DNA of 64,000 bases from the NCBI GenBank assembly GCA_964016885.1, contig OZ024741.1:181350001-181414000 (forward strand), read 5' to 3'. Each line of letters opens with the position of its first letter. Positions within the stretch are counted from its first letter, which is position 1. This document shows positions 1 through 64,000 of the stretch, piece after piece. A program made the translations under genes and the position numbers. The notes below the pieces were generated by a model. That model saw only the letters and a list, made by a program, of their open reading frames with translations, made no database searches and was not told the origin of the DNA. This DNA comes from Eledone cirrhosa (taxonomy: Eukaryota).

Positions 1-1135
1 TGGGTATAAACAGCAACAATAACAATAACAACAACAAATATAACAATTACTACTAACTTGATAGCGTCTATAAATGTTTCTTAATGATATTGTTTGAATA
101 TCTTGTTCTTACGTGGAGGTGATAGCTGTTTCAGGGCTCCTTAATAGACCTTTGACTTTTAGTTAAGTATATTGTACTTCTGTGACATGTTCAATTGTTT
201 TCATTGTATCGTTTAAACGGATGACGGTGAACATATCTACTACATATGAAGTACCCTCTATAGATTTCGACAATCAGTTTTCAGTTGTTCGTTCAACTGT
301 ACGTTCATCTTGTGAATAAGGTGAAGGTGGCTAAGAATTCTACAGGCATGCATGCCCTTAACGTAATCCCGAAACCGAGTTTGTGTGACACAATACACGA
401 AAAGACTAGACTTTAGAATTACTGGCACAATCATCCAAATGGATTCCACACAGTTTTTCTCCCAATTTCACTCAGGTTACCAAACAAATGCACGTCATGC
501 AAATTAATCTGGTTATTTTATTTATGTACTACGCCCTGCTTGGTACGAATAATAACACTATAATAATATTGCTCTCTAGACAGAATGATGAGGTTAATTA
601 TCTTCTTATGAGGATACAATAATCTGTGAATGTATAAAGATAGTTTTTTTTATGTTTTTTTCTGCAGAGAAAGTAAAGGAAAGTTTTACAATGGGGTTTT
701 ATAAAAAAAACTGTTATTATATCTAAATTAAATTTATCTAAAATACTTTAATATATGCTATGTTCTAACATATATATTGTTTGAATTATTTTACCAAACT
801 TAAATGCACATCATGCAAAATATACTGATTACTTAGGTTACATTTTAGATCCTACTTGTCATATATAGACACTTAGAGATGGTTATCTTCTAATGAGGAG
901 GCAATGACCTCAGAAATGCATAAATATAATCTTTTGTTTCCTGTCTAAAGAAAAAGTAATGAGAAGTATTTACACTTCTTCATCTTTTAAAGCGAAAGTT
1001 TCTAATTAAAATAAGGTAATTAAATTTTTCCTAAATCGCTTCCTTCTTTCTACATATCAATTTTAACCCTCATCTCAAACTTATATATATCATTATGTAT
1101 CGTTATGTACCACATCTAATTTCTATATCACACAC

Positions 1136-1182
<47 letters not shown>

Positions 1183-1184
1183 AA

Positions 1185-1375
1185 GGCGGTGGATTGGCAG
1201 TATCGGTGGAGGGTAGAACGCCATGCTTTATAGCACAAAGTTACGTCCCTTTACAGACTGAGTTAAAATCCCGCCGAGGTTAACTTTGCCTTTCATCCAT
1301 ACGGGGTCGATAAAATAAAGTACTAGTAATGTACTGTGTAATTGCTGGCCTTGTGCCAAAAGTAGAAACAATTAT
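1185..1375 (+). mobile_element. tRNA-derived SINE (main family), full copy
   Basis: GGCGGTGGATTGGCAG head (A-box-like), GAGTTAAAATCC B-box-like, core GCCTTTCATCC..GGGGTCGATAAAATAAAGTAC, tail GGCCTTGTGCCAAAAGTAGAAACAATT; lies within (ATT)n; many further copies in the window. Confidence 0.85.
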
Positions 1376-1397
1376 TATTATTATTAGGGTTATGGGT

Positions 1398-1632
1398 AGA
1401 GTATAAATCTAGACATGACAGAGTTGGCCAATATCTACACTGGTTAATATGTCGGCATTATAAAGTCAAAACTGCTGACAAGTGGTACAAACATCACCCT
1501 GAGGCTGTAACTGAAGGAGAAAATGTAACGATTCTTTGAGACTTTCTTGACATACTGACAGAACCATCAAAGCTAATAGACAGGATATTATTGTAAAATA
1601 CCAACATAACTAAGTCTGATTATTGATGATGC
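1398..1632 (+). pseudogene. Fragment of an R4/Dong-like LINE C-terminus (RHD motif to restriction-like endonuclease)
   Basis: Manual translation YKSRHDRVGQYLHWLICRHY..KWYKHHPEAVTEGENVTIL*DF..TDRTIKANRQDII parallels the C-terminus of the element at 5.5-5.7 kb. Confidence 0.7.
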
Positions 1633-1924
1633 ATGGATATATATATATAATGTATATATGTATATATATGTGTATATATATATATGTATGTGCGTCTGTG
1701 TACGTGTGTGTGTATTTGTGTGTACGTGTATGTATATGCATGTGTGTGTATGTGTATATATGTATATATATATATATATATAAACTCTACATATAATCAA
1801 TATAGTGTGTTACCTGGCTTACTAATGTATACAGTGAGTTTATTTGCCCTAGGTGTCAGGAAAACATCCGGCCAAAAATGGAAACAAAACTGAAGGATGA
1901 GGAAAACAAACCATAATAATAATA

Positions 1925-2080
1925 ATTGTTTCTATTTTTGGCACAAGGGCAGCAATTTGAAGGGAACGGAAAGTCGATTAAATCGAATCCAGTGCGTGAC
2001 TGGTATTTTATTTTATGGACCCCGTAAGGATGATAGGCTAAGCTAACCTCGGCAGGCTGTTCGACACTCTACCGATACTG
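1925..2080 (-). mobile_element. SINE, degenerate partial copy
   Basis: Reverse complement of the SINE core and tail, followed by (AAT)n. Confidence 0.7.
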
Positions 2081-2122
2081 CAAATCCAAATGATAATGAT
2101 AATAACAATAATAACAACAATA

Positions 2123-2175
<53 letters not shown>

Positions 2176-2489
2176 TATAGAAATAAAAAATTATAGAAAA
2201 AATTATAGTCGAAAAATTATAGAACAGAACACAGACAGAAGCAAACGCAACAACAAACACAAATTTCAAAAGTTTTGAACACAACAACCCCTACTTCCCT
2301 TAGCAGCAGCAGCAACAACAACACTAGTAACCGATGTTACTGGTCTTGTAAAACAAAAAACGCAAAGGAGAAAAACAAACAAAAAAAGAAAAAAAAACTA
2401 AGTCAGACATTCAAACATTACAATGAAACTTATGTTTATTTTTGTTTTTTTTAGGTTTTTATCTATTTGTTTGTTTATTTATGTTCGTC

Positions 2490-5400
2490 TACAGTGTGAT
2501 GGTGCCACGCTAAAATCACCGGGGGTGATGAAATCACCGGTAGTTATGTAACCATACATTCACCAATCCTCGATATGAGTGCTTAAATGTCGAACCTAAA
2601 CAGTTCGAATAACGGTGGAGACTGGAATGTCATGTGACAGACTCTCACCCAGCAGGTGCTCCCTGGCCCAGCAGCAGGGACCTGGCTGTCATCCAAATAC
2701 TGCTGGTGTTGGAGGAAGAAGAAGAAGGAAAGGGACCAGAACCAACTGGACGAAATAATTGAATAGAACTGTTATGCAATGTTACCTGAAGAGTAACCCA
2801 AAGGAAAAAACGCTATAGAAAACGGATGCATAACATCTGGAACGAGATTGGTCTATTTAAATTAGATGAACAAAAATTGGCCGGGCAGGCTCGGGTAATA
2901 AGAACTAATGGGTGGATAAGCGAGCTGGAACTGGAGAAGCTGAGCATAGAGATTAGGTTGGAAATGGAGAGTGGATTATGGCAGGCAAACGAGCCAGTGG
3001 GAAATGAAGGTGAAGAGGTTGAGAGAACGGAGGAACCATCCGAAGCAGACAATGATCTGAATGCTGAAAAAAATAATACCTGGAACAAAGATACGGCCAT
3101 TGAGGAAATGAATGCTGGCGGGCTAGGACAAGATTTGGTTGATATCCTAAACTTAGTGGTAGATGAAATAAACAATGATAGTGGGAAACCTATGAATCTA
3201 AGATTTGTAGACAGGAAAAAGTTAAAAGAAACAACAGCTAAGGTAAACAAAGTCATCCCATACCTTGAGGCGAGGAGCCGTCACCAGTGCAACAATATCC
3301 TCAAAGCAACAGCAAATGCGGTGGGGAAATTACTTGGCATAAAAGCGAGAGGAAACAATAAACAAGAAAGATCAGAACCTTGGTGGAAGAAACGACTGAA
3401 TGGTCAAATCAGGGAAATGAGAAATGACATTGGAAAGTTTGAGTCCCTACTGAATGGGACACTAAAAAACATAGACACTAAAATAAACTGGAAATAAAGT
3501 ACAAAACTAGGAGGAAAAAGCTAAATATTATCATAGAGGAACTGAAGCAATGCATTGTAGCAAAGAGTGCAAAGATTAGGCGATACGAGAGCAGAGTCAG
3601 TCAGTATAGACAGAACCGCATGTTTGATAACAGCCAGAAGATGTTTTTTGGACAGCTTGAGGGGAAAGAAAGAGGCAACGACTTGATCCCTGAGGCGGAA
3701 CAAACTAAGACATTCTGGAGAGGAATATGGGAGCAGGATGTTAAACATAATGATCAGGCAGTGTGGATTGAGACAGTACAAAAGGAGATTAGTGAACAGG
3801 CACACCAACAAACTGATTTGAGTATCACAGTTGAAATTCTTAAGGGGCAGGCCAAAAAACTAACCAACTGGAAATCACCAGGCCCAGATGTGTGCAGGGG
3901 TATTGGATTAAAAATATAACATCCCTCCACCCGAAACTGACAACCATGTTCAATGACTGCTTGATGTCAGGTGAGGTACCAGAGTGGTTGACAAAAAGTT
4001 ATCACAGTTCTGGTAATGAAAGACCGAATCAAGGGAATTGATGTTACCAACTATAGACCTATCACATGTCTGTCCGTAATGTGGAAACTGTTAACAAGCA
4101 TTGTGTCTGAGTAAATCTACCATCACCTCCACATAAACAACTTGTTACCGGACGAACAGAAAGGATGCCGAAAGAAGTCCCGTGGTACAAAGGACCAGTT
4201 ACTTATTGATAAGATGGTAATGAGGAATTGCAAGAGGAGACACACTAGTCTTGCCATGGGATGGATAGACTACAAAAAGGCATTTGACATGGTACCTCAT
4301 TCTTGGATCACCAAAAGCCTAGAGATCTTCAAGGTGGCAGATAACATCAGACAGTTGTTGAGCAAAAGTATGAATTCCTGGAAAACAGAGTTAACATCGG
4401 CTGGAGAATCCTTGGGAGGCGTGAAGATCAAGAGAGGTATCTTCCAGGGAGATAATCTGTCCCCTCTGTTGTTTGTCCTTGCCCTGATGCCCCTGACCAT
4501 TATACTGCGAAAAGTGAGAGCAGGATACAAGTTGAGAAAGGGAGAGCTTACCATCAATCACCTCCTCTTCATGGACGATCTTAAGCTCTTCGGGAAGAGT
4601 GAGAAGGAGTTGGATGTGCTTGTTGACACTGTCCGTATTTTCAGCAATGATATATGTATGCAATTTGGTATTAGTAAGTGTGAAGTCCTTGTGATGAGGA
4701 GGGGTAAATTGAGCAGAAGCAACGGAATCCTGGTACCAACAGGTGAGATGATAAAGGAAATTGGCACTGAAGAAGGATATAAATATTTAGGTGTTCTGGA
4801 GGCTGATGACATCAAGAACATAAAAAAATGAAGGAATTGATAAGATCTGAATACATCCGGAGAGTAAGGAGCGTATTAAAATCATATCTGAACAGTAGGA
4901 ATGCCATAAGTGCAGTAAATTCCCGAGCTGTGTCTATTATTAGCTACAGTGCGGGAATTCTGAAATGGAATGTTGTTGAACAAAAAGAAATGGATAGGAA
5001 GTCTAGGAAGCTATTGACTATCTACAACATGTTCCACAAGAGGAGTGATGTCGATAGACTCTACTTAAGGAGATCTGAAGGTGGAAGAGGTCTTATCAGC
5101 ATAGAGGACTGTGTTCAGATGGAGAAAAACAACCTACACAAATACGTGACTGATAGTAGGGAGCCAATGCTCAGAATTGTACTGAAGGAGAGGACAATAG
5201 ACCAGGGGATGTCCAAGGAGGAAATAACAAGGAGAAAGAGCAACTTTCATGAAGAATCCCTTCATAGTACCTTCTTTGAGAAAACTGAATTTAGAGATCC
5301 ACAGACATGGAACTGGTTGAAAAGAGGAGACCTTAAGAAGGCTACAGAAGGAATGCTAATGGCTGCGCAAGAGCAGGCCCTCAAAACGAAGTGGCTGAAA

Positions 5401-6052
5401 CACCATATTTACAAGGAGTAGGCTAGCCCGCTGTGTAGGATCTGTGGAGGGAGAGAGGAGACTGTGGCTCACATTGTATCCGAGTGTAAACACCTAGCCT
5501 AGACTCACTATAAATGCCGGAGACATGATGTGATGGGCAGGGTGATCTACTGGCACCTATGCAAAGTAAACAATTTACCACATTCTGAGAAGTGATAGAA
5601 AACGATCAGGTGAATGTGCTGTGGGATTTTAGGATACAGACGGACAAGAAACTGGATCACAATAGACCTGACCTGGTGGTTTTGGACAAGGAAAAAAGAT
5701 CATGTTTGATTGTGGATGTAGCCTGCCCATTCGACACGAGAGTGCAAGAGAAGGAGAGGGAGAAAATTAACTGATACCAGGACTTAAAGTGGGAGGTAAA
5801 AAGGAACTGCCATGAAGTCAAAGTGGTCACGATTGTCATAGGCGCACTAGGTACTATCTCAAAGAGTTTCCAAGGATGGTTAAAGAAAATTGGTCGCGCC
5901 CCGCTTTTTGGAACACTTCAAAAGGCATGCTTGCTGGGAACAGCAAGAACCCTCCGATACGTCCTAAATATCTGAGGCTGCAGGTAGTGGCTTGATATTC
6001 ATTTCAACAAATTTTCCAGTTAAATAACATCAATGACTGAGACTCAAAGAAC

Positions 6053-6087
<35 letters not shown>
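2490..6087 (+). mobile_element. Near full-length decayed R4/Dong-clade non-LTR retrotransposon (RT, CCHC knuckle, restriction-like endonuclease)
   Basis: Frameshifted ORFs 2826-5975: [79 protein letters not shown]; ends in (AAT)n, consistent with Dong targeting of TAA repeats; 5' boundary approximate. Confidence 0.9.
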
Positions 6088-6144
<57 letters not shown>

Positions 6145-6148
<4 letters not shown>

Positions 6149-6300
6149 ATGTTTGACCCCGACGGCAGAGCTCAAGCCGTTTCGACGGCTTGAGCTCTGC
6201 CGTCGGGGTCAAACATTTTCCTATTACCCACTCTACTACCCTAAGTATTGAGTACTCTGGCGTGTTATGGTCCATCTGGTTCCTTACCCCATCTCCTTCG

Positions 6301-6302
<2 letters not shown>
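6145..6302 (+). repeat. Short (TA)n-embedded element with a perfect 36-bp foldback
   Basis: 6145-6180 and 6185-6220 are exact reverse complements (loop TTCG); tail 6221-6302 is shared with 6890-6970. Confidence 0.85.
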
Positions 6303-6378
<76 letters not shown>

Positions 6379-6384
<6 letters not shown>

Positions 6385-6701
6385 AATTATCTATTTATGT
6401 TCATGTATGGAAAAATACTTTTTGTTTATAAATAAGCATTTAGAAATCCGTAGCTATGCAAAAACACCGGCGGCTATCACCACCTGGCCTCATTCATACA
6501 GACGAGAAAACTTTATATTCTCGCCTGTTTTCAAGTCTAGCTGCAAGAGCGGGGGGATCGTTTTGATGAAAACCAGTTCAGTTCGAAATGCATCGACAAT
6601 TGTCCCCCCCTTGCTTCTGCTGGACACCGCCGATGTTTTTTGTATAGCTACTGCTATCTAAATGTTTATTTATAAACGGTATTTCTTTAGAAATACGAAA
6701 T

Positions 6702-6707
<6 letters not shown>
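6379..6707 (+). mobile_element. Hammerhead-bearing non-autonomous repeat (subfamily B), 5'-truncated with an inverted 5' segment
   Basis: Homologous to 42850-43140(-) and 52701-52820(+); about 6423-6472 is an inverted copy of about 6627-6677; (TA)n on both sides. Confidence 0.7.
6535..6625 (+). ncRNA. Degenerate minimal type I hammerhead ribozyme with extended stem I
   Basis: TTGATGA 6563-6569 (C3>T), stem II AAC..GTT, GAA then palindromic ATGCAT, AUC site at 6594; closing pairs GGGGGG/CCCCCC, GCAAG/CTTGC, GTCTAGC/GCTGGAC. Confidence 0.6.
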
Positions 6708-6775
<68 letters not shown>

Positions 6776-6780
<5 letters not shown>

Positions 6781-6970
6781 AACGTGTAGGACCCCGAGGG
6801 CTGAGCTCAAGCCGTTTCGACGGCTAATTCTGGACCAGAATTAGCTGTCGAAACGGCTTGAGCTCAGTCGTCGGGGTCCGACTCGTTCCTATTAACCACT
6901 CTACTACCCTAAGTATTGAGTACTTTGATGCGTTATGGTCCATCTGGTTCCTTACCACATTTCCTTCGTT
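6776..6970 (+). repeat. Second copy of the short foldback element
   Basis: Imperfect palindrome 6776-6892 centred on 6834; same tail as 6221-6302; (TA)n flanks. Confidence 0.85.
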
Positions 6971-7423
6971 ATATATATATATATGAAATGAATGAATTGT
7001 GTAATACCCTTTTCTTACCAAATGCGTAGAAGGTCGATATATTAACCCCCCAGGAAGGGGCACAGAGCATAATCTTTTAAATTATATATATACAGTGGCG
7101 GTGAAACTGGGTGGGGTCGAGTGGGGGCAAGCCCCCCTCCAATGATTATGTTTTCTCCCCAAACTAGTAAAATACTATTTGGATATGCGTAGAATTGATG
7201 GACATGCTATGTTTATCACATATCGAAGTTTTCTGACCATTTTAAAGTGCAAAGATCTAAACTAATCATTACAACTAAATTGTCTAAATTTGCTCCCCCT
7301 CCATTCATAAATACTTCCACTTCCCCTGCTAATACAGCTGAAACCAAATTTGGCTGAGGGATAAATGCAGATAGAAAGACAATTCAAAATCTCATTTCGT
7401 GTGCCTTTTTCTCGGCAAAGTTT

Positions 7424-7650
7424 TTAACCAATTTTAGCTAAACCACGCGATGAAGCCTGAGCATATTCAATTGTCATAGTTGCCAAGCCAACAAGTCTCT
7501 CTTGCAATATTGTAAAGTGAGTGAAAGATTTTATAAGCTTGAGCTGTGAGAAACTACTCTCACCACTTGCCACTGATACTGGAAGTGTGAGAAGGATCCT
7601 CAATACAATGGCAACATTAGGGAAACTAGCAGAAAAACCACCCTTCAGGT
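7424..7650 (-). pseudogene. hAT transposase C-terminal dimerisation-domain remnant
   Basis: FPNVAIVLRILLTLPVSVASGESSFSQLKLIKS..QERLVGLA fits the hATC motif; hAT-like terminal sequences near 7093 (CAGTGGCGG) and 8270-8284 (GCGCCGGTCCTG). Confidence 0.8.
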
Positions 7651-8519
7651 GGTTTTCTGCTAGCATGTGTAGTGTGTATATTGATATTATACACAAACAT
7701 ATATGCATGTAAATAAAATCGTAATTGACAATATACACAGAAATTGAACGAAGACTGTGTTACACTGTCTTCTGTAATCAGTAACGTAATCCATGATACA
7801 TTTAAAAAAAGACGATATTATATATAAACTGCATTGGGAGAAAATTAGTGACGGAAATATATGCGATTATAAGTGTTATAATATAACGGCCGCTAACCGG
7901 AAGTGTTGACATTTTAAAGAAGTGAATCTTTAAATAAGCTATAAAATATATTTAATCAACAGCCACGAAACTTAGTAGATAAATTATGTAATATTCATTC
8001 ATAATTTATTCAAAGTAATCCAACTTATTAAAAAAAATATATATTCTGGATGCAGTCCCGCATTCCTTTCTTTATTATAGTTAAGATTATCCAAAGGATT
8101 TTGCTGGTTCTTGTCAGACTGAATCTACCCGATTATTTGTCTCTGTATGAAATAAACCAGGATAAAATCGACCCTCAATAAAACTAAAATTTATTTATTT
8201 ATTTTTCAAAATCATTGCTGATTTGGAGAAATGCGCCCCATGAAATCAGTGCCCTAGTTCGCCTATATGGTAGCGCCGGTCCTGGTATTAGTAATAATTA
8301 GGTAAAGATATCCTAGGTATAAAACAACTCAAGTTCGTAGGGCGAGTTTTAATATAATTATTAAGGCCAATTACGACAATGGCACCATACCAGGTATGTA
8401 CGCTTCATTAGTCCGGAGCACCAACTTTTTCAACCGGTGCCGATGAAAATGAACATTGTATGGTTGTAATCACTAAAGAAAGAGCCCTCAATATGTATTC
8501 CCTAGGAATACGCGTAATA

Positions 8520-8990
8520 ACAAAAATACGTACATACAATCACCCACACACACCGAGCATCATAATAAACATTAGCAGAACATTCCTAGCTCTAGTAAAT
8601 AAACACTTTTTACCTAGCCACCCTTACAGGAAAGCGCTCAACAAACACAAATTTAAAGTTAGTTTTAACTCAATGTCCAATTTTAAATCAATTATAACCA
8701 GTAAGTCACCATTACCCAACCTAGCCGGATGCTCACGTAGGATCAGAAAAGCTTGTCCTCTAGTGGGGGAATGTAAGACAGAGGCCATAGTCTACGAGGC
8801 AAGAGGGAAATCTTCAAACCCAGACGTCACCACCAACCTCAAGCCGTACATCGGTCTTATGAAACGACAGTTTAAAGACGGTTACAACAACCACGCGGCG
8901 TCGTTTCGTTAAAGGAGAAAAGGTATACGACAAAACTAATGATTGTAACATAAACTGGAAGATAGAAAAATGGAAACCCTATATTTAATG
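8520..8990 (+). pseudogene. Penelope-like (Naiad-type) linker and GIY-YIG fragment
   Basis: YNHPH..FLALVNKHFLPSHPYRKALNKHKFKVSF..CPLVGECKTEAIVYEA..YIG..FKDGYNNH. Confidence 0.8.
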
Positions 8991-9912
8991 GATCTAAGAG
9001 ATGAGGAATTCAAGAGATGGCTTACATGAAAAAATTCATTGGATCCAAACTCATGCCTCAACTCGAGAAACGAGATATGTCAGCCATGCCCGCATAGAAC
9101 AAAATATATATTCCGGTTTTGGTCACCAAATAACCAGTCATCCACCAATCGCCAAGGATAACATGATCCAAGACCTAATTTTTTCAGAAACCGAATAACC
9201 AAACATTCCAGATAAAAGACTGCCAGCATGCTTGACCTCTCCTGTACCGATTTAAAAGATATATGCGCGCGCACGTGGGCTTCGATACATGTAGATACAT
9301 ATATGTGTGTCTGCTTGTGTACGAATGCCTCGTGTGTGACAGTGTGTGCACGTATTTTGATTTCTACATGTATCCCGAGGGATGCTTTTTCAGGAGAAAC
9401 TTTACTGATGTATCACCGGCGGTGACTTTTCGATCACTGACGAACAAAACAAGATTAACTTGCTTCGGGAAACTCCGAGTACCTAGAAAGATATATTCCA
9501 GTTTGCCATGTATACACACACACACACACACAGACGCACACACATATATATATATATATGCATAACGTCTGTCTGTTTATCTTTTACATCATCTCTGGTT
9601 CTCCTAGTCCTCATCTGTATCTGTTATCTTTTCCCTTAACTTTATCACTATCTACGCAGTTATCAGAGATTGAATCAGATAACCTATAATTCCAGAGTTC
9701 TAGAGATAACGTAGCGACAACAAATCCAAATTAGAAATTAATTCTGAACAATTTCTAAAGGATTTCAAAACAATAGTTTTTCTCTGAAGATAGCAGCAGT
9801 TATAATTATTTTATAATGATTAGACATTTTTCTGAAACACAAGTCGATAATTTGGAATGATTTGTGGCTAATTTGAATTTGTAACAAAGAAAAATAATTT
9901 CCATTAAATTGG

Positions 9913-10110
9913 CATGGCTGTGTAGGCATAGGCATTGTTGTGTGGTTAAGATGTTCGCTGTGCAGCAACGTGGTTTCAGGTTCAATCATACTGTGTGGCA
10001 CATTGTGTGTGTTCTAGTATAGCTTCTACGAATGAGTTGTGAATAAAATTAGGTAGGTGGAAACTGAGCGGAAGCCCATCGTGTATATAAATATTTGTGT
10101 CTGTGTTTGC
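9913..10110 (+). mobile_element. Second tRNA-derived SINE family, degenerate
   Basis: GTGTGGTTAAG A-box-like, GGTTCAATC B-box-like, GGAAACTGA..GAAGCCC.TCG tail into a TG-rich repeat; reverse-strand relative near 16490-16620. Confidence 0.55.
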
Positions 10111-11609
10111 GTATGTGTCACCACGTATTTCTTCACATTGAAATCCCTTAAAAATATGGTGCCATTTGTTTATATCAGCTTAGTAGTTCCACAAATGAAA
10201 TTCAGTGGAATAAGTACCATACTTTTAAACAAAAGTGAGGGTTGGCGACAGGAAGGGCATCTGACCATAGAAGACTGCGTCAAAAACGTTTCGTCCATCT
10301 CATAACTACACGGGGAAGAGGGCGTAAAACGATGATGACTGTGATAATGACTATGATGATGATGATGGTGATGATAATGTGGAGCCGCATTCTAGAATCA
10401 GGGCTTCTAAGATAAATAAAACCTACTTACGACTATTGGTTGTAAATAGTTTAGTTATACATACATATAACTAATGTCTTAAAACATTTATGTCACTTTT
10501 GATATTCAGATTGCAACAGGTGTGATAGATAATTGTGGCTACCCAGCTAGCAAATAAAGTAATTGGCTCTATTGATTGTAATGCAAATCAGGTTAAAGAA
10601 GCATTTTGCATAATTATATATTTAAAAACTTTACATTTTAAACTGATAGCATATTTGTTTACATTATATATCAGCGTAGATTTAAGCGTAAGAATTAAGT
10701 ATCATCATCATCGATCGACAGCCACAATCCTCTTCCACCTATTGCAGTTTTCACAGTCAATTGTTGTTTCATAGTCAGGTGATTAGCCCTATGCGGAATT
10801 AGAACTCAGAATAGAATGTGCGTACCAGTCCGACGCCTTAACATTTCCTTATACCCACCGCCACTGGATTGGTATTTCATTTTATCGAAACTGAATGGAT
10901 GAATGAAAGGCCCAGTTGAATTAGATGGGATTTGAACTCAGAGCGCGGAAAGTCAGGACAAAGATATTTCATCAGACGCTCTAACTATTCTCCCAAGTTG
11001 CCGCCCATGTTAAAACAGTATAAAGAACTAAACAATTATATATACATGCCAAACTTGCAGTACAAGATGATACGGGAATAAAATAAAAACGTTTTAAGTT
11101 AATAAATAAATTATACAGTTCCTCTGTGTTAAAATAGTGAATTGTTGAGAAGTTTCTTATCTATCAAAAGGATTTCTCCTAGCAGCTTTTTACAACCGGA
11201 TGCCTTTCTTGGTACCAACCAACCCTTTCTGTAGCTTCGTACAGCACGCAGAGATACGGTGTTTCTAATTTAGACTGGATATATGTAGTATATGTTTTAA
11301 CATATTCCAGGACATTTCCGAGTCAGTTTTCTCCCTCTTGTTTTCAGTCGTTTCTTTATTGTGTCCGAAGTGCGAGGTAGGCAACACGTAGCTTTCAAAT
11401 AGAAGCGACAATTATGGTTAGCTGGCTGAATTTCTTTTGTCCCAATGGGGTTTATTTTGGGAGTTTATTTTGGGAGAATAAACATGAGTAATATTTTTTG
11501 TAAAATTGTTACAAACTAGTAATTCCTCACAATATAGTGTTTCTTATATATTTGATATTTAACAATCTCTAAACCTGTTTCAGCATATTGTGGATCGTCT
11601 ATATTGGTG

Positions 11610-12895
11610 CATCAGAGGTGATGAAGAGGTGTGATATCATCCTGGAGTTCTGTAACCAGGCACTGGAGAAAGTAGTTGCCCCGAATCAGTGGAGGATCAG
11701 TAACATCGTCCCAGTGCCAAAGAAGGGAGATCTCTCTAACACTAACAACTACAGGGGGATCTCACTGACGTCACTTGTGGCAAAGACCCTCAACAGGATG
11801 ATTCTTAATAGGATCCAGCCCGAGATGGAGAAACTCAGGGACAAGCAGAACGGCTTCAGAGAGGGAAAATCAACCACCAGTCACATCCTGATGCTGAGGA
11901 GGATATTAGAGGGATCTAGAGCAAAGTGCCTTCCTGCGGTCATGGTTTTCATTGACTTTAGGAAGGCCTTTGATTCTGTGAACCGTCACTGCCTGATGAA
12001 GATCTTACAGGCTTATGGAATCCTCAAGAAGCCAGTAGACCTGATATCACTGCTCTACACCAACACCCAAGTCATTACACCTGATGGGATGACAGAGTTC
12101 TTTGAGATACTGGCTGGAGTGCTCCAGATTTAAGGCAAAAAAGATATCGGATGCTGAATTTGCCGATGACATAGTTTTGGTGACAAACACAGTGAAGGAG
12201 GCAGAGAATTTCATGGAGCAGGTGGAGACTGTGTCGATGAGTGTGGGGCTGAGAATGAATGAGATTAAGACAAAATATCTGGTAGACAATATTAAGAAAC
12301 CAGAGAAGATTACTAATGTAGGCGGGAAGCCGCTAGAATTGGTTGAGGACTTCCTGTATTTGGGAGCAAAGATTGGGAATACGGAAGTTGATGTGGTTGA
12401 GAGGAAGAGCAAATCCTGGGCGGCGTGCCAAAGCTTGAGATCGGTGTGGAAGTCAGAACTTCGTAAAGACCTGAAGATCCGCCTCTTCGTTGCTGTAGTG
12501 GAGTCTGTGCTGCTGTATGGGTCTGAGACTTGGACACTGACCAAGAAACTCACTCAGATGGCTGAGGATAGCTCTGAACATTAATCAGTATACACTGAGG
12601 ATGAAGAACTCAGAGCTGTACGGGAGCCTCCAAAAAGTCAGCTCAAAAGTGATACAGAGGAGACCGAGGTTAGCTGGACATGCTCACCGACATCCAGAGT
12701 TGACACTGCCCTCAGTGCTCCAGTGAGAGCCCCTGCATGGACCCACTGGAAGAGGAAGACCGAAGTTAACATATGTTGATGCCCTAAGGACAGACACTGG
12801 ACGCAGGACATGGCAGCGATAATAAGGGACAGAGACCGCTGGAGAGAGCTCGTCCATGGATCTCGGGAATTTTACCCGCCCTAGATAGATAGATA
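11610..12895 (+). mobile_element. 5'-truncated, internally deleted RTE-clade LINE
   Basis: PVPKKGDLS..NYRGISL, QNGFR, FIDFRKAFDSV, GVLQ jumping to EFADDIVL, FLYLG, LLYGSETWTLTK, LAGH, GRGRP; ends in (GATA)n. Confidence 0.9.
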
Positions 12896-12971
12896 TATTG
12901 GTGCTTGGACTGCTTTGAGTTATATAGTTCAGACGAAATGAGGATAAAGTTTTTTGTGTTGTTTCGTTTGC

Positions 12972-13041
<70 letters not shown>

Positions 13042-15114
13042 AGAGAGATGAGATAGATAGATAGATAGAGAGGGAGAGGGGGAAGGAGTTAATGTGAGAA
13101 TGAAGCAAATGAAGTAAAATGATAAAGTTGATATATTTAGCTAAAATACGAGTGAATGATACTTAATTATTTTCCTGCTAAGGCCCAGAGCATTTGATGA
13201 GATTTTTTAATGCTTTGGATAATTTCTGTTTGAACATTTTTCTCTTGGTTTCAACCAATTTTAGACACTCCACTTGTTTTTGCTGAAAGGTAAGCAGAGC
13301 AATACCTGGCCATCGTATCAGGGGGACTGTATCAGAACAAGAGAGAGAGAGAGAGAAAATTATTTTCTTACGAAAGTCTGGAGAAATTAACTAGACGTAG
13401 GTTGTGGTATATTCCAACGCAGACGATGGTCGATATACAAATAAAACAGTCATGTATCTGAAGCCTAAAAGATTATTAAAAATTAAATATATAATAATAC
13501 GTATAGCATTTTGAATGATTAATTAATCAGTTGTTTGTAAAAACTTAAAAAGAAGAAACAAACATTTCTCATATGCCTCTATCCCTACGTAAGATGAATG
13601 AGTCAGTCTTCATACTATTAACCCCATTGACAATATGCTTGTTTATCAACAGCAATTTTTCCGCTTCTGTTTAGTACATGTATATAATTTTAGCTAAAGT
13701 GGTGAATTGGCAGTGTTGTTAGAACGTCGGTGAGAATACTTCGTGGTATTCATTCAGGCTCTCTACATTTTGTGTTTAAATCCTGTCGTGGTCACTTTGC
13801 CTTTCAAGACCGATAAAAAAGTACCAGTCCAGTAACGAGGTTGAGTCCTACTTTATAACTCCTTCTCACTCCTCTTCTCTCTCCCTCTCTCTCTCTCGAT
13901 TTCTCTGGAAGAAATCTGCTGTGTTCAGACCTAGAGAGGGGCTCCAAGACATGTCGTATGAAACTACGGCGCCCCAACGCTCCATCAGAAATTATGGGTC
14001 CATACATGCATACATCGTTTCAGCTAGAGCCATCTATAGAACATTTAGATGTGACAGGTGGTGTCAGTAGAGTGTTACATAACAAGGGCCGTGGCCTGAT
14101 CACACTGGGTTGGGTCACCTGGATGAGGGTGTATGTTGTAAAACCCCAAATACGCTGTGACTTTAGTATACAACACTGATGATGAGTCTAAGCATTTGTA
14201 TCCGTGGATGTATGAAAGAGTTGTGAGTCTCCATATTCTGTATTATTAGTTTGATGTTACCCTAATGACTTATTAGAAAGCAGTTTATATCTCGTCTTTG
14301 GTGCCATGCCGTGTATCTCTGACAATATACATGTCACTACATTAGAAATATATAATTTTCAGACATATATATATAATTTACAGCTTCAGGTTGTAAGCAT
14401 CAACGTTAATGGTTACTAACAAATGTTTGTTTTTCTTCTTATAATGCTAAATCAAATTCATTAATCAAATTCTTTTTGGAGGTGAAATTTGTTTTTCTAA
14501 GGTCTTTGATGTGTCTTGAACGAATCTGACTTTCAAAATTGTCGTAAATGATTCATAAAAAAAAAATTAACCGTCCGTCTAGCCGTCAGTATGGGAGTTG
14601 AGGGGAGAGTTAACTAAAACAGGAATAATTCTCCACGGCTTTAAAGGACATAGGGAAAACAACATTTCACCTCCAAAGGGAGATGTGTGTAATAATAAAA
14701 AATTACCACACATTCTTCTCAGATAAAAGGTTATAATACTCTAGCATTATTGTCTCACCCAAAGAACTTCAAAATATCTAATGCAGTAAAAACTGCGACA
14801 GAGAAGAGGAATGAAAAGGAGATAGAGGGGTGGTGGTGGTGGTGGTTAGAAAGAGATATAGAGATGTATATAATAAAGTTACATCGTAAAAAGCCATTTT
14901 AACCATTCAAAGAACACAGGAAAGCTTTAAACGCACTTTATATTTATTTTTGGTGATAAGAGTTTTGACGCACTGTTGCAACCTGGCTACTGACAGTTTT
15001 TGTGTGTTTTAAGAAATGCTAAAACGACTTTTCTTGACGTAATTGCTTTAGTTTCAGTACACGTTCTCAGAAGTCACTTACCAGAAAAATACAGTTTCGA
15101 CATATATATAAATA

Positions 15115-15870
15115 ATTTCTAATTCAGGCACAATGCCAGTAATCTTGGGAGAAGGGGAAAATCGATTGAGTCAACCTCAGTACTTTAAAGGTACTTTATT
15201 TCATCGAGAAGGATGAAAGGAAAAGTTGAACACGGTGGGATTTGAATTTTGAACGTAAAGACCTGTAACTATATACCGTGAAGTATTTATCCAATGCTCT
15301 ATCGATCCTGCCAATCTACCACTCTTCCTAAATATACAATTGTTACTACTTTTAGCACAAGGATAACACTTTTTGGGGAGGGGAAAGTCGATTAAATCGA
15401 CGGCAGTGCGTTAATGGTACTTTACTTTATCGACCCCATAAGGATGAAAGGCAAAGCTATCCTTGGCGGGATTTAAACTCAGAAAGTAAATGACCATCGC
15501 TATATGCCGCAAAACATGTTGTCCGATGCTCTACCGATACTGCGAATAACTGCCCATAAATAATGGTTTCTTATTTAGGCACAAGACCAACAATTTTGGG
15601 AGAAGGGAAAATCGATTTATTTGAACCAGTACGTTACTGGTATTTTATTTTATCAAAGATGAAAGGCAAAACTAACCTCGGCGGGATTTGATTTAATGGT
15701 TTCTGGTTTAGGCACAATGCCAACAATTTTGGGGGAGGGAAAGTTGATTAAATCAACCGCAGTACGTTACTGGTATTCTATTTTATCGACTCCGTAGGAA
15801 TGAAAGGCAAAGCTAACCCCAGCGGGATTTTATCTCAGAATGTAAAAGGCCGTAACTCTATGCTTAATAT
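15115..15870 (-). mobile_element. Cluster of about four head-to-tail SINE copies
   Basis: Repeated GGCACAA..ATCGACCCC..GGATGAAAGGCAAAG..GGGATTTGAACTCAG units. Confidence 0.8.
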
Positions 15871-17304
15871 ACTTCACGATATTATTCCTCACATTTCACC
15901 TTTTTCTTCTCTTATTTTTCTGTCATATGTTAGTAATTGGAGGAGATGCAATACAATCACTGTCAGACTTGTAAGTTTATGGGGACGCCGCCCACTTTGA
16001 ACATACACCTTTTAATATCTGCAAGAAAAAGATGTGTAGGGATGGTACCAGGGTTCTAATTCCATTGCTTGCCTTAGAGTGAATTCCCGCTAACGGCACA
16101 GAAACAGTTCAGACAGTGTTATTTTATTAATGCATCACTGAAATGTATAAAAGATAAACATGACTGTATAGAACTTAAAAAATATATTTTACATGCCCTA
16201 TCACTTGCAAAATAATATAACAAAATGCTTTATATTTTGTTTTATATCGCTATCGTGTAGGTCACGGCATAATATACTTGGACCATGAAATAACTGGACT
16301 TACGTCGGTTCCAGGAATTAGTAATCCAGTTGTTCGTTTAAAGGAACAACCTGTTCATGAAATTAACACACAAGTAGCTGAGAATTCCAATGACACGTGT
16401 ATTCCTAATATAATTTTTATTGAGATTCAGCGTGATACTATTTCAAGAACAGTCCGCCCGCCGGGCTTCCAAACAGTTTTCATATATCCACTTTTACTCA
16501 CAAAGCTTGACTCTACATAAGGCTACAGTAAATGACACTTATCCAAGATGCCACATAGTGGAATCGAACGTGGAACATTATGATTATCAGGCGAACTTAC
16601 CAATCTGCCATGCTGCATCTGCACTGCGCATACCAATGCACAATAGATTTGCACTAAATTATATGTGGATAGTTTTATATGTAAAGTAATATCTTCTAGC
16701 AATTTAGAACAACGATATTATATTATTGAAACCTTTTACTCCTGCCACAAGAACTTACGAAATATATAAAAAAGAGTTCTCGTCTTTCAAAGGAAATGTG
16801 TATTTTCTTATATACCGTGATTAATTTAGAACGTAAGTAGTTAGTTTTGGATTATTTATTATGCAAATAAATGGTAAATTTCCTCACGAATTCAACAATT
16901 ATTTATTACAAAAGAGAAATATAAGCCTTAGGGAATAAAATCTAGTGACTTGCCTAAAAATGCTATGGCTGCAGTTGGTTTAAATTCTCGTGTTGTAGGC
17001 GGTCAAATAACTTATTCGTTCGAAACTTTTATCTCTATTACTTCTAACCCATTTAAATAATACATAATATAACAATAAAAGGTATCAATAGATTTGAATA
17101 ATATTTTTTTTTGCAACGAACTCATAAATCAGCTTTCAACTTTTAATTTGAGAAGTCTTCTGTAAACATTTTAAATGAATAACATTTGATTTACGACTCC
17201 TGAGTTACTTGAAAAAAGGCGAACCCAAGATTTTGTTTCACCGTTTCTTAAATTAAAGTTAAATAAAAACAACTATTCCTCATTTGTAATTATATTCTTA
17301 TCTA

Positions 17305-17510
17305 AGGGTGGTGGATTGGCAGAATGATTACAGTGTCGGAGAAATGTTTGTGGAACTTGCTACGGCTCTTTTCGTTCTGAGTTCAAATCCTGCCGAGGTC
17401 AATTTATCTTTCATCCTTAAGAGGCCGATAAAATATAGTATCATTGGAATACATTGGAGGTTGATGTAATCGACTTTTCTCTCCCTTCAAAATTGCTGCC
17501 TTGTGTATTT
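17305..17510 (+). mobile_element. SINE, diverged copy
   Basis: GGTGGTGGATTGGCAG..GAGTTCAAATCCTGCCGAGG..TTTCATCC. Confidence 0.75.
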
Positions 17511-17776
17511 ATGAGGAACAATTTTGTTGCTAGTTTCAAATTTAACAAATTATTATTTTTGTGAATAGTTTTAGAGATTAAACAATTTATATCTGTTACT
17601 GATAATGGAATTAAATATGCTACTAGTTAGTCGCTACAAACATACTACATGCATTTCAATGGCTATTTCCCTGGCTTCTCTTATATTACTTTTCGGGCTA
17701 TTTCGATAAGATCTAATGACGTGTACTTAAATTTCAGCCTATTTGAAATGCAGATTAAAACACACACACACACACA

Positions 17777-17817
<41 letters not shown>

Positions 17818-18279
17818 GCGCACACACTCTCACTCACCCCCTCAAAACATAAGGCACACACAGAGGAATAAAAATAAAACAAAATAAAGAAGAAGAACAT
17901 GAGGTAAACGGGAGGGAAAACAAAACATACCCCCCCCCTCAAAAAAAAACAAAGCAAACAAACAAAAGTAATTCAAGATAGAAGTGAAAGGAATAGAAGA
18001 CAAAGAAAGAAAAAATAAACGTAAGCAGAGAAGGGAGTGAGAGAAAAGAAATGAAATAGAAGCCGAACGGTAAAAGTATGAAAATTCAAAGAAGCCATAA
18101 CAACGACAAAAGTTTTATTTAGGAAAATTCTAATTTGGTAATAATTTATAAAATTCGTTGAGTAAATTTGAAATCTTTACATGGTCGGCAGTTTCTTCCG
18201 AAGATATATGTTTACAAAGAATGAATTGAACATGGTATGCCTCACATTAGAATTATCTCCTTTTCAATCTCCCCACTCC

Positions 18280-18866
<587 letters not shown>

Positions 18867-19249
18867 AATTAATAAATGAAACAAACAAGACATAGGAGGC
18901 AGTTTTACACGTGTATATCCATATACATGGAAGTGATATAGCATGCTTGAAGCATTGTGAAAAATGAAAAATGTGTAGGCTTTTGGAAACCGTTAAAATA
19001 GAAATAGGATTTAAATACTGAGATAACAAAGCCACGCAAGAAACGAAAATTAACAACGAAAGAGAAAAAAAACGAGGAAGTATGGATGTTCCCTTGGAAA
19101 TATTTATTAGCTTCGACATAATCTTAGAGAGTGGCGTTAAACATTCATATGACTTGCGCTTGCGTTGGAATTCTCCGGCCTTGTTACCATAATGTTCTTT
19201 ACTTCAATTGCATTATTGTGGTCTCCAAAAATGTATATATATATATATA

Positions 19250-19660
19250 TTTACGTAGACCACGGAGTGTATGTGCAAAAACGCACCTGTACCGTGTCGT
19301 ATTTGTGACAGTATTGTATAAGCTCAATGTACGAGAACAGAGCCGTTATATGTAAAAGAAATCAAAGAACGCCTACATACTCATACAATTTTTATTTGCT
19401 GACAATGTTTCATCCATACCATGGGGCAGGAATCATCAGAGCTTTATAAACAAAAATACAGTGCTGAGTATAAGCTCTACCAAGCTTAGTCACATGAACA
19501 TTAGAAATACAACAGAGGGTAACAAGAGGGAGATCGGAAATGGAGAATATGGAGAGAGTGCATAATGGGGTTGTTATTCAACACTACAGCTATATGCTAG
19601 GGTACAGGCAGAATTTTTTCACAAGAGGCGGAAGCACGTGAGGGCATACATAAGCAAAAA
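19250..19660 (-). mobile_element. Solo pLTR fragment of a Naiad-type family related to the 44.5-49.7 kb element
   Basis: Reverse complement aligns with 49450-49670; abuts (TA)n at 19235-19250. Confidence 0.7.
19398..19443 (-). ncRNA. Minimal type I hammerhead ribozyme (pLTR)
   Basis: Minus strand GCT CTGATGA TTCCTGCCCCATGGTATGGAT GAAAC ATT GTC AGC: intact core, GUC site. Confidence 0.75.
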
Positions 19661-19883
19661 GCATATAACAATAGTTAAAACATATAATAATAAAGTAAAA
19701 TGAAAATAATAATATAAAAAGATAAATTAAAAATTAAAAAAGAAAAAGAGAAAAAATTTAAAGCACACAAAAGCCAGAGGAAGCTATGCGTTGGTCACTA
19801 TAATAACAGGTGATTTAGTTCTCCATAACTTAGAATTATAGAAATACTAAGAAGCTCCTAAGATACCTTCAGAAAGTCCAAGG

Positions 19884-20066
19884 GGATTGGCAGTATCAGT
19901 AGATGGTCGGACACAATGCTTTGCGGCAAAGAGTTACGGCCCTTTATGATCTGAGTTCAAATCCCGCCGAGGTTAACTTTGCCTTTCATCCTTACGAGGT
20001 CGATAAAATAAAGTACCAGTAATGTACTGGGTAATTGCTGGCCTTGTGCCAAAAGTAGAAACAATT
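19884..20066 (+). mobile_element. SINE full copy
   Basis: Close match to 1185-1375. Confidence 0.85.
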
Positions 20067-20084
20067 ATATATATATATATATAT

Positions 20085-23000
20085 TTTTATTAAAATAACA
20101 GATTAAAGTTTAAGCAAAGAATCGCTGCTTTCACCCTTAACGGGATCTTCTGAAACTAACAAAGTCAATCTGTAAACGCAGAAGTGGATATTTCAAAAAA
20201 CGTTGTAACCGGAGGAAGACAGGAAGACGATACTTTGGTTCGTGGAAACGTTCCCTGGCAAAGAACGGGAAAAACGAATATAATACGTCATTAATAGGAG
20301 CGGTGAAAAACAATTACGCGCAAAGACCGAACCACGTTTATGGTATAAAAGAAGTCGTAGACTAATTATCTCTTAGGTGGTTCATAGAGACGTTCTCTGG
20401 CAATGAACGGAAAAAACGAAGATAATACGTCATATGTGGAGCGTAGAGAACAATTGCACGCAAAGACAAAACCACGTAAATGGTATAGCTGAAGTCGTAG
20501 ACTAAATTCTAACTAGGAAACCGAATGAATCTCCGCTTCAGAGTTAAGAAAAAAGTAAATAAATACAATACAGGGGTAATAGAAATTAAATAAATGCATA
20601 CACACATTCAAATACGTACATACACAAGCATACGCAAAACACTTGCCATAGGTATACAAAACCACGCACATATAAATATGTGTGTGTGTGTGTGTGCGTG
20701 TATACAAATAAATAATTAAATAAACGTATATAAATAAATAAATACGTATATAACAAGCGCACCCACATACCTACATGTAAATACACAAATGTTCGAAGAC
20801 GTAAGTCAGCCAAAACATGAAGTACACATATACACACACCCTACATACGTACGAACCTGCATACACACGCAGACGCAAAACTCCCGTATACACATAACCA
20901 AACCATATGTACCAGAAAATATAAAAAATGTATACGCCACAACATAATCACTCAAATATACGCATGAGGAAGTATACGTACCTTCACAAAACATACAGGT
21001 AATATATACTTACCTATGCAAATAAGTATAAACAAAACATATACTTAGCTACCACATCAAGACGTAACAAATCCACGTATAGATCGTACTATCCGTTAGG
21101 GTATAATGTGGGGCTGTAATACAGGAAAGTTTTGTGCAATTTATGTTTACAAGCCGAAATTGCCTCAGATTTTTTGTTTAAGTTGTGGTTTGTGGCGTAG
21201 AGTATTTCCAGGGCCTCAGCGGCGCAGAGGTCACATGGTCTTTTATTTCCGTTATACGATCTAGCCCTAGCTAGGATGTCCCAGTGTAACTTAAATTGGG
21301 TGTGGTTGTCTTTTAGACTCCAGATATAAGCTGAAAGTGACGTCATATTCCTTCTAAGAGGGTAACGAAAAGAATGGGTATGCATGTAAAGACGCTGCTT
21401 GAATCTATTGGCGGTTAACCCTATGTAGGCCCTACGGGACGTGGGTGTTTTAACCTTACATTTGTAGACAATGTTACTAGAGAGGCATTTCCCGGATAGG
21501 GGGCAATCAACCTGATTCCTACAATTACAGTTAGTACTAACTACAGGGTTGCACGTGTTCCTACGGTTAGGTAGTTTAGCTAAATTTGAAGCTGTGATGT
21601 TATGTGCAAGGTTAGGAGTCGTAGAGTAAGAAATTTTAATAGTATTTCTATTAAATATTTTACTATATTTATGTGTAGGGGGAAAATGCTTCGTAATAAG
21701 GGAAGAAAGATCTTAGCTAATGGTGTGGCCACCTCCATATTATATGGTGGGTTATACCAACAAATACGACGGGATCTATTACTTCTAGGTCTATTTTCGT
21801 ACTCTGTATATGCTACCTTATCGACAAATCCACTCCGAGCAAGAGCTTCATTGTAATAAGTGGAATGGTCGTTGAAAATATGCTCGTTAGTAGATAGACG
21901 GGAAAGCCTCAACGAAACGTTTCTTACCAGGTTCTTGGTTATGCTGGCAGGATGGTTGGAATGCTTACTTAGGTAATTAAGCGTATCATTCGGCTTTCTA
22001 TACGGGTAATACAACCCATTCGATAAATTGAGGGTAACGTCGAGGTAATTAACGACCGAGAGATTGGCCTCAACCTGTATAGAGAGGTTGAAACCTTTAA
22101 AGAAGGCTGTGAGTTCTTTTCTGAATCTGTCGCAAGCACGAGGTCCGCACTTAGTCATGGTCAAAAGACCATCATCACGGTACAAACCACCGCCCGCGTT
22201 GGGGAATTCGTCCTTGATAGAGAAAAGAAGGAAAAGGCCGATAAGATCAGTAACCTCCGCAGAATCGCTAGCGCCCATACTCACGTCGAATGGGGGTACT
22301 ATTGGATTTTTTAATCCAAATAGAGTCGTCGAAATTAATCACCGACTTACGGGCATTGAGGATGACATCAACTTCGAAATCCTTTACCACTGTGAGTGTT
22401 TTAGCGAAATTGATAGCTCTAAGGTGAAGTGGTAAAGTGATGGAGGAGTAGTAATTGTTGATGTCGAATTGGATAAAACGGCAATGTTCCTTGTTGCACA
22501 TGCCGTTGAACCAATCAATCACCGCGAAAGAATTGTCCCACAGTGCAAGAGGGGCCAAACTTCTAATTTCAGGTATAATTCTATCAAGAACCCTTTTACT
22601 AAGTCTACCTAAATCGGACTTCGTAGGGTTAATAAGCCGAATAGAGGAGTTGTTCTGAAAATTGGATTTGTGATGCTTCACGGTAAAGTGGGGAGAAATA
22701 GGGTCCAGAGGTTCGGTCCGGTCCAGGATGTTGAGATCAGAGGTGATTTAAAACCCAGCATCGTTGATTTCATTGATGACGCACCGATTAGTTTTACGGT
22801 AATCCTTAGTAACAGCATTATGTAGTAGTTGATGGTACGTACTGCGCTCCACTTGATATAGGTTGCCAGTTTTGTCGGAATGGACGTGCACGGCATTAGA
22901 ATCCTTAATAGAACGAATTCTATTCTTCAGGTCCTGCTCCGTATGAGTTCCAAGACATCATTTTCGAAGGGTAGCAATGCTGGGTTACACGGGGGGTTAT

Positions 23001-23232
23001 TATAGGTTTTAAACCCAAATTTATCCTGTTTGTTGTCTGCTTTTCGCGGATTATCGCGGATTATCGAAATAAAAGGCACGCCAACGCAACCTTTTAATGA
23101 ACGCGTCTGCTTTCTATATCAGGAGTTTTAGGTATGTTTTCCTGCTTGGTACGGGTATGTTCTTTGTAGAAATATTCAGATGTTGTTTCTGCATGATGAA
23201 TATAAGTCAATAGAGTGCTCAACCGAGGGAGC

Positions 23233-23236
<4 letters not shown>
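20085..23236 (-). mobile_element. Near full-length decayed Penelope-like element (Naiad-type); ORF remnants 23194 to 21089
   Basis: Starts MQKQHLNISTKNIPVPSRKTYLKLL; IRLINPTKSDLG, FIQFDINNYYSSI, MGASDSAEVTDLIG, GLYRDDGL, NYLDVTLNL, WYNPPY, CNC..CPL..C, YIG, CDLC, CKH; (TA)n at both ends; degenerate hammerhead-like core near 20125-20160. Confidence 0.9.
20236..20510. repeat. Two diverged tandem copies of an approximately 140-bp unit in the PLE 3' UTR
   Basis: ACGTTC.CTGGCAA.GAACGG..AATACGTCAT..CGCAAAGAC..AACCACGT..GAAGTCGTAGACTAA occurs twice. Confidence 0.8.
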
Positions 23237-23270
<34 letters not shown>

Positions 23271-23415
23271 AAGGGACAGGGGCTGGATAAGGTGTACTTA
23301 TAAATAAGAACGGGAGAAAGTTTTCCTTCATCAGTTGTCCGCTGGGGGTCATATATACTTCAACGCAATATATATATATGAGGAATTTGTAGTTTACTTG
23401 AAGCATTATATATGC

Positions 23416-23796
23416 TATAAAGAATTCGAAGTTTGAAAGCCATGACAATGCGGGTTTGGACGGAGAATAATTAAATCGTAAGAAACAGGGTCTGTTTTTT
23501 TACCTTAATTTATTCTTATGTCCTGATATTTCGAGAATAATATCTCTTTTTCCGAGGAAAATAAAGGAACTATTCCAGTGTCCGATGTGGCTTGCTATAC
23601 CATGCTGACCGGAAGGTATAGAAAGCCTCACCGGACACTGGGATAGATCCTTTATTTTCCTCGGAAGAAGAGATATTAATCTCGAAATATCAGGACACAT
23701 GAATCAATTAAGGTAAAAAAACAGACCCTGTTTCTTACGACTTAATTATTCTCCGTCCAAACCCGCATTGTCATGGCTTTCAAACTTCGAATTCTT

Positions 23797-23800
<4 letters not shown>
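23416..23800. repeat. Approximately 385-bp palindrome (arms about 185 bp) among TA tracts
   Basis: TATAAAGAATTCGAAGTTTGAAAGCCATGACAATGCGGG... is mirrored at the right end; centre near 23608. Confidence 0.9.
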
Positions 23801-23871
<71 letters not shown>

Positions 23872-25059
23872 GTGTGTGTTTTTCCAAAGAGCGTTTTTAT
23901 TTGAGTCGTCCCTTGGTCAACTGATGACAAACTGATAAACCAGTTACACCCCTTTACCACTCTCATCATGAAAGTGCTTCAGCAATCCTGTAAATTCAAA
24001 CGCTATTTACACAATTCCAAACACAAATAATAATTTCATGCAACGGAGTATGAGACGATAAAACAACAACTAGAGAGTAAGTCAATGGAAGTTAGAGGAT
24101 TAAAATGAGAGTTCGTCTCTCTCTTTCTTGATCAATGCTTTATTTCAAATATTAAATTCAGTATTAGTAGAAGAAAATTTTGTTTGTAAACAGAAACAGA
24201 GTGCACTATGTTACAAGCAAGAAGACGGCATTTTAAATTCATGACTTTTTTATAACTTTGTTTATATATATTAGCTACGATGCTATATAAACAAGTATAT
24301 TTCAAATAATTTCTGTTTTGCATCTTGTTAACGAAGGTAACATATCTACATATGCATTTATAATGTGAAGCACAATCATTAATATTATAATAGATATTGA
24401 TTTACATCAGAAATGGTGTTGTATTTCGATTGCTAACTCAGTTTTGTCAATGGAGGAAAGTGTTATATATTTAGCAGTTGTTTAAATACAGCTTTGAGTT
24501 AATGCATGCGGTGAGTTAGTAAAGCTGTTATTTTACCAACCACTGTTGGCACTCGATGACTGAATCTGCTATACGCACACGACTTATGTATATGTTTTAC
24601 AGATAGAGAGGGCTCTGCTTGTTTTTAAAACTATTAGATATATTTCTGATTACATCTTCCGATATGTATTTATGTAAATTGTCACACGGTGTTCTATACG
24701 CTAAAGTAAAGAGAACTCAATTATTGCACCCATATTTGTAACTATGTGACGCTCACCTAAAAATATATCAATATCGATGCAGCCGCCTCTCCTTCTATCT
24801 GCTCAATACTTGATGTTGAGATGGGTCAAAATTGTGAGGATACAAACGAGCGATAAAAAGCAATCAATTCATTATGTAGAAGTCGAAAGTATTTATATTA
24901 ACAGTTTGAAGTATTTTTACATTACTACCGCTTTCAAGCCATAAGCTCATCTTTCTCATCAGCTGCATGGAAAATAAATAAAACAATATAGAAATTGCAG
25001 CATAGGGCCATGTTTCAAAGGGCTTCCATTGGCTGGTAAACAGCGACACCAGTTGAGTC

Positions 25060-26422
25060 TTTTTCTTCTTATCGTGTCCACAAGAGTGTCAGTTAAAAAG
25101 CTTCGCTAGATGTGGTTTCGCCACAGCTGAACACATTGCTGTTTTTTCTCATTAAACTGTTCTGAGTCCAATACAGTGCAGGAGTGTTCTAGCAGGGGGC
25201 ATATCAGGAGGTGTTGCATAATCTGTGGTTCGATGCCACATTCACATACAACGTCCCCATCCTTTAACTATCCTCATTTTACAAGATTGACTTTTGCACG
25301 TCCAACACCAGATCTTATTCTGTTGAGGCATTTCCACGCTGCATAGTTTATATCTGCTCCAGGTGGCAGTGCCTCACTCGCCTTTAGCTCCATTATTGTT
25401 ACTGATAGGAGGTTGTTAAGTTTTTCTTCCCAGCGAGAGACTCTTTCACTACTTATGCTTGATATTCCAAGGGTCATGACGCACATTAGGAAAATTTTCA
25501 TGGACGTAAGGTGGCCTTTGACTGGCACATGGCCGAAGAGAGAATGTTTTTGATCTGTAGTTTGTTGTTGACGCTCTTTCTTGCTTGCTGCACTTCATCG
25601 TACCTTTTGTGGGGTTATGCTTGCCAGGATATTCAGACGGCTCGTTGGTGTAGCTTTCAGGTAGCCTGTGATGAGGCGGCATTTAGTATTGAGGGCGGGA
25701 TCTATATTTTGAACATGGACAGCTCGCTCCTATACTGGGCATGCATACTCGGCAGCTGAGTAGCAGAGGGCTGGAGCAGTTGACTTCAGAGTCTGTGGAT
25801 TTGCACCCCAGATTCTGCCAGTGAGCTTGCGGATGATGTTGATCCTCGCATTAACTTTGCACTTGGTCTTCTCAATGTGGATCTTAAAAAAGAGACACCT
25901 GTCCAGGGTTACACCGAGATAGACTGGGTGCTCACAGTGTTCAAAGGGGGTTCCTGACCAGTTAACATTCAGTTGGCGCTTCGTTTCATGGTTTCGCAGA
26001 TAGAAGGCAAGCACCCGCGTCTTGGATGAACAAGCACGCAGGTGGTTCGGTTCTCTTCATAATAAGGTGTTGGCTCTTCCGGAGCATTTGAGAGTCTATC
26101 TTCCACAACTTTGAAATCAGTGTCTTGTGCACCTTTGCCAAGATAGTCTGCATAGATGAAGCGACGGGTGTCTGCACTTCTTGGTTGGTCGTTGCTGTAA
26201 ATTTTGAAGAGAAGTGGTGCATGCACACTTCCCTGTGGGAGGCCATTCTTAAGTCTTCGCCATCTGCTTATCTTCTCTCCTAGCCCAACAAATAAGTACC
26301 TGTTTTCAAGCATGCTTTCAGTCAACTCCGTCAGACAGGTGTCTCTTGTGGTCTCCAGAATCTTGCTAAGGAGATGTCTGTGGTTGACTGTGTCATAGGC
26401 AGTTGGGAGGTCGACACACGCG
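25060..26422 (-). mobile_element. 5'-truncated Vingi/Ingi-like LINE
   Basis: VDLPTAYDTV, GLPQGSV.APLLF, FIYAD, YLGVTLDR, WGANPQTL..ALCYSAAEYACPV, WKCLNRIRSGVG, C-terminal CECG..QHLLIC; stop near 25107. Confidence 0.85.
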
Positions 26423-27222
<800 letters not shown>

Positions 27223-27448
27223 ATATGTATATTAACAGACTTGGTATTGGAGTGTTACGATAGTATCTGATCAATGAGAGGAAGGTATATTCTACTGATG
27301 CTTGAATTCCTTCATTCTAAATCATATGCCACCAATTCTTTGAGAAAACAACACCACTCTTCGGGACAAGGCATATCAAAGGACCGAAATAACGGGGGTA
27401 AACTTTGTTCCACCATTATGTTTTTCTATTTTTTCTGTTCAAGTTCTA

Positions 27449-27507
27449 GCTGCCTGATGAGGTCATAGCTGTTGAATAATCGTTATCATCGAAATATATA
27501 TTACAGC
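27449..27507 (+). ncRNA. Degenerate hammerhead in a probable PLE pLTR remnant
   Basis: GCTG.CTGATGA..GAAATATATATT.CAGC, followed by AATAAA and (TA)n. Confidence 0.4.
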
Positions 27508-27579
27508 GAATATGAATAAACGAAGTTAAGCTTAATCTGTTGATTTACCTCTAGCTGGATTACCTAAAACAATACCTTG

Positions 27580-27704
<125 letters not shown>

Positions 27705-28554
27705 TACATATATATATAGAGATATTGTACCTTAATTATTACGCTATACATAATCACATACGCCCATACAAACAAACACGTACATACACATATAATAATC
27801 CTTATTATGGCTAAGTGATGAGTCTTGTTATTTATGGAGTTTCACCTATGTACTCACATGGTTATCTGACAAGGCACTCTCTTTATATATTTGAGGAAAG
27901 GTGACTGTTTATTTGAGGGGAGTTACTACGTTGTGCATTATCCGATTTAATTGCTGACCTCATATAGTTCCAAACAAAATACCAAGAACTAATAGAGGTA
28001 TCCCCACTTCTAGTCATGATAGCCTGCAAAACAACACACGATGCCTTGATAATAGATTAAATAGAACAAAATATAGAAAGAGAAATTAGTAGGGTAATTT
28101 AAATAATAGCAGTTACAATGCTATCAACAATCTCATTAAAAACATTTAAATCGAACACATTTGATATGCAATGGATTTTCATTGCATCTGCATAATGAAA
28201 ATTGATGTACCATTATTAGTAAAATCAATGTGAAGAGTTCATCGCAAATTATCCAAGGGAAATACAACTATGAACTCTCAGTTATATTAGCAATAATATT
28301 TTTGAAGAATTAGAATATATTATTTTCTGTATGTTTTTATTTCACATTAAAATTTGTGCTTTTAGTTATATATATATATTTGAAATTATATTTCAACAAG
28401 AAAATAACTTTGGGGAATTGCACCAGTATTGCACATTTGGGAAAGAAAACTTGACAGAATGCTGTTTTAGAGATATTTTCAAAATTAGTACATTATGTAA
28501 TTAACAGCAATCAATACACAGAAAAATATTGGTTCTTCCATTTGAAACCAACAG

Positions 28555-28647
28555 AGACTGCTTGATGGGAACTGTCATGGAGCCAAGAAAGCGCCGGAAC
28601 ACAATTAACAATTATAAAAGATCGTCGGAACACAACCTGCTAATTAG
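28555..28647 (+). CDS. Possible 93-bp host exon (unverified)
   Basis: CAG acceptor, AG/GTAAAC donor, length divisible by 3, open frame DCLMGTVMEPRKRRNTINNYKRSSEHNLLI; weak pyrimidine tract, no recognised homology. Confidence 0.2.
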
Positions 28648-29222
28648 GTAAACATTTATAGTCAGCAAAATATAAATACCGAGTCTCTAGTTAATAATGC
28701 AAGCAAACATCGTAGTAACGACGATATGAACTGAAATGTGTAAATACTCGTTATATCAGTGACCTACGTGGAATATTCAATTCGGAATAAGGTTTAGAAT
28801 GAAAAATGGAGAAAAATAAACAAAGATATATTGCTCGTATGAATTACATTTCAATCAGCGATGAACAGTTTCTATATTCATAGAAACTGAATATTTGTAA
28901 ACTGGTTTAGAAAAACATTTTTTATAAGATATTTATACATCAATCAACACCAATAGACAAGGGGGAGGAGGTTTAATTACAATTGCGATTTACTTTCTGG
29001 GGTATCTAGATGTTTCGGCAACTATTCACCTTGTCAGCTGCTGTTGAATTAAAGGCAGTTACCATTTTAGCCGCATAGTATATAGCAGCTGTTGTAATCG
29101 TGAGTGGTTGGTATACAAGTCGGCTGTATTTTATCCATCCCACTCAACCTCTATTTCTTTTTCTCAACTTTCCTTCTCTGTCTCTGTTTTCTCTCTCCTC
29201 CCCCTCCCCTTCTTCTCTCTCT

Positions 29223-29332
<110 letters not shown>

Positions 29333-29624
29333 ATACATGTAATTACATATACAGTGTCCTCATATCTTACGCCATCAATTAATTCCCCACACACTCCGAG
29401 TTACTAAAGAGAGCGTACCCTGAATACATTTATATAAAAGTGCTTCTGTATGTCGATATTTTAGAACAAGCATATCATCATATTCTTTGGAGGCCGAGAA
29501 AACATAGAAAAAAGAAATGATAGCAGCAGGGGTTAGATTTCCATCCCCTAAGTTAGATTATCCGTTTTCGTATGGGACAAGACGTTAAGAGTTTTGCCGC
29601 TTTCTTGAAGCAAAAAAAAAAAAG

Positions 29625-29880
29625 AGTCGTTAAAACGTCGGATAGAATGCTTTATGCTCTCTGAGTTCAAATACCTCCAGAGGTCAACTTTGCCTTTCAT
29701 CCTTTCGAGGTCGATAAAAAAAAAGTACTACTCTAGTACTGGGGGTCGATACTTCCACTCTCTGGAAGAAATTTGCTATATTCAGGCTTGCAGAGGGATG
29801 GGCTCCGCCAGGATTAAAATACCCAAGAACCGCCGTATGCCGACACGGCGCCCCTACGACTCTATCAGGAGTTACGTGAC
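29625..29880 (+). mobile_element. SINE variant followed by a GC-rich tail
   Basis: SINE core at 29660-29750; tail 29787-29875 is homologous to 32845-32930 on the opposite strand, which also adjoins a SINE (32960-33100). Confidence 0.55.
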
Positions 29881-30779
29881 CAATGCTAAAAAAATTACTT
29901 TTTAAAACCACGTAAGATTCTGTCTCACTGTTAGATTCACGTAACCGCGCGGCCTTGCCTTCTCTTATATGTACATTTTCTCTATAATAATATACTAGAT
30001 TCGGTTTGTGCAATATTTAATGCTGGTTCCCAAAGCACAAGCAAGCCCATGAAGTTAAAGGCATGGTGGAAGTGTTAAAAATTATAGTACATTTCGACAC
30101 AGGGGCTTGTTTTAAGAAACCTATTCCCAGAATTCTAAAGCAATACTCATGTCGTTCAATGCTGCGTTCAGATATCATATATCTAGAACTACAATTTTCA
30201 TTAATTAAATTAATTTCTATTCGAAAATCTCAACTGGATTATACTATGTTTGCAATAAAAAAAAAAAGAAAGGGAAAAATTAAATAACAAAAGGGAAAGA
30301 AAGGGGGAGAGAGCGTAAACTCTCCACATCTCAACTGCACCCTGCTGACAAAATGGTGAAGTCATTTCTGCGGAGAACAGCCAGTGACACTCACTCCATC
30401 AGCCACAGCAATCAACGTAGCTCCTTCTTCAGCCGGGATACACTCCTCCCATTTTTTGTGGAGAAAATGGCAGTTTAGATACCAGAGGTCTCGACATTGA
30501 CCAGTACGAAATGGAAACGGTCATTCAAGTCTCAGTATTTGGCTAGGTTATTCAATATCCCCTTTATTTTATGAAGACTGTACAGTATGGTCTGAGGGAG
30601 ATATTGTTGCTATTTCAGTCTAATTTTCATAACATGCATACGTTTGGCGACGTATTTAATCACACAATAAATATTTATACACAAAACAGCGCATATTGAA
30701 AGATCTGAAACAAATTTAATGTAATTATAACTGCAATTTTTAATTATAAGCGTCGTTGTGAAACTACATTTGTTATTCT

Positions 30780-31750
30780 CAACTCACTGTGAGGTTTGCT
30801 CCATTGATTTCCTGTGGCCCGAAAGAGCAGGGATTTTACTTCTGCTTCGTGAATATTTTGAGAATAGTTGAATGATGGACAAGCTAGAAACCACTGAAGA
30901 CAGGAAGTTTTTTCTTTAGCCAAATATTCAACAACTTCATAGATGGAGAAGGGGACACTGGTGCGGAGGTGATGTCGCTCAGCAAATTTTCTAAATGTAA
31001 TTGAGAGTGGCAAGAATAACCCACATGAATGATATTACTATCAGCAGCCTTCCGTTAGTCAGAGAACACAGCTGAAAAATGCCCTTGACAATAATAAGGA
31101 GCCTAGATCTGAAGCACTTCCTTGCATATCTTTATATAGAGGTATTTCATTTCTTTTGTATACTTCTCAGGCTCTGCTGCAATTCAAGCTATCCAAACAT
31201 CAGTCGCTCTCCAACAAGTTTGCGGTCGAGCCCGTAGCAGTGGAGACTTCTGGTGTCCTTGGCCCTAGGACCACTTCCATACTCACCACTATCGGTACGA
31301 AGTTGGCTTCCCGCAGACATGAGCATCGCGAACTGGAATGGCTCTTCTAACGCGTCTCTCTCACCATTCTCCGGGTAAATGCCTTCTCTATTCTGTCCGG
31401 CGGGGCCGCAAGGCGGCCAGTGCGTGGACCCCCATTTTGTTATAATAGTGAGAAATGGGGTATGTGTGAGGCAGTGGCTATGCCATCATTGCTGAAGTAT
31501 TTTGTAGAGTTCATTGATTTTACTTAGAACATCCATTTGCTGTCTTATGAATCAAGTAAAGCTTTTAGTGAATAAAGGATGTTAGTATAAGTAACAGCAA
31601 AAAATACTATTATCTCAATTTGTAATGTTAAAATAAATACCTAAATGAAGATTACTTGTTGTATCATAATCCATCCAACACCAAACCCTACTGTTTTTCT
31701 ACTTTGTCTTTCTAATGTCACGCCATCCATTGCCTTGTAGAAAATAATAG
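30780..31750 (+). repeat. Unclassified interspersed repeat X, interrupted by a CRE-like fragment
   Basis: 30790-31168 and 31655-31750 align with the reverse complement of 56025-56710. Confidence 0.75.
31170..31400 (+). pseudogene. CRE-like RLE retrotransposon C-terminal fragment
   Basis: KHQSLSNKFAVEPVAVETSGVLGP..LEWLF*RVSLTILRVNA. Confidence 0.7.
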
Positions 31751-31774
31751 AAAATATTATTAACATGGTTATTG

Positions 31775-32572
31775 GGTGGTCAATTGGCAGAATCACTAGA
31801 GCGGCGTCGGAGACAATTGCTTGGTGGATTGGCAGTATTGGTACTACATCAGACACCATGCTTGGCAGCATAGAGTTGTGGTCATTTAAGTTCTGAATTC
31901 AAATCCAGCCAAGGTTAGCTTTGCCTTTCATCCTTAAGGGGTCGATAAAATAAAGCACCAGTAATGCACTGGAGTAATTGCTGGCCTTGTACCAAAAGTA
32001 AAACAATTATTTGTTCTGACCTTTTACGTTCTGAGTTCAAATCCTCCAGAGGTTAGCTTTGCCTTTCAACATTTCAATGTCGATAAAATAAAGTACCAGT
32101 CAAATACTGGACTCGATTTAACCGGCTTTCCTTCCCTCCAACAAATTGCTTGCATTGTACCTAAATTAGAAACCATTATACATATAAGGGCGGTGGATTG
32201 GCAGTATCGGTAGAGAATCGGACGCCATGCTTGCCAGCATAGTTACGTCCCTTTACGGTCTGAGTTCAAATCCCGTCGAGGTTAACTTTGCCTTTCATCC
32301 TTACGGGGTCGATAAAATAAAGTACCAGTAATGTACTGGGTATTTGCTGGCCTTGTGCCTAAAGTAGAAACAATTATTATGTGATTTGGCAGTATCGGTA
32401 GAGGGTTGGACAACAGGCTTTGCAGCACAGAGTTACACCCCTTTCTGATCTGAGTTCAAATTCTGCCGAGGTTAACTTTGCCTTTCATCCTTACAGGGTC
32501 GATAAAATAAAGTACCAGTAATGCACTGGGATAATTGCTGGCCTTGTGCCAAAAGTAGAAACAATTATTATC
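31775..32572 (+). mobile_element. Cluster of four to five head-to-tail SINEs
   Basis: Units start near 31775, 31825, 32020, 32188 and 32385. Confidence 0.85.
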
Positions 32573-33282
32573 CTTATTGTTGCAGCATTGTTGTCGTTGT
32601 ATCGATTTGTTATTGGTGTAGTTGTCATCATCTTGCTCATCATCGTCATCATTATCACTATAAACGTTATCCACACCACTATCATCAACCTCCTCCTCAT
32701 CATCATTATTGTGTGCATGTGTGTGTAAGTGTCCTTGTCTGTGTTTATTTATAGCACATTACGTAGCGATCCGACATATAGAGATCGATAACATAACTAT
32801 CTCACTTGAAACAAAAATGTACAAGGATAAAGGATAAAGATCCCATAACTCCTTGTGGAGTCGTAGAGGCACTGTCATACGGCGTGACTTGGGCACAGTT
32901 AAACCCGGTGGAGCCCAGCCCTCTACAAGTCTAAACACAGCCGATTTTTTCTATAGAGGAACAATCGACCCCAGTACTGTACCAGTACTTTTTTATTGAC
33001 CTCGAAAGGATAAAAGGCAAAGTTGACCTCGGCGGGATTTGAACTCAGAGCGCGCAAAGATGTGGGACGAATACCGTAAATCATTCTATCCGACGTCTTA
33101 ACTGATCGACTAAATTTGTGAAAGTAGTAACCCCGTAGGGCCGCAGTCCAACCGCTGAAACCCGTAAAAGTTGGATGAAAGTATAGGAAAAAAAAATTAA
33201 GTCTAGTCTCCGCATAAGGCTTAAAGGAAAAGAGAACTTCTTCCTGTTCGATAGTTTACACACACACACACATACACACACA

Positions 33283-33420
<138 letters not shown>

Positions 33421-33578
33421 TTTGTTTTGTTTATCTAAAGTCTGACAATTACTGAAGCGGCAGTAGAATCGAAATCATCGACCAGTACAGGTCTGAAATA
33501 CAATCGTTGCTATAAAGCAAAACAAAACACGAAAGACGTGGGCCTGAGTACAACCATGTTATTCAATATTTTCCTTTC

Positions 33579-33629
<51 letters not shown>

Positions 33630-33873
33630 GTGTGTGTGTGTTTGTGTGTGTGTATAAATACATGAATACATACACGCACGCATATATATACATGTATGTG
33701 TATTTTTGGGTGTGTGTATAAAAACATGAATAGATAAACACACACACACATATATATATGTATGTGTATTTTTTTGGGTGTGTGTGTGTATAAATATATG
33801 AATACATACACAAACACACATATATATATTTTGTCCTTTCTTTGTCTTATATATATATATGTCCTTTCTTTGT

Positions 33874-33940
<67 letters not shown>

Positions 33941-34515
33941 AGTACAAGAATACATATATAAATATACACACACAGATATATATATGTTGTGTGTATGTAT
34001 TTGTCTTTGTCTGTGTGTGTTTATGTATGTATGTAAATGTTTGTGTGTGTGTGTGTATTTATGTTTGTGTGTATGTGTATGCGTGTATGTATGTATATGT
34101 GTGTATGTATATATATGTATGTATATGTGTGTATGTGTATATATATGTGTGTGCGTCTATGTCTATGTGTACACATGACAGAGAGAGAAAAGTTTTCAGC
34201 CATTTCTGATATATTAACAGTCATATGTACACTAAAATGTTGCTTCTCTTTTCTTCTTCTTAATCTACCTATCATATTTATTGTTTCTCTTTTTTCACAT
34301 ATCTTTTTTTATTTACTTCTATTTGTTTCTTCGTTTTTACCAACGCCTACTCATCAATCATCATCATCATCATCATCATCATCATACTCACCATCATCAT
34401 CATTACAAGCAGCAGAATATTTTCATTCTTTGTTTAATCTTTGTCAAACGTATTCCTTTTTATTTGATCTCCCCCTCCTCTCGATATATATATATATATA
34501 TATATATATGTATAG

Positions 34516-34618
<103 letters not shown>

Positions 34619-34671
34619 ACTATATATACATATATAAATTTACATATAAGTATGTATATATATACATATAC

Positions 34672-34710
<39 letters not shown>

Positions 34711-34725
34711 TATATATATATATAT

Positions 34726-37309
34726 ACGTGGGAAAGTAAGAAATCGGAGAATAGACCGTTAAAACATGTTTATTTAAAACAGCATCTACGTACGTTTCGC
34801 CCAGTTGGGCTTATCAAGGGCATAAATAATCAAAAGGGTTCCTTATATTGCTCGGAAAGGTTCATTGCTCGCAAAAAAGCTTGTTTTGATTTTGCAGCAG
34901 GTCAAGGGAGGTAACTCTGGCCGGTGTTAGGGCAGTCTTTCCCGGACAATTTTTTTTATCCGCTAAATTTGATGAGGTTACAACCTTACCATTGTCAATA
35001 CGCATGTAATCAACGCTTATTTTGAGAATTTTTTTTGCCGCATCTGTTTGTCTGAGTCGTTTGGGGCTGGGTCTGGTATGCAAGGATAGTTTCCTGGGTG
35101 TTATTTTGCAGCGCCTGCCCGCCGGGGTGTTAAGACTTGTTGCAGGGAGATCCGGTGCACGGTTTTACTCCTCATCCCTAACCCATCTGAAGAAGGATAA
35201 TTTTAAGCGATGTGTACAACTTATCGCTGTTTCAGCTCTACTGTTGATGAGCTCGTGGGGTGCAGTTATGATGTGGTAGAGCTCCATGAGGCAAAGATCG
35301 CATTTCCTTTTGAAGTTATACGGTGCAGCCCTGCCGACAATATCCCAGTGCGTAGAGAAGCTGATGTTTAAGTCCTTTAGTGATGTGATGTAGTCCGCGA
35401 GCGAAGTAGAGTGTCTTAGTTTTTTATTTGTGAAAGAGTGGAGATGTGTTCTAAACCTAATTTTGAACGGGCTGGAGGTAGCCCCTATATAATGCTTAAC
35501 GCTATTATGGCTAGTTATAGTGAATCTATATATAACCCTATCAGTCAAGCAGTATCCTCTAAGGGGGCAGCGTCCTCTGTCGCGGCAGTTGCAATTTCTG
35601 TCGCGGTTCCGTCTATTTCCCACGGTAAGGCTATCATTGTTGCTGCCTACGTTGTTACCCACGCTACCGCAGCTGTCGTTAACACCATTACAACCCACAG
35701 CACGCGGGGTGGTGCGATTGTTATTCCGCACGTCATGTCCTGCATGTTCCTCAGTCATTTCGGGGTTATGCTGGTTGCGTCTGCGGATGCCGTTGCCAAC
35801 ACTATTGGATGCTGCCAGGGAGTTGTTAAGGCCGATATAGTTATTGTCAGGTATAGGTGCGTCTGTGTCGAGGTGCTGTGTCTTGGTGATCTTACCGTGG
35901 TTCGTTGTTCCTATGATGTCTGCTAGGTTAGGAGTAGTAGAGAAGGATATTTTTATATTGTCCCTATTAAGAATTTTTCTATACCTATGGTTGGGCGGGA
36001 AGTTCTTCACTAAGGCTTCGAAGAACATCCGGGATATGTTGGAGGCCACACTCCGAGAGTAGGGGGGGGGACCATAGGACATTACGGTGGCGATTACGTG
36101 TCCTTGTACGTTTGCTACGGGTGGTTCCATCTAGGTGACCGCTCTTATGTGTGTTAATGCGCAGTCGCCCGTTCGGTGCCCCATTCACTTTATGCTCGGG
36201 TGCACTCTTCCTACCTCTTCCATGTTTATGTACAGGAAAATGTTGGTAGTAGGCCGTCACCTTTGTTGATTGTGTAATAGGTGAATAGTTCGAGTAATCT
36301 ACAGTGGTCACCGTCGCCGGGGTCGTGAACTTTAGTGCGGTTATCTATTTATTATATCCGACATCAACGAGGTCGCCGCGTGATCGGTTATAGGTATGGC
36401 TTACTATAACGTTCGTTTTATGAGGGGCTGGTTTCTAGAGATAGCGTTAGGGATGTAGGAAATTCCTTGGTTAAAACCGGTGCTTATCAAGGCCCTATTG
36501 TAGTAATCTGCCGCTTGGTTGAAGATATGTGAGATACTATAGACTATGGAGTTGAGAGTCTGCTTAGGGTGGTTGGAGGCATAATTAATATAAGAGAGGC
36601 ACTCTCCAGGCTTATGGTATGGCTTGTATAAGACCGTACTCAACTCCAGGGTCACGTCCAGGAAGTTGACAACCTTGTGGTTGAGGTCCATAGTTACGGA
36701 TAGGCCGTATGACTTGAAGAACCTGTGTATATGTTTGTTAAGGTTCTCTATCCTATGGGGGCTATGGTTCCTAACGGTAAACAGGGTGTCGTCCCTATAT
36801 ACACCTCCTTGTAGGGCCGGTATCCCTTCCCTAAGCTTATGTAGGAGGTATATCCCGACCAGGTCAGTTGCTTGCGCTGAGTCACTGGATCTCATCGTGA
36901 CATCGAAGTTATCAGAACGGTTGGTTCTGGTCCAGTGGGAGCCTTCGAACTGGATAATGGTTCTACGCACCGCTAGAACTATGTCTATTTCTTTTTTAGT
37001 GAGGCTAGTGTTAGATTTAGCTAAGATAAGTGCCTTATTTAAGAGTATGGAGAGATAGAGGCGTAGTAACTATCTATGTCAAACTGGATGAACTTCAGGG
37101 TGGCTTTATCCGGCAACTCGGTGAACCAATTTATGACCTGGTCGGTGTTGCCCCAGAGGCAGACCTTAGCCTTTCTATTAAGCTCCAGTAGTACTCTGTC
37201 GAGGATCACTTTACTAATCTTACCTATATCTGATGTAGAGGGGCATATTAGTCTAATAGAGGGGCTTTCATTAAAGTCATATTTGTGATCCTTAAGAGTG
37301 AATTTAGGG
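34726..37309 (-). mobile_element. 5'-truncated Naiad-type PLE (RT, long linker, GIY-YIG, 3' UTR)
   Basis: PKFTLKDH, FIQFDI, SSDSAQATDLVG, YRDD, NFLDVTLEL, CNCRDRGRCPLRGYC..VIY..YIG..CDLC..CTH; ends in (TA)n. Confidence 0.9.
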
Positions 37310-38440
37310 TTGTAATGGTGCTAACGACAGCTGCGGTAGCGTGGGTAACAACGTAGGTAGCAACAATGATAGCCTTACCGTGGGAAATAGACGGAACTAC
37401 GACAGAAATTGCAACTGCCGCGACAGAGGACGCTGCCCCCTTAGAGGATACTGCTTGACTGATAGTGTTATATATAGATGCACTATAACTAGCCACAATA
37501 GCGTTAAACATTATATAGGGGCTACCTCCGGCCCGTTCAAAATTAGGTTTAGAACACATCTCCACTCTTTCACAAATAAAAAACTAAAACACTCTACTTC
37601 GCTCGCGGACTACATCATATCACTAAAGGACTTAAACATCAGCTTCTCCACGCACTGGGATATTGTCGACAGGGCTGCACCGTACAACTTCAAAAAGAAA
37701 TGCGATCTTTGCCTCATGGAGCTCTACCACATCATAACTGCACCCCACGAGCTCATCAACAGCAGAGCTGAAACAGCGATAAGTTGTACACATCGCTTAA
37801 AATTATCCTTCTTCAGATGGGTTAGGGATGAGGAGTAAAACCGTGCACCGGATCTCCCTGCAACAAGTCTTAACACCCCGGCGGGCAGGCGCTGCAAAAT
37901 AACATAGGAAACTATCCTTGCATACCAGACCCAGCCTCAAACGACTCAGACACAGATGAGGCAAAAAAAACAACTCTCAAAATAAGCGTTGATTACATGC
38001 GTATCGACAATGGTAAGGATGTAACCTCATCTCGTAGCGGATAAAAAAAATTGTCCGGGAAAGACTGCCCTAACACCGGCCCGACTTACCTCCCTTGACC
38101 TACTGCAAAATCAAAATAAGCTATTTTTGCGAGCAATGAACCTTGACGTGGATTTAACCCCCAAAACTCTTTCCGAGCAATGTAAGGAACACTTTTGATT
38201 ATTTATGCCCTTGAGAAGCCCAACTGGGCGAAACGTACGCAGGTGCTGTTTTAAATAAACATGTTTTGACGGTCTATTCTCCGTTTTCTTACTTTCCCAC
38301 GTGCTTACGCTCTGCTAACCCTCTAGCCCACTAAATATTAACACTTCGAATATTTAATACTGCCGGCACTAGTATCGAGCATCTTTGGCATACGCTACTT
38401 GGCAAATAACTATATGTATTACCTATCCTCCCCTTTTTTT
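37307..38440 (+). mobile_element. Inverted duplicate of the same PLE's GIY-YIG domain and 3' UTR
   Basis: 37307-38302 is the reverse complement of 34726-35696; ORF 37341-37838 is nearly identical to the C-terminus of ORF 35165-36130. Confidence 0.9.
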
Positions 38441-38779
38441 CTCTCTCTCGATACGTAAATACTGTATATATATATATATATATATATGTACACACATATA
38501 CACACACATACGTATGTGGATGTTATATGTTAAGAGCAGTAAGGCTATTATTCAACTTAATACTCTATAAAGTAGGGTATTGATATTAACATAAATGGTC
38601 TTTGCCCGACAGTCAAGCTTCTACAGTTTGGATAGCAAATGAGAAATAAATCTATTTGATTTAATTTTATTCAAATCTATCTCTTCGGTATTGGAGGGGA
38701 AATCATATCTTTAGAGAGCATGCCCTTTACTGACTCTTGACTCTAAAGCTGAGTAGATTCACTTACCTCCCTTCAACCA

Positions 38780-39260
38780 ATAAAGAACATATCAGGCACC
38801 ACCACACCTATAAATTATCTGGTTTTAACCTCAGCACAATGTTAAGGTCGCCACCCCATTATGTAAGGTGTTATCATTCTTCATATAAAAGCAATTCCTT
38901 CTGCAACAGCGTTATCTCTCTTGCAGTGCCACCCTTAACTTCGCACAAATAATCGCTTTTTTCTTTCAAATTTAATTAAGCTCAACTCTTATAGAACACC
39001 ATAGACCAAGATACAAACAGAGCCAGGTAATGCAACTTCTCTAATCGAAATGACTGCCAACTTATTACTCAATACCGCGAAAAAAAATATTTTATATAAA
39101 TGCATTGTTATAACAAACCCCTCCAACAAAGCATACATAGGCCACGCGGTCAGTGAATTCAAAACAAGTTTCTACCAGCATCAACACAGCTTTCGTAACA
39201 CAATCCGAAAAAATGTCAAGACACACTCGAGTTACATATGGGACCTATGCAAAAAAGGTT
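38780..39260 (+). pseudogene. Heavily decayed Naiad-type GIY-YIG fragment
   Basis: NILYKCIVITNPSNKAYIG..FKTSFYQHQHSFRN..SSYIWDL. Confidence 0.7.
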
Positions 39261-39964
39261 ACAATGGAGTATCCTGAACAAGGTCAAACCGTAAACAGAG
39301 CAGTGTCATCGACTACTGAACTGATAGACCAAATTATTTACATCATGTAGAAGCAGGATATATAAAAACGTTCTTCAACCGCAAGTCCCTATACAGCAAT
39401 TCACGTAAAACCCTTTGCAGTGCTTGTGTGAGTGATGTAACAATATTGGTCATGAAGGTTACAACTTTCATGTTTAATGAACGGATCATTTGAAGTATGT
39501 TCTGTGGTTTACTAGACTGCGCTTGTGGATAGGATCTATGCATGTATTTTATCTAATGAAATTTTAAACACGTGTTCATGAATTCTATAACCAGGGTTAG
39601 TTTGGGTCTTGTAATCTGTATACGAAACGTGTTGTTTATGTATTTTTATGGATGTTGCTTCTGTTGTATCAGTGTGTTCTCATATTGCTCTATCGCATGG
39701 TAGACTATCTAAATTCATTTATATTAATCCCTATAAACCTGACATATTCCATAAAAGCATGTTTTGTTATAACCTTTCCTATTTTCAATTTTCTTTTCCC
39801 TGCACATGTTAAATTCGAGTATGTTTCTAATGTTTACTTACACGAATATCTTGTAGATATTACATAATCACAATAATTTATTCTGTGAGGTTCTCGCTTT
39901 TGTTAAAATATATTGAAAGCCCATGCACATCTCCAGATAATATAATGCTTTACTTATAATAATA

Positions 39965-40485
39965 ATGTTTCTACTTTTGGCACAAGGCCAGCAATGACCC
40001 CAGTGCATTACTGTTGCTTTATTTTATCGATCCGGTAAGGTAAAATAAATCATCAGTTTCTACTTTAGACACAAGGCCAGCAATTTTGGGTGAGGGGCAA
40101 GTTGATTAAGTCGACCCCAGTACATTACTGGTGCTTTATTTTATCGACCCCCGTAAGGATGAAAGGCAAAGCTAACTTCAGCAGGATTTGAACTCAGAAC
40201 GTAAAGGGCCATAACTTTATACTGTAAAGCATGGTGTCTAACGCTCTTCCGATACTGCCAACCCACCGCCTTTCCTGTCATTCAATAATAATAATTGTTT
40301 CTACTTTTAGGCACAAGGCCAGCAATTACCTAGTGCATTACTGGTACTTTATTTTATCGACCCCATAAGGATGAAAGGCAAAGTCAACCTTGGCGGGATT
40401 TGAACTCAGATCGTAAAGGGACGTAACTATGCTGGAAAGCATGGCGTCCGACCCTCTACCGATACTGCCAATCCACCGCCTTTCC
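39965..40485 (-). mobile_element. SINE cluster (one partial, two full copies)
   Basis: Reverse-complement SINE units separated by (AAT)n. Confidence 0.85.
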
Positions 40486-41974
40486 TGTTATTCAATAATA
40501 ATAATGATTTCTTTATTAGTCTCTAGGACTGAAAAACAAAGGAAAATACAAACGAAGAGAGACAGTGAGGATTTACATAAATCGAGTTAATAGAAAAGGT
40601 AATATTTCAAATTAATAACGTTAGAATTCGCTAATAGGGCCAATACCACCCAGGAGTAATTTAGGAACCCCACAGACCGGAAATCATCCAAATCACAAAG
40701 AATCCCAGAGGAAAGAGTTCCTAGCTCTCTGAATTCTCCAGTCTATAGACACATGCTTAGAGTAGACCCATTCACCCGGAACATCCTCGCTACATTCACC
40801 CACCTCTGTTGATTTTCCCGTCTGTTTAGTCAATGTAAACCTAACTAAGCGTTATATTTTGTCCTTGTATTATTCCTAACGTATTGGGCCCTGGCGGCCA
40901 ATAAAAGAAATCCACATCATTGTCGTCATTACCACAAACCATTAAATGAAATACTTTAACACCTCTTTCCCCCAGTATTTATAAAGTTGTTTACTAACTC
41001 CATCTGTAAAATATTTCAAGTCATTGAAAGGCCACCCCCCCCCCCCGCCGCCACTCTTTTTCAAATGTTCACCACAATGTTTCATTCTCTCATTTATATA
41101 ATTCTATTTTTTTTACCAACCACTCTGTTATAATATTTTCTTCTCCAGCAGTTTGTTTTCTTCTCGTAACAACATCTTTCTCTTCTTAGCATTCTTTATT
41201 TATTTGTTATCTTTCTCTGTTATTGTTACCACGTTTCTTTCCCATGTATATTCTTCCTAATATCTCTCTCTCATATTCTTTCATTCCATAACGTTCCACT
41301 ACCTACCTACAATGTAATTCACTTTCCATTCCACCTTATATATTATTCGCATTAACTATAATTTAAAAAATAGTTTCCACAGAAGATAGTCTTCCTCGTT
41401 TTTGTCATCGCCATCACCATTATAATGGTCGTTATGGAAACGTGTCTAGTAAGTTATCCGTCTACCTGGCGATTGGTGCCTGTAAGCTACTAGTTTAACA
41501 TCACACACTGACAAACGATATATTATTTAACAAAAACAACAGATGATATTGTGTAAACGACAATGGTTTCTTTAACTCTCCAAGTTAGGTTTAATTCATT
41601 TTAGAGGTAAGATTTTAAAACTCAGTGTTCTACTCAAGCGAGAATACCATTTTCAACCGCATAACCCTTCTGATATCAAACCGCCCGAAACCCTCCTTGG
41701 TTTTATGATTCAAAACATATTACTTTAAAAACATATTTATCTAAAAACCTTTCCTCTTGATTTCATGTAAGAAACTTTTATGTAGTTATGCTCCAAACAC
41801 TAGGTTGATAATAAGAAAGTTAGTTATGTTACTAAATTTTTGAAGAACAGAGGTAGGGTCCTTTATAAAGAAATATAGTACGAAGAGAGTTAAATACGTA
41901 ATAACAGGAATAACATAAATAAGAATTTACTTGAATATACATATAAAATATCAACAACAACCTGGTGAATTCAC

Positions 41975-42230
41975 CAGAGACTCAGGTTTCGTTACTCGAC
42001 AACATGAAGATCGCAAGCTGTTGAAGTATTGTGCACTTTCCGATAGGCTTTTCGTTGAACCTATATCGGTGGGAAAGTCTGGCGTTTTGGGTCCCCAAAC
42101 CACTTCCTTACAAATTGCTATCGGGACCGAGTTGACCACCCGTAGTAGTTAGCCCTGTGAGTTGGCATGTCTCTTTAAACGAATCTCCCTCGCTATACTC
42201 AGGGGTAACGCCTTTACTATTATGTCCACT
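41975..42230 (+). pseudogene. CRE-like RLE retrotransposon C-terminal fragment
   Basis: EDRKLLKYCALSDRLFVEPISVGKSGVLGP..LFKRISLAILRGNA. Confidence 0.7.
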
Positions 42231-42849
42231 GGAACCTTAAAGCGACATACGTCTGGCGTTTTGTAAGTTAGTGTATATGTATGCATTTTTTCAACTTCAC
42301 AAAGAAAATAAAAAATAAAAGTATTAGAAGACCTTGAAATGAAGAAATAAATGAAGTATGGGTTTACAAAATGTTTTGTTAAAAAAAACATACAAGGTTA
42401 AAAAAACTTATTTTACATTTTATAATTTAGCCCTCTTCAGAAATACACATTTTTTTTTCTTTTCATCTATATTTTACACATGTAATTGGTTAACAGTGTA
42501 AACATTTGGCAATAGTAAGCACTTGGCAGTAGTAAGTCTATTTTGGCAAAGGAACCTTTTTTAGCATTCAACTTGATATTGAGTACATATAGATAAGTTA
42601 TTACTTTGGTGGATGGTAAGTTAGAATAACTGGAGGAATGTCATACAAACTAGAAACCTAGTATTTAACATCACCAACCAGAATTCAATATACAATGTAT
42701 CCTTCCATTTTAAAGGATATTAGTGGATACTTCTCTCAGTATGACGATCGACTAAATAAAGGCTATATTGATGGCTCTTGCACCTTCAACATACACACAT
42801 ACCCATATAATGTATACACACACACATATATATATATAGGTGTGTGTGT

Positions 42850-43140
42850 ATTTGTATTTCGTATTTCTAAAGAAATACGGTATGTTTATAAATAAACATT
42901 CTGAAAGCCGTAGCAATGAATATAACAGTGGCAGCGAACGCCGCCAGGCGGTGTTCAACAGAAGCGAGGGGGACAACTGTCGAAGCATTTTGAACTCTAC
43001 GGTCTCTCCCGCTCTTGCAACTGCCAGACTTTCAAACAGGCGAAAATATATAGTTTTTTCGTCTGTGTAAATGAGGGAATTAATCTCATTTGCATATGAA
43101 GCAGCATAAGTTGTCTCAACTTAAAATAGAATTAGAATAT
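42850..43140 (-). mobile_element. Octamer-hammerhead repeat (subfamily B), full span with a damaged ribozyme core
   Basis: Minus strand: ATTCTAATTCTATTT start, ATGCAAAT (43088-43095), body homologous to 6490-6700, CTGANGA box missing, 3' hairpins TGTTTATTTATAAACA and CGTATTTCTTTAGAAATACG. Confidence 0.7.
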
Positions 43141-43158
43141 ATATATATATATATATAT

Positions 43159-43522
43159 ATTAAGACAGGGGGAAGAAAAAAATGGCTTCACTTGTGCTTT
43201 CAACAAATTTATTTTCTTCACACAATCCAAAAAGACCTTTCACGCTGAGGTGCGCTTGACAAGCGCACCTCAGCGTGAAAGGTCTTTCTAAAAACGAAAC
43301 AATACATCCTACGTTAACCAAGAACTCCTAAGACCTAACCAACAACCAACAACTTAATTTATAAACAATTTTTTTTTAAGAAAAAACAAATTTTTTCTAA
43401 TCCGGAAAAAAATTCTTTTTGGATTTTGTGAAGAAAATAAATTTGTTGAAAGCACAAGTGAAGCCATTTTTTCTTCCCCCCTGTCTTAATATACCTAACT
43501 GTACCAAGGATTACACACATTT

Positions 43523-43528
<6 letters not shown>
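43159..43528 (+). repeat. (TA)n-embedded element with nested inverted repeats
   Basis: Perfect 28-bp hairpin 43231-43287; outer inverted repeat about 43159-43235 versus 43414-43492. Confidence 0.85.
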
Positions 43529-43583
<55 letters not shown>

Positions 43584-43904
43584 CAAGAAAGGGTAAATAT
43601 TCTGTGGCTGTTGATCGCGGATAGATAGCTATCGTTTATTTATCTATTGTTTCTTCATAGGTATCTTTTAATCTTATAGCCTTGTTTAATTGATTTTTTG
43701 TGTGGTTGATTATGCTGATTGGGAGAGGAAATACTGTATATATTTTATCAAATGATTCTATGGACTTACTTTCTTATATATTGCTCTGATTGTTGATTAT
43801 TTAATTAATTCGTCATTGAGCCACACCGTGAATGGTTGCCAAAAACATATATATATATATATATATAGCTCTGTCTAGTTTATGTATATCTAAATCTATA
43901 TATT

Positions 43905-43997
<93 letters not shown>

Positions 43998-44206
43998 CGT
44001 GTGTGTGCGTGCGTGCGTGTATATATGCATATATATATGTATATATATATATATATATATTGTTATACTTTGGGAGGGTCATGTTGCCAATAGGAAACAC
44101 ACGCACCAGTTGCTTTCACTTCAATTTATTATATATTTATAAATTTATAAATTTATAAATTTCTGGTTGGTTGGTTGGTTCCACAACCAGATAGTTGTTT
44201 ATATAT

Positions 44207-44251
44207 AGTCATAGTTCTTTCGTCACACACTCTGTGACCTCTTCAGTGACT
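44207..44251 (-). ncRNA. Intact minimal type I hammerhead ribozyme in a short (TA)n-embedded fragment (about 44060-44285)
   Basis: Minus strand AGTCA CTGAAGA G GTCAC AGAGTGT GTGAC GAAAG AA CTA TGACT: perfect stems I and II, CUA site. Confidence 0.8.
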
Positions 44252-44392
44252 GGGGATTCCTTTCTTTGTTTCTGTGCCTCTCCTTTATATATATATATGT
44301 ATACATATATGTACATGTATGTACATATATATGTACATATATGTATATGCATATATGTACATACATATATGTACATACATATACATATATGT

Positions 44393-44487
<95 letters not shown>

Positions 44488-45052
44488 TTTAAGAATAACC
44501 AAAGAGTGCTTAGAAATACATTGTTTTATTTGCTAACAGTGTTTCATCTATACCCTATGGCAGGAATCATGAGAGCTTATAAACAAAAATATATCAGAGG
44601 TTGTAGGCTCCATCAAGTTCAGTCACCAGAACAAGGATAACGGACAAGTAGGAGGGTCCCAAGGCCTGCACTATATAGAAAAACACACAATACATGACGC
44701 ACATAATGTCACAAAATGTCATAAAAAATTTACATAAAATTTTTATCACATAAATGGTGCAAAAGATGATTCCTGCCATAGGGTATGGATCAAACACTGT
44801 TAGCAAATAATACAATGCATTTCTAAGCACTCCTTGGTTATTCCTAAACTTATAACGGCTCTGTAGTGTACTAGTTATCCTACATTGAGCTAAACCCACA
44901 CTGTCATACCAAGGGCAATATATCTGCGTGTCAGTGCACATTAATATACTTGTCAACGAATCTATAACGGCTCCCCTTGGGTTGAGCTAAAAGATATAAC
45001 CACTATACACATATATGTATTCGTAGATCTATATAGTTATAGTCGCACACTG

Positions 45053-47628
45053 GTGTATAAAGTTGACAGTATGCTAACCAAGGACCGTCTACCTTTGTCA
45101 CTCAAGAACATTCCCATCCCATCTAAGAACACCTACGACAGGTTGCTCATAGCTAGCGTGGACTCATTTGTTAACAGATTAAGGTGGCGTGCTTTCCACT
45201 ATGATAGGAACCGGGATAGCCCTCAGCAAGCAACCCGGGTGGATAGGTATGGATTCAAGACTCCACCGCATAATAGTAGTCTGGAGGGCTTTGAAAATGA
45301 CCTACTAAACCTTGTGAGGAATATTAGATATAGGAATAAATGCCATAGCAAGAACCAATTCCGTAGAGATCTTAGCTCTATTATTAAGGGCTTCGAAGAA
45401 AATGATAGCAGTCTCGTACCCTCAGATAAAACAAAAAATATATATAACTTAGACTATAGGATTTACAGAAACTTCATATACAAGGAACTCCATAGAAATT
45501 ATAAGAAAACTTCCTACGATAACCTAGACGAGATAAATATGAAAAGGCTTGAAATTGTTAAAATGGTGAATCTGGAAAGGTACACCCAACCATTCACTCC
45601 TAAGCAACCCAGATTCACACTGAAGGATCACAAAGAGGACTTCATTAGTAACACCTCAATTAGGCTCATTAGCCCCTCTAAGTCTGACCTAGGGATAATA
45701 AGCAAGAGAAGTTTGGACGCCGTGATCCCTGTTATAAGAAGTAAAGTTTACCTTGACCTATGGGGTAATACGGAGCAGGTTATTAAATGGTTCTCAAGCG
45801 TTAGTAACCATAACTCCCAAAAGTTCATCCAATTTGATATTAACTCCAACTACACTTCCATCTCTCCCATCCTTCTAAATAAGGCCCTTATATTAGCTAT
45901 GCAAAATAGTGACCTGACTAGATCCCAAATTGATATTATCCTTGCTGCCCGAAGGACTATCATCCTCTTCGAGGAACAACTTTGGACCCGGAAGAACACG
46001 CCGAATAACTTCGATATCACAATGGGGTCCAGCGATTCGGCACAGGTCACTGATTTGGTTGGATTATACCTCCTCCATGAACTACATAAGACATTCCCGC
46101 ATTTCAAAGGCGAGCGGTACCGTGATGACGCCCTATTCACTATTGAATATAAAAAACATAATATAGAAAGGACGAGAAAAGACCTACATAAATTCTTCAA
46201 AAGCTTTAACCTTAGTACAACGATAGACGTAAATAATAAAACGGTTAACTTTCTAGACGTAACCCTGGACCTGGAAAATAAATACTTCTCACCTTATCAC
46301 AAGCCAGATGAAACACTAACATACGTAGATGCCAATTCCAACAACCCTAGACCCGTCCTAAATGCCATAATTAAAGGGGTATCCAATAGGATTAGCAGAC
46401 TATCACATAATGAGGATGCATTTAGGTCTAATGCAAGGTACTATAATAAGGCACTAGAAAAGTCCGGTTTTAGAGAAAAAAATGTACTATATACCTAACA
46501 ACTCCCAAACCACCAGGGACGGACCGTATAATGTAATCACGCACAATATGGCTTTGCCTAATAGAAGCAGACACAAAAATAGGAACAACATGGGTGCAGT
46601 AAGCGGCTCTGACCAACCCCAACCGACTTCATCTAACAGGTCTCCTCGGTGTAGCAATAATACTAACAGTAGGATAAAAGCTAGAAACTTGAGATAAAAT
46701 AGGAACGACAGGGAAACCAGAGAACCCCTCCGGGTAAGGTTACCACCACAGGTTCTCTCTACCACAGAAGGTGGGATGTCTACGCGCGGTGCTAACTATT
46801 CCCCCAGTACGAAAAATAGAAAATATAGACGAAGATCTAATCCCTACTTTAATCCACCTTACAACTCGGTGGTATCAACCAATATACCAAAGGCATTCTT
46901 TTCGATCTTTGAAAAAACTCCCCCCGCCCCGGTAGTAAATACCAGAGCATCATTAATAAAAACACAGTTAAGCTATCTTTCCCCACCACTCCAAATTTAG
47001 CTCATCACCTAGCCCTAACGAACAACAGAAAAATTAGAAAGGGTATCGATACCATTGCATCTGCGGGATATCGCAGCCACTAGAAGGACCAGATGCGGAG
47101 TTACCTTGCAGTACTATCCACACATCTGATGTACGGTTGCCAAATCAGGCACATACGGAAGACCAACCATCTCCTGTACCGCAGAGTGACATACACTGCA
47201 AATGTAACTGCAGACGAAAGGCGGAGTGCCCCCTGAAGGGGCTATGCCTTATAAACAATATTGTCTACGCTTGTGAAGTTACAAATCGGACATCTTCCAA
47301 AACATATATAGGATCTACATAGACCTCCTTTAAGACTAGATACAACTCCCATCGCTATACGTTTAGTCATGATAGACTTATGAACACCACATCCCTAGCT
47401 AGTTACATATCCCCCTGAAGACACCAATACTCAATATACGCTTGATTGGAGAATTATCACTAAATCATCGCAGTACAGACCCCTCAGCAAGACTTGTGAC
47501 CTTTGTCTCTCTGAATCGCACGCCATAATATACTCCAAACTGAACCTGTTAAATAGGAAATCGGAAATATTCTCTTCTTGCCCGCACATAAATCTTAGCT
47601 CCTTCTATTACTTTAGACCACTTAGCTA
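45053..47628 (+). pseudogene. PLE reverse transcriptase plus GIY-YIG ORF; 481-aa open N-terminal part, then frameshifts and stops
   Basis: SLKNIPIPS, LRWRA, SDKTKNIY, FTLKDHK, FIQFDI, MGSSDSAQVTDLVG, YRDDAL, NFLDVTLDL, YFNPPY, CNCRRKAECPLKGLC..IVY..YIG, CDLCLSE, CPH. Confidence 0.9.
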
Positions 47629-49504
47629 ACGCTGTAGGGCATGCACCCCCTATCAAGCCTACGTAAAACCACGCCACCCTTGTTCCTGGTTCCTCTGTAA
47701 CCATTACTGCCCTTCAAGTGTATATAGGTTCCTCTCCTCTTTTATTTCTCTCTTCCCTTCTCTCTTATTTTTTCTTCCCCTTTTCCTTAATTCATCCTTT
47801 TACCATAAGCCAATAACCCATAGGGTACAACCTACTTAAGGCTTTTCACTATACCAAGCACAGTTCGACCCTGTACAGGCACCTACCCATACTGACCAAA
47901 GGGATATGGTTTATAAACATACCCATTGTGCGCTAACTGATAGCACAGCCAAATAGTTTGTCGAAAGCCCAACAAACTCCGCCGCAGCTATAAGGCGGAT
48001 GGCTTGGGCATCTGGGGTCCAGATAGCCTTGACCTTAGGGTGAGAGATGGATCCAACATAGTATAGTGAACAATATGAGCAAATCGAGTGGACTAAGTGC
48101 CACAGGATCGATCAAACCCCAGAAGGAATGGGTATCTTGTCGCTGACGAGTTTGAATCGAACAAATGATTTGCCCCAAGCGTTCAGGGGATATCTAATGA
48201 ATCCGCCCTTTATGACGCGAATTGCCTCCCATACTTTTCATAAGCATACAATGACATCCTGAGTTTGTATTCGGACAACCGCTGTGTGTTACTAGCGAAT
48301 GGGTAACCTTTGAAATTGTGGAATATGAATTGTGCTGCAAATATGATGAATTATAGAACCACACTCAAGGCAGTGTGCGACGGTTGATATTGACTTCCAG
48401 CCCACCCAGGATGGGTTATACTCGACTGTGAAAGGATTTCTACCTCCGGATTCAGTAATCTACACCAAAACCACGTGGCGGACATGTAAACAACATAGTT
48501 GTCATTAACAGTTTTAGCTGTGAGTTTACCATATATTCTACAGTATCTGCACACAACAGAAATGTTGCACTCACTCTAATAAGCCCGCTTATTAATGTAA
48601 CCATAACTGATTTTCCTTCACTCTGCCATAGGTAATTCCGTAAGCGGAGTTTTCTATATACGCTTTCTGTCTACGTGACTGACTAGCCATCACGAATAAC
48701 ATTTACTGTGGTATATTTGCATATGGTATGGCACTTTAGTTGATGTCAACTCGGCCATACGATGTATTTCACTTGGGACGTTGGGTTGCGTGACCGAACG
48801 TGAGGACTTTGGGAGATAGCAGATATTGCGGACCTGTCTTATTTTCACTTTCTTCACTGGAGTGCCGGCTGTACATGTACTCTACTCAGCTTCACATCAT
48901 CGTACTTTTCTTTATTTTAGATTTAAGGTATTTATTGCAGACTGCCTATGTGGAGAAATCCTCTAGGTATATGTTTTGGAAACATAGTATTATATCGCCT
49001 AACGCTTGGGACTGGAACCAATGGATGGAGGGTGTTGATATGATATGGAGAAATCGACCTGTTACAAGGTGATATAACTGGAGTGCACCATCCTTCCTAT
49101 AGACAATCCTACATGTAAAGCTGCATCACAGCTAACCAACTTTTCTTTTCACTGACTCATGCTTGCAAGCTCTCATATTCTTCCTGTACATCCTGTATTT
49201 GCACTGCTTGTGAATTGATGTATCTATGATTTGTTTTGTTTTTTTGTTGTTTTTTTATCATGCTGGGTAACACCCTCACTCACTTCTTGCTATCCTCTCG
49301 CAACCTCCTTATCATCTCTTGCACCATTTATGTGATAAACTTTTGATGTAAATTTTTTATGACATTTTATGACATTATGTGCGTCATGTATTGTGTGTTT
49401 TTCTATATAGCGCTGGCCTTGGGACCCTCCTACTTGTCCTTTATCCTTGTTCTGGTGACTGAGCTTGATGGAGCCTGCAACCTCTGATATATTTTTGTTT
49501 ATAA

Positions 49505-49549
49505 GCTCTGATGATTCCTGCCATAGGGTATGGATGAAACACTGTTAGC
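49505..49549 (+). ncRNA. Minimal type I hammerhead ribozyme in the 3' pLTR
   Basis: GCT CTGATGA(49508-49514) TTCCTGCCATAGGGTATGGAT GAAAC ACT GTT AGC; GUU site; mutated copies at 44530-44577(-) and 44765-44805(+). Confidence 0.75.
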
Positions 49550-49703
49550 AAATAAAACAATGTATTTCTAAGCACTCTTTGGTTATTCCTAAACTTATAA
49601 CAGCTCTGTAGTATACTAGTTATCCTACATTGAGCTAAAACCACACTATCATACCAAGGGCAATATATCTGCGTGTCAGTGCACATTAATATACTTGTCA
49701 ACG

Positions 49704-49860
<157 letters not shown>

Positions 49861-50174
49861 GGGATTACAGGTTATCGTTAACCTAGATGTAGTCCAGTTA
49901 TAGTACTCCGTGTTGTGGATGGCATTAACGTATGGCTTAGTTTGACTCAACAAGACGTTTCCATAGTGATGCTGCGAGTTCGCGGTGATTTCTATGTAGG
50001 TTATACTTGGAGTACAAAGGCTTTATTCACATTGCTGACAATTGTTTCTTTGATCTGGTAGGTCTAGAGTTCGCTAATCGCTTGATGTTGCGTCAATCGA
50101 TCTCCAATACTTTGTTTATAACCAGTCGTTTCATCAGAGCGTGCGAAAGTGAGGAAAATACTCAAGGCATGGCT

Positions 50175-51298
50175 TTTATAGATCCATAATTAACTCCATA
50201 GCATATAGTATATCCCTTAGAATATCCCGCCTATCCTCAAACCAAGAAATTTTTAATGAACATACTATTTATTATAACGCAACATTACATAAGGCTGGAC
50301 ACAAAGAAAAGCTGTAGTTTATAACAAATAAGGAAAACACAAACAAACCCATTAACACCAACACTAACCGCCCATACAAAAATAAAGATAAGAGGACTAG
50401 GCATAGAACTAGGCAAGTAGCACCAAGAGTAGGAGGACGGAACACTAATAATAGAAACTCCAGAAACTATAGAAGAACTAGAGAAAGAAAATACCTATGG
50501 TTTAATCCAATCTTCAACTCCTCTATAATAACTAAACTGCCTTCTATGTTTTTTAAACTAATAGATAAACACTTCCCTACATCGCATAGATACCATAAAA
50601 TCTTCAATAGAAAAACTATAAAACTTTCATACTCTACTGTAGCCAACATCGAATCGCACATACGCAAGATCAATCACAAAAATACCTCTAAGGAAACTAT
50701 CCCACCTATACGCAACATAGCACCAAACACTAAACACAAATATATTACTGTATCACAACCACAAACGCATAGGAACACACCACAGCAAAACTTCAATAGG
50801 CATGAATCACAACCCGCACATAACATTTTGCAAAACCGCAATGTGAAAGCTGCACGGAATAATACTTCAAACTGCAATTGTCACCTACCAGATAAGTGCC
50901 CATTAGCGAATAGGTGCCTAGATTCTAGTCTAGTGTACATATGTACTGTAAACTCGGGCAACTCCCCATGGCACTACATTGGATCCACCGCGTGTGTTTT
51001 AAAAAAAAGGCGGTATGTACACAGGAATTCAATGAAGAACCGTGCACTGGTAACCTCTACAACCCTCGCCAATAAAATCTGGCAACTTAAGGACAAAAGC
51101 CTTGATTACAATATTAGCTGGTCAAAATTAGCGGCCGCAAAGGCCTATAGCAGTGGTATGTCCCATTGCGGGCTCTGCAACCTTGAATTGCTACATATCT
51201 TAAGGAACGACAAAATGCTACTCAACAGCAAAATAGAAAGGTCAATTTTCTGCAGACATAGGATTGCTACAAAATTAGCGAGATTTAAACCACCGTGA
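50175..51298 (+). pseudogene. 5'-truncated Naiad-type PLE: end of RT thumb, linker, and open GIY-YIG ORF 50546-51298
   Basis: SLRISRLSSNQEIFNEH, WFNP, FFKLIDKHFPTSHRYHKIFNRKTIKLSYST, CNC..CPL..C..LVY..YIG..CGLC..CRH. Confidence 0.88.
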
Positions 51299-51605
51299 TT
51301 CGAACCAGCATCCCCTATATTAAGGGATAATCACTTAGCATTTAACATATGAAATCCATCCGCATTCTCATACAGCCCACTTCAGAACCATAATCTTCTA
51401 TAAACACCTTCTAGCCTCCCTACATCTATACCACTAGGATGGAGCAGTAATGTCTACAATTATCTTGTCAGCCCATAAATCAATCCCATCTTTGCTGTTG
51501 TTTATTCTTTCGGACCAAACAATTATATCTACATATCTCATATTAGCACTCATGATCTCTAACAGATGAACTTAATTCTAAGTACATTATCTGATTACTC
51601 CTAGG

Positions 51606-51792
51606 TGAATTGACAGTATCGATAGAGGGTTGGTCGCCATGCTTTCTAGCATAGTTACGTCCCTTTAGAGTCTGAGTTCAAATCCCGCCGAGGTTAACTT
51701 TGCCTTTCATCCTTACGGGGTCGATAAAATAAAGTACCAGTAATGTACTGGGTAATTGCTGGCCTTGTGTGTGCCTAAAGTAGAAACAATTA
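51606..51792 (+). mobile_element. SINE full copy
   Basis: Matches the family consensus. Confidence 0.85.
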
Positions 51793-52112
51793 TCTTATTA
51801 CTCCTACACCCCTTGAAATCTTATTTTCTTCTTCTTATTATTATGATCATCTCAATGTATCCCTAATTTTATTCATCATGTTCTTTCTATTTACGATGCA
51901 TATTCTATTGTTTTTATTACTTTTATTGTCTCTATTATTGTTGTTATTATTGTCTTATTTATACACTATTTGTTATTGATGTTGTGAAAACTAAACCTCC
52001 ATGATTCGAACTAACAATCCCAACTTTTAGAATAGGCCACCTAAACCTTTAAATACCGAATCTACAACTTCACTTAATACCATACAAGAACCATATATCT
52101 CTATACACTCTA

Positions 52113-52520
52113 TACTAGTTTCAAGCTTGTTAGCTATCGTCAGCAACGTATACCTTCCTGCCAGATTGTTGAACGTATATACTTATATTTAAGTAACAGC
52201 CGTACTAAGAGTGGGAAATGAAATATCGTTTCATTTTTTCCGTTTATCGTTTTCGGTGCACCCGGCCGATTAACCCACTCGATATGCAAATTGGGCTACT
52301 CAGCCGTTAATATGCATAAGGTAAGTATATACGTTCAACAATCTGGCAGGAAGGTATACGTTGCTGACGATAGCTAACAAGCTTGAAACTAGTACAGCGT
52401 TCCTTTGTCAGTGTTGAACAAACGAGCAACGGTGGTTGCTAGACACTACGGCTTAATACGGGATGTTTGTTTACAAACACACCGAGCATTATAATAAATA
52501 TTCGGTGAATCCATACGTGC
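52113..52520 (+). mobile_element. Octamer-hammerhead repeat (subfamily A) with a 73-bp perfect inverted copy
   Basis: ATGCAAAT 52284-52291, then GCTACTCAGCCG shared with 26984-26995; 52113-52185 is the reverse complement of 52322-52394; 3' hairpins, then a TA/TG tract. Confidence 0.8.
52333..52419 (+). ncRNA. Intact minimal type I hammerhead ribozyme with extended stem I
   Basis: ACGTTG CTGACGA(52364-52370) T AGC TAACAA GCT T GAAAC TA GTA(52394) CAGCGT; outer pairs AAGG/CCTT, CTGGCA/TGTCAG, GTTCAACA/TGTTGAAC. Confidence 0.85.
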
Positions 52521-52629
52521 ATATATATATGTGTGCATGTATGTATATATATGTATACATACTACTGTACGTCGGTATGCATATGTGTGTGTACGTGTAC
52601 ATACTTATATATATATATACGTGTACATA

Positions 52630-52700
<71 letters not shown>

Positions 52701-52704
<4 letters not shown>

Positions 52705-52820
52705 TAATCCTATTTCAAATTTGAGACAACTTATAAAGCTTCATATGCAAATGAGATTAATCCCCTCATTTACACAGACGAAAAAACTATATATTTTCGC
52801 CTGTTTGAAAGTCTGGCAGT
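52701..52820 (+). mobile_element. 5' half of a subfamily B octamer repeat
   Basis: Near-identical to the reverse complement of 43018-43138; ATGCAAAT 52745-52752; TA tracts on both sides. Confidence 0.75.
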
Positions 52821-53409
52821 TATATGTATATGTATATATATATATGTATATGTATGTAGCTTTGTATTCGTTTGTGAATTCAATGATGTTTTATTAACCT
52901 GCATGTAGGTTGTGTACTCACCTAACATTTTCAGTATACGACCGATATATTAACCAACCTCTCAACACATTCTTTTCTGTCAGGAACCACATACTTATAG
53001 TTACTTCGATTCTGCCATTATCTACCATGCTGTCTCAATAAGACACATATTTTTCTTTTCTATATATCTATCACGACAAACGAACATATTGGCCGAAAGA
53101 TCAATACTTTTCTATTTGTTTTTACATGAACTGATTAATATATTTTAGGAATACAAATGAGATACATAAAGGTTAATACAACATCTTGTATAAGGATCAT
53201 ATGGTGGTGATGATAATTGTGATGATGATGATGATGATGATGATGATAATGACGGCGTTAATGATCATGACGGTGATGGTGATGATGATAATGAAATGCT
53301 GACAACGTTAATGATGAGAAAGAAGACAACGATAACGACAATAAAAAGCAATAACCAAGCATCATCAACACAACAACAATACCTATTGCAGCATCACCAC
53401 CACCAATAA

Positions 53410-56400
53410 TGGTTTCTACTTTAGGCACATTTTGAGGGAGGGGAAAGTCGATTAAATCGACCCCCGTAACGATGAGAGTCAAAGCTAACCTCAGCGGGAT
53501 TGGAACTCAGAACGTAAAGGGCCGAAACTATATGCCACAAAGCATGTTGCCGACGCTCTACCGATACTGTCAATAATATTGATAATAATTGTTTCTACTT
53601 TTGGCACAAGGCCAGCAATTATCTCAGTGTATTACTGGTACTTTATTTTATCGACCCCGTAAGGATGAAAGGCAAAGTTAACCTTAGCGGGATTTGAACT
53701 CAGACCATAAAGGGCCGTAGCTCTTTGCTGCAAATCATGGCGTTCGACCCTCTACCAATACTGCCAATCCACCGCCTTAATAATATTGATAATAATGGTT
53801 TCTGATTTAGGCACAAGCTCAATAATTTTGGGGAACGGCAAGTCGTTTAAATCGTCCTCGTACTATATTTTAGCGACCTTGAAATGGTGTAGGGCAAATC
53901 TTACCTCAGGAGGATTTGAACTCAGAACGTAAAGTGTCGGAACAAATAATTGTTTCTACTTTAGGCACAAGGCCAGCAATTTGAAAGGGAAGGGAATGTC
54001 GACCCCAGTGCATTACTGGTGATTTATTTTATCGACCCCGTAAGGATGAAAGGCAAAGTTGACCTTGGCGGGATTTGAACTCAGAACATAAAGGACCGTA
54101 AATCTATGCCGCAAAGCATATTGTCCGATGCTCTACCGATACTGCCAATCCACCACCAAATAAATCATCATTAACTATAATTGTTTCTACTCTTGGCACA
54201 AGGTCAGCAATTACCCAATGCATTACTGGTACTTTATTTTATCGACCCCGTAAGGATGAAAGGCAAAGTTAACCTCGGCGGGATTTGAACTCAGAATGGC
54301 AAGGGGCTTAACTCTATGCGTCCGACCCTCTACCGGTACTGCCAATCCGCCGTTAACTATAATGCGTGATTATTTATATATTTGTCCGTCACCCACTGAA
54401 AGGGTATTATTGGTGACAAACTATAGAAAACAGCGACCAGCGTTCTAATATTTGTTGCACTTGTGTGAGTGTATGTGTAGTGAATTGGCTACACACATTG
54501 ACTATTATTATTCAAATCCCGCCGAGGTTGACTTTGCCTTTCATCCTTACGGGGTCGATAAAATAAAGTATCAGTAATGCACTGGGTAATTGCTGGCTTT
54601 ATGCCTAAAGTAGAAACAATTATTGTGTAAGTGAGGGTGGTGGATTGGCAGTATTGGCAGAGGGTCGGACGCCATGCTTTGACGCATAGAGTTACGATCC
54701 TTGCCATTCTGAGTTCAAATCCCGCCGAGGTTAACTTTGCCTTTCATCCTTACGGGGTCGATAAAATAAAGTACCAGTAATACACTGGATAATTGCTGGC
54801 CTTGTGCCTAACGTTGAAACAATTATTGTGTAAGTGAGGGCGGTGGATTGGCAGTATCGTTAGAGAGTCGGACACCATGCTTTGCAGCACAGAGTTACGG
54901 GTCTTTATGATCTGAGTTCAAATCCCGCCGAGGTTAACTTTGCGTTTCATCCTTTCGGGGTCGATAAAATAAAGTACCAGTCACGCACTGGGGTCGAATT
55001 AATCTACTTTATCCTCCCCCAAAACTGCTGGCCTTGTGCCTATATAATAAACCATTATTGTGTAAGTGTTTGTGAGAGTGTATGTGTGTAACTATATGTG
55101 TGAGTGTATGTTTCTGAGTGTATGTGTGTGAGTATATGTGTGTTTGTGTGAATATATTTATGTCTGTGTGAGTGTATATGTGTTTATGTGTTTATATTTA
55201 TATAATCATACATATAAATATATACATAAGCACACCAAGATATTATCTTGGTTACATAAAGGATTGTAATAAAACAGTTATTAGACTAAAAACTTGGTTT
55301 TGTACCCAATTTAATATATAATATAATAGAATTAGCCGCCATTCTTGACGGCACAGAGCCAGCTAGAGTTAATAATTGTTTCTACCTTTGGCACAAGGCC
55401 AGCAATTAACCAGTCCATTACTGGTACTTTATTTTATCGACCCCGTAAGGATGAAAGGCAAAGTTAACCTCAGCGGGATTTGAACTCAGAATGGCAAGGG
55501 CCGTAACTCTATACGTCAAAGCATGGCGTCCGACTCTCTATCGATACTGCCAATCCACCGCCCTTAACTAGAGTTATACCAGTAATGCACTGGGTAATTT
55601 GCTGGCCTTGTGCCTAAAGTAGAGACAATTATTATTACGCCATGCTTTCCAGCATAGTTATGTCCCTTTACGGTAAAATAAAGTACGATAAAATAAAGTA
55701 CGATAAAATAAAGTACCAGTAATGCACTGGGTAATTGCTGGCCTTGTGCCAAATGTTGAAACAATTATTAACTAGAGTTAATAATGATTTCTACTATCGA
55801 CACAAGGCCGGTAATATTGGGGGGAGGGGAAAGTCGATTAAATAGAACCCTGTGCATTACTGGTACTTTATTTTATCGACGTCGTAAGGATGAAAGGCAA
55901 AGCTAACTTCGGCGAGATTTGAACTCAGAATGTAAAGGGTCGTAACTCTATGCGGCAAAGCATAATGTCCGACGCTCTACCGATACTGCCAGCTCACTGC
56001 CCTTAAGTAGTGTTAATAATAATTTGTTATTTTCCACAAAGGCAATGGATGACGTGATAATATAAAGCCGAGGTGGGGTTTGATGTGGGATGGATTATGA
56101 TAAAACAGGTAAGGAAAACAGAAGTATACAAAAGAAATGAAATATCTCTATACAAGGATAGACAAGGAAGTGCTACAGATCCAGGCTCCTTAGTACCGTC
56201 AAGGACATTTCTCAGCTGTGTTCTCTGATTAACGGGAGCCTGCTGAGAGTAGTATTATTCACGTGGTCATTCTTGTTATTCTCAATTACCCTTAGAAAAT
56301 TTGCTGAGGGACATCACCTCCCCACCAGTGTCCCCTTTTCCATTTATGAAGTTGTTGAGTATTTGGCTGAAGAAGAAACTGCATGTCTTCAGTGGTTTCT

Positions 56401-57030
56401 TGCTTGTCCATCATTCAATAATTAAAAACGGAAAAGGAAGGGAAAGTCAACAACTCTAGGGTTACAGAAGAGTGGGAGGAGAATGGGAAGGGTGATGGGC
56501 TCCAGGCTTTGAGCGCGGCGGTGTTGGGGATGCGTCTCACAGTCAAGACTGCAAAAGCATTCCCGCGGACAATGGCCAGCGACAACCGCTGAAAAAGCCA
56601 CCCCCACCTCATTCAATTATTCTCAACATACTTACCAGGCAGAAGAAAATTCCTTGCTCTTTCCAATTAAAGGAAACTAACCGGGAGAGCCTTACAAATG
56701 TAGTCTCACCTTAGTTTATTTCGAGAGACACTTATGATAATAATGGTTTCTTATATAGATTGGGGAGTGGAGAAAGTCAATTAAATCGACCCCAGTGCGT
56801 GACTGGTACTTTATTTTATCGACCCCGTAAGGATGAAAGACAAAGTTAACCTCGGTTGGATTTGAACTCAGACAACTCTATGCTGCAAAGCATGGTGTCC
56901 AACCCTCTACCGATACTGCCAATCTACCGCCCAATAATTGTTTCTACGTTTGGCACAAGGCCAGCAATTACCCAGTGCATTACTGGTACTTTATTTTATC
57001 GACCCCGTAAGGATGAAAGGCAAAGTTAAA
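53410..57030. mobile_element. Dense SINE cluster of more than ten full or partial copies in both orientations
   Basis: Minus-strand units 53410-54352, plus-strand units 54510-55060, mixed 55372-56005, minus-strand 56745-57030. Confidence 0.85.
56025..56710 (-). repeat. Second copy of repeat X, carrying a CRE-like 3' fragment (about 56424-56609)
   Basis: Insert encodes WLFQRLSLAIVRGNAFAVL and is flanked by near-direct repeats AATAATTGAATGA / AATTATTGAATGA on the minus strand. Confidence 0.7.
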
Positions 57031-57402
57031 TAAAACTATAGTTATATCTGCAATACATTTACCTGAGATCTTCCAATATATACTGTTGTGCTTAAACAAT
57101 TATTCTTTAATATATGTATGTATGAGTGCATGTATACATGTATGTATGTATGTATGTATGCGTGCATGCATGTACGTATGTATGTATGTATGTATGTATG
57201 TATGTATGTATGTATGTACGTATGTACGTATGTATGTACGTACGTACATCCGTCCGTATGCAATTATTTATTTATTTATGTACACACACCCGCAAATTCA
57301 CCCATAGATATATAACTTAAAATGTAATTAGATTTGCAGCTTCATAAATAATGAATGAATATTTAGCTATAACAATATACAATCTCATAAAAATAGTGTA
57401 TT

Positions 57403-57474
<72 letters not shown>

Positions 57475-57522
57475 TTCTCGTTATAGACATACGCACACAC
57501 ACGCACACCCTCATATATATGT

Positions 57523-57587
<65 letters not shown>

Positions 57588-57603
57588 AAGAAAAGACGAA
57601 GAA

Positions 57604-57676
<73 letters not shown>

Positions 57677-58598
57677 ATGTAAAAGATTTAAGTGCACCGA
57701 GATATCCAAAATCCAATTTATATCAAATTAATAACGAAATTTAATATATTCTATCCCTTTCAATTTATAATTTTCTAGAATCATCGTAATCATAAAAATA
57801 TTTCGAATGTCAGAGTGTCTTAGATAAATTTTGACAGCGATTCATTGCATCAAGTACAATGGAGTTGCCATAGAAAGGTATCGTGCTGGCAGGAATGAGA
57901 GAAGGCTTGGTTAACATTAGTCAAGCTGGAGATATGATATCTTTCTTTATTCTGGAGATATGATAGAAGATGCTAGCTCAAAGTCACACGCTGTGGGATC
58001 AAATCTGGAATATCGAAGTCACCAAGCGAAATTATTTTACCGCGCAGTCATTCCCGCACTCCTCTCAGGAGTTTTGCTAATTGTTTTCCGAACCACAAAC
58101 CTTCATATTTATTTTATCAGTTTGCCAGAAGGGAATAGCAGAGTCCATAGACTATTTTAGGGCCTGCGAGACTGAGTGATATCGTCAAACCGGAGACCTG
58201 GCTCGAATGCTTGCTCCAACATAGTAAACTCTGCTCACCGCCCCCAAGGGCCAGGTAGTGTTGTTAAACTGGGCGACAGATTAAATCCACACCCGATGTA
58301 GGCAAAGGCAGGATTTGTACACAGAAGGTAAAGTGTCAGAACATTTACTGAAAGGGCACTTGTTCAGACGTTCTACTTCTTCTGCCAATTCTCTGCCCTT
58401 TTATGGCCTGATCTTATCTCCATTTTGAGAGGCACTGAGTAAGTGAGAAATAAATGAATTATTGAAGAGGATGCAACTGACGTTAGCATTGCAAACTATC
58501 GGGACTCTCATTAAATTCGCAGTGCTGCCATTGCTAACAGCTCTTAGTTAGAACATCAGTTGCACTTATTCATGTCTATGTGGACATGGCCGTTGAGA

Positions 58599-58677
<79 letters not shown>

Positions 58678-59077
58678 ATTTAGCACTGAAATACTGAGCA
58701 TGGACGAAAATCCTGTTGGAACTCACACCACATTAATTTTGTGAGTTCCCTGGAGTTTTATTGGCAATGTCTCTGTTTTATATAGGATTCCATGCCAGAT
58801 CTACACAATAGCCTCACAACTGGTGAAACTTCCGGATAAACTTACACATGATGGATGAGAACTGAATGAACCGGAAGCAAGCATCTGTCGCCCCTAACAA
58901 TTCCGTCAATCCACTGTTCTGGAGGGGTGCCTTATTTATAGCTCCCGAAAGGAAGGCTGAGCGTTAAAGTTGAATTCAATGTGATTTGAACTCAAAATGA
59001 ACAGCACTGTAATAAATACAGCACGTCATTCTATCCGACGCTCTAACGACTCTGAAATTCAATCCCCTTCAAGCATA

Positions 59078-59263
59078 TGAGGGTTGGCTGAAAAGTTCAT
59101 TGGCTGACTATGAAGGAGTGATGTGAAATCTTGCATGCATTAATTTAAACTCTTCTTATCAGTAACTGCATTGTTTCTTTCCAGAGACTATGTTGAAAAA
59201 AAAAACCTCATTTACTCATTCCATGAGAGTATCTTGGTCAGCCTATGAACTTTTCAGCCGACA
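59078..59263. mobile_element. Tc1/mariner-like MITE
   Basis: Inverted termini GTTGGCTGAAAAGTTCATTGGCTGAC / GTCAGCCTATGAACTTTTCAGCCGAC. Confidence 0.65.
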
Positions 59264-59577
59264 TGTTGACGTCAGCGAGTTTTGAACTCAGAATGTAAAA
59301 GGTCGTAACTAAATCTCATCACCATCATCATGATCCTTTGACTGCAGTAACAGACGGCCACAATTCTCTTTCCACCTACTGCAGATTTCATAATCAGTTG
59401 TGACTCCGTGGACGGGTGTTTATCCATAGCTATCAGTGGAATTTGAATCCTTTTTCGGAATTTGAACTCAGAAAGGAAAGTGTTGGAAAAGACGCCACAG
59501 ATAATCTTCAACGATCCCAAAATCTCGTCAATCCATCGCCATCTTCATGGATTGGTACTTTATTATATCGACCCTGA

Positions 59578-59790
59578 GGGCGGTGGATTGGCAGTATCGG
59601 TGGAGGGTCGGACGCCATGCTTTTCAGCATAGAGTTGCAGCCCTTTATGATCTGTGTTCAAATTCTGCCGAGGTTAAATTTGCCTTTTATCCTTACGGGG
59701 TCGATAAAATAAAGTACCAGTCACGCACTGGGGTCGATTTAATCGACCCTCCCCCCGAAATTGCAGGCCTTGTGCCTATATGAGAAACTA
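59578..59790 (+). mobile_element. SINE full copy (long-tail variant)
   Basis: Matches the family and carries the extra GGGGTCGATTTAATCGAC segment. Confidence 0.85.
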
Positions 59791-61104
59791 TTATATCGAC
59801 CCTGATTGGCTGTAAGGCAAAGTTGATCACGCTGGGATTCGAACTCAAGGCACAGAAAGCTGGAAAATATACCACAAGGTACTCTAATCAACACTTTAAC
59901 AATTCTGTCAATTTGCTGCCTTATACTAAATATAAAAAAATATTTGATGTACCGGATTATTCTAATCCATTGCTCACACATAAACACATCTCTTCCAAAT
60001 TATAAAAAAAATCTATAGGGTCAGTGATCAATCTTAGTCGTATTAAGATTTTTCAGACAGCGTATATTTACGTTGCATATTATTTCCACTGTGTAGCCTA
60101 GAAGCCTCCGTAGGCGTATGTCTTTCGGCAACTGAACATTTCTTACACGTTCTAAATTAGAACATTTGGAAGTTCATTATCTAATTTTAACTCAAATTAA
60201 TATAAGAAAACTTAACAACGGATTGTAAACGGTGCAATATCAATGTTGAGGGCAGTTACTGTTGTTAGGCACGTGTTTGCATCTATTATAACCCATTCCT
60301 TTTCAATTCATATCTGGTCACGAAGGTTACCATCCAGAAGGTTCCGTTTTAATTGATTACCTTTTCAAAGTAATTTCTCAAAGCATTTTGACGTCATACA
60401 ATATCTGGAAGCAGTTGATGACGTCAAGAGGTTAAAAGCTCAACGCTGATTGTATATCATTTGTAATATAGCCAAATTGATTGATTTCTTAGAATAGAAT
60501 AGAAAACACTCACATATACAAGCCTATTTGCAAGCAATGAAGACAATTCATAAACACACATATACACACCTAACCACACACATATATACACCTAATCACA
60601 CACACATATGCAGCCACACAAACATATATATACACCTAATCACACACACATATGCAGCCACACAAACACGTTTAAACATTCATACACTTACACACAGCTA
60701 AACATATACAGACAGGCACGTTCAGACAGTCATGTATACACCATCAAAACAGAATTTATATATCATCAATATATAAATGATCTGCAAACTTTACAAATAG
60801 ATAAGTAGATTTATGTTGTACAGAGATCGTTAATAAGATAACAGTTCTACATACATAATGTCTGTGTACCCTATAGTAAGATATCGCCCTCGTAAAGTTC
60901 ACTAATTCACTTGTAAACTGATTGAGGAGTTAACTACTGACCACATATTCTATATGGATGGTAATAACGGCATTCGAAATGAGATATCAATTGATTTTTA
61001 GCACCTGCAAAATACCTCAGTTTTTCGAATAAGTGAAATGAGAATATATGGTGTTCGTCTTCCTACATTAGGGATGTTAGTGACGTTTTAAGATGAATAA
61101 TTGA

Positions 61105-61520
61105 TATTGGCAGTATCAGTAGAGAGTTGGACGACAAGCTTTGCAGCATAGAGTGGCGGCCCTTTACGGTATGAGTTCAAATCCCACTGAGGTTAACTTT
61201 GCCTTTCATCCTTATGGGGTCAATAAAATAAAGTACCAGTAATACACTGGGATAATTGCTGGCCTTGTGCAAAAAAATAGAAACAATTATTAGTATTGCA
61301 AAGGGTGGCTGATAGGTAGAATCATTAGAGCACCGGACTATTTGCTTTGTAGCATGTAGTTACGACCCTTTGCGTTCTGCGTTCAAATCCCGCCACGGTC
61401 AGTTTTGCCTTTCATCCTTCTGGGGTCGATAAAATAAAGTACCAGTAAAGTACTTGGGTCGATATAATCAATTTTCCCTCTCTACAAATTGCTGGCCTTG
61501 TGCCTAATTTAGGAATAATT
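61105..61520 (+). mobile_element. Two tandem SINEs
   Basis: Units at about 61105-61290 and 61303-61520. Confidence 0.8.
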
Positions 61521-62989
61521 ATTAGTATTGCCATATCTCTGTATGCTGACTTGGTTTTGACTGGTTCTGTCGAACACACGGTAATAACTGCAGCTAAGCA
61601 GCCTAGATGAACAACTCTTCTTTTACAGATGCGCTGTAGGCAGCGATACTGCAAAGTCGTTAGAGGTCAACTTTATTTTTTATCGATAACTAAAGTACTA
61701 GTCAAGAACTGGGATAAGTTCTCTGACGTTGGAAGAAATCGCCTGTGGTCAAATCAGGAGAGAAATGAGCGTGGTTAGGTTTAAAATTCACAAGGCACCC
61801 TCCCACCACTCCATTAGGAGTTAATAGACCAGTGATAAGATGCGTTGTAGTTGAAAACTAAAAGACATGATAATCACGTGTAGAATGTACTTCAATCATA
61901 GTCTTGCTTAATATGAGCTGTTGTGGGGCTAAACAACTTTAGAAGATAGTTAACGATGGAGATATCGTTTAGAGAAAGGTCTAATCGCCACATAGAATTG
62001 TGTTAACAGCGCAAGTGAAATTATTTTAAATGGGAACCGAAATCGGATTCAAGGATTTGTTTCTCGGGAGCTTATATTTGCCTTGCGACGCAAAAAAAAA
62101 AAAAAATCGAAAAAATAAAGCATTTCTTCTCTGCTGTTTTATCATCAAAATATTAATTGTTTAAAGTACATTATTTGACTAAGTTAATTAACTTGCAAAG
62201 CGTTTCTAATTATTAATAAATTTTTAATTTGTTATAGTGTAATTAAAGAATTTTCCGTTAATGAAGAACTGACAGAAGAACTGACTGGCTAAAATGTTAT
62301 TCAGTGCTAAAATATTTATAATCAACTGTAATTTAATATTTGTTCTAATATTTTATATCTGTGAATACAGCACGGTTCAATGTTTAAGAAGTTCTCTGTA
62401 CAATCGTTTCGATTCCAGCGCGCAGCATTTTGGGCAATTTTGAGCCATTTTGAGCCATTTTCCATAACAACGGAGCGACCAATGCTTTGTGAGTGAAATT
62501 AGGCAGATGGAGAGTGTTTAGAAAACAACCATTTGTATATTAATTACACGAAACCGACGGAGATTGGAATCTACTGTGGTTATAAAAAGAGGAAACAATG
62601 TTTATATATGTATTTTAGATTTTGCATACTTTGAATGGGTTAGACGAAACCCAGTTTCATGGGTGTTAAGTACAAAATCTCCCCATGCCAAGACGCTACA
62701 ATCGTGAGCTCAATCCCTTAGTCATTAGGCCACACGCCTTCACTTTTACAATCAACTGAAAATATATAAAACATTAATTTTTCTATACGTAAATACAAAT
62801 ATGCAAACTTTTAAACACACACACAAGCTCTTTACTCCCCCATATATGTATATAAGGTGTACATATATACAGGGTGTCAAAAAATGTATACACACTTCAA
62901 CAGCATTCTAATAAACATTGCCTGTACAGGTAATCAAAGTGTGTGTACAATGTTTGGGACACACACACACACACTATATATATATATAC

Positions 62990-63435
<446 letters not shown>

Positions 63436-63754
63436 TATATACAACAATGAAGCAGGGACATAGAAAACAACATCCGATTGCAAATCAATGTGAATATAGT
63501 TCAATATACTTCTCTAATGAGATGTAACAAGATCAGAACATGTCCGCTGCTTTCGCCAATTGGCTTCAATAACGAAATCCATTTACTCTCAACCTCATTA
63601 CCAGTATTTTTAAAAAGGTGGGTGAGCTGATATTGGAGTTATCTCTTTTTGACTGTTTATAGAATTTAGATACACATAGAAGATTTTGTCTTCTAATTGT
63701 AAGGATGTTGTCAGTTGTAGTTTTTCGAGTAAACATACTATAAACAGACAGGGA

Positions 63755-63905
63755 ATTGGCAGACTCGTTAAGAGGTCGGATAGAATGCTTTGCGGTATTC
63801 GTTCCGGCTCTCTGCACAAAGAGTTCAAAACACACCGAGGCCAGCTTTGCTTTTCATCCTTTCGAGGTGAGGTTGATAAATATGTACCAGGCCAGTGTTG
63901 GGGTC
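63755..63905 (+). mobile_element. SINE, diverged copy
   Basis: GAATTGGCAG..GAGTTCAAA..TTTCATCCTTTCG..GATAAA..GTACCAG. Confidence 0.65.
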
Positions 63906-64000
63906 CATTCTTCCTTTACATCTCTTTCATAATTCATCTCTAACCTTTTCTCACTTTCTCCAGAAGAAATCGACTGTACTCTGACCTGGTGAGGGGGATG

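What the first reader, a model, noticed from the sequence alone, without database searches (positions are those of the whole stretch)
52186..52520. Octamer plus hammerhead non-coding repeat family: candidate Penelope-mobilised retrozyme system
Seen: five loci (6379-6707, 26549-27222, 42850-43140, 52186-52520, 52701-52820) fall into two sequence subfamilies sharing one layout. The order is an AT-rich start (ATTCTAAT..TATTT in three copies), a perfect ATGCAAAT octamer (four copies; 80-90 nt before CTGANGA in subfamily A), a minimal type I hammerhead, two 3' hairpins, then a TA/TG microsatellite. None has an ORF or tRNA-type A/B boxes. Known: minimal type I hammerheads occur in PLE pLTRs and metazoan retrozymes, and newt satellite 2 combines a hammerhead with an snRNA-type octamer-containing promoter. 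Inference: this is a self-cleaving non-autonomous element with an internal promoter that uses the machinery of the (TA)n-targeting Naiad elements nearby. I do not know of a description from cephalopods but cannot search to confirm novelty.
Basis: partly seen in the sequence, partly recalled or inferred. Interest (0 to 1): 0.85.

Follow-up and report, generated by a model that had tools for sequence, protein, structure and literature searches.

The report
Retrozyme repeat with U6-type promoter
This is one young copy of a very abundant, protein-free repeat whose tandem units each hold a predicted self-cutting RNA and a close match to the host's own U6 small-RNA promoter, and whose insertion scars indicate that it is likely pasted in by Penelope-like retrotransposons; the kind of element is known from other animals, but the matching promoter suggests how such repeats get themselves transcribed.

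Summary
The unit is 341-467 bp, in head-to-tail arrays, in at least four subfamilies; an evenly spaced 0.8-Mb sample gives about 1.4% of the DNA, roughly 100,000 insertions. The hammerhead is a canonical type I with covarying stems and a palindromic helix III; only two of the five window loci keep an intact core. Insertions show Penelope-type scars: (TA)n targets, two fixed 3' ends, inverted arms, scattered 5' ends. It is not a pLTR. The octamer belongs to a box that the host uses at -76 to -79 in seven Pol III genes (U6, U6atac, MRP, tRNA-Sec) and in none of nine U1/U2 genes; a TATA follows, but 4-5 bp closer than in host genes. Nearby PLEs are Hydra- and Neptune-type, not Naiad; the mover is unidentified. 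No RNA evidence was available. Verdict: a new variant of the metazoan non-LTR retrozymes. The scan reported this family, with the same promoter reading, twice before elsewhere in this genome.

The parts
52113..52185 (-). Inverted second arm, unit positions 137-209; its 3' end falls exactly at the predicted cleavage site
52186..52253 (+). 3' tail of the preceding unit: hairpin, T6 run (52234-52239), long 3' insertion end of other copies at 52247, T4 run (52250-52253)
52283..52294 (+). Octamer-containing box (ATGCAAAT at 52284-52291), matching the box at -76 to -79 of host Pol III genes
52326..52331 (+). TATATA, 42 bp after the octamer start (host genes: 46-48); predicted start site about 52356
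   Evidence: start site inferred
52333..52419 (+). Type I hammerhead at the tip of a long stem; CTGACGA 52364-52370, GAAA 52385-52388, predicted cut after 52394; CTGGCAG is one arm of the long stem
52420..52515 (+). 3' hairpin region of the unit
52516..52610 (+). TA/TG-rich spacer that is part of the 422-bp unit; the direct arm ends at the short 3' end (52610), followed by (TA)n target
52701..52820 (+). Subfamily B fragment: tail, octamer box, TATA; stops before the hammerhead
26549..27222 (+). Subfamily A2 insertion: inverted tail piece, partial unit (26658-26929) and full unit (26910-27222) with intact core at 27063
42850..43140 (-). Subfamily B copy with octamer (43088-43095) and decayed hammerhead core
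6379..6707 (+). Subfamily B two-arm insertion (inverted 6379-6487, direct 6488-6707), no octamer, one core substitution

Best explanation
It is a protein-free tandem repeat family with a type I hammerhead fold and a host-matching U6-type promoter sequence in every intact unit, and it is likely a non-LTR retrozyme transcribed from that promoter and copied into (TA)n repeats by a Penelope-like element. Shown: unit, arrays, covarying ribozyme fold, insertion scars, promoter match. Inferred: Pol III would start about 30 bp after the TATA, 39-58 nt before the cut site; many transcripts would stop at the T runs in the tail; those that read into the next unit would be cut at two hammerheads (probably as dimers through the palindromic helix III), giving a 341-467-nt monomer that includes the promoter and is likely ligated into a circle; a PLE RT/endonuclease would prime at two fixed sites about 60 nt apart and copy round the circle, so new insertions are tandem and carry new promoters. 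My odds: retrozyme 0.9, PLE-moved 0.85, working in-unit promoter 0.65, Pol III 0.5, circular template 0.65.
For: Dispersed copies 97-100% identical and arrays at 422-424-bp period. Helix I paired in 46-54 of 55 distinct sequences per position with several pair types; loop 3 palindromic in 47 of 55 as three different words. Circular fold z -7.2, -9.2, -11.3. 19 of 22 resolvable young arms end at two fixed sites, in (TA)n; 5 of 7 two-arm insertions have one long and one short end; 36 of 122 clusters are two-armed. TATGCAAAT is the only 9-mer common to three consensuses, also in subfamily C. Box plus TATA in 7 of 7 host Pol III genes and 0 of 9 U1/U2 genes; units score 13.9-20.4 bits on the Pol III matrix (host leave-one-out 12.9-26.0) and -13.2 to 3.1 on the Pol II matrix (host 9.8-16.9). 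18 of 21 box matches in 0.8 Mb lie in the family. 6 of 10 dispersed multi-unit insertions have a marker shared by all units of an arm.
Against: Box-to-TATA spacing is 42-43 against 46-48 in host genes, and insect Pol III promoters keep this spacing tightly (PMC1761439). T4-T6 runs lie between tail and promoter and must be read through. An ATGCATAT variant occurs in 4 of the 7 runs that cover the site, at 105 of 161 depth in one. The box also sits in an RNA hairpin in A1, B and C. The 7 host genes were chosen as real genes after inspection; 14 further U6 and 3 further U6atac matches lack the box (read as retrocopies). 4 of 10 arrays lack a shared marker, and local duplication is visible in others. 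No PLE 3' end examined resembles the unit. Li 2026 saw cleavage in only 1 of 9 predicted Xenopus elements.
Confidence: 0.6

Rival explanations
1. Same retrozyme and same working promoter, but read by Pol II as an snRNA-type promoter, as reported for newt satellite 2; the T runs are then no obstacle.
For: TCAG lies 26-27 bp before the TATA in A1/A2, the spacing of TCAGT in host U1/U2 (23-28); T4-T6 runs in every unit; octamer spacing off by 4-5 bp.
Against: Pol II matrix scores are far below host genes, and C lacks TCAG; no host U1/U2 gene has the box.
Confidence: 0.15
2. The box is a relic or an RNA element (hairpin or protein site); units are transcribed passively from host read-through and released by the ribozyme.
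For: Box pairs in predicted hairpins; variant lineage without a perfect octamer; no RNA data.
Against: The box arm is constant while its partner arm differs between subfamilies; box and TATA keep a 42-43 spacing in four subfamilies and match host Pol III genes.
Confidence: 0.17
3. The unit is the solo pLTR of an autonomous PLE not yet seen.
For: Same insertion geometry as PLEs; Li 2026 finds Xenopus retrozymes related to pLTRs; only some PLE families were examined.
Against: Of 85 free 5' flanks, 2 had a PLE ORF upstream in sense within 1 kb (one interrupted by the insertion), 3 in antisense, and no common upstream body; pLTR and hammerhead regions of 7 PLE-type stretches show no clear likeness; arrays run unit to unit without an ORF.
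Confidence: 0.05
4. An ordinary satellite that spreads by DNA-level duplication, with a chance or dead hammerhead.
For: A roughly 30-kb array with higher-order duplications exists.
Against: Dispersed identical copies, 5' truncation, fixed 3' ends, inverted arms and compensatory changes in the ribozyme.
Confidence: 0.03

Closest known systems
Metazoan non-LTR retrozymes (Cervera & de la Pena 2020, PMC7229834; Li, Clavereau & Pollet 2026, bioRxiv 10.64898/2026.07.22.740005)
   Same: Short (150-450 bp) low-GC tandem units, type I hammerhead per unit, no ORF, self-paired predicted circle, coexisting PLEs proposed as movers.
   Different: Host lineage not among those I saw named; neither text that I read describes an endogenous promoter or fixed PLE-type ends; C unit (467 bp) is slightly longer than the 2020 range; expression and circles are shown there, not here.
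Schistosome Sm-alpha hammerhead SINE-like repeats (via review PMC6765202, passages)
   Same: Promoter followed by hammerhead, Pol III, tandem copies needed because the promoter ends up at the 3' end of the cleaved RNA.
   Different: Their promoter is tRNA-type (recalled); here there are no A/B boxes and the match is to an upstream U6-type promoter.
Newt/axolotl satellite 2 (PMC7229834 sections; PMC6765202 passage; octamer/snRNA-type promoter recalled, primary paper not held)
   Same: About 330-bp tandem unit, 1-bp helix III with palindromic tetraloop, snRNA-type promoter within the unit.
   Different: Reported as Pol II; here the box matches host Pol III genes and has a TATA.
EN+ PLE pLTRs, Hydra and Neptune clades (Craig 2021, PMC8557442)
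   Same: (TA)n target, partial tandems, inverted 5'-truncated arm, tail at one end only, hammerhead near the 3' end.
   Different: No ORF, no sequence likeness to the PLE ends examined, and those lack the box.

Membership tests
Metazoan non-LTR retrozyme | Short tandem units, low GC, no ORF, no LTR | tested here: met
   341-467 bp, 38% GC for A1/A2/B; longest ATG frames 20-56 aa, 140 aa only across the repeat spacer of A2
Metazoan non-LTR retrozyme | Type I hammerhead in consecutive units | tested here: met
Metazoan non-LTR retrozyme | Highly self-paired monomer | tested here: met
   z -7 to -11 for A1, B, C against 40 shuffles; A2 not folded
Metazoan non-LTR retrozyme | Self-cleavage and circular RNA in vivo | not testable with these tools
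   no RNA holder listed
PLE-mobilised element | (TA)n target, fixed 3' ends, tail at one end, inverted truncated arm | tested here: met
   geometry as described in PMC8557442
PLE-mobilised element | 3' sequence shared with an autonomous partner | tested here: inconclusive
   no clear likeness in 28 comparisons with 7 stretches (best p 0.03); Neptune 3' ends only inspected by profile search and eye
Solo pLTR of an autonomous PLE | Unit flanks an RT-EN ORF | tested here: not met
Naiad partner | N-terminal GIY-YIG elements nearby | tested here: not met
   window remnants C-terminal EN with RWR, DKT, CxCX5C; 16 of 16 long GIY-YIG loci C-terminal; no Naiad query was run, so remnants elsewhere are not excluded
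Pol III type 3 (U6-type) promoter | Host proximal box | tested here: met
Pol III type 3 (U6-type) promoter | TATA at the host's distance from the box | tested here: inconclusive
   TATA present at 42-43, host 46-48
Pol III type 3 (U6-type) promoter | T-run-free body ending in a T-run terminator | tested here: inconclusive
   0 runs in the four consensus bodies but not significant (P 0.08-0.56); 7 of 17 B copies have one
Pol III type 3 (U6-type) promoter | Transcription by Pol III from a defined start | not testable with these tools
   no raw RNA reads
tRNA-derived SINE / Sm-alpha type | A and B boxes | tested here: not met

The most novel reading that the evidence does not exclude
A Penelope-dependent retrozyme that has captured the host's upstream U6-type Pol III promoter, something a linear SINE cannot carry, and keeps it by cycling through a circular RNA whose rolling-circle reverse transcription rebuilds promoter-bearing tandems; about 1.4% of a 3-Gb genome and still amplifying.
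Probability: 0.4. Interest if true: 0.72.

Novelty: new variant of a known kind. Interest (0 to 1): 0.55.

Why it matters
How animal retrozymes are transcribed and what moves them is left open in the papers read. This family offers a concrete, host-matched promoter, two fixed priming sites and very young copies, so both questions become directly testable. An upstream (type 3) promoter is normally lost on retroposition; a tandem or circular cycle would explain its survival. The comparison also outlines the host's U6-type promoter, of practical use for small-RNA expression in this animal group.

Tried and rejected
Rfam scan: only TA-repeat artefacts among the 150 of 195 rows shown. Pfam: none of 10 PLE fragments matched. 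No RNA holder listed; the eight runs laid were contigs of unknown or DNA kind, so nothing on expression. Within-subfamily conservation of the octamer about equals its flanks (A2 0.96 against 0.89/0.95; B 0.94 against 0.89/0.93): uninformative, as expected for neutral decay. 5' ends do not pile up at the cut site; single cases lie at or beside it (window arm, L004, L141). T-run asymmetry not significant; the T10 in my A2 linker consensus is an alignment artefact. Mover not found: a Hydra family is abundant (49,427 candidates) but its 13 long frames end before the nuclease; Neptune-type frames of 844-1,096 codons exist but share no end with the unit. CTGGCAG as a promoter motif: rejected as needless, it pairs and covaries in the long stem. 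Dimer cofold is compatible with palindromic pairing but proves nothing. Papers not seen: Lunse 2016 not held; supplement of PMC7229834 unreadable and bioRxiv supplements closed; they may list cephalopod retrozymes.

Full report
Observation. The five loci exist and fall into two groups. Four carry ATGCAAAT. Only two keep an intact hammerhead core, one has a core substitution, one has lost it and one stops short. The window lies on contig C2 of a 3.0-Gb assembly. I did not test the species; earlier scan notes call it an octopus.

The unit. The 52186 copy (A1) matches dispersed loci at 97-100% identity, many in head-to-tail arrays of 422-424 bp (40 of 584 candidates scored). A2 (about 89%) and B (about 80%) are older and also form partial tandems. 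A fourth subfamily, C (467 bp), and an older A form turned up in the sample. Eighty evenly spaced 10-kb stretches (60 of them from the four largest contigs) held 26 insertion clusters in 20 stretches and 11,192 matched bases of 800,000: about 1.4%, or roughly 100,000 insertions by extrapolation (Poisson range about 64,000-140,000; my arithmetic). All eight runs laid, labelled as eight organisms, have contigs on the unit, one across the tandem joint.

The ribozyme. Among 55 distinct family hammerheads in the DNA held (selected by a core pattern and an upstream octamer-like word), helix I is paired in 46-54 of 55 at each of six positions with several pair types, loop 3 is palindromic in 47 of 55 as CTAG, CATG or TGCA, and a T follows helix I in 54 of 55. 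This is the canonical metazoan type I form of Cervera & de la Pena 2014, active as a dimer there (PMC4209133, section 4 and passages). Helix I continues into a long stem that explains the conserved CTGGCAG. Circular monomers fold at z -7.2 (A1), -9.2 (B) and -11.3 (C). Cleavage is predicted, not shown.

Insertion scars. In 18 young loci I counted 27 arms and dropped five (two run off the locus, one older copy, two nested). Of 22, twelve end at unit position 59-62 and seven at 418-3, in (TA)n; three end elsewhere, one of them the window's inverted arm, exactly at the cut site. Five of seven two-arm insertions have one long and one short end. 5' ends are scattered. This is the PLE geometry in Craig 2021 (PMC8557442, passages and supplement rows). 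Arms cross the cut site intact, so the template was uncleaved or religated RNA. Six of ten dispersed arrays share a marker through all units of an arm, four do not; one array gave no output, and a 30-kb array shows later local duplication. That fits, but does not prove, a circular template.

Not a pLTR, not Naiad. Of 85 free 5' flanks, two have a PLE frame upstream in sense and three in antisense; shared flank sequence (9 pairs) is microsatellite or looks like other host repeats. PLE remnants in the window carry Hydra-clade motifs and other hammerheads without the box. All 16 long GIY-YIG loci fetched are C-terminal, mostly Neptune-type. No end resembles the unit. The mover is unidentified.

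The promoter. TATGCAAAT is the only 9-mer shared by the A1, A2 and B consensuses. Host U6 (three loci), U6atac, RNase MRP and two tRNA-Sec genes all have this box at -76 to -79 and TATA at -30/-31; five U1, four U2 and the RNase P gene have TCAGT-type elements instead. Seventeen weaker U6/U6atac matches lack the box and look like retrocopies. Units score within the host range on the Pol III matrix, with at most 2.6e-6 of background positions as high, and poorly on the Pol II matrix. In the sample, 18 of 21 box matches lie in the family; 13 have TATA[AT]A at 42-43, four C copies TATAA at 43, one has lost it; none of 3 background matches has a TATA at 40-50. Against: spacing 4-5 bp short, T4-T6 runs to be read through, an ATGCATAT variant in four runs, and hairpin pairing of the box.

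Known systems. Non-LTR retrozymes are described from coral, mussel and axolotl with circles shown (PMC7229834, parts 2-4 of 6 and passages) and from vertebrates (Li 2026, parts 1-3 of 5). Promoter-plus-hammerhead tandems are known in schistosomes (Pol III) and newts (Pol II) (PMC6765202 passages; the newt octamer is recalled). A squid genome paper counts 235 hammerhead matches without describing elements (PMC6962438 passage). Ten searches listed no description of a cephalopod retrozyme or of a U6-type promoter in one; most hits were seen as listings only, searches showed 20-25 of 241-2,330 papers, and Repbase/Dfam were not available. PMC10886601, PMC5680766 and PMC6004067 were checked by term only and added nothing. 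After my own tests, the scan's index showed two earlier reports on this genome with the same reading; they are not independent evidence.

Verdict. A real, abundant, recently amplified retrozyme family: new variant of a known kind. Interest 0.55; 0.72 if the U6-type promoter cycle is shown.

Noticed in passing
L109, L110, L111, L117, L121, L218, L219; L091-L093, L101-L106: Host snRNA promoter layout: octamer box at about -77 plus TATA for Pol III genes, TCAGT at about -57 for U1/U2, and a shared distal CTCCC-type word near -260 in most U1, U2 and U6 loci.
   Followed up: partly
L122: The RNase P RNA gene has the U1/U2-type TCAGT element, not the Pol III box; possibly Pol II-transcribed.
   Followed up: no
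window 21092-23170 (-), 35168-37835, 44485-49706 (+), 50180-51298 (+): Decayed Hydra-clade PLEs; one has its own hammerhead pLTR at 49508 and a two-arm structure.
   Followed up: partly
L258-L271: Thirteen copies of one Hydra family have 548-562-codon frames that all end before the nuclease domain, with no canonical hammerhead of their own seen downstream.
   Followed up: partly
window 43141-43620; L298: Two-arm terminal repeat of a Neptune-type family (a 1,096-codon open frame in L298) beside the B copy across a (TA)n tract.
   Followed up: partly
L178:2385-4975: A 5'-truncated Hydra element joined head to head, without microsatellite, to a 5'-truncated retrozyme arm; possible chimeric insertion.
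   Followed up: partly
L299, L300, L303, L310: A Neptune-type family with a palindromic-loop hammerhead about 370-400 nt after its ORF, same helix III design as the retrozymes but no sequence likeness noticed.
   Followed up: partly
L119, L127, L128: U6 and U6atac retrocopies preceded directly by (TA)n or mixed microsatellite; perhaps also inserted by PLE enzymes.
   Followed up: no
G000:C12:20402000-20431500 (L228-L230, L237): About 30-kb array of the A1 unit with higher-order duplications and internal tail junctions.
   Followed up: partly
window 44212-44246 (-), 19404-19439 (-); L176, L196, L145, L141: Further hammerhead families unrelated to this unit and without the box.
   Followed up: no
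window 6148-6310, 6780-6970, 23449-23767: Small repeats with long internal inverted repeats between (TA)n tracts.
   Followed up: no
window 2790-5421, 11573-12584, 25274-26400, 51630-51790: Decayed LINE RT fragments (Pfam RVT_1) and a short repeat that looks like a tRNA-derived SINE (label recalled).
   Followed up: no
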